NCBI GenBank assembly: GCA_964016885.1
Contig: OZ024742.1
Location: 364,932,001-364,996,000 of the forward strand
Length of the DNA: 64,000 nucleotides
DNA from: Eledone cirrhosa
Taxonomy: Eukaryota
Direction: 5' to 3'
Shown: in pieces, positions 1 to 64,000 of the stretch
How positions within the stretch are numbered: position 1 is the first letter of the stretch
Layout of the letters: the number at the start of each line of letters is the position of its first letter
The notes under the pieces: generated by a model
The model's input: only the letters and a program-made list of their open reading frames with translations
Told to the model about the DNA's origin: nothing
The model's database searches: none
Made by a program: the position numbers and the translations under genes

Positions 1-123
1 TTTAACGTTTTCGGTATGCCTGACCGATTTAACTCACTCAATATGCAAATTAGGCTGCTCAGCCGTTAATTTTCATAAGGAAAGTATATACTTTCGAACG
101 TTCAACTATCTGGCAGATGGGTA

Positions 124-168
124 AACGGTGCTGATGATAGCTAAAAAGCTTGAAACTAGTACATCGTT
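124..168 (+). ncRNA. Minimal type I hammerhead ribozyme motif
   Basis: aacggtg-CTGATGA-t agct aaa agct t-GAAAC ta GTA-catcgtt. Stem I is 7 bp (one G.U), the core is intact, stem III is the palindrome ACTAGT, and the cleavage triplet is GUA. Confidence 0.85.
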
Positions 169-530
169 CCTGTGTCAGTGTTGAACAAAAAGGTGACGTG
201 GTTGCCTTAACACCGTATGGCATAAATTCAGGCTGTTCAGTTTGTTTACAAACGAACAAAGCGACGTTATAACAAGCGCCGCTAAACTGATACGTGCATA
301 TATGTATGTGTACCTGTATGCATATGTATATATATATGTATATATATATATGTGCATGCTACTGTACGTCTGTATACATATATGTATGTACGTATACATG
401 CATACTTACATTTAAGTAAGTGCCATACTAAGAGTGAGAAATGAAATTTCGTTTTCATTTTGTTTCAATATATATATATATATATATATATATAGTGGTT
501 TGTGTGTGTGTGTATATATATATATTGGAT

Positions 531-595
<65 letters not shown>

Positions 596-1249
596 CTAAA
601 ATATCTACACAATCCACTAAATATATATTACACATGTCTGTATCGTTTCTGACTCCATATAAGTGTGTGTGGTAGATGGGGAAGATTAATGAAACGTATG
701 ACGTTATTCGCTAGAAATGTAGTGAAGTTTGGTTGTAAACATAGATAACTAGATTCTAGTACAAATGAATAGAATCTACACAACTGCCTTTCCAATTCCA
801 CGTCTGTTAATAAAACGTGATGGGAAAATCTAACAAGCTCAGGAATTGGAATTGCAGAATATAAAGCTTTCTAATCTACGACGAAATATATTTAGGTTTT
901 CAGATAATGAGGTATTAAAATCTACGAGTGTATGTGGTCCGTCTTTTAAACATTTTTTTATAGAAAGCATTTAACACTTTTCTTTGCGCAGTAACTACAT
1001 CTTTTCTATCTAAAGGGATGGTTTTTATCAGCCAATGAAACCTGATAGTTATCTATCTAAGTAGATAAAAAAAAAACATTGTTTTACCCATATATAGAGG
1101 TATTGATGTACAGTACAGCATTTCGCTTTGTAATCACATGGGTCCTTATTTCACATCCACTGCACCACATATTAAGCAAAGGTCATCTATATTCTCGGGT
1201 TGATACATTATTGGTGAATGAAATTTGTTGGATGGAAACTGTAGAAACT

Positions 1250-1313
<64 letters not shown>

Positions 1314-1610
1314 AGCTTCTACAGTTTACATCCACTACCTATATATGTGTTCACCCCTCTCATATATCCAATTGTATATATATATATATATATATATAGA
1401 TAGATAGATAGATATAGATAGATATATATATATTGGTAAACGGAATAGAAAACGCTGACAAATATTTCACAATGAAAACTAGTTTAATTAGGAATAAGTG
1501 AGAATTAGTAATATTCAGTTTAGTATTCAGTTAGTATTCAGTTTTGGTTTTAAGTTTTACCGGTTGCGCATTTCTAATGCTTTTCAAAAATAATTTTGAG
1601 ATAGAGCGTC

Positions 1611-1672
<62 letters not shown>

Positions 1673-1678
<6 letters not shown>

Positions 1679-3463
1679 GTTTGTAGTTGTAAGGCCAAGA
1701 CAATGCAGGTATGGATATAGAATATAAATGCAAAAACAAAAGATATTGTTGACAATTATTCTTTTACCTTAAATTTATTTAAATATCGTTAATTTTCGAG
1801 ATAATATCTCTTTTTCGGAGGCAAGTAAAGTGGTTAATCCAGTATTCTAATTAGCTTGCCAAGTCATGCTGACAGGAAATGGTATAGAGATTCCATTCTA
1901 TCTCTAATGTCAAAGAGTGAAGGTTAGGTAGATAAAGAGTAGTCTCCCTTTAAAAGGGATTTTGTACATGTTTGTTTAAGTGTGTTGGAGAATACGTGAA
2001 GGCGTAAGTATACTTGTGTGTGTGTGTGAGTGTGAGAAGATATGTCTATACGTAAATGTGGGGATAGATGCTCTATCACGTTAAGAGTGGTCTTTGTGTG
2101 TGTATGTGTGTGAGAGAGAATAAGTGGAGGTGTAAGCGTTTGTGTGTGTGTGCGTGTGCATGTGTGTGAGAGAGGGTGGGGTGGGGATGTAAGTGTGGGG
2201 CTATGTGCTCTATCATGTTATAAATTGGGTGTTGAGTTCTAGTCTATTATTGATTGGTGGTTGTGTTTTGTCTATAATCAGTGCTTCCTTAATTCTAAGA
2301 TTGCCGAGGTTTCTTTCCTTAGTTTCTATCCTAACTGTTATGTTTTTGTCAGTGCTTTTGCATTTAACTAGGTGTTTCTTAAATGAGGAAGCGTTAGTGT
2401 GGTGGTGTTCTTTTATTCTTATGTGGAGTGGTCTGATGATGCTACCTACGTAGAAGTTGCTGCATTTGTCGCACTCTAGTTTGTATACGACGTAAGCCTG
2501 GTGGCATAGGTCTGTGTCGTTGATGGGGCAGTTGGCTAGCCTGCAGCGCCTGTCATGTCTGGTGGAGTGTCTTTTGGTTAGCTGTCCACGTAGAGAAGGT
2601 CCTGTGTGGGCTAGTTGGATATCTAGTCCCTCTCGTCTGATAGCTCTGTGGATGGCTGTTGTTGTTTCTTCACTGAAGTGTGGGAGCTTCAGGAAGCAGG
2701 TATTAGTGCCTCGGGTATGGTGTCCTCTGTTCCTTCTGGCACGGTTCGTGGTGAACGTCGGGTATCCGTTCAGTTTGAGTACTTCCAGGAAATGTGTGGT
2801 GTGTGTGTATCTGTCTCTTGCGTCGGTGCATTTGTTCCGGATACGTGTAAGTTCGTTCCTTATGTATCCGAACTTAGCGCCAGCTGGGATGGCCTATCTG
2901 AAATGTACGAACAGGTCCCTGCTGGCGGATTTTTTTATAGAAGCAGGTGTGGATGTTGCCTTCTCTGTTACCCTGAGTTGGAAGTCCAGTAGGGATAGGG
3001 ATCCGCGGTCATCGGGGTGTTCTATGCTGAACTTTATACTGGCGTCCATGCTGGAGAACATACTCACATACACACACACGCGCGCATACTTATGCGTTCA
3101 CGTATTTTCCCACACACTTAAACATACATGTACAAAATCCCTTTTAAAGGGAGACTACTCTTTATGCACCTAACCTTCACTCTTTGATATTAGAGATAGA
3201 ATGGGATCTCTATACCATTTCCTGTCAGAATGACTTGGCAAGCTAATTAGAATACTGGATTAACCACTTTTCTTCCCTCCGGAGAAGAGATATTATCTCG
3301 AAAATTAAGGATATTTAAATAAATTTAAGGTAAAAGACTAATTGTCAACAATATCTTTTGCATTTGCATTTATATTCTATGTCCATACCTGCATTGTTTT
3401 GGCCTTACAACTACAAACGTTTATACCTCGTTACACAATGCTTCAAGTGAACTACAACTTCCT
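1673..3463 (-). mobile_element. 5'-truncated Penelope-like retroelement flanked by inverted pseudo-LTRs
   Basis: Arms of ~360 bp at 1673-2035 and 3061-3424 are reverse complements and enclose a PLE ORF remnant. Both ends abut (TA)n. Confidence 0.85.
2213..3060 (-). pseudogene. Penelope-like RT thumb plus GIY-YIG endonuclease remnant
   Basis: Minus strand reads IKFSIEHPDDRGSLSLLDF ... LKLNGYP ... CRLANCPINDTDLCHQAYVVYKLECDKCSNFYVGS..RIKEH ... LRIKEALII..QPPIN, with an internal stop at ~2894. Confidence 0.9.
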
Positions 3464-3519
<56 letters not shown>

Positions 3520-3633
3520 TAGTACGGTGAAGTACTTTGTTGGTACCAAATCAAGCACACTATGCACAGGCAAAGTGTATATGAGAGAAACAACGAGGAA
3601 GTTTCTTTTACATATGAAAAATATTTATTGCGT

Positions 3634-3732
3634 ATCGACCTGTTACGCGCATTTCGCAGAGAATTGGCTCAAGGTGACCCATAGGTGTTATAGACCAAAC
3701 TCCAGTATCGATCTGCTCCTCAAACTGGTGAT
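3634..3732 (-). ncRNA. Degenerate type I hammerhead motif
   Basis: Reverse complement reads atcaccagt-TTGAGGA-GCAGA...TCTGC-GAAAT gcgc GTA-acaggtcgat. C3 is changed to T, stem II has a long loop and stem III is near-palindromic. Confidence 0.6.
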
Positions 3733-3794
3733 GCGACAAAAGATGTTTTTTTGTCGCATCACCATTTATATATATATATATATGCGATTCTGCA

Positions 3795-3825
<31 letters not shown>

Positions 3826-3870
3826 ATTCTGCAACTTCCATCTAAAAGATACATTCACTAGCAATTTGTC

Positions 3871-3929
<59 letters not shown>

Positions 3930-5087
3930 TGTGTGTGGGTGGGATGTATGCGTGTGTGTGTGTTTATGTTGGTACCTGTGTTTCTAGCCCCATATATCAT
4001 TAAATTAGAGAAAAGAGAAATATTAAGTTTTGGGGAAAACAACATGGAAGCAAGTAATATCCATCCCCCCACGGGCCTTCAATTCTTCCTGTAGTCTTAG
4101 AGGCACTATCATGGCCTCTAAATCTGATGAGGCCCATCACTACCAAGATATGAACATAACCGATTTCTTCCAGAGACATGTAGACAGACAAATATATTTT
4201 ATTTCTGGTTATTGGGAGCAAGAAAGCTGACCATGGCGAGATTTGACATTCATTCCGTCGTACTAACGATGAGGCCAGGTAACCTCCAGATTTTCGTCTT
4301 AGAAGAGCATTAAGGGGAGGGAAGTGGAGTGTACGACACATCAGAGCAGAAGCCAGTCCAAGTTGAAATGGAATAGCGCCGGGAAAACAGGAAATGGAGC
4401 GAAGTGCATTGTGGTACAGTAACTGAGATATGACAAGATAAAAGACGGGAGGGAAAGAGTGCGTAATAGAGATATATGTAGGGCGGGGTGAACAATGTGA
4501 ACAAAAGGCAAAATTTAGTGCATAATTAGTATTGTCCTTCGATCACTTCAAATATTTGATTAACCACGGTAAATCGGTATAAAATAAATACACTAATATT
4601 TTATATATAATAGGTATAGTACAAGTGATAACTTGGCAGGAAGAATTGGTCAGGATGAGAAATTTAGATATTCGTCTTATGTATACAACCGTGTATTAAT
4701 TAATCTCCCCCTATCGAAACTCAACTCAACTTTCTTTGAAAAAGGCACAACATTCCAGGTAAAACAATTATAAGTATATGGTGCCAGCGAGTCCCATACT
4801 ACAATATTTCAATATATTAAATTATGTCACAATTTAAATTAACAAGAAACGCAATTAAAATTGTTCTCACCATAGAACCCCACCCCACACCAACACACCA
4901 AAAAATTAAATTCTAATGTAAAGACGTATCTTCATTGAAATGACATAGATGTCGGTATGACTGAGCAGTGAAGGAATTCTTAACCACGTGATTCAACGTT
5001 CACTCCTATTAGGCAGTAGCTTAATAAATGTTTTCTATAGTCGCGGGTTAATACCCGGGGAACTAAATTTCTACAAAATTCCTTTGT

Positions 5088-5122
<35 letters not shown>

Positions 5123-5159
5123 GAAAGTTATATATATATATATATATAACATTATATAA

Positions 5160-5275
5160 CTGAGTTCAAATCCCGCCGAGGTTGACTTTGCCTTTCATCC
5201 TTACGGGGTCGATAAAATAAAGTACCAGTAATGCACTGGGTAATTGCTGGCCTTGTGCCTAAAGTAGAAACAATT
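5160..5275 (+). mobile_element. SINE fragment (B-box plus conserved body)
   Basis: gagttcaaatcccgccgaggttgactttgcctttcatcc..ggggtcgataaaataaagtaccagt. Related copies lie at ~6235-6305(-), 24105-24180(-), 44975-45060(-) and 60252-60322(+). Confidence 0.7.
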
Positions 5276-5474
5276 ATATAACTTTATATATATATGACTT
5301 TAATATCACTAAGTATTATGGTTACGTAATTAAACTGCAGTATACTAAGACTCACTATTTAGCCTCAATAAGGAATAGTTAACTCTAATTCAGTATTGAG
5401 TACTTATTTTCAGGTCAATCCATACCATGGATATATATGTGTGTCTCCCTCTTGTGAGTTTATGTTTGTTTGGT

Positions 5475-5606
<132 letters not shown>

Positions 5607-8199
5607 CACACTCACACTATATATATATATATACATATATATATATGCATACTGATATGCACATATATTATCAGTGTATGTACGTATGATGTATGTTTTG
5701 TGTGTCTATATCTGTGCGTATGAATGTGTGTAGGCTTGTGAGGACGGATTAAGTGACTAATGCCAACAAATTTGAATTCATCTTCCAATACTGTTCTGCT
5801 ATGTGATGAAGGAGAAGAAAATAGAATTGTTAGCATACATAAGATCTGTTAAATGCTGAGATAATTAGAAATTTATGTGTGATAGAAAAGAATGTGTAAT
5901 TCTTTAATCCGAGTATTGAAAAGGATGTAAAAGAAACAAGATAGATTTCTGATACACGCCAGAATAAAAGAGAACATAATGAAATATTTGTTCGGTGGAG
6001 TTGTGTTGTGAAACCAGCGCTAAGATGGATAATTAACACAAAAGAACACACAAACAAAATAACTGCTGCTACTATGGAGACATGGAGTTGATGTAAATGA
6101 AAGCCTACAGTATTTAAATTGTTCAAGAATACAAAACGCAGCCATAAACACATTTGAAAAATTAATTATTTATAATATTGGCACATGACCTACATTTTAA
6201 AGGATGTTGCAATTCGTTTATATCGACCTCGGTACATGGCTAGTACTTTATTTTATCAGCCCGGGAAGGGTGAAATGCAGCGTCGACCTCAGCTGAAATT
6301 GAGCAGAGGACGTAGAAAATCCTATAAAAACAACAATAAAGTTATTTGACCCGCTACCGTTACAGCTAATATTATTGAAACAAAATATTAAAAATAGAAA
6401 ATTACGAACTCCCATCAGGAAGTGTAGAGATGAATTGTGACTGCAAACGAAATATACTCTGTAGAATGTCATAGGTTCTGACTTATTTTCTGGTTCCAAT
6501 CTCATCGACACAGCCACAAATCGTTTTTAGGCCTGTTGTCATCCAAGAACTTCAGTGAACTCGGTTTGTCGGGAGTAGTCCTCAATTGAGGAAGAAGCCC
6601 CATAGTGTAAAATGGTTGATGCAGTGTGTTTTACCGGTTTTTCCCTCGTGATGCGGCTCTCCCCATCGTGTCCACGAGGCCCAGCCTAGATGTAGTGCCT
6701 AACCAAGGGTGTGGTGTCACTCCCTTTCTAAATTCCGTGTCTTTCATTACCAAACCGCCCGAAACCGCCTCTCATTATATCAAACAAAACAACCTCGTTT
6801 ACAAGATTCACATATAAATTTTCCAACATTATCTCTCGCTAAAATTCTTTGTCTTGCTGTCTGTCAGTCTGTTCCTATGCATTCTCAAACGGCTGGACCA
6901 AATCAAATCAAACTTTACCAGGTAATAATAGTATTAGACCCCGGGCGTGTGAACATGTAATTTTTATTATTTTCATTTGGATTTTAAAAATATGACATTT
7001 TATCTAAAATGATATTTCTATAGTGAACTATAGTAAACCACCACTACCACGACGACGCGTCACAGTGTGTATGTGTCTGTGAGTGTGTTTGCGAATTTGT
7101 TGCATACACATCATCACACACAGACAATTAAACACACACACACATCTACACATACATATACATATGTGATGACAGACGGGTGTGCGTGAATGTATGTCTT
7201 AGTATATGTATGTGAGAGTGTGTGAGAGTGTATGTGAGAGTGTATGTATGCGGGAGTGTATGTGTGTCTGAGTGTATGTGAGAGTGTACGTGTGATAATT
7301 TTTATTTGGATTAAAACAATAGAAAACAACACACCTTTGTCACATTGTTTATATGAATATGTATGTATATGTGAGTGTGTGTGTGTGTGCGCGTTCAATA
7401 GGTACCTGATTAAATACATACATCTACACATACATATACATATGTAGCAACTGACCAAACATGAAGTGAAAATCTAAGCCTGTGTCTGCGTGAATATATG
7501 TCTGTCTTAGTATATGTATGTGAGAGTGTATGTCTGTGTGTGTCTGTCTTAGTATATGTATGTGAGAGTGTATGTGTGTGTCTGTCTTAGTATATGTATG
7601 TAAGAGTGTATGTGAAAATTACAAGCTTTCACCAAGTGAAATATGTATCCTGTTTTACGGAGGAGATTGGTGCTTTTTGAGGCGGTTATTTGATCTTCAG
7701 GTGCTACTGGCAAAACTATATTTAGTGTATATCTCCACATGACAGATGATTTTATTTATCTCTTTTTGTTTTCTTGTAAAACATTGACACTACATTTTCG
7801 AGAGCTATGGTTGCATTAATCACAGAATCTAGGGGATTCAACATATATATTGCTACTTAATTTACTCACATTGTGAGAAGAGAATCAGAGTATCTGTTAC
7901 CATCATGGGCCCTGAATAGAGCAGGAATTGTTATAGCCGTTACAGAGGCCGATGGCATTAATAGCCTATTATACTTCAAATAAAACACATTGAGTAATTT
8001 GAAACTAGAATTATTGTATCCGATAGTTATGAAATTCATCAAGGTTGAGCAGGGGCTGGACAATAAAACGAATTAGGGGTATTCGTATAATACTTAGTAA
8101 CATACCCATTGTTTTCATTTAATCTACATATTTAAGGTGAATGTTCATAGTCTAGACTTCTAACAGTATAAATGAAACTTTACCCTGAATCAGAAAAGT

Positions 8200-10192
8200 T
8201 TGAAAAAAGCATTCGATAGTTTGCCACACAGTTGGATTGAAAAATGTTTAGAGATTTTCAAAATATCTCCCGTTGTCAGGAGGTTTTTGTCATTCAGTAT
8301 GAAGACATGGAAAACGACACTCCTTTTGAATAGTGAAACAAAATCACTGGAAGCTGGAGAAGTTAATATTAATTGTGGAATTTTTCAGGGTGACTCTTTA
8401 TCACCGCTTTTATTCTGCATCGCACTTATACCATTAAGTAAAATGCTCAATGAAACAAAACATGGATATAAAGTGTATGACAAAACCATTAATCACCTGT
8501 TCTACATGGATGACCTGAAACTATTTGCAAAAAATGATGAACAATTGCAAGGGCTATTATCCACTGTGAAGCAGTTCAGTGATGACATTAAAATGGAGTT
8601 TGGACTAGAAAAATGCGCCAAAGCAACGTTCACCAGAGGAAAGCTGCTGAAGAGTTCAGACATTAATCTTGATCGGGGGAACGTGATAAGAGAACTTGAT
8701 CAAGAAAAAACTTACAAATATCTAGGTGTTTGTGAAGGAGACGGAATCAAGCACTCGACAATGAGGGCAAGGATAAGGAAGGAATGTTACCGCAGAGTAA
8801 GAGCAATCTTAAGAACGGAATTGAATGCAAGGAATAGGATCGATGCCATAAACCGCTTGCCATACCAGTAGTAACCTACAGTTACAATGTCATCAACTGG
8901 TCAAGCACAGAGATCCGTAGGCTCGATACAAAAATTCGAAAATTCTTAACCATGCACAGAATGCATCACCCTAAGGCAGATATAGATAGAATATATCTCT
9001 CTAGGAAAGAACGAGGACGTGGGTTAATCCAGTTAGACATTGCGTTGAAAACTGCAACAATTGGATTATCTACATATCTAAGGGAATCACATGATTGGAT
9101 GATCAAACTCGTTTTGAAACACGAAAGCATCAAAAGATCATATTCCATTACAAAAGATGCACAAAGATATAGTAATGGACTACAAATTTCAGAAGTCCCA
9201 TTTACTGCTGAAATGGAAAACAGAAAGAGCAAAGCAGGTAAAAGTAACTGCAAAGAAAGAACTGCTACAGAAACTGGCTAAGAAATGGCAAGAAAAGCCT
9301 CTGTATGGAAAATACCCAGAGCGAGCTAACAATCCTGATGTTGACAAAACTTTAACCCATCAGTGGTTGGCATCCTCTGGACTGAAATCGGAGACTGAAG
9401 GACTGATTATATCAGCACAAGATCAGTGTCTGCCAACAAAAAATTACCAAGCCAACATAATAAAAATGGGTGCAGCCCATTATGCCGTGTATGCAAAAAA
9501 CAACCAGAGACCATTGACCATATAATTTCAATGGGCAGTCCTATAGCTCCAACTGAATACCTAAACAGGCATGACAGAGCTGCACAATACATACATTGGA
9601 TAATGTGTAAGCATTTTGACCTGCCCCATCAAAAGAATTGGTGGGAGCATCAACCACCTCCCATACTTGAAAAAGATCACATCTCAATCTTGTGGAACTT
9701 TAGCATCCAAACAGACCGAAAAATAGATGCAAACAGACCTGATATAATATTGAAAGACTTTCAAAAGAGGGTATGCCTGCTAATTGATATGTCTGTTCCA
9801 ATAGACAAGAATGTATCTATAAAAACATTTGAAAAATTGAGCAAGTATAACGACCTGGAGATAGAAATAGGAAAAATGTGGAAATTGAGAACTAAAACAA
9901 TACCAGTGGTTGTAGGTGCTCTGGGAATGATACCTAAGGGGGCTAATGATTACTTATCGCAAATCCCAGGAAACCCGCGTATAGGAGAAATACAAAAGAT
10001 AGTACTAATGGGAACTGCCCATATACTAAGGAAGATTCTGTCAATATAAGTACATCACAAGTCTAAATACTAAAGATGCATGTGTGAATATGTATGTTCT
10101 TTCTTGAACATGGCGGACCTTGTTGTCTCTTGAGGTCACTGGTTGTGACTTGGTGATAACTCGTATGAACATAAAGCAAGTTAAATGCAACT

Positions 10193-10230
<38 letters not shown>
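8200..10230 (+). mobile_element. R4/Dong-type non-LTR retrotransposon, 5'-truncated and frameshifted (family A)
   Basis: RT motifs KKAFDS, GIFQGDSLSP and YMDD, then a C-x2-C/H zinc knuckle, RHD and a REL endonuclease (RPD..D..E..KY.DL). Ends in (TAA)n. Confidence 0.92.
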
Positions 10231-10231
<1 letters not shown>

Positions 10232-11587
10232 GGGAAGAAGACGCACATGGTGGATGGAAGGTCGTGAAATCGCTCCCGTAAGTTTTGATTTTTAACATAT
10301 CTGAATCAATTGTGAAATAACAAATTCTTAGTACAAATGATACATAAGGCATCCGACTTGAGTCTCAGAAAAATTCGGATCCATAATATATTGTTATATC
10401 GCTCAAATATTCAATTTTGTATTATACATTTTATATTCAAAAAAGAAAATGGTTATAAATGGAAGAAAACCCCCTCTGTCTACACTATATAGAACAGCCA
10501 AATAACAGCAATTTCACCAACACCAGAAACTAGATACACCACCTACCCCATCACCCCTCTGTGTACACTAAATACAACAGCCAGATAACGGCAATTTCAC
10601 CACCACCACCACCAATCTCAGCATAATAATAATAATTACTATTATTATTGTCTCAAGTTTTCACAAAATGTTTAATTCCAATATTAAGATAATATGTCAA
10701 CATATATACGCGACTAACCCCATAGATTCATCGATCAAACAAAAATACAGTCTATTCAACAAAACTCAGTAACGACAACGCCATCACTACAGTCACCGCC
10801 GCCGCCACCCATTCGATCATTATTACCACTATCCCATCACCGCCGCCACCACTCCTTCAATGCTACCACCGCTATCCCCCCATTACCTTCTGTTAACTTA
10901 CGAAAGGGGAAGGTGGCGGTATCACTAGACAATATTAATAAACAAGATTAATATTTAATTTTGGACCGGGAATGTTAGAGTCGAAAAGCAGTAAAATGGC
11001 AAAATGACTAAATAACTAAAGATAACTTCACCACCAACACCACCACCACTGCCACGATGAAAACTCTGGTCAAGTCGACTCAACCGCTATTTCTAATCCA
11101 ACTTCAACACCATCACTACAGTACTACAATAACATCACCACCACCACTGCCTCACTATCGCTACCGCCGTTATTCTCTCCCACTACCTCCTGCTAGTTGC
11201 TGCTAGCACAGCACCGCCACCGCCACCACCACCACCACCACTGCATCATTATCACTACCGCCGCTATTCTCTCCCGCTTCCCCCTGCTACATCGTAGTGT
11301 CCCCACTAAAAGAGGAAGGCATCAAAATATATAAATAGACTGAATTGATGACCCGGTCAAAATCAAAAAACCAAAAGTCAAAATCAAAGCAGCACAGCAA
11401 CAACGAAAAAACGTAAAGAAAAGAAAAATTAAGAGAAAAACAAACAGACGGACAGAGAATGGAAGGGAAAAACTAAGTCAGACATTCAAACATTACATTA
11501 CAATGAAACTTATGCTTATTCATTTTTTGGGGGGGGTTTTGCCTGTTTGTTTGTTTGTTCATTTATGTTCGTCTACAGCGTGATAAT

Positions 11588-11720
11588 GAACACAAAAATC
11601 ACCGGGAGTGACGAAATCACCGGAGGTGATGAGGTCACCGGTGGTTATGTAACCATACATTCGCCAATCCTCGATAAGAGTGTTTAAATGTCGAACCTAA
11701 ACAGTTCGAATAACGGTGAA
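11588..11720 (+). ncRNA. Putative HDV-like ribozyme at the LINE 5' end (degenerate)
   Basis: P1 GAACAC/GTGTTT, P2 TTCGCC/GGTGAA, L3-like TCCTCG and P4 TCGAAC/GTTCGA occur in HDV order, with ATG directly after at 11721. P3 and the catalytic C are not intact. Confidence 0.5.
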
Positions 11721-14700
11721 ATGGAGACTAGAATGTCATGTGACAGACTCTCACCCAACAGGTGCTCCCTGGCTCAGCAGCAGGGACCTGGCTCTCAACC
11801 AAATACTGCTGGTGTCGGAGGAGGAAGAAGTAGTAGGAAAGGGACCAGAACCAACTGGACGAAAGAATTGAATATAACTGTTATGCAATGTTACCTGAAG
11901 AGTAACCCCCAAGGAGAAAGGCTATAGGAAACGGATGCATAACATCTGGAACGAGATTGGTCTATTTAAATTAGATTAACAAAAATTGGCCGGGCAGATT
12001 CGGGTAATAAGAACTAATGGGTGGATAAGAGAGCTGGAACTGGAGGAACTGAGCAGAGAGATTAGCTTGGAGATGGAGAGTGGAGTATGCCAGGCAAACG
12101 AGCCAGTGGGAAAAAGTTAAAAGAAACAACAGCTAAGGTAAACAAAGTCATCCCATTCCTTGAGGCGAGGAGCCTTCACCAGTGCAACAATATCCTCAAA
12201 GCAACAGCAAATACGGTGAGGAAACTACTTGGTATAAAAGCGAGAGGAAACAACAGACAAGAAAGATCAGACGTTGGTGGAAGAAACGACTGAGTGGTCA
12301 AATCAGGGAAATGAGAAATGACATTGGAAAGCTTGAGTCCCTACTGAATGGGACACTAAAAAACATAGACACTAAAATTAGACTGGATATAAAGTACAAA
12401 TCTAGGAGCAAAAAGCTAAATATTATCATAGAGGAACTGAAGCAACGCATTGTAGCAAAGAGTGCAAAAATCAGGCGATACGAGAACAGAGTCAGTCAGT
12501 ATAGACAGAACCGCATGTTCGACAACAACCAGAAGATGCTGTTTGGACAGCTTGAAGGGAAAGAAAGAGGCAACGACTTGATCCCTGAGGCGGAACAAAC
12601 TAAAACATTCTGGAGAGGAATATTGGAGCAGGATGTTAAACATAATGACCAGGCAGTGTGGATTGAGACAGTACAGAAGGAGATTAGTGAACAGGCACAC
12701 CAACAAACTGATTTGAGTATCACAGTTGAAACTCTTAAGGGGCAGGCCAAAAAACTAACCAACTGGAAATCACCAGGCCCAGATGGTGTGCAGGGGTATT
12801 GGATTAAAAATATAACATCCCTCCACCCGAAACTGACAACCATGTTCAATGACTGCTTGATGTCAGGTGAGGTACCAGGGTGGTTGACAAAAGGTACCAC
12901 AGCTCTGATAATGAAAGACCGAATCAAGGGTAATGATGTTACCAACTATAGACCTATCACATGTCTGTCCGTAATGTGGAAACTGTTGACAAGCATTATG
13001 TCTGAGGAAATCTACCATCACCTCCACATAAACAGCTTGTTACCGGACGAACAGAAAGGATGCCGAAAGAAGTCACGTGGTACAAAGGACCAGTTCGTTA
13101 TTGATAAGATGGTAATGAGGAATTGCAAGAGGGGACACACTGGTCTTGCCATGGGATGGATAGACTACAAAAAGGCATTTGACATGGTGCCTCATTCTTG
13201 GATCACCAAAAGCCTGGAGATCTTCAAGGTGGCAGATAACATCAGACAGTTGTTGGGCAAAAGTATGAAGTCCTGAGAAACAGAGTTAACATCGGCTGGA
13301 GAATCCTTGGGAGGCGTGAAGATCAAGAGAGGTATCTTCCAGGGAGATAGTCTGTCCCCTCTGTTGTTTGTCCTTGCCCTGATGCCCCTGACCAGTGTAC
13401 TGCGAAAAGTGAGAGCAGGATACAGGTTGGGAAAGGGAGGGCTTACCATCAATCACCTCCTCTTCATGGACGATCTTAAGCTCTTCGGGAAGAGTGAGAA
13501 GGAGTTGGATATGCTTGTTGACACTGTCCGTATTTTCAGCAATGATATATGTATGCAATTTGGTATTAGTAAGTGTGGAGTCCTTGCGATGAAGAGGGGT
13601 AAATTGAGCAGAAGTAACGGAATCCAGGTACCAACAGGTGAGATGATAAAGGAAATTGACTCTGAAGAAGGATACAAGTATTTGGGTGTTCTGGAGGCTG
13701 ATGACATCAAGAACAAAAAAATGAAGTAATTGATAAGAACTGAATACATTCGGAGAGTAAGGAGCGTATTAAAGTCACATCTGAACAGTAGGAATGCCAT
13801 AAGTGCAGTAAATTCCCGAGCTGTGTCTATTATTAGGTACAGTGCGGGAATCCTGAGATGGAATGTTGCTGAACAAAAATAAATGAATAGGAAGACTAGG
13901 AAGCTATTGACTATCTACAACATGTTCCACAAGAGGAGTGATGTCGATAGACTCTACTTAAGGAGATCTGAAGGTGGAAGAGGTCTTATCAACATAGAGG
14001 ACTGTGTTCAGATGGAGAAAACCAACCTACACAAATACGTGACTGATAGTAAGGAGCCAATGCTCAGAACTGTACTGAAGGAGGGGACAATAGACCAGGG
14101 GATGTCCAAGGAGGAAATAACATCAAGGAGAAAGAGCAGCCTTCAAGAAAAATCCATTCATAGTACCTTCTTTGAGAAAACTGAATTCAGAGATCCACAG
14201 ATATGGAACTGGTTGAAAAGAGGAGACCTTAAAAAGGCTACAGAAGGAATGTTAATGGCTGCGCAGGAGCAGACCCTCAATACGAAGGGGTTGAAACACC
14301 ATATTTACAAGGAGGAGGCTAGCCCACTGTGCAGGACCTGTGGAGAGAGAGAGGAGACTGTGGCTCACATTGTATCCGAGTGTAAACACCTAGCCCAGAC
14401 TTATTATAAGAGCTGGAGACATAATGTGATGGGCAGGGTGATCCACTGGCATCTATGCAAAGTAAACAATTTACCACATTCTGAGAAGTGGTATGAGCAT
14501 AAGCCAGAGTCGATGATAGAAAACGATCAGGTGAAGGTGCTGTGGGATTTTAGGATACAGACGGACAAGAAACTTGAACACAATAGACCTGACCTGGTGG
14601 TTGTGGACAAAGAAAAAGATCGTGCCTGATTGTGGATGTGGCCTGCCCATTCGACACGAGAGTGCAAGAGAAGGAGAGGGAGAAAATTAACCGATACCAG

Positions 14701-14995
14701 GACTTAAAGTGGGAGGTAAAAAGGATTTGGAACTGCCATGAAGTCAAAGTGGTCGCGATTGTCATAGGCGCACTAGGGACTATCTCAAAAAGTTTCCAGG
14801 GATGGTTAAAGAAATTTGGCCCTTCACGCTTTTTGGATCGCTTCAAAAGGCATGCTTGCTGGGAACAGCAAGAACCCTCCGATACGTCCTGAATATCTGA
14901 GGCTGCAGGTAGTGGCTTGATATTCATTTCAACAAACTTTCCAGTTAACTAACATCAATGACTGAGACTCAAAGAATAATAATAATAATAATAAT
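11588..14995 (+). mobile_element. R4/Dong-type non-LTR retrotransposon, near full length with stops and deletions (family B)
   Basis: ORF pieces carry WKSPGPDG, NYRPITCL, DYKKAFD, GIFQGDSLSP, FMDD, CRTC..ETVAHIVSEC, RHN and RPD..E..Y.DL. There is a (TAA)n tail. Confidence 0.93.
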
Positions 14996-15778
14996 TGCCA
15001 ACAAGAAATTACCAAGCCAACATAATAAAAAATGGATGCAACCCATTATGCCGTGTATCTAAAGAACACCAGAGACCATTGATCATATAATTTCAATGTG
15101 CAGTCCTATAGCTCCAACTGAATACCTAAACAGGCATGACAGAGCTGCACAATACATACATTGGATAACGTGTAAGCATTTTGACCTACCCCCAGCAACA
15201 GATTTGGTGGGAGCATCAACCGCCTCCCATACTTGAAAAAGATCACATCTCAATCTTGTGGAACTTTAGCATCCAAACAGACCGAAAAATAGATGCAAAT
15301 AGACCTGAAGGACTTTAAAAAGAGGGTATGCCTGCTAATTGGTATGTCCGTTCCAATAGACAAGAATGTATCTATAAAAACATTTGAAAAATTGAGCAAG
15401 TATAACGACCTGGAGATAGAAATTGGAAAAGTGTGGAAATTGAGAACTAAAACAATACCAGTTGTTGTAGGCGCTCTAGGAATGATACCTAAGGGGTCTA
15501 ATGATTACTTATCGCAAATCCCAGGAAGACCCGCGTATAGGAGAAATGAAAAAGATAATACTAATGGGAACTGCCCATATACTAAGGAAGATTCTGTCAA
15601 TATAAGTACATCACAAGTCTAAACACCTAAAGATGCATGTGTGAGTATGTATGTTCTTTCTTGAACATGGCGGACCTTGTTGTCTCTTGAGGTCACTGGT
15701 TGTGACTTGGTGATAACTTGTATGAACATAAAGCAAGATAAATGCAACTGTAGTAATAATAATAATAATAATGATAAT
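14996..15778 (+). mobile_element. 3' fragment of Dong family A LINE
   Basis: Close match to 9432-10200 including the 3' UTR. Bounded by (TAA)n on both sides. Confidence 0.9.
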
Positions 15779-15779
15779 G

Positions 15780-16390
15780 GTTACTTTATTGGCCACAAGG
15801 GCTCACATGAAGAAAAACATTACAGACGGCACAGGACGATACAAAGTGGGTTTTGGCCGTGTAAAAATGTTATAAAAGACAGAAAAGTGTAAAATAAATA
15901 AAATTCAAATAACAAAAATTCCCCAATAAGAGGGAAGCTTCCGAGGCTCCCACATGGCGAAAACCACATAAAAGACCACGGCCACACTGACCACCAGGGC
16001 AAGCGCCCTCTCTCAGTTTTCCCACTCCTCAGTCTACAGGCGCATACTCAGAGTGGGCCCGTTCACTCGGACCAGATTCGCCACTTTCACCCACCTTTCA
16101 ACAAACTTACTTGAAGACAGCACTTGCCTCTCCACCCTGATTTTCCTCTTCAAGTGAGACTTGAAAAAGTTAATCAGGGATTGGCCGGAGAGGAAAGTGT
16201 CCGTCTTCAACCCTTTTAACCTTGTCCACCACACAATCTCTTTCGTCATGGCCACCAGGCAGGTGAAGATTGCTTGTCCTTCCTCCTCTTTAAAGGAGGA
16301 TGGCGGGGGCTATCTACACAATGGACTCAGTCGATAACCGGATCCGTCCTACACGCGACAGCAACTGTTCGACGTAGCTCCACAAGTCAG
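15780..16390 (-). mobile_element. L1/Tx1-type LINE 3' fragment
   Basis: KEIVWWTRLKGLKTDTFLSGQ...ERWVKVA..VNGP matches the C-terminus of the 50276-51256 ORF. Confidence 0.85.
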
Positions 16391-17543
16391 TAATAATAAT
16401 AATAATAATGAAATTATTGTTACAGTGCTCAGGTGCACTACAACTCATCAAACGTGTATGTATGGTATATAGAATAATATACAAATGTCAGGGAAGTGAA
16501 TAGTGTATGAGTCATGATATACATGTGTGTGTGTATGGAGGGGGAATATTAGGTGTAGGTGTAGTGTTGGCAAGTATGAGTGCATTTCTTGTGCACAAAA
16601 TTCAGACACAGATTGAACAATGGTTCATACATTCTTCCCTAGATAAAACATGTGGAATATAAATAGAAATAACGAAGCATACGCCACTGACCAAAGTATC
16701 ATTGAGAGATTCTGTGAAAACGAAAATAACAGTTTTAAACCAGCGTGTCAGCAGTTATAGCATAAATAGCTACTGATGTAAAGACATTGCAGAATCATAC
16801 ATTACAATGACAGCATAAAGTAAAATTACGTGCAGAAAAGACTTACATGTCGAGCAAACAACAAAGTGGCAGTAAATGTCATAAAGAAAATACAGCAAGG
16901 CTTTACTAATATGCCAGAAGATATAATAGAAATAGCGACAGGGAATGATGCTAAAATCTATAGAGTACAACAGCGACAATGTTATATTCCTTCGCAAAAT
17001 ATAGATTATATCCAATAAAGCTACACATCTATAAACTGTGACGAGAGAGTAAATGATCTCAAGATCAACCAATACTGAGGAATCTTAACTACAGTGAAAC
17101 AGAAAAGTTTGAAACGAAAGATCGACCCCAAAAATCAGAAATCAAGGCAGGAAATTCCGTTTTGTAAACAACATTACTGTTTGTTTGACAGCCTCTTCCA
17201 ATCTTGGAAATTAAATTAAGGCAAGTGTGCGTTTATTTTGCTGCATAGAAAATCCAGATATATATCAGTAAACAATGTGGTTGGTGTCTTCTTCTCGCAG
17301 ACAAAACCTAAAATATAAAAGCAAAGAAAGTAGCATACGGACCAAAATATCTCTGTAAGCACATTGAATATCTGCTATTGGATTTTCTATCATCTATAAA
17401 ATAATTACATTGTTCTAGCATCCGTTCTACACGGCAGCAGCAGCAGTCATCTAGATTTGACCTTTTTAACATTCGATCATACAACAATATTGGTCAGTTT
17501 AACGAGGAAGAATACTATTGGTTGTCAATGATAATAAATAACA

Positions 17544-17623
17544 AAAGAAGAAGAAGAAGAAGAAGAAGAAGAAGAAGAAGAAGAAGAAGAAGAAGAAGAA
17601 GAAGAAGAAGAAGAAGAAGAAGA
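17544..17623 (+). repeat. (GAA)n microsatellite
   Basis: Pure trinucleotide run. Confidence 0.98.
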
Positions 17624-17760
17624 ATGTTTATTATTATTAATCAGATTCGATTTTGATCCTTTTGGCATAATCAGAATTCCAGATTCTATTCGTTCCCACT
17701 CTTAATATAACACCAATATTAGATTCGATATTGTAGTCAAATAGCCAATATTGGATTGCT

Positions 17761-17795
<35 letters not shown>

Positions 17796-18614
17796 CCTCT
17801 GAGTATATAAATAAATATAATACACGGTGTATGTATCTGTGTATGTGTGCGAGTGTGTGTGTGTCTGACGTGGGTGGGGCACCTCTACTATGTGTATATA
17901 TTAGTATTTTTCTCTATACCTATTGTTCTCTATTATGAGGAACTTCCCTTCATATCTAGATGGTTTGATTCAAGAAAGGTGGGCCGTTAGTTTGGTTTTT
18001 GGCGTTATGTTCGTTTACATTTCACATTGCTCCACTCTATTAAGCAGGCAAATATTTATACCTGTATTTTAAGGTGGGTGTACTTGTTAAACACTGATAC
18101 GCTGTGTCCCGGTGAATTCCCCCGAGACCGACGTTTAGGGTACACGTGTCTGAGAATTGCTCAGGCATCCACTTGTAAGTTAATTTCATGAGTATAGTTT
18201 ATTGGGATAGAGAAAGATTTAAGCCACACATTTATGTATGTACAATATAATAAAGGGAGAAGTGCGGGACTGTGTTGGTTTTATATTTTTTTTATCCCGT
18301 TTGTAAAATAAGTTGGATTACTTTGAATAAAAAATAACTGAATATTATGTAATTTATCTACTAAATTTCGTAGCTCTTGATTAAACATATATATTCTTAT
18401 ATATAAAGTATTGCTTATTTTAAGATTCACTTCTTTAAAATGTTCATGTGTCAATACTTCCGGTTAGCGTCCGTTTTATTATAACACTTATTACATCGCT
18501 TATATAAACGTTCATATATTTGCATCGTTATATAAGGTTTATATTTCCGTCGCTAATTTTCTACTTTTTCGTTTTCATAACATGTTAGTTTATTATGTAT
18601 ACAGTTTATATATA

Positions 18615-19412
18615 ACTAGCAGCAGTACCCAGCGTTTCCTGGGTAGGTGAAATAATATCTGCTTTGATGAAAAGGTGTTGATCTTAGCGACTGCTTCTCG
18701 ATGACTCATCTATGGCCATACACAGGCCATGCGGGTGGTAATGACCTCTATCACTGAGAAACGCGAGTAATTGACGAAGGGGCATGTTGAGGGAGGGAGC
18801 TTCGAATTGAACGAAATCGGTTGAAAAATATGGGAGCTATAGCCAAAAAGGCGGAAATTTGAGCGAAAAGGTGGTATTTTCGAATATTTAAGCGGCTGCC
18901 ACGCTGTTCCTGAACAAAAAATCCAAAATGTAAAGCTTCTTTAAGACGTGAAATAATCAGATCTAGCGTAGTGCAAAATTCGAACAAATAGGTTGATTAA
19001 TGTGGGAGCTAGAGCCAAAAAAGTGGAAATTTGAGTCTAAAAGTGCTATTTTTGAATATTTAAGCGGCTGCCACGCCGTCCCTGAACAACAAATGTGAAA
19101 TATAAAGCCATTACAGGATGTGCAATGATAAATTCTATTTTGCTTTAAAGTTTCAACGAAATCAGTCGCAAAATGTGGGAGCTAGAGCCAAAAATCTTAT
19201 TTTTCGATACCTAAAAAAAGGTTACCCCCTATCGATTTTTATCTGCAGAATGGCCCCGGAATAAAAAAAACGATACGCTGATATATAGTAAACACTCTCT
19301 GATGACAAATCTATGAGCCTGTAAAGTTTTATGAAAACCGATCGTAAGATGTAGGCCCCTATAGGTAATATACAGACACACACACACATACTTAATTTTA
19401 TATATATACAGA
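18615..19412 (+). mobile_element. Non-autonomous Helentron/Helitron-like (DINE/HINE-type) element
   Basis: One end is ACTAG plus a hairpin (tacccag cgtttc ctgggta). The other is (CAGA/CA)n..ttttatatatata. There is an internal duplicated ~180-bp block (18830-18930 vs 19000-19100). Confidence 0.6.
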
Positions 19413-20001
19413 GAGCGTCTTTTTTTAATGAACCATGGATTACTGTACTGATTACTGAAAAGAGTGTAACTGAGTCTTCGTGGAATTTCTGTGTTTATTG
19501 TCAATTACGTATAATATCAATATATACACTACACATGCTAGCTGAAAACCACCCGAAGGGTGGTTTTTCTGTTAGTACAATTAACAAATATAATATGGTA
19601 GTCGAAACAATTGAAGTTAATGTCGTGAATTTATTCTAGAATTAGTTTAAGGTTTATTTAGTTCCAGAGGAATTTGAATAAATATATAAATATTACTGCA
19701 CGACATTCCGTACCTCAACCTATAAATTAAATATTTAAATCTATGTCAACAACATCCTTGGAGTATTTCGTTTGGCTCAGATTTTAATAATAAATATGCC
19801 TCGTTATATTTGAAGGGTAATATGCAAGTATACACACATTCATATATATATATATATATATAACGAAGGAAGTGTGGTAAGGAACCAGATGGACCATAAC
19901 TCACCAGAGTACTCAATACTCAGGGTAGTAGAGTGGGTAATAGGAAAAGAGTCAGGACCCCGATGGCTGAGCTCCGGCCGTTTCGACAGCTTGATCTGAA
20001 C

Positions 20002-20055
<54 letters not shown>

Positions 20056-20424
20056 CTGTGGTATTGAGACCGAGGAGCCAATTATTTTGGGAGTACTCGA
20101 TGTATGGGGAGATGTAGGGTGGGTGTGGAGAGATGTAACATACCACCCGTGGCACCAGGCGCGTTCGGGATTTTACATATACATTTTAGTATTTGTATGT
20201 GTGTGTGTGTTTGTGTGTGCGGGGTCACCCACCTCAAAAAGACAGATCAATATCATAAGAAAGAGGAGATACTGAGGAGCAACAATAATGACTGAGAATT
20301 ATCAATTTAACAAGCACTCGGTTAATAAATCTACTGACGATTGGATAACTCAGCTAATAATAATAAACTGAAGTGAATCTTAACTGGTGTGTGTCGTTTT
20401 ATTGGAAGAATAACCGTTCCAAGT

Positions 20425-20655
20425 GAAGGCGCATGGCTTAGTGGTTAGAGCATTAGGCTTGAAATCGAAAGGTTGTGAGTTCAATTCTCGAACCGGGTGA
20501 TGTCTGGTTTCCTTGAGCAAGACAATTTATTTCACGTTGCTCCAGTTTACTCAGCTGAAAATGGACTGGCATCTTGTCCAGGGGGGAGTGTTGTACTCTC
20601 AGTCGCTTCACGCCATGAAACCGGCCAAACGAGCCTTCTGGCTTAAGAGAGACTT
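20425..20655 (+). mobile_element. tRNA-derived SINE with CORE-like body
   Basis: A-box tggcttagtgg, B-box gagttcaattc, followed by tccttgagcaagaca...gttgctccagtttactcagctg. Confidence 0.85.
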
Positions 20656-21299
20656 TAGACTTTTATTTTTAACCGTTCCAAGGTATAACAAAGTGTGTAA
20701 TTGTGTGTGTCTGTCTGTGAGAGTTTGTGTGTGAGTATGTGTGTGTGTGTGTAGGTGTGAGTGTATGTGAGTCTATGCATGACTGTCAGTGTGTGAATGT
20801 CTGTCTGTGTATGTTTCAGTGTGTGAGTGTGTTTGTGTTTTATATAATAATTCGTCCAATAATCCTCCACCCCATTGCTGTAAATAATTCAATCGTGATA
20901 AATCTCGTGTTACTATTCGTGTGTTCCAACCGTACAACACAATAAAACTCTCGTTGTATAAATATCTTTTATTTTATTATCATTTGCTGTCTTTAATTCA
21001 AGTTGAAAGGTTAGCGTTCGCTACATAATAGAAGTATTTTGTTCACAAAACGCCGTCAGTTATGTCTGACATTAATGGAAAAGAGAAGACTATACCGTGG
21101 GACTTCATCGATTATATAACTTAATTATATAATTCTTTTACTCTTTTAATGGTGTCAGTCCTTAATCCGTGGTCAGGCTGGAGCTCTGCCTGGATTTTCT
21201 TCAAGTCTGATACTAATATTATAGACAAAACACTGACAAAATCGTAAACAACAACATAACACCCCACATATCTATCTATCTAGGGCGGGTAAAATTCCC

Positions 21300-21735
21300 G
21301 AGATCCATGGACGAGTTCTCTGCAGCGGTCGCTGTCCCTCATTATCGCTGCCATGTCCTGCGTCTTCAAGAGACCAGTGTCTGTCCTTAGGGCATCAATA
21401 TATGTTAACCTCGGTCTTCATCTTCCAGTGTGTCCATGCAGGGGCTCCCACAGGATCACTGAGTGCAGTATCAACTCTGGATGTCGGTGAACATGTCCAG
21501 CTAACCTCAGACTCTTCTGTATCACTTTCGAGCTGACTTTTGGGAGGCTCCCATACAGCTTGAGATCGGTGTGGAAGTCGGACCTTCGTAAAGACCTGAA
21601 GATCCGTCTCTTCGTTGCTGTAGTGGAGTCTGTGCTGCTGTACGGGTCTGAGACTTGGACACTGACCAAGAAACTCACTCAGATGGTGGATGCGTGTTAC
21701 ACGAGAATGCTGAGGATGGCTCTAAACATTAATCA
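21300..21735. mobile_element. RTE-like LINE 3' fragment with internal inversion
   Basis: Plus strand KIRLFVAVVESVLLYGSETWTL..YTRMLRMALNI (21560-21730) is joined to minus strand LPKVSS..LRLAGHVHRH..LWEP.HG (21330-21560). Confidence 0.8.
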
Positions 21736-22714
21736 GTATAACCCCACATATATACATATCAAATGATTCCTTACTGTCTCCAGGGAAAGCGCCATGTTTT
21801 CTCGGTATAATATACCACTGCAGTTATTAATAAGAGTTAAAATTAATGTATGCAAGATTTCACAGCTCTATCATCACTCCTTCATATTCAGTCTACGAAC
21901 CTTTCAGCCTCGCCTCGCAGGTTGTTGATTCAACACACCAACAACTTACTCCCGCTTTCCCCATCTCTTACCATGAGAAGATGGGGACCCACGCACTGAC
22001 CACCATACGGCCCCACCGGACAGAGTAGAGAAGGTGTTTCCCCGGAGGATGATGAGCGAAACGCGCTGGAAAAGCCATTCCAACTCGCGAAGCACTGAAT
22101 GTATATGCTAAATAGTGGTTAAATAACCCCGAATGGGCAGTCGTTGGTCACACTGGATCTGTCAACCAAATTGTGGTTACCTAACAACACAGTACAAGAC
22201 GGATAAAGTCTACCCCAGAACATATATAACACATATACAGTATATAGGTAACCGAAATCTAAATTTAAGACAATTCATTGATGGAATGAAAATGTAGCTA
22301 TGAGAATATTATAAAAAGTAATTACTTTCACTTGAAAGATAATCAGAAGGTAATTCAAATAAGTTAAGATCTAGTGCCACAAGCGGATATGGCAGAGATA
22401 TTTCTGAAACGGAGTCAATACAAATTGGGTTCGATTAGAAAATGAAACTAGTGAATATTAATGATTTAATATACGAGAAATAGGTTCGAGAATATACCGA
22501 AAGAGCATTCATTGAAAAATATTAATATTCACAGAGCAGACGTAAGAAACAACCTGCTTAGTAATGAAGATTTCTGCCAAATATATTATTATGTTATTCT
22601 ATTTCTAATAAGTCAAAGTGGGTGGCTTGGGCGGTGTAGTGGAAGTCTTGAACATGCGAATAAACCGAGTAACGAATGTCAGAAACAAAATATAAGTGAT
22701 ATGTGTGTAATTAT

Positions 22715-22768
<54 letters not shown>

Positions 22769-22769
22769 A

Positions 22770-23255
22770 GGTGGCTGCCAACTCGTTTTCGAGTACGACC
22801 ACTACTTTATATCCATGTAGGAGAACCCCTACCGATGCGCTGAACGAGTGTGATTTTTAGTCCAGCCAGCGACTTGAAAACTCTGGTACAAACACTACAC
22901 TGTTGACAATTATTGACACATAGTGCTGGGCCCATGGTACCATGTGACGACAAGTGCAGAGGGATCTCCAGATATAAAGAAATGCCTGTGCCGTGAAGCT
23001 TTTATAGTGAGCAAAGGCACTGCACAAAGCCAGTCCCACTCTCTTAACCAAGATGATATTTACCAAAAAGAAGAACAGGTCAACATCATTGGATACCATC
23101 AGAGTTGCAGGTGTTATATCAGAGTTTTCCTTCTGCTAGAATTCTGCCTTGACAAAGGCTAAGGGGTCATCTCTCCCGGTGAGGAGGGTAACTTTGGACA
23201 TCCTGCAGGACTAAAAAAAAAAACCTGTCAAAGGCCAAAGGAGCTCTTAAGAGTC
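22770..23255 (-). mobile_element. Bipartite non-autonomous RTE-derived element (5' UTR plus zinc-finger 3' end)
   Basis: Reverse complement has the RTE-type 5' UTR motif CTAG(C)AGAAGGAAAACTCTGA..ACC and a 3' remnant C..C.RVFKSLAGLK. Partial copies lie at 55708-55912(-) and 63885-64000(+). Confidence 0.7.
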
Positions 23256-23259
23256 AATG

Positions 23260-23311
<52 letters not shown>

Positions 23312-23327
23312 TGCGTGTCTGTGTGTT

Positions 23328-23365
<38 letters not shown>

Positions 23366-23437
23366 CTTGGTTGGAAAGAGAGGGAAAGCGAGTATTTATC
23401 ACTATCTCTCTCTATCTCTCTAAGTATATATATATAA

Positions 23438-23555
<118 letters not shown>

Positions 23556-23621
23556 ATATATTTATATATATGTATATATATATATATATATTTGTATATA
23601 TATAATTGTATATATATACAC

Positions 23622-23688
<67 letters not shown>

Positions 23689-24299
23689 GAGAGAGAGAGA
23701 GAGAGTAAGAAAGTGAGGAAGATGGGGAGAAGTCAGAGAGAGAGAGGTGCAAGTATTTATCAAGAGGAAATATAAACAAACGGTAGACAGACGGGTGGAC
23801 TGGTGTAAACAAAGAAAATATTTAAATATAATCCCATTGTTAAAATAAAAATTAAGATAATTAAAAATATTTTGAGGATGGGTAATGAGAAGGCAGGAAA
23901 TAATTATTAAGACATTTTGTCAAAATGTTATTGATTTGAAAACAAATTATATTACATTAATATATATATATATATAATAGAGATGACTTCTAGATCACTA
24001 GAACTGGTTCATATATATATATTAATCGACATTGAAACCCTACGTAGCGGTGTTTGTTCCGTTATGGACATAAATAAATAATATAATTGTTTCTACTTTC
24101 TGCATTACTGGTACTTTATTTTATCGAACCCGTAAGGATGAAAGACAAAGTTAACCTCGGTGGGACTTGAACTCAGACCATAAAGAGCCGTAACTCTTTG
24201 CTGCAAATCATGGCGTCCGACCCTCTACCGATACTACCAATCCACCGCCCTTAATAAATAATAAATAAATAATATAATAAATACACATCAGGCTTCCAC

Positions 24300-24590
24300 T
24301 CATCAAGTTGTAAGTTCGATTCCCGGACCGGGCTGTGTGTTCTGTTATTTGGAAAGAAACTTTATTTCGCGTTACTCCAGTTTACTCACTAGTAGAACTG
24401 AGTGGGAGTGTCACTGGTTCCAAGCTGTATTGGCTTTAACCTTGGACACATCTGTGACATAGAGAGGGGAGACAGGTATACATGGGTGACTGCTGGTCAA
24501 ACACCCTCTCCTGGACTTGTGCCTCGGAGGGGAACCTTTTTGGTGCAACTACCATGGTCGTACGTGACCGAAGCAGTCTTTACCCTTTAC
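24300..24590 (+). mobile_element. tRNA-derived SINE, 5'-eroded
   Basis: B-box gttcgattcc and a body similar to the 20425 SINE. Confidence 0.7.
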
Positions 24591-25169
24591 ATTTTACATA
24601 TATATATATACACACACACAAATATATACATATATATATATTAAAGATTTCTAGAAATATTTCCTTCATATATATACATTAAGTTTTCCATTGCTGATAA
24701 AAACTCACAGATTAGCTGCCCCCCCTCTTATGAGATCGTATCTCATGTGAGGTTTCTTGAGTATTTTAACAATAGGTTCGCCATACATATCGTCAAAATC
24801 AACAGGAAATATATTACTTTGCACTGCTTGGTCAAGTAATGTAACGAAAGACTTTATGTTCCAGAGACCAACACACTAACCATTAGACAACATGCCTTCA
24901 CAAATGTTATATTAGTGTATTTTTAAAACGGATCTGACTTCAAACATTGCACAATCGAATTCTCTACAATTAGACGAACTAAGAAAAGAATTTCTTACTG
25001 AGAAATGTAGATGAGATGGTGACTGTTGAACATCTCAAGGAAATTGAAAAAAAATAGTGTTTTGATACGTCATGTAGTTAAATAGGAAAACTCTCTGAAA
25101 TAATACTTACATAGTATGTTAAAATCAATATTTCACAACATCCAAACGTCTACATAGCGACAAACTCTT

Positions 25170-25380
25170 GTGACACAACATACACACACGTATATGCTGA
25201 TACAACATATATATAGTGAGACAAACTATAGTGACACAACATATATATATACGTATATGCTGATTCAACATATATATAGAGAGAAAAAACTATAGTGACA
25301 AAACACATATATATATACGTATATACTGATATAAAATATATACATAGAGACAAACTATAGCGACACAACATATATATATA
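25170..25380 (+). repeat. ~70-bp minisatellite, about 3 copies
   Basis: gtgacacaacata...cgtatatgctgata...acaaactata recurs three times. Confidence 0.75.
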
Positions 25381-25536
25381 CACACACACTCATACAAAGA
25401 CAAATACTATTCTTACAAAATTTAATCAATTTCCTCTCAGATTCATTGGATACAAATATTCCAATTGATATTTTAGCGTAAATGTGTGTATGGCAGTTTG
25501 GGTGGGTATGTATGTGTGCGTGCCTATCTGCATGGT

Positions 25537-25603
<67 letters not shown>

Positions 25604-25604
25604 T

Positions 25605-25792
25605 TATTTATTAAAATAACAGATTAAATTTTAAGCAAAGAATCGCTGCTTTCACCCTTAACGGGATCTTCTGAAACTAACAAAGTCAATCTGTAAACGT
25701 TTACAGATTGACTTTGTTAGTTTCAGAAGATCCCGTTAAGGATGAAAGCAGCGATTCTTTGCTTAAAATTTAATCTGTTATTTTAATAAATA
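25605..25792. repeat. Spacerless palindrome with 94-bp arms
   Basis: Centre is aaac|gttt at 25698/25699. One mismatch was seen between the arms. Flanked by (TA)n and a ~70-bp tail. Confidence 0.95.
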
Positions 25793-25885
25793 TTTACTCT
25801 ACGGTTCTTATATATCTGATATATATTTATCCTTATCGAGCCCTCTTTGGATTTTAGTCTTCAAATTTATTATTATTACTATTAT

Positions 25886-25991
<106 letters not shown>

Positions 25992-26071
25992 GTGTGTGTG
26001 CATATATATATATATGTGTAACGGAGAAAGAGTTTTATATTTGTGCTTCTGTATTTGTCTTATATATATAT

Positions 26072-26512
26072 ATATACAATATATTAACAAATGGAAACTA
26101 TATTTATAAAACCATATTTATTTTATTATACATATTTCAAGGGCCACCAAGGCAAATTATGGTGCGCTTTCATCAGATAAAATACAATAAAGATTAGTTT
26201 TATAAATAAATATTGACATACCCTGAAAAAAGACAACCTTAACGGTTGGAGCTTCCTGGATAGCTTCCTGACTATCCAGGAAGCTCCAACCGTTAAGGTT
26301 GTCAATTTTCAGGGTATGTCAATATTTATTTATAGCGCACCATAATTTGCCTTGGTGGCCCTTGAAATATGTATAATAAAATAAATATGGTTTTATAAAT
26401 ATAGTTTCCATTTGTTAATACATTGTATATTTACTCCACTAAACTGTTGAGTGCTTTATATCAGTTATAAAAATGTTTAAGCTTGTTGAATCCCAACAAA
26501 TTAAATATAACC

Positions 26513-26515
<3 letters not shown>
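26072..26515. mobile_element. Fold-back hammerhead element
   Basis: Arms at 26072-26263 and 26272-26430, an 8-nt spacer, a tail containing ttgagtgct, and (TA)n on both sides. Confidence 0.85.
26119..26184 (-). ncRNA. Type I hammerhead ribozyme motif
   Basis: Reverse complement reads tattttat-CTGATGA-aag..cacca/tggtg..ctt-GAAAT atgt ATA-ataaaata. Stem I is a perfect 8 bp. Confidence 0.85.
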
Positions 26516-26590
<75 letters not shown>

Positions 26591-26977
26591 CAACAAAGAA
26601 GAGGGAGTGAGTGTATCTGTATTTACCTAATGCAATACAACTTCAGGTAAATATTGGTATGTAAATAATACAGGTATGTTTCGTTTTCTTTGAATTTAAG
26701 ACTATAATGTCTTATGTAGAATATACTGGAACTAATCAACATCTGAGACGTTTTAACTTGTTTTATATTCCATATCAGTGGTCCCATTGACAGAGTCGTT
26801 AGAGTGACAGATGGATTAATTTGTGCTATTTCTTGCCGTCCTGTGTGATCTGAGTTCAAATACATCAATGTTATCTTTGTCTTTCATATATTTGATGTCG
26901 GAAAATAAAGTAAAATTTCAAAAAAGGTTGATTCATTCTCTATATATTTTTCTCACTCTCCTCTCTCTCCACCAATA

Positions 26978-27017
<40 letters not shown>

Positions 27018-27024
27018 AGAAAAA

Positions 27025-27217
27025 GTATGACCCCGACGGCAGAGCTCAAGCCGTTTCGACGGCTATTTCTGGACTGAAATAGTCCAGAAATAGCCGTCGA
27101 AACGGCTTGAGCTCTGACGTCGGGGTCATACCTTTTCCTATTTCCCACTCTACTACCCTAAGTTTTGAGTACTCTGGTGCGTTATGGTCCATCTCGTTCC
27201 TTACCACAATTCCTTTG

Positions 27218-27220
<3 letters not shown>
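27025..27220. mobile_element. Small fold-back element (51-bp arms plus tail)
   Basis: Arms at 27025-27075 and 27081-27131. Related pieces lie at 19862-20000(-), 28096-28147, 48900-48948, 54120-54218 and 60210-60245(-). Confidence 0.85.
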
Positions 27221-27265
<45 letters not shown>

Positions 27266-27594
27266 ATTATAATGAAATGACAGGAGGCTGGATTTGTGTA
27301 AATCCTTGAAAGGTTTATTATACTATGATTATTTCAATGACCGGGTTCCGTATGAAATGATCATACTATAATAAACCGGTCATTGAAATGATCATAGTAT
27401 AATAAACCTTTCAGGGATTTACACAAGTCCAGCCTCCTGTCATTTCATTATAATATTTATCTCCGTAATAGCACCACCAACTACAAAAACGAAGACGGTT
27501 GAACTGCTTTACGTTGAGTACTCTCCATATTATTACATTAAGATTGACCATACGGAATTGACCAGCTCTGTCCAGTGGTGAACCTCAAACCTGA

Positions 27595-27595
<1 letters not shown>
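27266..27595. mobile_element. Fold-back element carrying the 3' half of a hammerhead
   Basis: Arms at 27266-27343 and 27376-27454. Contains GAAAT GATC ATA (palindromic stem III). The tail has gttgagtactct. Confidence 0.8.
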
Positions 27596-27630
<35 letters not shown>

Positions 27631-27756
27631 TGAGAAGTGTATATGAAAACATATAAACGCAATATATCATACATTTATATATAATAAACATATGATTAGG
27701 TTTACATGTTGTGATATACACATGTCTCTCTATGTCTTGCTGCAACTGCTTTTGTT

Positions 27757-27793
<37 letters not shown>

Positions 27794-27799
27794 CACCTT

Positions 27800-28054
27800 G
27801 ATCACCTTGACCGACCAGTCTGTTGGGCGCCAAGCGGCGCCGCTGGTCACAGCGCATCGTGCTGTTTTAGCCATAAGATAACGCCATCCCACTGGCTGGG
27901 CGGGAAGGCCGGTACTCATTTCTACAGCTGAGTAAACTGGAGCAACGTGAAATAAAGTGACTTACTCAAGGAAACATCACATCACCCGGTCCGAGGATTG
28001 AAGTCACAACCTTTCGATTGCAAGCCCAATGCTTTAACCACTAAGCCATGCGCC

Positions 28055-28057
<3 letters not shown>
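27800..28057 (-). mobile_element. tRNA-derived SINE
   Basis: Reverse complement begins gaaggcgcatggcttagtggtta.., the same head and core as 20425. Confidence 0.85.
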
Positions 28058-28097
<40 letters not shown>

Positions 28098-28142
28098 CCG
28101 TCGAAACGGCTTGAGCTCAGCCGTCGGGGTTTTACTTACTCC

Positions 28143-28218
<76 letters not shown>

Positions 28219-28521
28219 GTATGTATAATGTATGTATGTATGTATATATGTATGTATGTATGTATAATGTATGTATGTATGTATGTATGTTCTTCTGGTT
28301 TTATAATTTTACAAAGTTTTACCAATAGAGAGAGAGTCGGTTTCTAACATAGACACAATACTCTCTCATTGGAATTTACACAACATCAACTAGGTAGATA
28401 TGTATGTATGTCTGCATGCATGTGTAGATATGGATGTTATTGTATGTGTGGATGTGTATGTTTTGAGTTTTATGTGTGCATGTGTATATGCTTTGTATCT
28501 GTACATGTCTATATGCAGTTA

Positions 28522-28912
28522 TTAGATGCAACATTTTTGGAATGTTTTACATATTTTTACTGTTCCATTAATGGATTGTACTTGTAATTTCCTAACTAGT
28601 TGTGTTCTTTCTGTTTCTGTGAAGCCTAGCTTCTCAAGATTTGTATTGAGGCAGTTACTAACACACCCCAGTACCCCAATAATCAAAGGCATAAATCTGA
28701 AGGTGTAATCAGGGTGGAGTATCTGCAGATTTCTCATCAGTTCTGCATAAATATTCTCCTTTTCACTAATCTTTGATATTATATTGGCATCTGCTGGGCA
28801 GCTAATTTCCACTACTGTGCATGTTTTCTTCTCCTTGTCCCATATCATAATATCTGGTCTGTTATGCCTGCATTTTATTGGGGTTTTTACTGGAACATTC
28901 CAGCAGTACACT
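28522..28912 (-). mobile_element. REL endonuclease fragment of a third R4/Dong-like LINE
   Basis: WNVPVKT..HNRPDIMIWD..VEISCP..EKENIYAEL..PLIIGVLG. Confidence 0.85.
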
Positions 28913-28918
28913 TTCATG

Positions 28919-28949
<31 letters not shown>

Positions 28950-30147
28950 GTATGTATGTATGTATGTATGTATGTATATATATATATTGACACTTATACG
29001 TACGACATACACACACACGCATACATATGCGCGCACACAGCAACACTCATACATACAACAAACACACACACACGCTACTCTACTCACTTACACGCACACA
29101 CACACATATATATATATATTACCGTCATTACTCATACAAGATTACAAGATTATGTCAACTGTTGACTTTCAAGAGTTTGTATAGTTGAAGCCGGTCGTAT
29201 TACAGTCCAGTATTACTATAATTGCTTTACAGCATAGAGTTATGGCTCTACACGGAGTCAACAAAAGAGAGTACCAGTGATGCGCTAGGCCAGTCGCTGG
29301 ATCCGTGCCAAAAGCAGAAAAATTATTATTAAAGTTGTTCTTAAGGCCAGGTCGCTGGTGATGGTGATGGCGGTGGCGGTGGCGGTGGTGGTGGTGATGG
29401 CAGTTGATGTTGTTGTTGTGTTGTGTGTGTGTGTGTGTTTTGTTATTTTGAGTTGTTTTTTTTTTTCCTTTCTTTTTTTTTTTTTTTCCCCTTGCCCTTT
29501 TCTTTTTTCTTTTCCCTTCCTTTTTTTATGTTTTGATGCCGCTGTTGTTGTTGTTGTTGTAATTGTTGTAAATGTTCATTTCAGTTCATTCTGAAGCTGT
29601 TGTTGCTGTAAACATTAGTGCCGGTGTTGTTGTTGTTGTAGATGTTGGGGTTGAAATCTGGTTGTTTGACTGAGTGATGTATATACACACATATACATAC
29701 ACACATATATATATATATACATTCAACAGAGAGTAGAGAGTTTGACAACAGGTCGATGACTTTAGTCTCGATAGGGTATGGTATGGTAATGACATGTGAT
29801 GGTGGGGAGAGGGTGTAGACGTTATTGTGGTGGTGGGGACAGTGAGATGTATCTAGTTCATTTGACCGTTTTCTTCTCTTAGCAAAATTTGAATTCTAGC
29901 CATGTTATATTGAGATGTAAGTAAATGTAAAATATAAATAAGGATTGCTCTGCTAAAATATACGAAAATATTTGTGTAATTTCCACAAACTTCTGTCGTG
30001 ACATTCCCGAGTCCAGTGACCAAAAAATTGTTGTATTTTGATGTTTCAGAATACAAAAATTAATTAAAAACTTACCCCACGAAAAGACAGCGTGTGTTGT
30101 CCTATCTATAAGCTGCCTCATACATTTTTTTTTTTTTTTTTTTTTTT

Positions 30148-30435
30148 TGCGCGGGGACATAGAAATAATCGGGCTGGATGCCCGATCGCGCAGTTAAACA
30201 CACTGGGAGTGAAGAACCCCTAGCCCTTGTCAGGGTGTTCTTCTAGGAGAAGGCATCTCAGGAAACTGGGTTAACTCCGATATAAAACCTGCGGCTCAGT
30301 AGTTACCGATGATGTTGATCTTTTCTTCTTTTCGGGTTATAGCTACTGTCGCTCAGAGAGTGGGATTGGCTCAGTGCACAGTCTTTCCTCACTTTAAAAA
30401 TATTCGTCACGCACAGGCATTGCACGGGTGCATTA
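30148..30435 (+). mobile_element. RTE-type 5' UTR segment
   Basis: cccctagcccttgtcagg..ctaggagaagg..aactccgatataaaacctgc..gatgatgttgatctttt is homologous to 63895-64000 and to the reverse complement of 23060-23170. Confidence 0.65.
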
Positions 30436-30454
30436 ATAATTATTAATAGTGTAC

Positions 30455-32100
30455 TATTATTATTATTATTATTATTGTTATTGTTATTCCTTGAATCTCA
30501 GTCATTGATGTTGGTTAACTGGAAAGTCCGTTGGATTGAATATCAAGCCACTACCTGCAGCCTCAGATATTCAGGACGTATCGGAGGGTTCTTGCCGTTC
30601 CAAGCAAGCATGCCTTTTGAAGCGTTCCAAAAAGCGTGAAGGGGCCGATTTTCTTTAACCATCCCTGGAAACCTTTGGAGATAGTCCCCAGTGCGCCTAT
30701 GACAATCGGGATCACTTTGACTTCATGGCAGTTCCAAATCCTTTTCACCTCCCACTTTAGGTCCTGGTATCGGTTAATTTTCTCCCTCTCCTTCTCTTGC
30801 ACTCTCGTGTCGAACGGGCAGGCCACATCCACAATCAGGCACGATCTTTTTTCTTTGTCCACAACCACCAGGTCAGGTCTATTGTGCTCCAGTTTTTTGT
30901 CCGTCTGTATCCTAAAATCCCACAGCACCTTCACCTGACTGTTCTCCATCACCGCCTCTGGCCTATGCTCATACCATTTCTCAGAATGTGGTAGATTGTT
31001 TACTTTGCACAGGTGCCAGTGGATCACCCTGCCCATCACATCGTGTCTCCAGCCCTTATAGTGGGTCTGGGCTAGGTGTTTACACTCGGACACAATGTGA
31101 GCCACAGTCTCCTCTCTCTCTCCACAGATCCTGCACAGTGGGCTAGCCTCCTCCTTGTAGATATGGTGCTTCAACCACTTCGTTTTGAGGGCCTGCTCCT
31201 GCGCAGCCATTAGCATTCCTTCTGTAGCCTTTTTGAGGTCTCCTCTTCTCAACCAGTTCCATGTCTGTGGATCTCTAAATTCAGTTTTCTCAAAGAAGGT
31301 ACTATGAAGGGATTTTCCCTTAAGTCTGCTCTTTCTCCTTGATGTTATTTCCTCCTTGGGTATCCCCTGGCCTACTGTCCCCTCCTTCAGTACAGCTCTG
31401 AGCATTGGCTCCTTACTATAGGTCACGTATTTGTATAGGTTGTTTTTCTCCATCTGAACACAGTCCTCTATGCTGATAAGACCTCTTCCACCCTCAGATC
31501 TCCTTAGGTAGAGTCTATCGACATCACTCCTCTTGTGGAACATGTTGTAGATAGTCAATAGCTTCCTAGTCTTCCTATCCATTTCTTTTTGTTCAGCAAC
31601 ATTCCATCTCAGAATTCCCGCACTGTACCTAATAATAGACACAGCTCGGGAATTTACTGCGCTTATGGCATTTCTGCTGTTCAGATGTGACTTCAATACG
31701 CTCCTTACTCTCCGAATGTATTCAGTTCTTAACAATTCCTTCATTTTTTTGTTCTTTATGCCATCAGCCTCCAGAACGCCCAAATACTTGTATCCTTCCT
31801 CAGAGTCAATTTCCTTTATCATCTCACCTGTTGGTATCTGGATCCCGTTACCTCTGCTCAACCTACCCCTCCTCATCACAATGACTCCACATTTACCAAT
31901 ACCAAACTGCATACATATATCACTGCTGAAAATACGGACAGTGTCAACAAGCACATCCAACTCCTTCTCACTTTTCCCGAAGAGCTTAAGATCGTCCATG
32001 AAGAGGAGGTGATTGATGGTAAGCTCTCCCCTTCCCAACTTGTATCCTGCTCTCACTTTTCGCAGCATAATGGTCAAGGGCATCAGGGCAAGGACAAATT
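30455..32100 (-). mobile_element. Dong family B LINE, 5'-truncated, open 506-aa C-terminal ORF
   Basis: ORF 30563-32083 has FMDD, a zinc knuckle, RHD and REL, and is highly similar to 13370-14975. (TAA)n flanks both sides. Confidence 0.93.
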
Positions 32101-32164
32101 ATTATTATTATTATTATTATTACTATTATTATTACTTTTTTTTTTTTTTTTTTTTTCCAATTCA

Positions 32165-35100
32165 ATGATGTTCCAGAACAATGTAAACGAGGTAATTGCC
32201 AATTTGGGTTCTGGAACAAAAAAGATCATTGGCAATAAGGGCAGGGGCCCCAAGTTATCACAACCTGGGCCCGCCCGTCATCGTGCCATTGTAATAGAGC
32301 CAAACAGGGCATTTAGTCTTGGCTGCTGGAACGTACGGACGCTGCTTGACAGGGATTCTTTGGAGCGTCCTGAACGAAGGACCGCTCTTGTTGCAAAGGA
32401 GCTTCGACGTTACGATCTTGACATCGTGGCTTTATCTGAGATGAGGTTAGCTGGAGATGGTCATCTTACGGAATTTTGTGGAGAATATACATTCTTCTGG
32501 AAAGGAAGAGATGAAGGAACCAGAAGAGAGGCTGGGGTAGGATTTGCTGTTAAGACTGTACTGGTGAATAAATTAGAAGAATTCCCAGTAGGGATTAGTG
32601 AGAGTCTTATGTCCATGAGAGTTCCGCTGGACAAGGGAAGATATGCTACCCTGGTGAGTGTGTATGCTCCAACTATGAATTCTGTCGATGAAGAAAAACT
32701 GTCCTTTTACCATGCCTTGAAAGGTGTTCTAAGAAATATCCCTCAGGCAGACAAAGTCATCGTGCTTGGTGACTTTAATGCTATAGTGGGTAGGGATTTT
32801 AACACATGGAATGTAATCGGAAGGCATGGGGTGGGAAAGTGTAACAGCAATGGTATGCTCTTGCTGCAGATGTGTGAGGAGCTGGATCTGTGTGTTACCA
32901 ACACCATGTTCCAACAAAAGAACAAATTCAAGACCACATGGATGCATCCTGCATCTAAGGAATGGCATCTTTTGGATTACGTCCTAGTCAGGATGCGTGA
33001 CAGACAGGATGTGCAGTGTGTTCGTGTTCTTCGTGGAGCTGAGTGCTGGACGGACCACCGCCTGGTACGCGCAAAAGTGAATCTAATCACCAAACGTAAA
33101 ATCCGGGCTCCTGGTGTTACCCTGCCCAAAAGATTGAATGCTGCTCGTCTTAAGGATAAAAATGTGAAGAGGACATTGGAAGAAGAGATGCAGGCTGCAG
33201 ATCTTGGTGAGGATTGGCCGATCCTTAAAAAGTCGGTTTATGATGTAGGCAGACGTGTTCTGGGATTGGTGCAGAGAAAACATCAGGACTGGTTTAATGA
33301 GAATGATGTACATATAGAAGACTTGTTGGCTGATAAGAGGCGTGCTCTGTCACGCTACTTGACGGCAAAACCACAGGAGAGGAATACGTTGCATGAGGAG
33401 CTCAGGGATGTAAAATCACGTGTTAGGCGGAGTCTTTCTCAGATGAAGGATCAGTGGTGGAGTGAGAAGGCTGCTGAGATACAAACTGCGTCTGATTGCA
33501 ATAACACAAAGCTGTTGTACAGTCTCTTGCGTGAGGTTTATGGACCGTCTTCTTCTCTGGTGACACCGATTCGCAGCAAGGATGGCAAAGAACTTCTTCG
33601 TGACTCACAGGGAATTCTACGAAGATGGCGAGAGAACTTTGATGATCTTTTGAATCAGCCGTCTATCGTCAGTGAAGATTTCCTCAATCTCATTCCGGAA
33701 AGTCCTGTGAAAGTAGCTCTCCCAGAACCTCCGACGCTTGTGGAGGTTGCAGTGGCTATTTCGAAGCTGAACAGTGGAAGATCTCCAGGTATGGATGGCA
33801 TACATGCTGAGCTCCTACAATATGGTGGTGAGAGTCTCCTGCAACATCTTCACTCTCTGTTTGGAAGGATATGGGCTAATGAATCCGTGCCTGAGGACTG
33901 GAGAGATGCAGTAATGGTGGTCTTGTACAAGGGAAAGGGTAACAGGAATGATTGTGGGAACTACAGAGGTATATCATTGCTTTCTGTCGTAAGGAAAGTT
34001 TTATGTAGGGTGCTTCTGGACCGTCTGCTGACACACATTGCAGATTGTGTCCTTCCTGAAAGTCAATCTGGTTTTCGTGCTGGACGCGGCACTACTGATA
34101 TGATCTTCTCAGCTAGACAGCACCAGGAGAAGTGCACTGAACAGGGCTTGGATCTGTATCAGGTTTTTGTCGATCTGACAAAGGCTTTCGATACTGTCAA
34201 CAGAGATGCATTATGGAAGGTTCTCCAGAAACTTGGTTGCCCTGATAAGTTCCTTGCGTTAGTTAGGTCTTTCCATGACGACATGAAGGCTTGGGTCAAT
34301 GTCGGAGGTAACATGTCGGAGCCTATCTCAGTAAAAAATGGAGTGAAACAGGGGGATATTCCAGCACCGACCCTGTTTGCCATATACTTTGCAATGGTTT
34401 TCTGTATTGCATTCAGGAATTGCGAGCATGGTGTTTACATCCGATATCGAACCTCAGGCAGCATATTTAACATCAGGCGCTTTGCTGCGAAGACAAAAGT
34501 ATTTACATCAGTCATAAGAGACCTCTTGTATGCAGATGATTGCGATCTTGTAGCGCACACAGAGAGTGATATGCAGCACATTTTGAATGTATTTTCTGAC
34601 GCTTGCACTGCCCTGGGTTTGACTGTCAGTCTCAAGAAAACCGTCGTCATGTACCAACCTGCCCCTAGTAGGCAGTACACTGAACCAAACATCTATGTGT
34701 ATGGCAAACGACTTGGAGTGGTTGATCAGTTTGTCTACCTGGGAAGCACTGTCAATCGATACGGCAACCTTGACAGTGAAATCTCACTTAGGATTAGGAA
34801 AGCAAGTGATGCTTTCGGAAAGCTAGAAAGGCGACTCTGGGGTCGGCGAGACATATGCAGGAGGACAAAGGTAAGGGTGTACAGGGCATGTGTACTCTGT
34901 TGTCTTCTTTATGCCTGCGAGACCTGGGTCACATATCGACAACACCTTAAGCAATTGGAGCGTTTCCATCAGATGTGTCTCAGACGGATCCATGGCGTTC
35001 ACTGGAGGGACCACATCAGTGATGTCGAGATTTTGGAAAGCTCTATGTGTGACAGTATAGAAGCTCTTGTGCTTAAGCAACGACTCCGTTGGAGTGGTCA

Positions 35101-35710
35101 CCTTGCCAGGATGAAGTATTCTAGAATACCAAAACAACTCTTCTATGGAGAGTTGGTTAAAGGAAAACGACCGCCACATAAACCAAAAAAGAGGTATAAG
35201 GATTCCTTGAAAGCCTCTCTGTAAGACGCTAACATCTCTGCTGATACATGGGAAAATATTGCTGCTGATCGTAATAAATGGAGAAAGACTGTATATGAGG
35301 CAAAAGTTGCCTTTGAGGCATCTCGAATCGCACACGAGAAAGTAAAGCGGGACGTGAGGAAGGGCATTGCTGTTGCACTTCCAGACGGCGAGGGTCCTCC
35401 TATGGTTCTGACATGCAGCGTCTGTGCGAGACTCTGCCTAAGCAAAGCTGGGCTCGAAAGTCATCTTCGCAGTCATAAAGTAAGACCAATGGTTGACTAC
35501 CAGGCTGCTGTTGGAGATGCTACTCATCATGCTTGCCAAACATGTGGTGGAGAATGTAAATCAGCAGGAGGGCTCAAGCGACATGCAAAAGTACACGAAC
35601 TCCAACCACAGCCGACTATTCCCAGTGAATGTTTTGGTTGCCGACTCTGTGCAAGACATTTTAGATCTTTGGCTGGGCTAAAAAGCCACATTCGATCGCA
35701 GCACTGTTAG
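32165..35710 (+). pseudogene. RTE-clade LINE ORF (APE endonuclease + RT + 3 C2H2 fingers) with one in-frame stop
   Basis: WNVRTL, SE.R, GVGF, YAPT, GDFNA, LDY and TDH (APE), then NYRGISLLS, VDLTKAFD, GVKQG and YADD (RT). TAA at 35222 is followed in frame by WENIAADRNKWR and the 35354-35710 zinc-finger ORF. Ends at (GT)n. Confidence 0.93.
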
Positions 35711-35716
35711 TTGCTA

Positions 35717-35792
<76 letters not shown>

Positions 35793-35871
35793 GCTTATGT
35801 GCGTGCGTGTGTGTGTATATATATATGAATATGTATATTATTATTGTTGTTGTCGTTATTATTATTATTGC

Positions 35872-35908
<37 letters not shown>

Positions 35909-35972
35909 GTTATTAATGTATGTGTGTATATATGTGTGAGTGTATGTGTATGTATGTGTGTATGTATATATG

Positions 35973-36007
<35 letters not shown>

Positions 36008-37025
36008 AAAAAGGGATGAAATCGAAAATGCAACTGAAGTCTTATTTTTTTTAAAAATATATATATTTATTTGGTTCCTTTACCGGTTTCGCAGTTCTTC
36101 TGCTTTTCAAAAGGTGAGTTGAGATGGAGGGTCTGTGGTTTTTCTCACATCTGGTTAGTCTCTAAATGTTACTTGTTTTATATGGAAAAACTGGCTCGAA
36201 AACCAGGTTTTTCGAGAAGTAATTTGATTGGTTTGTCAATAATTATAATAAATTTCGCGCCAGTTCGCGTTACAATAGTTCTTCAAATAAGAGAGGGGGG
36301 GGGGGGGGGGTTGTCACAGGTTGTTTTTTCATATATGAGTGTTTGAATTTCTTTTTACTTGAAAAAATGAGGCTCACGAAGGCTTTTTTTTGGTTGGTTA
36401 TAAATGAAATTTGGCTGTCACGTGAACAAGTTTTCATTACATTTTTGCGCCCTTATTGGGAAAACTATTCTGTAGTCTTTATAGTGAATGTTATGACAAT
36501 GGAGAGATAGTGGTCAAGGGAAAAGGGATTGGGAGAAATGTTCTGTTTCAGTGAATATGGCCAGTTGTCAGAGTTCAGGTGTCAGAGTTCAGATTTTCTA
36601 TTGAGACTGAAGATATGTGTTTATTTGTGTGCTTGTGTGTGTGTATATGTGTGTGTGAGTGTGTGTATGTGTGTAGCAAGGGTTGGGGGAAGAACGGGGT
36701 TGCATGTTCAGGAAGAGGTGCGTGTGGGGTGTGGTGTAGATCGGAGTGTGTGTGCGTGTGTGGATAGAGGGGTGGGGGAGAGGAATCCGGAGGCTGAATG
36801 TGTAAATATGTGGTGGAATGCACGTGTGTGTGTGGTGTATAAGCGTGATGTCGGTGTAGGTGGCGTGTGGAAAAAAAGTTTTTTTGGGGTGTGTGTGTGG
36901 GTGAGTCATAAAGGTGATTACGTAAGAAGATGTGGTGGAATGGTTAGTAAAATCCTAGGATGGTAGTTGATTCCGGGGTCAAGGTCCAAGAGAGAGAGAG
37001 AGAGAGAGGAGGAGAGAGAGAGAGG

Positions 37026-37103
<78 letters not shown>

Positions 37104-37245
37104 ATAAGTAAAAGCGAAGTAGTTTCAGATGTTCAAGTCCTTTAATAATAATGCTGTGATATATATATATATATATACATATGTCCCAAGGCTCTGATAC
37201 CATCAACACTATAAATACAGAGCTGGCATATCTAAGAACTGACTA

Positions 37246-37301
37246 ACTGCCTGATGAGGTCATAGCCACTCAATGGCTATCATCGAAATAAATATAGCAG
37301 T
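37246..37301 (+). ncRNA. Minimal type I hammerhead ribozyme motif
   Basis: actgc-CTGATGA-ggt c atagcca ctcaa tggctat c atc-GAAAT aaat ATA-gcagt. All core positions are canonical. Confidence 0.88.
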
Positions 37302-37439
37302 AAATAAACGATTATGAGTTCATGCAATTGACTTATGTTTCGTCACTAATGCGACGAAATGCCTACGACGGTTGGATGGCCACTGATGAGGACAAACTTG
37401 TTCATATGTAACCCATTTGCAGCGCGCAGCTCCATTATT

Positions 37440-37489
<50 letters not shown>

Positions 37490-37688
37490 ATATACATAGT
37501 GTAGGTTATTCAATGAAATAGTGGTGGTACCTCAACAAAAACTCTATACACAGCCATAGTTAATACAAAAAAAAAACAAACGATGAAATTTCGTTTAAAT
37601 GAATTTAGAAACAATAAAAATCTTAATCCAATTAAGCGAAACACCATCGTTCTGTATATATATATATACGTGTGTATGTATGTGTGTG

Positions 37689-37757
<69 letters not shown>

Positions 37758-37780
37758 ATGTATGTGTGTGTATATGAGAG

Positions 37781-37819
<39 letters not shown>

Positions 37820-37867
37820 GAAAAAGTGGAGAATAACATGGTCAACAGTACAAAAATGGGGATTTAT

Positions 37868-37982
37868 TTGCATTCTAACAATTGTTTCACTGATAGAGTT
37901 GTCTAAAAATTGCTGAACACTAAAAACAGTGCCACTCAATGTTAAATACGATCTTAACTCTACTAGATCATCAGAAAAGCAA
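37868..37982 (-). ncRNA. Type I hammerhead motif with extended stem II
   Basis: Reverse complement reads ttgctttt-CTGATGA-tctagtagagtt...aactctatcagt-GAAAC aatt GTT-agaatgcaa. Stem III is the palindrome AACAATTGTT. Confidence 0.75.
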
Positions 37983-38075
37983 CGCTGTACGCTAAAACTA
38001 TCCATAATAATTAATATTCACAACCTCTAATTGGATTACCTTTAACGATATTTTGTTATCCTTTATATATATATA

Positions 38076-38134
<59 letters not shown>

Positions 38135-38173
38135 ATGTGTATGTATGTGTATATATATATATCTACATCTATC

Positions 38174-38263
<90 letters not shown>

Positions 38264-39134
38264 TGTGTATATATAACGAAAGAGAAAGAGAGTGAGAGAG
38301 GGAGAGAGAGAGTGTGAGAGAGAGAGAGAAATCGTTTGCATTCCCACTTGGAGAGCAGTGGGCTTCTCAACCATATTTAAATGCTCATAAGACATCATGT
38401 AAGAGGACGAGATCCTAGAGACTCCATCAGTAGTTGAGTGCCGAGGAATGTATTGAGTAATGGCTACCCTTAACTACATAGAAGTGAAGTAGAATAGAGT
38501 GTAATAAATCACGTCTACTCGTTAATAATGGCAGTCAAATCAATCGGTTATAACGTTCAAAAGCACCTTACAGCAGACTGTCAATTAAATTACCATTACT
38601 TGTACTATTCACTCACTAATTGTTTTACTGTTGATCAGTATATAATCGATATCGGCCTTCCTATGCCTTGTTATCATGAATAATATTGAATGTTATATAT
38701 ATATATACAATACAATAGAAAGTATTTTATGCAGAAATTGATAATGAAAATCATTATGTTGAAGCATATCTGTTTTACTTCCATTCCATACTGCTCTGAA
38801 TATGACCCTCTTCTTGGACAGTCCAACTACTAGATGTCTATGAAAGCGAGAATACTACGCCCCATCAAATAGGACAATGTGAGAGTGTGTGGGCAGAAGA
38901 ATGTGGCCTTTCAAGGGTGCAATGATAATGAAGACCACAAATGAAGCTAGTACTCGATGAATTATGAGAAGCGGATGTGGTAGTGTGAAGACGTAGAAAC
39001 TATATAATTATAGATAAACAAACACACAATTTCGATATTCAACCTTTAATTCTGGGTTGACTTCGTGGAGGTAATGCACCATAACATCCAAACTTCTGCA
39101 GCAATTAGAATTAAAATAGTCTAGTGAGTCTCGG

Positions 39135-42100
39135 AAGAACAGGAGATTGCAGTCAACAGGTAAATTACGTTGGTACCAACCTTTACACTAGAGAAGAAGA
39201 GATTGTAGTCAACAGGTAAATTACATTGGTACCAACCTTTACACTAGAGAAGAAGAGATTGTAGTCAACAGGTAAATTACATTGGTACCAACCTTTACAC
39301 TAGAGAAGAAGAGATTGTAGTCAACAGGTAAATTACATTGGTACCAGCCTTTACACTAGAGAAGAAGAGATTGTAGTCAACAGGTAAATTACATTGGTAC
39401 CAGCCTTTACACTAGAGAAGAAGAGATTGTAGTCAACAGGTAAATTACATTGGTACCAACCTTTACACTAGAGAAGAAGAGATTGTAGTCAACAGGTAAA
39501 TTACATTGGTACCAACCTTTACACTAGAGAAGAAGAGATTGTAGTCAACAGGTAAATTACATTGGTACCAACCTTTACACTAGAGAAGAAGAGATTGTAG
39601 TCAACAGGTAAATTACATTGGTACCAACCTTTACACTAGAGAAGAAGAGATTGTAGTCAACAGGTAAATTACATTGGTACCAACCTTTACACTAGAGAAG
39701 AAGAGATTGTAGTCAACAGGTAAATTACATTGGTACCAGCCTTTACACTAGAGAAGAAGAGATTGTAGTCAACAGGTAAATTACATTGGTACCAGCCTTT
39801 ACACTAGAGAAGAAGAGATTGTAGTCAACAGGTAAATTACATTGGTACCAACCTTTACACTAGAGAAGAAGAGATTGTAGTCAACAGGTAAATTACATTG
39901 GTACCAACCTTTACACTAGAGAAGAAGAGATTGTAGTCAACAGGTAAATTACATTGGTACCAACCTTTACACTAGAGAAGAAGAGATTGTAGTCAACAGG
40001 TAAATTACATTGGTACCAACCTTTACACTAGAGAAGAAGAGATTGTAGTCAACAGGTAAATTACATTGGTACCAGCCTTTACACTAGAGAAGAAGAGATT
40101 GTAGTCAACAGGTAAATTACATTGGTACCAGCCTTTACACTAGAGAAGAAGAGATTGTAGTCAACAGGTAAATTACATTGGTTCCAACCTTTACACTAGA
40201 GAAGAGATTGTAGTCAACACGTAAATTACATTGCTACCAACCTTTACACTAGAGCAGAAGAGATTGTAGACAACAGGTAAATTACATTGCTACCAACCTT
40301 TACACTAGAGAAGAAGAGATTGTAGTCAACAGGTAAATTACATTGGTACCAACCTTTACACTAGAGAAGAAGAGATTGTAGTCAACAATTAAATTACATT
40401 GGTACCAACCTTTACACTAGAGAAGAAGAGATTGTAGTCAACAGGTAAATTATATTGGTACCAACCTTTACACTAAAGAAGAAGAGATTGTAGTTAACAG
40501 GTAAATTACATTGGTACCAACCTTTACACTAGAGGAGAAGAGATTGTAGTCAACACTTAAATTACATTGGTACCAACCTTTACATTAGAGAAGAAGAGAT
40601 TGTAGTCAACAGGTAAGTTACATTGGTACCAGCCTTTACACTAGAGAAGAAGAGATTGTAGTCAACAGTTAAATTACATTGGCACCAAACTTTAAACTAG
40701 AGAAGAAGAGATTGTAGTCAACAGGTAAATTACATTGGAACCATACTTTACACTACAGAAGAGATTGTAGTCAACAGGTAAATTACATTGGTACCAACCT
40801 TTACACTAGAGAAGAAGAGATTGTAGTCAACAGTTAAATTACATTGGTACCAAACTTTACACTAGAGAAGAAGAGATTGTAGTCAACAGGTAAATTACAT
40901 TGGTACCAACCTTTACACTAGAGAAGAGATTGTAGTCAACAGGTAAATTACATTGGTACCAAACTTTACACTAGAGAATAAAGAGATTGTAGTCAACAGG
41001 TAAATTACATTGGTACCAAACTTTACACTAGAGAAGAAGAGATTGTAGTCAACAGGTAAATTACATTGGTACCAACCTTTACACTAGAGGAGAAGAGATT
41101 GTAGTCAACACTTAAATTACATTGGTACCAACCTTTACACTAGAGAAGAGATTGTAGTCAACAGGTAAATTACATTGCTACCAACCATTACACTAGAGAA
41201 GAAGAGATTGTAATCAACAGGTAAATTACATTGGTACCAACCTTTACACTAGAGAAGAAGAGATTGTAGTCAACAGGTAAATTACATTGGTACCAACCTT
41301 TACACTAGAGAAGAAGAGATTGTAGTCAACAGGTAACTTACATTGGTACCAACCTTTACACTAGAGAAGAAGAGATTGTAGTCAACAGGTAAATTACATT
41401 GGTACCAACCTTTACACTAGAGAAGAAGAAATTGTAGTTAACAGGTAAATTACATTGGTACCAACCTTTACACTAGAGGAGAAGAGATTGTAGTCAACAC
41501 TTAAATTACATTGGTACCAAACTTTACACTAGAGAAGAAGAGATTGTAGTCAACAGGTAAATTACATTGGTACCAGCCTTTACACTAGAGAAGAAGAGAT
41601 TGTAATCAACAGGTAAATTACATTGGTTCCAACCTTTACACTAGAGAAGAGATTGTAGTCAACACGTAAATTACATTGCTACCAACCTTTACACTAGAGA
41701 AGAAGAGATTGTAGTCAACAGGTAACTTACATTGGTACCAACCTTTACACTAGAGAAGAAGAGATTGTAGTCAACAATTAAATTACATTGGTACCAACCT
41801 TTACACTAGAGAAGAAGAGATTGTAGTCAACAGGTAAATTACATTGGTACCAACCTTTACACTAGAGAAGAAGAGATTGTAGTCAACAGTTAAATTACAT
41901 TGGTACCAAACTTTATACTAGAGAAGACGAGGTTGTAGTCAACAGGTAAATTACATTGGTACCAACCTTTACACTAGAGAAGAAGAGATTGTAGTCAACA
42001 GGTAAATTACATTGGTACCAACCTTTACACTACAAAAGAAGAGATTGTAGTCAACAGGTAAATTACATTGGTACCAACCTTTACACTAGAGAAGAAGAGA

Positions 42101-44825
42101 TTGTAGTCAACAGGTAAATTACATTGCTGCCAACCTTTACACTAGAGAAGAAGAGATTGTAGTCAACAGGTAACTTACATTGGTACCAACCTTTACACTA
42201 GAGAAGAAGAGATTGTAGTCAACAGTTAAATTACATTGGTACCAAACTTTATACTAGAGAAGAAGAGGTTGTAGTCAACAGGTAAATTACATTTGTACCA
42301 ACCTTTACACTAGAGAAGAAGAGATTGTAGTCAACAGTTAAATTACATTGGTACCAAACTTTATACTAGAGAAGAAGAGGTTGTAGTCAACAGGTAAATT
42401 ACATTGGTACCAACCTTTACACTAGAGAAGAAGAGATTGTAGTCAACAAGTAAATTACATTGGTACCAAACTTTACACTAGAGAAAAAGAGATTGTAGTC
42501 AACAGGTAAATTATATTGGTACCAGCCTTTACAGTAGTGTAGAAGAGATTGTAGTCAACAGGTAAATTACATTGGTACCAAACTTTACACTAGAGAATAA
42601 AGAGATTGTAGTCAACAGGTAAATTACATTGGTACCAAACTTTACACTAGAGAAGAAGAGATTGTAGTCAACAGGTAAATTACATTGGTACCAACCTTTA
42701 CACTAGAGGAGAAGAGATTGTAGTCAACACTTAAATTACATTGGTACCAACCTTTACACTAGAGAAGAGATTGTAGTCAACAGGTAAATTACATTGCTAC
42801 CAACCATTACACTAGAGAAGAAGAGATTGTAATCAACAGGTAAATTACATTGGTACCAACCTTTACACTAGAGAAGAAGAGATTGTAGTCAACAGGTAAA
42901 TTACATTGGTACCAACCTTTACACTAGAGAAGAAGAGATTGTAGTCAACAGGTAACTTACATTGGTACCAACCTTTACACTAGAGAAGAAGAGATTGTAG
43001 TCAACAGGTAAATTACATTGGTACCAACCTTTACACTAGAGAAGAAGAAATTGTAGTTAACAGGTAAATTACATTGGTACCAACCTTTACACTAGAGGAG
43101 AAGAGATTGTAGTCAACACTTAAATTACATTGGTACCAAACTTTACACTAGAGAAGAAGAGATTGTAGTCAACAGGTAAATTACATTGGTACCAGCCTTT
43201 ACACTAGAGAAGAAGAGATTGTAATCAACAGGTAAATTACATTGGTTCCAACCTTTACACTAGAGAAGAGATTGTAGTCAACACGTAAATTACATTGCTA
43301 CCAACCTTTACACTAGAGAAGAAGAGATTGTAGTCAACAGGTAACTTACATTGGTACCAACCTTTACACTAGAGAAGAAGAGATTGTAGTCAACAATTAA
43401 ATTACATTGGTACCAACCTTTACACTAGAGAAGAAGAGATTGTAGTCAACAGGTAAATTACATTGGTACCAACCTTTACACTAGAGAAGAAGAGATTGTA
43501 GTCAACAGTTAAATTACATTGGTACCAAACTTTATACTAGAGAAGACGAGGTTGTAGTCAACAGGTAAATTACATTGGTACCAACCTTTACACTAGAGAA
43601 GAAGAGATTGTAGTCAACAGGTAAATTACATTGGTACCAACCTTTACACTACAAAAGAAGAGATTGTAGTCAACAGGTAAATTACATTGGTACCAACCTT
43701 TACACTAGAGAAGAAGAGATTGTAGTCAACAGGTAAATTACATTGCTGCCAACCTTTACACTAGAGAAGAAGAGATTGTAGTCAACAGGTAACTTACATT
43801 GGTACCAACCTTTACACTAGAGAAGAAGAGATTGTAGTCAACAGTTAAATTACATTGGTACCAAACTTTATACTAGAGAAGAAGAGGTTGTAGTCAACAG
43901 GTAAATTACATTTGTACCAACCTTTACACTAGAGAAGAAGAGATTGTAGTCAACAGTTAAATTACATTGGTACCAAACTTTATACTAGAGAAGAAGAGGT
44001 TGTAGTCAACAGGTAAATTACATTGGTACCAACCTTTACACTAGAGAAGAAGAGATTGTAGTCAACAAGTAAATTACATTGGTACCAAACTTTACACTAG
44101 AGAAAAAGAGATTGTAGTCAACAGGTAAATTATATTGGTACCAGCCTTTACAGTAGTGTAGAAGAGATTGTAGTCAACAGGTAAATTACATTGGTACCAT
44201 ACTTTACACTAGAGAAGAAGAGATTGTAGTCAACAGGTAAATTACAATGGTACCACCCTTTACACTAGAGAAGAAGGGATTGTAGTCAACCGTTAAATTA
44301 CATAGGTACCAGCCTTTACACTAGAGAAGAAGAGATTGTAGTCAACAGGTAAATTACATTGGTACCAGCCTTTACAGTAGTGAAGAAGAGATTGTAGTCA
44401 ACAGGTAAATTACATTGGTACCAGCCTTTACACTAGAGAAGAAGAGATTGTAGTCAACAGGTAAATTACATTGGTACCAACCTTTACACTAGAGAAGAAG
44501 AGATTGTAGGCAACAGGTAAATTACATTTGTACCAACCTTTACACTAGAGAAGAAGAGATTGTAGTCAACAGGTAAATTACATTGGTACCAACCTCTACA
44601 CTAGAGAAGAAGAGATTGTAGTCAACAGGTAAATTACATTGGTACCAGCCTTTACAGTAGAGAAGAAGAGATTATAGTCAACAGGTAAATTACATTGGTA
44701 CCAACCTTTACACTAGAGAAGAAGAGATTGTAGTCAACAGGTAAATTACATTGGTACCAGCCTTTACAGTAGAGAAGAAGAGATTATAGTCAACAGGTAA
44801 ATTACATTGGTTTCTGCTTTACACT
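39135..44825 (+). repeat. 56-bp tandem satellite, about 100 copies
   Basis: Unit is gagaagaagagattgtagtcaacaggtaaattacattggtaccaacctttacacta. There are no unique spacers. Confidence 0.98.
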
Positions 44826-45328
44826 CAAAGAAAATACGTTAAACGAGACGAGAAAATCTAAAAATAAGATCCCAGACGTTTGGAGGAAGCACACACACAA
44901 GAAAAGTAATGGTTTCAGATTTATGCACAAGGCCAGCAATTTTAGTGGCGGGGGGTGGGGGCATTAAATCAACGCCAGTGCATTACTGATGCTTTATTTT
45001 ATAGATGCCGGAAGAATGAAAGGCGAAGCTAACCTTGGCGGGATTCGAACTCAGAACGTAAAGGTCCGTAAACACAAAACAAAAATAATCAATATATATA
45101 TAATGAAACATTTGATTAATAAATCGAAGCAGTGTTTTTTCTTAAATCAGACAACACAGATTATATAGTTCTGATTGTAAAGTTAGTCTGCATCAGTCAA
45201 AAAAATATGTGATACAAATGAAACGACTGAGATGCTGGCCAAGACGTCAGAATTGATATAATCCACGTCAACCTCAGAAGATTTCATCACAATTTCCGTC
45301 CTCTTCTCGCTCTCTGTCTCTCTCTCTC

Positions 45329-45483
<155 letters not shown>

Positions 45484-45585
45484 GTATTGAAGTTTCCGTT
45501 GAAAATTGAAAAAGTCATAGGAGTGAAGAGTGCTCTATGTAAGTACCAGAGCTAAATTTAATGTATAATAAACAATACAATATAA

Positions 45586-45659
45586 TTACCCCATTACCAG
45601 AGGTTTCCCGAATAAGACGAATACGAAAAACGTACTCATTCGTTCATCGGATAAGGCAA
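45586..45659 (-). ncRNA. Type I hammerhead motif (CCGAUGA core variant)
   Basis: Reverse complement reads ttgccttat-CCGATGA-acgaatgag...cttattcgg-GAAAC ctctg GTA-atggggtaa. Stem I is 9 bp including wobbles. Confidence 0.75.
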
Positions 45660-47365
45660 TTTAAAACATAGTGAAATATTTGAAAAATCTCCTCAAGAAA
45701 GGTTAGAATTTAACTGGCAAAAAATATATAAATAAAAGTAATGCAAGAGACATATAAAAACATAAGGAAATATAGTTAGTGTATGTGTATATGTATGTAT
45801 ATACACTCACAAATGTACATATGTGTGTATGTACAAATGCATGTGTATGGTGAAAATGTGTGCGTAAGTACATATATGAGGGCAAGTATATTTGTGTATA
45901 TGTGACCACAAATACGTATATAATATGAGTTGAAAAAGAAATTGTAAGATAATATAGTTAACACGCATCCAGATACAGGTATTAAATACACATACGAGTA
46001 TGAAAGCACGCGTATAAACACACACACACGCGCGGTCACTTATATGCGGAAGATAAAGAGCGAAGGGAGTGTAATAGTAAAGAGAAGTGGCATTCTCGAT
46101 ATATGTATAAAAATGAAACAAAATATGAGAATAAAAAAATGTTTAAATCAAAGAGAAAGTAATCAATTAACACTAGAGAAAAGAAAACAAACATAGGTAC
46201 GCACGTACACACACATATATATATATAAATATTTATACACTCAAATACGTACAGACAAAAGCGCATGCATGCGTACATACATACACACGACTCACGTATA
46301 TATATATATATATATCGCCACATGTATATCTAATCACACGTACGTACGCGACTATATATATTTACATATATACATACACACCCATACATACGTATACATA
46401 TACACACATATACATACACATACACATACATTCACCCACATACACACACACGTATAAATAAGTATGTAAAAAACATAGATATAAAAACACACATACACAC
46501 ACACATATATATATACGTACGCACGCACACATACGGAGGCGTTCGTATACATATACAGAACGTATACACACATATGCACACTCACACGCATAGATACAGA
46601 TTATAAACCACCCGTATGAATAAATGAGTACAAATATAAAATCGGCTGCGAAACAACAGAATATATCTGGAGTGGAAAACGCAAGTGACATTTAATATCA
46701 GGTAGTGAAAGAAAATGGTGAAGTAAAATGTGAAATGTGCAGATATTAGGTAAGTGAATCGAAAAGTAGGAGGGAGGTTTACTGGTGGATGTGAAGTAAA
46801 AATAAAAATGAAGTTAAAAATGAAAGTAAATCAGAAAGAGAAGTCTGTAAAGAGGATAATTTAAGGCAAGGCAAGTGAAGAACAATTTTTTTCATTCTCA
46901 TATATTGTTTCATTTTTATACATATATCGAGAATGACACTTCTTTTTACTATTACACTCCCTTCCTTCTTTATCTTCCGCATATAAGTGACCGCGCGTAT
47001 GTGTGTGTTTATACGCGTGCTTTCATACTCGTATGTGTATTTAATACCTGCATCTGGATGCGTGTTAACTATATTATCCTACAATTTCTTTTTCAACTCA
47101 CATTATATACGTATTTGTGGTCACATATGCACAAATATACTTGCCCTCATATATGTACTTACACACACATTTTCACCATACACGTGCATTTGTACATACA
47201 CACATATGTACATTTGGGAGTGTATATACATACATATACACAAACCCTAACTATATTTCTTTATTTTTTATATATCTCTTGCATTACTTTTATTTATATA
47301 TTTTTTCCCCATTAAACTCTTGCATTTCTTGAGGTGATTTTTCAAATATTTCACTATGTTTTAAA

Positions 47366-47439
47366 TTGCCTTGTGCGATGAACAAATGAGGACGTTTTTC
47401 GTATTCGTCTTATTCGGGAAACCTCTGGTAATGAGGTAA
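47366..47439 (+). ncRNA. Degenerate sister hammerhead motif
   Basis: ttgccttgt-GCGATGA-...-GAAAC ctctg GTA-atgaggtaa. The core is mutated. Confidence 0.6.
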
Positions 47440-47454
47440 TTATATTGTATTGTT

Positions 47455-47549
<95 letters not shown>

Positions 47550-47970
47550 TATATACCTTTCTGATTGACCATTAGTTCCACGAAGAACAAAATGCCTGTT
47601 GAGAAAGTGATTCCTTGTTCGGTCATTATACCGAAAGCTTATTATTTTTTATAAGCAAGCAGTATTATTGATTTAGATATCGCAGAAACCCTATATCGGA
47701 GTATAACATCTTCCCCGAAGATCCGCGTAACTATTTCAATCATATCTTATATTGTTTGACCCGTTTAGCTTGTTCGCTTTTTGGACTTGGATGGTTAATG
47801 GCTTTTTAACCATCGTCTAAGCTTTGTATGACCTTTTTAACTTATGTTTATAGATCTGGTATCTGCATATCCATAGAGCGCTTGTCAACTCAATTCGGAA
47901 TTTGCGTTTCGCTAATTTCTACCCGCCGAAATGCGATTCTCACTAAATTTATATATATATATATATATAT

Positions 47971-48813
47971 AAACAATTAAGTTAAAGATGTACATCCATA
48001 TATGTATACTGAAATACTAGTATGTATATGAATACACACACGTATACATATGTAGATGTACCAAGTTTTTTTTTCACTGGTCACTTTACCTCAAAAACCA
48101 GTATGACTCTAAAAACCGGTTTGTCTGTGTGTTTACATACAGAATAGCTGGCCACTCACAGTAAAGTGACCAGTGAAAAAAAAAACTTGGTACATCTACA
48201 TATGTATACGTGTGTGTATTCATATACATACTAGTATTTCAGTATACATATATGGATGTACATCTTTAACTTAATTGTTTAAGCGTCAGTCATACAAAAG
48301 TGAGTTACAAACGAAACGAAATTTAATTTCGTTTCGTTATTTGTTTTTATCGTCTCCGTTGAACCGGTACTTACTCACACTCTATGCAAATTAGTCTGCC
48401 AACTACTAATTTTCATAGAAAAAGCATATAACGATATGTGCTTTTACGATTCTCTAGAGAGGCCGGAAGATAGGTAAATATTGCTGATGAGTTGTAACAA
48501 CAACGAAACTAGTTCCATATTCCTTGTCTGGCTTTCTGGAGAATAGAGGAAAGGTGTTTCCTCAAAAACGAGTATGACTCTAAAAACCGGTTTGTCTGTG
48601 TGTTTACATACAGAATAGCTGGCCACTCACAGTAAAGTGACCAGTGAAAAAAAAACTTGGTACATCTACATATGTATACGTGTGTGTATTCATATACATA
48701 CTAGTATTTCAGTATACATATATGGATGTACATCATTAACTTAATTGTTTAAGCGTCAGTCATACAAAAGTGAGTTACAAACGAAACGAAATTTAATTTC
48801 GTTTCGTTATTTG

Positions 48814-48820
<7 letters not shown>
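47971..48820 (+). mobile_element. Retrozyme-like element: inverted arm plus ~1.6 tandem copies of a 451-bp monomer
   Basis: 48110-48350 recurs at 48561-48820, 47971-48108 is the reverse complement of 48162-48280, a hammerhead lies between the direct repeats, and both flanks are (TA)n. Confidence 0.85.
48477..48521 (+). ncRNA. Minimal type I hammerhead ribozyme motif
   Basis: aatattg-CTGATGA-gttg taacaa caac-GAAAC ta GTT-ccatatt. Stem III is the palindrome AACTAGTT. Confidence 0.85.
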
Positions 48821-48886
<66 letters not shown>

Positions 48887-49309
48887 ATGTTTAACATGTT
48901 CCTATTACCCACTCTACTACCCTAAGTATTGAGTACGCATGTGCGTTATATATATATATATTACACAGACATACACTTAGAGAGAAAGCGAGGAAAGAGA
49001 GAGTAATTTAATTATATATTCTCTCAAATTTGAAGTTAACTATAAACGTCATATATAGGAAGGCCATAAAATCTGCAAAGATGTATTAATTTCATGCCTA
49101 AGTGATTAGTAATAAAGGAAGCAGTTGTTACAATTAATTTAGATTTGGATATCTTAAAATATTCATGTGAAAATTATATAAAATATAATGTCAGTGTGGA
49201 TAGCCTACTGTGTCATCGGAGAATATATTTTATATATAAACCCACAGGCACACACACACACTCATATATATATATATATATGATGAAATCACTCTCTCCC
49301 TCCCTCCCA

Positions 49310-49341
<32 letters not shown>

Positions 49342-49351
49342 ATATATATAT

Positions 49352-49384
<33 letters not shown>

Positions 49385-49415
49385 TATATAGTGATTAGAG
49401 CATTAGGCTTGCAAT

Positions 49416-49805
49416 GAAGGCGCGTGGCTCAGTGGTTAGATCATTAGGCTTGCAATCGAAACGTTGTGAGTTCAATTCTCAGACCGGGTGGTGTGTTGTT
49501 TCCTTGAGCAAGACACTTTATTTCACATTGCTCCCGTTTACTCAGCTGTAGAAATGAGATGATAGGACTGGGGTCCATATCATTCCACTGCAAAGTGGTC
49601 GTGGAGGTGCCACGGAAAAAAACACCCAGCACTCACTGTAAATGAGGTTGGGGTTAGGAAGGGCATCCAGCTGTAGAAATCAAGCCAGAATCAGTTCCTG
49701 TATGAGCAAGACATGGTCAGCCGACCGGACACTGCCCACAACAGGACTACCCGTCTAACCCATGCTAGCGTGGAAGAACGGACGTAAAACGGTGATGATG
49801 ATGAT
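49416..49805 (+). mobile_element. tRNA-derived SINE, full length
   Basis: A-box tggctcagtgg, B-box gagttcaattc, core tccttgagcaagacacttt, and a 3' part ggggttaggaagggcatccagc..acccatgctagc ending in (GAT)n. Confidence 0.85.
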
Positions 49806-49916
49806 GATATATATATATATATTAAGTGTTTCCGTAGGAAAGGTAAAGGAAAGGAGAGTGCCCTATGTAAGCTACAGAGCTTTTTAGTTAGGTAATAAAC
49901 AACATAAGACAATTAT

Positions 49917-49987
49917 TCCATTTAGCAAAGGTTTCACGAAGACAGACGTGATTGACGCATCCGTCTGAAATCGCTCATCAGAATGAA
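49917..49987 (-). ncRNA. Type I hammerhead motif
   Basis: Reverse complement reads ttcatt-CTGATGA-gcga..agacg/tgtct..tcgt-GAAAC ctttg CTA-aatgga. Confidence 0.7.
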
Positions 49988-50013
49988 TTTTATTTGATGC
50001 GGATGTAAGATAT

Positions 50014-51907
50014 GTTTCTTTTATTTGCCACCAGGGCATCAAAAGTGGGACAAGTAGAATTGGGGGAGTTTACAAAACAAGGCGTCCTCAATAAGGAGGA
50101 GGCAATAACAATATATAAAAATAAAATAAAATATAACAAAAATAAAATTTATAACAAAGTCCTCAATAGAGAGGAGGCGCCTTGGGGGGTCGCACACACC
50201 CCCGAAAAAAGTGTGCAACCCTTCTCCTCAGGAGCACAGAGAAGGAGTGCTCCCTTGGTCTTTCATCTTCCTCACCTATAGTCCGATGTAGAGTGAAGGC
50301 CCATTCACACGGGCCATTCTCGCCACTTTCACCCATCTTTCATAGAAACGGCTGGGGTGCAGCACCTCTCTCTCCATCCTGATCCTTCTTCCGAAATGAT
50401 ATCGGAAGAAACGGACCAGTTGTTGGCCAGAGAGAAAGGTGTCTGACCTCAGTCCTTTCAGACGCGTCCACCATACAACCTCTTTCGCCATGGCTATTAC
50501 GCACAGAAACACCGCCTCTCCTTCGTTTTTGAAGAGGGGAGGCGGCTTGATCTTTACAATAGACTCGGTGGTCAACCGGATTGGTCCCACCCTTGACAGC
50601 AGTTGTTCGACATAGCCCCACAGATCGGCAATGCCCGAGCAGTGTACCAATGCGTGTGCAACGGTTTCCTCGTCGCACACGCATCTGGGACAGATCTTTT
50701 TCGATGGGTCCCTACCCGGGCGCCCGTGTCTGTAGAGCCTTTCTCGAACGGGCAGAGCCCTTCTGTAGCATTGCCAGGCCAGGGACCTCTGGAAGTTATC
50801 CATGGGTCCCGGGCTGAATGTCCTACCGAACAGGTTGGCCAGTTCGTCTTCCTCCATGCCTAGGGCTTCTCCGAGGGCGTCGTCGCACCTGCTAACCACC
50901 AGCCCTCTATAGAATGACGAGGTGGATTCTCCACTGACAGCCGGGTCCGCCTGCCAGAGAGCCGTGAGTGCCTGGGCACACTCGGTGTACCAGGCGCCCT
51001 GTTTTCTCGGTCTTTGCTTGACCCAGGATTGCAGCTCGGTCAGTGAGACGAGTCTGGGAAAGGCTCGCCTCACAAACGGGCCCCACACCGGTTGACCGGA
51101 GAGGAATACCTGAAGGTGCCGTAGCCTTAATGCGTGTTTACGTATCATTAGCCACGGCATCCCCAGCCCTCCTTTCGAAGGGTGTTGACAGCATATGGAT
51201 CTCCTCACCATAGCAGCCCGCTTCTTCCAAAGGAATTGGAAGAGTGCGCGCTCCATTTTGGCGAGCGTTTCCCTTCAGCAAGGCACAACGGTCAGGCGGT
51301 AGTAGATGACGGACGCTATATAAGTTTTCGCCACCTCCGCCCGTCCTTTCAGTGACAGTTTGCACTCGGCCCACTTCTGGGTCAGTGCAAACACCCTGTT
51401 CGTCACCTCACCCCAGTTCTTCTCCACCTGGAGGTCTGGTCCGAACCAGACCCCGAGCAACTTCACCGGGTCCTCCGTCCTGCGCCCGACGACGCCATCG
51501 GAGGGCATCGATCTGCCCCTCCACGTGCCGAGTTGCAGACCGATCGACTTGTCCCGGTTCAGCTTAGCCCCTGTAAACCTTTCGTACTCCTCCAGTAAGG
51601 TGACGATCGCCCCGATTTCTGAGGCCGTCGACACCATTACTGTTACGTCATCGGCGTAGGCTGACACCGCTTTCCGCAATCCCGGTTCCAACGGGATGCC
51701 CTGCAACAACTCCAACTTCCGCAGCAGTGGCTCTAGAGTCATTACATACAGAAGGGAGGAGAGAGGGCACCCCCGTCGGATGGACCGCGCGATTTCGAAC
51801 GGCTCCGAGAGGTAGCCGTTCACCTTGACCCTAGAGCAGATGCGGCTGCTGTGCATGGCATTGATCCAGCCCCTGAAAACGGGTCCGAAGCCTGCCGCCG
51901 CTAGCAC
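50014..51907 (-). mobile_element. L1/Tx1-type LINE, 5'-truncated, with 11-bp target-site duplication
   Basis: RT motifs GCPLS and AYADD, then KGGLG and the CCHC knuckle CPRC..ETVAHALVHC. atgtaagatat occurs at 50003-50013 and 51908-51918. Confidence 0.92.
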
Positions 51908-51999
51908 ATGTAAGATATTGATTTAAAAACAAAGGCTCTTGTTTGCAATTGTTTTAGCCTTTGTTTTTAAATCCATATCTTACATCCACATAAATAAAA

Positions 52000-52073
52000 T
52001 TTCATCCTGATGAGCGATTTCAGACGGCTGCTTCACGCTTGGGCTGTCTTCGTGAAACCTTTGGTAAATGGAA
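52000..52073 (+). ncRNA. Type I hammerhead motif
   Basis: tttcatc-CTGATGA-gcga..agacggc/gctgtct..tcgt-GAAAC ctttg GTA-aatggaa. Confidence 0.78.
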
Positions 52074-52098
52074 TAATTGTCTCATGTTGTTTATTACT

Positions 52099-52143
<45 letters not shown>

Positions 52144-52983
52144 CGTTTCTGAATTTGTTTAGCAACTTTCTTTATCTGACAACGTGTGTTGAAACCGATA
52201 TTGTTATACTTTGGGAGGGTCATGTTGCCAATAAGAAACACACGCACCAGTTGCTTTCACTTCAATTTATTATAAATTTATAAATTTAGGAATTTATAAA
52301 TTTCCGTTTGGTTGGTTGGTTCCACAACCAGATGGTTGTTTATATATTGTCAAAATTCTTTCGTCACACATTCTGTGACCTCTTCAGTGACTGGGGATTC
52401 TTTTCTTTTTTTTGTGCCTCTCCTTTTTTCTATCCTACGCCATCTTGTTTTTGTGTGTGAAACAAGATGGCGTGTATGTGTGTATGTAGGTGTGTATATT
52501 TGTATGATTATATGTGTGTGTATATGTATATAAATGCATGTGTGTGTGTTTGTGTATTTGTGTGTATGTGTATGTATGGATATGTATGTATATATTTATG
52601 TATGCATATGTATGTATATATGTATGTATATATGTATGAGAGTGTGTGTATGTAATTATTTTTACGTATGTATGTGTACGTGCATTTGTGTGCATTGCTT
52701 ACCACGTGTGTTTGTTCATTTACTTGTTGCCTGTATCGCTGTCGACATTATAACAGTCTTTATATTCATTTGTATGTTTTTTATTATTATATTTTTTCTT
52801 TTATTTATTTGTGTGTGTGAGTATGTAGAGGTGTGTGTATATATTTCTATTTTTGTGGATGCGTATGTATGCGTGTATATATATGTGTGTATGTATGTGT
52901 ATGTATGCACGTGTGTATATACGTATGATTGTGTGTATGTATGTATGTATGTGTATATATATGTATATGTGTATGTATATGTA

Positions 52984-53015
<32 letters not shown>

Positions 53016-53051
53016 CATATATATATTTATATATTTATATATTTATATATT

Positions 53052-53099
<48 letters not shown>

Positions 53100-53246
53100 G
53101 TTGTATATATGTATGTGCATGCATGGATATGTTGATATTATGTGTGTATGTATGTGTGTGTATATGTATGTGTATGTATATATATACACATATATGTGTA
53201 CGTGTGTGTATATATGTGTGCGTGTATGTATGCGTGTATGTATATA

Positions 53247-53331
<85 letters not shown>

Positions 53332-53468
53332 ATGTATATAATTGTGTGTGTGTGTTTGCATGTGTGTTTTTATTTTATTTTTCCCTTCCTTCTTCCTTTT
53401 CCAGCTTCACTTTCATATAGATTATATTTTTGTTTTTAAAATCCAACGTCAATAAATACACCAGGATT

Positions 53469-53529
53469 TTTCCTTTCTGATGATTGAAAGCAAATTTTTT
53501 TGCTTTTAAGAAACCACTGGTAAATGAAA
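53469..53529 (+). ncRNA. Type I hammerhead motif
   Basis: CTGATGA-ttgaaagcaaa ttt tttgcttttaa-GAAAC cactg GTA-aatgaaa. Stem II is 11 bp and stem I is partly eroded. Confidence 0.8.
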
Positions 53530-53554
53530 TAATTGCCTTATGTTGTTTATTACA

Positions 53555-53624
<70 letters not shown>

Positions 53625-54021
53625 CACGCACACACACAACCGAAACCTTTCAGCAGAAAGATTATAGTTAATTGTAGTAACTTCAGTAATATGTTTATGC
53701 GAATATCCGACTTCAAAAGCTTCGCTATATACCATTAATTATTCATTGATATTGTCGTAAAGCGTGACACACACACACGCGCGCGTGCACATACACAGAC
53801 GCACATACACACACACAAACACATATATATATTTATATATGCATGCCCCTATATATATATATATGTGCGTCTGTGTTTGAATATATTCAAACACATATAC
53901 ATGTGTGTACGAATGTGTATAGATTCGCCTTTATATATGTTTTATAAATATATATATATATATATTCAACACGCTCCAGTATTCTAATCCTTATATATAT
54001 ATACCTTTTTCTATACCTTTC

Positions 54022-54085
<64 letters not shown>

Positions 54086-54325
54086 CAGTATTGACGTACA
54101 TGGTTCAAGAACCCACATCTTCGGTTTGACAGCCTAATGAGTTACCACTAGAGCAACACGCCACAGAAATAGCCGTCGAAAGGGCTTGAGCTCTGCCGTC
54201 GAGGTCATACTTTTTCCTATATATATATTTATTTATTTATTTATGTATATGTGTGTGTATATATATATGACCCTCCCAAAGTATAACAATATATATATAT
54301 ATACATATATCTATATATATATATA

Positions 54326-54409
<84 letters not shown>

Positions 54410-55091
54410 TATACTTATTTCATATTTCTTTCTTTCTTCATAAGTTATTCACTACTTCATCGCCGTCTGCATAACATTGAATGTAAAAGGTAACCTGTAG
54501 AGGGCAGAGAAGAACTTCAGTGGTTGAGTCAATCCAGTTACAGATCAGATGTGATTGTGTGTGTGCGTATGTAGGTGTATGTACATATATCTATATATGT
54601 ATGTGCGTATGTATACGTGTATATATGTGCGTATGTATGTGTGTGTATGTAGGTGTGTATATTTTGTATGATTATATGTGTGTATATGTATATATATGCA
54701 TGTGTGTGTGTTTGTGTATTTGTGTGTATGTGTATGTATGGATATGTATTTATATATGTATGTATGCATATGTATGTATATATGTATGTATATATGTATG
54801 AGAGTGTGTGTATGTATTTATTTTTACGTATGCATGTGTACGTGCATTTGGGTGTATTGCTAACCACGTGTGTTTGTTCATCAACTACGATTTTGATTAC
54901 TCTCTGAACTCGATTTCTGTACTCTTATATTCTTTTTCTCCCTTATCTCCCATTATATTTAAACTTTTTCCTATGTTATTTATTTTCCTTATTCACCCCT
55001 ACTTTCTACCTTACCCTTTACATACCCACCTTTTTTCTTTTTTATTTATAGATATTTATTTCTGTGTGTATGTATGTGTTGTATATATGTG

Positions 55092-55202
<111 letters not shown>

Positions 55203-55425
55203 GTGTGTATATAATTATATATATCTGTATGCATGATTACATACATAGTGATTTAATCTTTATTTTCATTGATTATTTGCTCTAGGAACTTGTTGAGTGC
55301 TCTAAATCAGCTATAAACATTTATACCTTTTCTATTCATTTATTTATTTATTATTTGTCGTATTCCCAACTATTTGTTTACCCCTTCCACCTTTTTTTTA
55401 TATATATAATATTTATGTATTTTCT

Positions 55426-55479
<54 letters not shown>

Positions 55480-55506
55480 TGTAATAAACAACGTAAGGCA
55501 ATTATA

Positions 55507-55564
55507 TCATTTACCAGTGGTTTCTTAAAAGCAAAAAAAATGTTACTTTCAATCATCAGAATGA
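55507..55564 (-). ncRNA. Type I hammerhead motif (sister of 53469)
   Basis: Reverse complement reads tcatt-CTGATGA-ttgaaag...cttttaa-GAAAC cactg GTA-aatga. Confidence 0.82.
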
Positions 55565-56089
55565 AAAAATCCTGGTGTATTTATTGGCGTTGGATTTTAA
55601 AAACAAAAATATAATCTATATGAAAGTGGGGCTGGAAAAGGAAGAAGGAAAGGAAAAATAAAAAAATACATGCAAACACAAATATATACATAGACATAGA
55701 TATATACATGGTGGCTGCCAACTCGTTTTCGAGTACGGCCACTACTTTATATCCATGTAGGAGAACCCCTACCGATGCGCTGAACGAGTGTGACTTTTTA
55801 GTCCAGCCAGCGACTTGAAAACTCTGGTACAAACACTACACTTGTGACAATTATTGACACATAGTGCTTTGCCTTTGGTACCATGTGATGACAAGTGCAG
55901 AGAGATCTCCAGATATATACATACACACATACATACACACACATATATACACACACACACACACACATATATATGTGTATATATATCCATAAACATACAC
56001 ATACACATACATACATAAATATCAACATATCCATACATACACATACATACAAATACACAAACGTGCATAGACACACACACACATATACA

Positions 56090-56127
<38 letters not shown>

Positions 56128-56702
56128 AACATATATATACATACATACATACACACACATAGATATATATACACACGCCCACATATCTATATATATACAT
56201 ACACATACATATACATACATACACGCAATACTACGTATATACATACGTACATATATACACACATATATACACGTATACATACGCATGCACAAATATAGAA
56301 ATATATGCACACACCTACATACTCACACACACAAATAAATATAAGAAAAAATATATAATAATAAAAAAAAATGAATATAAAGACTATTATAATGTTGACA
56401 GCGATACAGGCAACAAATAAATGAACAAACACACGTGGTAAGCAATACACACAAATGCACGTACACATACATACGTAAAAATAAATACACATACTCTCAC
56501 ACATAAATATACATATACAAATACATAAACACATAGATACGCATACACATATGCATACACACACACATATACATATATACACACACATACATATATACAT
56601 ATAAAGGAACGATCGACTTTCGTCAAATCGGACCGAGGGAACAATGTTTGCGTTGGTCTTTCCAATTGCTAATACTATCTATCGGTCGCAACTCCAGGTA
56701 GA

Positions 56703-56822
56703 AGGAGCAACGTGAAATACAGTGTCTTGCTCAAGGACATAACGCATCGCCTGGTCCAGGAATCGAACTCACAACCTTACGATTGCGAATCCAATTCTCT
56801 AACCACTCAGCCACACGCCTTC
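56703..56822 (-). mobile_element. tRNA-derived SINE head and core
   Basis: Reverse complement reads gaaggcgtgtggctgagtggttaga..gagttcgattcc..tccttgagcaagacact. Confidence 0.85.
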
Positions 56823-57042
56823 ACATATATATATATATATACACATACATACACATATACACATACATATACATACATATCACAAACACATACATACAAA
56901 TACAAACACACATATATATGTGTGTGTAAAACTCATTCTTAGATAATTCATATGAACCTTGTTTAACTCCAAAATATATATATATATATAAATTAATAAA
57001 ATAATGAATAAACAAAGAAACAGTTCCTTATATTAAAAAAAT

Positions 57043-57186
57043 TCATCATTTTACGATCGTTTCTAGGATATATATGTGTATTAGAGTTGGTATGCATATT
57101 CTAAAGATCTATGTACAATATTTATACAAACTATCAGAGGGAAAATACATACCTACACATATATATGCTGTCTTCAGAAATAATGA
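57043..57186 (-). ncRNA. Type I hammerhead motif with very long stem II insert
   Basis: Reverse complement reads tcattattt-CTGAAGA-cagcatatatatgtgt...acacatatatatccta-GAAAC gatc GTA-aaatgatga. Stem I is 9 bp and stem III is the palindrome ACGATCGT. Confidence 0.8.
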
Positions 57187-57767
57187 TATTTGTTTATTGA
57201 AAAAAACAAAGATTCAATACAATGGGTCTGTTTGGGAACAGGTTTTGAATTGACCAATAGAGAGATAGTGAGGGTCAAGATAGTAATATAGTAGTAGAAG
57301 AACCTTAAATTATGGGTAGAGGAAGGTAGATTTCAGTTTTGGATGGAAAATAATATTATGAATGAAGGATTATTTTAGGGAAGAAATAGGTCTTATGCTG
57401 ACCTCAGAAATAATTTTATTTGTTCATTGAATAAAACCAACAAAGATCTAATATATTCTGTCTGTTTGGTAAGAGGTTTAGAAATTAATATATAAACTAT
57501 TTTTAATTTAGTTAACCTATAATTAATATTCTACTACTGATGAACTACATAATTTTGCTTTCCTTCTTACAACTATCATTTCCTAAAACTGATACCATTA
57601 AGTAAATATATATAATGCTTTAACTTCAGGTTATGACTCTATGTTCCTTGAAAACTATATATATTTATTATTTCTCAGTAATAAATTTAATTCCCCCCCC
57701 CAATAATTATATGTCTATGTAAGTGTGTATGTGTGTATATATATATATGTATGTATGTATATATGCA

Positions 57768-57822
<55 letters not shown>

Positions 57823-58549
57823 ATATATATATATATGTGTGTATATGTGTGTGTATGTGTATATATATGTATATATATATATATATAAGTATATATATAT
57901 ATTATTTTTATATTGTTTAATTTCCCCTCATTTTAACAGCACTTTTCAACTGCATGTAACTCTTATTTATCATATCTATATGTATTAGTATAATTTTATC
58001 AATATAAATATACCCATCAATTAAATTAATTTATATTCTTTTCATAGATGTATTTTTTTCACTAACATTCTTATCGTAAAACTTTAGTCACCTTAGATAT
58101 TTGTATTGGCATTACTATTTTATAACAGCAACTGCTTGTATACCTTTTACTGACCACCTGACCTATTTTCACCCCTAAAATAAGCTTCAATCACTACTAT
58201 TTTACCATTTGGCCAATTATTAAATTTCTATTGGTTAATTCTAAACCTATTTCTATTGGTTAATTACCAAACAGACAGAATATATTAGATCTTTGTTGGT
58301 TTTATTCAATGAACAAATAAAATTATTTCTGAGGTCAGCATAAGACCTATTTCTTCCCTAAAATAATCCTTCATTCATAATATTCTTTTCCATCCAAAAC
58401 TGAAATCTACCTTCCTCTACCCTTAATTTAAGGTTCTTCTACTACTATATTACTATCTTGACCCTCACTATCTCTCTATTGGTCAATTCAAAACCTGTTC
58501 CCAAACAGACCCATTGTATTGAATCTTTGTTTTTTTCAATAAACAAATA

Positions 58550-58693
58550 TCATTATTTCTGAACACAGCATATATATGTGTAGGTATGTATATTCCCTCT
58601 GATAGTGTGTATAAATATTGTACATAGATCTTTAGAATATGCATACCAACTCTAACACACATATATATCCTAGAAACGATCGTAAAATGATGA
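58550..58693 (+). ncRNA. Sister hammerhead with G8>C core change
   Basis: Same as 57043-57186 but the core reads CTGAACA. Confidence 0.65.
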
Positions 58694-58880
58694 ATTTTTT
58701 TTAATATAATGAACTGTTTCTTTGTTTATTCATTATTTTATTAATTTATCTTGACTCTGTTTTCCGTTTATTTTTCACCGAAAGTAGTTTTTGAATGCAT
58801 CTTCTCTTTTCATGATATCCGGATTACATTGAGTTCTTCATACGGATTGGACACTACCGTAAACTTTTGGTAGATTTATC

Positions 58881-58940
<60 letters not shown>

Positions 58941-59070
58941 TGTATATATAAACATATATTTTCACAAGTATGTGAGATTGTATGTTGTCGACCTTAACCA
59001 GTGTTACTCTATGGTTATGAGAGACAAAATAATCGAAATAATTAAATTGACACAATATCAGAGTTATGTA

Positions 59071-59243
59071 AAATATTATAAAAAGGAATAATAGATACAA
59101 TATACCTATTTTTTCTGGCTTACCTCACAACAATGTTACATATCTATGATATAACATTTTTGCATAGTGACCAGCGAAACTGTACAGTCGGGACTAAAGA
59201 AAAAATAGGTATATTGCATCTATTATTCCTTTTTATAATATTT
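59071..59243. mobile_element. Small fold-back element with a half-hammerhead in the loop
   Basis: Arms of 46 bp at 59071-59116 and 59198-59243. The loop has ctgg..ccagc-GAAAC tgtaca GTC. Confidence 0.75.
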
Positions 59244-59375
59244 AATATATATATATATACACACATATACACATACATACATACACACATACACATATAT
59301 ACCTACACACACATATATACATACACATATGTATGCATACATACACACACACACACACACATATATATAACTATA

Positions 59376-59413
<38 letters not shown>

Positions 59414-59677
59414 TATATATATACATATATATATATAAAAAAAGGATCGATCGACTTTCATCAAATCGGACCGAGGAAACAATGTTTCCGTTGGTCTTTC
59501 CAGTTGCTAGTACTATCTATCGGTCGCAACTCCAGGTAGAAGGAGCAACGTGAAATAAATATATATATATTTATCTCATATATATATATATATATATATA
59601 TATGAGAAAGAACAAATATTATGTATATATGAAAAAACCTATATATTGTATATATAAAAAAATATATTGTATATATA

Positions 59678-59896
59678 AAAATAAAAATAAAAATAAAAAT
59701 AAAAATAAAAATAAAAATAAAAATAAAATTAAAAATAAAAATAAAAATAAAAATAAAAATAAAAACAAAAATAAAAACAAAAATAAAAATAAAAATAAAA
59801 ATAAAAATAAAAATAAAAATAAAATTAAAAATAAAAATAAAAATAAAAATAAAAATAAAAATAAAAATAAAAATAAAAATAAAAATAAAAATAAAA
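59678..59896 (+). repeat. (AAAAAT)n hexamer microsatellite
   Basis: Direct reading. Confidence 0.97.
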
Positions 59897-60052
59897 AGTT
59901 GGGAATACGACAAATAATAAATAAAAAAATATATATTTAGAAAAGGGTATAAATGTTTATAGCAGATTTAGAGCACTCAACAATTCCTGGAGCAAAAGAT
60001 CAATGAAAATGAGCATTAAATTACTGTATGTAATTATGCATATACATACACC

Positions 60053-60094
<42 letters not shown>

Positions 60095-60433
60095 TATATA
60101 TACATATATATATACACACACACACACAGAAAAAAACACAACCACAGAAATACACACACACATACAATTACGTATATATATATATATAAATATATACGCA
60201 CACATAGGAAAAAGTCTGACCCCGCGGCAGAGCTCAAGCCGTTTCTGCGGCTGGGGTCGATAAAATAAAGTACCAGTAATGCACTGGATGATTGCTGGCC
60301 TTGTGCCTAAAGTAGAAACAATTATATATATACACACAAAACCATTATATAAAAAAAAATACATATACACGCACAAATATACACACACACATTACATCTA
60401 TATATACACACATACACACATACACATATATAC

Positions 60434-60592
<159 letters not shown>

Positions 60593-60730
60593 CACACACA
60601 CGCCAAATACAACAGAAATATATAATATACGATTATATATACATATACATATACATACAGATAGATATAAACATACATACACACACATATATACATACAC
60701 ATATACATATACACACACAAATACATACAC

Positions 60731-60817
<87 letters not shown>

Positions 60818-61205
60818 GTAAGGTATAGAAAACATTGTAGCGAGGCGAGAAGCCAATAGTATTACATAGTATATAAGTGACTATAGCGTCAAAATGGGAA
60901 AAATAATTCAAACTCATCTCAAAGAGAGCCAGGATATAGATTTTTCCAACAGAATTTAGTGAAATCCAGGGAAAAATCAATAGAGCCTTAACTCATGATA
61001 AAATAAAGTCTAAAATACTCATCCTTCAATTTGGAAAAACTTCAAATGCTCTGTATAGTCTTATAGACTATTTCACAAAAACTTTCAGTGGAGATGGTCA
61101 CGGTTGGAATTCGATCCTCAGCAGAGCTCAACTCGATAACCGAGATTCTCACAGATTAATATGCCAAAAAGGGAATTTAAAACAGGCTAGTTTTATATAT
61201 AGTTT

Positions 61206-61257
<52 letters not shown>

Positions 61258-62084
61258 GGCATACGTTAAGAAGGGTGTTCGTGAAAGTGAAAGTAAATTT
61301 TCTGACAATTGAATTTGTTTGTTTTGTTTTTTAAAATGAAAGTTACGATACACACGCAATTGTATGGATTTCTTAAAATATATATATATGTGTGGGTGTG
61401 TATATGTGTGTATATATGTGTGTACACTGTGAATTTGTTTGTTTATTTACAACAGGTCTCTATAGTGATATGGTGTTAATTAGTATTGCGTGTGTGATTA
61501 TTTTTTCTTTTTCTTTTTTTGTGTATTGTGTGTACGTAAATTTTTTTTTAAAATAATGACACTGTGTGTTTTTAAATAGCAAGATATTACAAAAACATCT
61601 AAACGATGATGATGACACAAACACATATATATATACAAACACACATATATATATATACATACAGACACACATATATACACACATATACACACACACACAT
61701 ATATATATAAGAAAAAATAATCACACACGCAATACTAATTAACACCATATCACTATAGAGACCTGTTGTAAATAAACAAACAAATTCAGTGTACACACAT
61801 ATATACACACATATACACACCCACACATATATATTTTAAGAAATCTATACAATTGCGTGTGTATCGTAACTTTTACTGTAAAAAAAAAAAAAAAATTCAC
61901 TTGTCAGAAAATTTACTTTCACATTCACGAACGCCATTCTTAACGTATGCCTATATATATATATATATACATATACACATATACATACATATACGCAACA
62001 CACGTTGTTTATTACATAACTATTAGGCTCTGTTACCTACATAGAGCACTCTTTTTTCCTGGACTTTTCCGACGGAATTACTTC

Positions 62085-62087
<3 letters not shown>
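61258..62087. mobile_element. Fold-back element with family tail, no intact hammerhead seen
   Basis: Arms of ~245 bp at 61258-61507 and 61713-61951. The tail at 62003-62085 matches the tails at 49822-49912 and 45485-45585 (reverse complement). Confidence 0.8.
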
Positions 62088-62132
<45 letters not shown>

Positions 62133-62151
62133 AGGAGGTGAGTTTTATTGT

Positions 62152-63054
62152 AGTACGAGCAGTAAAGCCCGGCGTTGCTCGGGGTCGCTCAGTAGCTGTG
62201 TTAAAGTTACAATGTTAAGTTTCTTTCTTGGCTTAAAAACTGTAGTGTCTACTGTGCAGACTTGCATGTGGTGTTTTTGATTAATATTCCCTCAACCAAC
62301 AATATGCCTTATGAAGTTAAGAAAACATAACGATAACCCCAATGTTATAACAAAAGAGGATGCTGGGGATAGAAACTGCACTGGTTATTTATTAACAAAG
62401 ATCGAAAATGTAAACACTGCAACGCAGAGAAAAACATTAGCGTAACCAAATTATCAGTTATGTCTGTCTGCACGCCTATATCACCTCTCTGCACGACTGT
62501 CTGTCTGCACGCCTATATCACCTCTCTGCACGACTGTCTGTCTGCACGCCTATATCACCTCTCTGCACGACTGTCTGTCTGCACGCGTATATCACCTCTC
62601 TGCACGACTGTCTGTCTGCACGCCTAACGACGAAATATTTGCTTGTTTTACGTAGTCTTTAAATAGACTTGTTTTCAAGTAAAAATATTGTTTTAAAATG
62701 CTTTTAAATGGAAATGAAGCAAAACGGAAGCTTAGTGTTCGAACTGATGAATTTTGCAGGTCAATATTTTGCTGGCTCGACAACTGTTAAAGCCAGCGTA
62801 ATTTTTTACGTAAGACGCTCAATGTAAACAGAACAAAGGGAAATAACTGATAACTTACGCTCAAAAATCGATACATTATATTCGATTTCGTCACATAGGG
62901 TGGGTCAATTTGAAATTTTTTTTTTCCGATGTCTTCGCTAGGGCTCAATGTACAAGTATAACAATTTCGGTGCTATTCCGTGAGAGATTCTAAGAGGAGA
63001 TGTGTGCCAAAAATCGATAGACAGACAGACAACCACAGTTTTATATATATAGAT
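62152..63054 (+). mobile_element. Non-autonomous Helentron-like element with internal minisatellite
   Basis: Terminal hairpin cccggcgttgctcggg, and the other end is (AGAC)n..ttttatatatatagat. A 37-bp unit is repeated ~4.5 times at 62461-62626. Confidence 0.62.
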
Positions 63055-63114
63055 AATAAAGCAATGCAGATATCGGATAAGTAGCACTCTACAATTTGTA
63101 GGACTGGAGTATAA

Positions 63115-63300
<186 letters not shown>

Positions 63301-63339
63301 ATATATGTGAATATATATATGTATGTATACATATTTATA

Positions 63340-63406
<67 letters not shown>

Positions 63407-63773
63407 ATATATTTATATGTATGTATGTGTAAATGTGTGTATTGCTTACCACGTGTGTTTGTTTATATATTTGTGTCCTTTCCTGTATCGCTGTCAACTT
63501 TATAATAATTTTTATTTTTATTTTCTTAAGTCGTATATTTTTTATTTTTTATTTTTATTTTGATGTGACGGCCTTTTGCATCATATGGTTGTCCATTGTT
63601 TTTTATTTTTATTTTTATTATTATTATTATTTTTTCTTATAAATAATTGTGTGTGCGCGTATGTAGGTGTGTGTACATATATCTATATATGTGTGTGCGT
63701 ATGTATGCGTGTATATATGTGTGTATGTATGTGTGTGTATGTACGTGTGTATATATATGATTATATGTGTGTG

Positions 63774-63806
<33 letters not shown>

Positions 63807-64000
63807 TCATGTGTGTTTGTGTATGTGTGTGTATGTGTATGTATGGATATGTATGTATATATGTATGTATATATATATATATATGGGAGAGATGACCCCT
63901 TAGCCTTTGTCAAGGCAGAATTCTAGGAGAAGGAAAACTCTGATATAACACCTGCAACTCTGATGGTATCCAATGATGTTGAGTTGTTCTTCTTTTTGGT

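Follow-up and report, generated by a model that had tools for sequence, protein, structure and literature searches.

A dead Penelope-like element in a truncated, inverted and one-tailed insertion form, probably of a Nematis-like family

Results

Structure of the insertion

The Penelope-like element (PLE) at 1676-3465 is, with high probability, a dead insertion of a Nematis-like PLE with a C-terminal GIY-YIG endonuclease (EN+), in the published form that combines a truncated copy with an inverted, likewise truncated one and a tail. It is set between (AT)30 and (TA)26 within the window, i.e., the whole 64-kb stretch of DNA that was analyzed (Table 1). In a self-comparison, its arms (1672-2034 versus 3059-3425) aligned in inverted orientation with 92.4% identity over 367 nt; over 363 columns they differ by 24 substitutions, and there is a single indel of 4 nt. 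As the arms are 6.6% different, an assembly artefact is unlikely. They represent the element's own 3' end and are set apart by 1.0 kb of unique sequence; the long and inverted copies measure ~1.38 kb and ~0.41 kb, respectively. The initial annotation, which was made from the sequence alone, had described inverted arms of ~360 bp with a short tail and (TA)n on both sides, and this description holds.

Both ends of the element directly adjoin a TA run, and 143 such runs (≥ 5 units) occur in the window. The left arm ends at the first presumed reverse-transcription start site, and its final bases, TTTATA, match the TA target. At the junction 3058/3059, we looked for microhomology, a palindrome, and a TA run, and saw none. 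Self-comparison and blastn revealed no further copy of the element sequence in the window.

Table 1. Features of the coding element and of the non-coding fold-backs in the window.
Feature	Position	Strand	Remarks
(AT)30 target microsatellite, left flank	1615..1675	none	target-site duplication unreadable within
Left arm	1676..2034	minus	3' end (3' UTR/pseudo-LTR) of the long copy
Decayed type I hammerhead, left arm	1764..1824	minus	descriptor match with 2 core mismatches
3' UTR	1940..2216	minus	CA-rich, diverged ~137-bp tandem duplication
5'-truncated PLE ORF	2213..3058	minus	late RT motifs, thumb, C-x4-C-x7-C linker, GIY-YIG endonuclease
Head-to-head junction	3058..3059	none	two 5'-truncated copies
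Right arm	3059..3425	plus	second copy, inverted and 5'-truncated
Hammerhead, right arm	3273..3333	plus	decay stronger than in left arm; core CCGGAGA, break in stem I at 3275
One-sided tail, 40 nt	3426..3465	plus	with predicted ORF start of the element (ATG 3438, MLQVNYNFL)
(TA)26 target microsatellite, right flank	3466..3517	none	
Fold-back A	45487-47466		hammerhead 45650 minus
Fold-back B	49822-52103		tail 49822-49884; hammerheads 49981 minus, 52007 plus
Fold-back C	53351-53563 / 55471-55680		hammerheads 53477 plus, 55559 minus
Fold-back D	61990-62088		tail 62000-62087

Coding remnant and clade

The minus-strand frame 3058-2213 comprises 282 codons with a single internal stop (2894-2896) and is 57% identical over 282 aa to the RT+GIY-YIG protein P0001 (tblastn E 5e-101), which confirms the GIY-YIG/RT-thumb remnant previously noted between the arms. 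On a family profile of 832 nodes, made from 21 long homologues, the fragment occupies nodes 547-826, comprising late RT motifs, thumb, linker, and endonuclease. The catalytic YxDD of the RT is absent from this range, and this copy has lost roughly two thirds of the ORF, with the RT active site in the missing part. The match to Pfam GIY-YIG is weak (E 0.031, under the curated cut-off). The fragment keeps the catalytic residues R, H, E, and N and the CCHH motif, and C141, C144, H163, and H174 (CCHH), R159, E203, and N215 are invariant in 11 of 11 aligned sequences. The reading frame stops exactly at the start of the inverted arm, and the contig of another copy (sequencing run X4) extends the RT frame upstream beyond 3058. 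It follows that the copy is truncated at its 5' end and incapable of autonomous movement.

By the homologue profile, PLE coding sequence is found in the window solely at 2213-3058, and no GIY-YIG domain was found in the 15 other long ORFs scanned. Among 1.84 billion representatives searched for homologues, 1,025 proteins had E ≤ 0.001. The nearest named protein comes from Octopus bimaculoides (57%), and UniRef entries of this species are the sole named relatives. Four homologues were scanned for domains, revealing GIY-YIG in all four and RVT_1 in three. A metagenome scan with the PLE protein gave 120 pattern matches, none of which was confirmed. An overlapping plus-strand frame (2496-3173, 225 aa) had no Pfam match and was rejected as an antisense shadow. 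In one O. bimaculoides gene model, P0002 (UniRef A0A0L8GYC4), a relative of the fragment (residues 3-277) is fused to a long unrelated region (PF05672); this is a gene-model artefact or an exonised copy.

Compared by eye with a published alignment, the family looks like a Nematis-like PLE with a C-terminal GIY-YIG domain (EN+). It displays a single ORF with the order RT to GIY-YIG in one frame as well as an inverted pseudo-LTR, formed by the 367-nt arms, both of which are features of EN+ PLEs. The linker cysteines C117, C122, and C130 are invariant among the aligned sequences, and C-x4-C-x6/7-C occurs in 122 of the 171 homologues fetched (no match in 45, other spacings in four). Like the Nematis rows of PMC8557442 (figures S2 and S7), the fragment has a C-terminal GIY-YIG with CCHH and a short linker with Cys just ahead of the GIY motif; furthermore, SDKGxEF and L(I/V)KTHK of the homologues match these rows by eye. 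The rows shown are nematode sequences, and the C-x4-C-x7-C linker of the fragment has one Cys fewer than the CX2-5CxxC of Nematis.

Three other clades were excluded, using the definitions of Hydra, Naiad/Chlamys, Penelope/Poseidon, and Nematis in the relevant sections of Craig 2021 (PMC8557442). The Hydra clade, which lacks CCHH and has DKT in place of DKG as well as a CxCX5C linker, does not fit because CCHH is present and the homologues have DKG. Naiad/Chlamys (N-terminal endonuclease, no canonical hammerhead) is ruled out by the C-terminal endonuclease, and Penelope/Poseidon (no Cys linker motif) by C117, C122, and C130. Repeat annotation of O. vulgaris already counts Penelope-like families. 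Our literature search, with Repbase and Dfam outside its scope, found no paper on the present family or on octopus PLE fold-backs; the family may be catalogued already.

Hammerhead motifs in the arms

An eroded hammerhead-like string had been reported in both arms. It is real, and the left arm fits a type I descriptor, but the right arm as it stands fails it. The left-arm string reads TTGCCT, CCGAAAA, an extra A, GAGAT-ATT-ATCTC, GAAA, 24 nt, and AGGTAA. Stem I is formed by TTGCCT/AGGTAA, the core CCGAAAA corresponds to U4C plus G8A, and the extra A precedes the pair G10.1-C11.1; stem II comprises 5 bp, and stem III is weak, with a 10-nt palindrome in its loop. Dinucleotide shuffles of the left arm matched the descriptor in 3 of 1000 cases in its relaxed and 0 of 1000 in its tighter version, rates that are optimistic as the descriptor was composed after the motif had been seen. 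MFE and centroid folds of the left-arm motif form stems I and II, but the folding energy of the two motifs is no better than that of shuffles (z 0.23 for the left arm and 0.92 for the right). Rfam revealed no hammerhead at E ≤ 10 over 1500-3700 (32 matches, mostly TA-repeat microRNA models) and none at gathering score in the whole window, where the near-consensus motifs at 49981, 52007, 53477, and 55559 were missed too.

Nearly all other copies of the family have an A at 3282 (157,804 of 157,821 in summed depth, run X1; 1,239 of 1,250 reads, run X8), which turns the core into CCGAAGA with one departure (U4C) from the consensus. No change at 3280 was found among the 40 of 260 rows listed, and U4C seems to be a family trait. 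In the part of Perreault 2011 considered, U4C is said to reduce hammerhead activity in vitro. The PLE hammerheads described in the sections used of Cervera and de la Pena 2014 (PMC4209133) are likewise of type I, with an extra nucleotide between 9 and 10.1, a G10.1-C11.1 pair, and a palindrome in loop 3; the present motif differs by its U4C core and its long, weakly paired helix III. According to the same sections, such motifs also occur in pairs, one on each strand, at distances of 100-700 bp. Another register, with a cut after GUA at 3332, was discarded by eye since stem I would not pair. Also by eye, the hammerhead of Hydra-1_Obim (PMC8557442 supplement) is unlike both the motif described here and those of fold-backs A-D.

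One-sided tail and ORF start

By its predicted peptide, the tail is the start of the element's own ORF. The peptide MLQVNYNFL is identical to residues 1-9 of P0171 at seven of nine positions (blastp E 0.047). It is the best of ~128,000 nine-residue words from the six frames of the window, the runner-up reaching 5/9. P0171 is a full-length protein of 859 aa that clusters with P0003 (a 47%-identical homologue), and several other full-length homologues have a similar opening stretch. Another tail frame, NVYTSLHNASSEL, was rejected as ORF start, being unsupported by the 21-homologue profile. A 25-nt pattern of the tail gave no matches in a metagenome scan. In rotifer PLEs, pLTR and tail span the first 12-22 codons according to the pertinent part of Arkhipova 2013 (PMC3846280).

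The same 8-mer, AACTACAA, lies 8-9 nt ahead of each end (3409-3416 and 3450-3457; chance not computed), and the presumed hammerhead cut, predicted after 3327, lies ~96 nt ahead of the arm end. A comparable arrangement appears in the portions used of Frangieh 2024 (PMC11167929) on an anole PLE, Poseidon PAc from Anolis carolinensis. Both target strands are cut and extended there, and the tail is the stretch between two RT start sites, which are located in an AC-rich region within the ORF start. PAc and the present element share a hammerhead followed by two RT start sites (presumed sites in our case), which lie around the ORF start and delimit the tail, as well as an AT-rich target. The distance from hammerhead cut to arm end is 85-92 nt in PAc, as subtracted from the published figures, versus ~96 nt here. 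In contrast, the PAc ORF begins inside the hammerhead, while our ATG lies 111 nt past the presumed cut and within the tail; furthermore, PAc belongs to the Penelope/Poseidon clade without linker motif, whereas the present PLE has the Cys linker. As the tail carries a PLE ORF start, the fold-back layout is tied to PLE reverse transcription. The link between this layout and PLE machinery that had been suggested initially is upheld: the element is a PLE, its arms contain a decayed hammerhead, and it shows that PLE machinery produces fold-backs with a one-sided tail at (TA)n.

Copies of the family

The family is multi-copy. In run X1, 2,638 contig pieces across all identity bands match 2035-3475, and three further runs carry the family; no RNA dataset with the family was present among the sequencing runs listed. 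The stop at 2895 is peculiar to the copy in the window. At five of five listed sites that vary in many other copies, the two arms agree with each other, and at four of four listed sites that distinguish the arms, the common letter is found in the left one, which indicates that the arms stem from one donor lineage. Drift since insertion amounts to ~3% per arm.

Summed contig depth in run X1, which does not equal copy number, was 138,000-211,000 for the hammerhead-plus-tail region (3260-3455) versus 15,000-64,000 for the ORF. In addition, strand-switch joints within the pseudo-LTR were detected at 3230/3369 (8 reads) and 3254/3344 (22 reads), with two to three starts each and from one reduced-representation library. 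Depth and joints tentatively suggest that the family makes many short non-coding fold-backs of its own. Read data, in which 94 contigs and 486 reads extend past the stretch's end (letters not shown), are no more than suggestive of family-wide (TA)n targeting; the (TA)n insertion itself is seen at one locus.

Comparison with the non-coding fold-backs

The coding element had been called exactly like the non-coding fold-backs of the window, which applies to the layout but not to the sequence. With microsatellites masked, self-comparison identified nine or more further inverted elements that have a TA run at one end and are extended by 62-134 nt on one side only (at 25605, 26074, 27015, 27260, 45564, 47970, 49885, 56988, and 63116). 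In local alignments of the two 3' ends of the coding element with 13 other ends, none of 26 was significant after accounting for the number of tests; for the best one, 4 of 300 shuffles reached the score (z 3.4), as expected among 26 tests. Pairs among fold-backs A, B, C, and D, in contrast, had 0 of 300 shuffles reaching the score in 16 of 18 cases. By blastn with 7-base words, the ends of the coding element matched only its own other arm. The comparison of tails with those of the non-coding elements, which had been proposed initially, revealed no significant likeness in sequence, and tail lengths differ as well (40 versus 62-80 nt).

The hammerheads of A, B, and C are near-consensus type I motifs with CUGAUGA (CCGAUGA in A), GAAACC, and GGUA, and the one-sided tails of the A-D family (62-80 nt) contain a conserved hairpin. 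No ATG was found in the tails of A, B, and D, and no coding partner of the A/B/C/D family was found in the 64-kb window. Judged from these motifs, fold-backs A-D point to PLEs through their own near-consensus hammerheads and one-sided tails. The coding family thus appears not to be cognate to the non-coding fold-backs of the window, and the best reading is that all of them are abortive head-to-head insertions from different PLE families.

Discussion

Origin of the insertion

The element closely resembles inverted EN+ PLEs in the sections consulted of Craig 2021 (PMC8557442) and Arkhipova 2013 (PMC3846280). The former describe an inverted 5'-truncated copy beside the unit, a 30-40 bp tail, and a (TA)n bias, the latter a truncated copy with a stop between inverted pLTRs. 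Shared traits comprise the truncated copy with an adjacent inverted truncated copy, the one-sided tail of 30-40 bp into the first codons, the pseudo-LTR hammerhead, and the (TA)n target without a readable duplication. Compared with what these sections describe, nothing is different in kind; the present element has no direct (tandem) pseudo-LTR and no junction palindrome.

Its formation most likely took the following course. A tandem donor would give rise to an RNA with the order ORF end, 3' UTR/pseudo-LTR with hammerhead, and ORF start; this RNA is evident in part, because the ORF start is found in the tail and the ORF end in the long copy. The GIY-YIG domain would cut both strands of a (TA)n tract, as the flanks and in vitro work on another PLE suggest. 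Each cut end would then prime reverse transcription inside the RNA, one at an upstream site (equivalent to ~3423-3425) and the other 40 nt further (3465), within the first ten codons; such dual priming is modeled on a different PLE clade. Two start sites 40 nt apart would account for a tail on one arm only. Both cDNAs would have halted early (~1.38 kb and ~0.41 kb) and presumably been joined head to head, as the observed structure suggests, and the copy would then have decayed by ~3% per arm. The window's non-coding fold-backs are best taken as the same type of product from other PLE families, for which copying ended before the coding sequence, so that a dedicated partner relation is not required.

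The inverted copy might instead have arisen by self-priming fold-back synthesis on an antisense template, which is a published model for head-to-head PLE structures in the relevant part of Arkhipova 2013 (PMC3846280). Near-perfect hairpins with palindromic centres at 25605-25792, 27015-27141, and 27260-27460 speak for such a process in the window. At the PLE itself, however, the junction lacks a palindrome and microhomology, 1.0 kb of unique sequence separates the arms, and the one-sided tail fits two separate start sites, so we regard self-priming as possible but rather unlikely here. Much less probable is a meeting of two independent truncated insertions in one TA tract, by chance or by later deletion. 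The 6.6% difference between the arms and the frequency of TA runs (143 in 64 kb) would permit it, but there is no TA at the junction, the arms agree at five of five listed subfamily-type sites, and the one-tail layout recurs in at least nine other window elements. Finally, long inverted termini and a TA target are also known from some DNA transposons, and a foldback or MITE-type transposon could have captured a PLE fragment between its terminal inverted repeats. Since the left arm consists of 3' UTR from the PLE itself and runs on from its stop codon without a break, since hammerheads lie within the arms, and since the tail of one end holds the PLE ORF start, we give this explanation hardly any credence; the tail peptide already largely refutes it.

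The initial annotation had further proposed the coding element as candidate autonomous partner of the non-coding fold-backs. This is not supported: the RT active site is gone, an internal stop is present, and 0 of 26 end comparisons were significant. It is also improbable that the family, rather than this copy, moves the fold-backs in trans by shape instead of sequence. The layout and the (TA)n target are the same in the coding element and the fold-backs, the profile finds the sole PLE coding sequence of the window here with no GIY-YIG in 15 other ORFs, and 16 of 19 nt at the equivalent place beside the hammerhead match between the left arm and fold-back B (z 3.4). In addition, the pLTRs of PLEs are able to work in trans on DNA unrelated to them according to a part of Arkhipova 2013 (PMC3846280), where, on the other hand, two PLE types of one host were found not to mobilise each other. 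Against trans-mobilisation, none of the 26 3'-end or tail comparisons was significant, and a 40-nt tail with the ORF start stands against 62-80 nt without ATG. The hammerheads are likewise unlike, with an extra A and a G-C closing pair versus none, and with a long loop III in the PLE element versus 3-4 nt in the fold-backs. The copy in the window lacks the RT active site, and Naiad and Hydra, two other PLE clades with (TA)n as target, are listed for octopus.

Non-autonomous PLE derivatives known so far have the pseudo-LTR sequence in common with their partner, as stated in the portions used of Craig 2021 (PMC8557442) and bioRxiv 10.64898/2026.07.22.740005. The non-LTR retrozymes described in the portion used of the latter are similar in being non-coding hammerhead elements derived from PLE pseudo-LTRs. 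However, they are tandem direct repeats sharing PLE sequence, whereas the present element is coding and inverted and shares none with the fold-backs of the window. A more far-reaching idea is that a Nematis-like enzyme drives unrelated hammerhead fold-backs in trans via RNA shape, with the hammerhead and two repeated motifs marking the RT starts. A dimer would prime from both ends of the cut (TA)n in every insertion, fold-backs would be what it normally yields, and there would be a class of non-autonomous PLEs that propagate themselves as hairpins; we consider this a long shot.

As it stands, the element is of minor weight: it neatly exemplifies an insertion form that has been described before, and adds one more PLE family, in a host that is probably an octopus, as judged by the nearest named protein. 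The tail peptide suggests that one-tailed hairpins be annotated as truncated PLE ends and not as MITEs. A genome dense in one-tailed fold-backs of several families could offer a statistical test of two-ended priming versus self-priming, a question on which PLE biology has yet to decide. For further work on the fold-backs, the A/B/C/D hammerhead family is the better lead.

Other features of the window

A LINE fragment of 1.9 kb on the minus strand (RVT_1 and zf-RVT; 50003-51918) splits fold-back B and has an 11-bp target duplication (50003-50013 and 51908-51918). Further hairpin-plus-tail elements at TA runs, several of which are near-perfect palindromes, lie at 25605-25888, 26074-26516, 27015-27218, 27260-27594, 47970-48817, 56988-58883, and 63037-63183. 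In the element at 26074-26516, there is a hammerhead at 26176 (minus), and its tail contains a short frame that opens with an ATG near 26473. A hammerhead-like pair at 32-176 and 48373-48528 (cores 131 and 48484) is 65% alike (E 6e-10), and a separate type I hammerhead-like motif is located at 37251 (plus).

Frames of non-LTR retrotransposons were found at 31733-35710, 30563-32098, 8176-8871, and 12164-14629, among them several RT fragments and an endonuclease-RT frame of 1,163 aa, behind which C2H2 fingers are located. A satellite at 39136-44811 consists of ~102 copies of a 56-bp unit (94% matches). The stretch 20434-20491 has a tRNA-like head and is probably a SINE (Rfam tRNA, 29.7 bits), with similar stretches in loose inverted matches elsewhere. 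At 1230-1340, short inverted arms enclose a (TA)30 at their centre, instead of having it outside.
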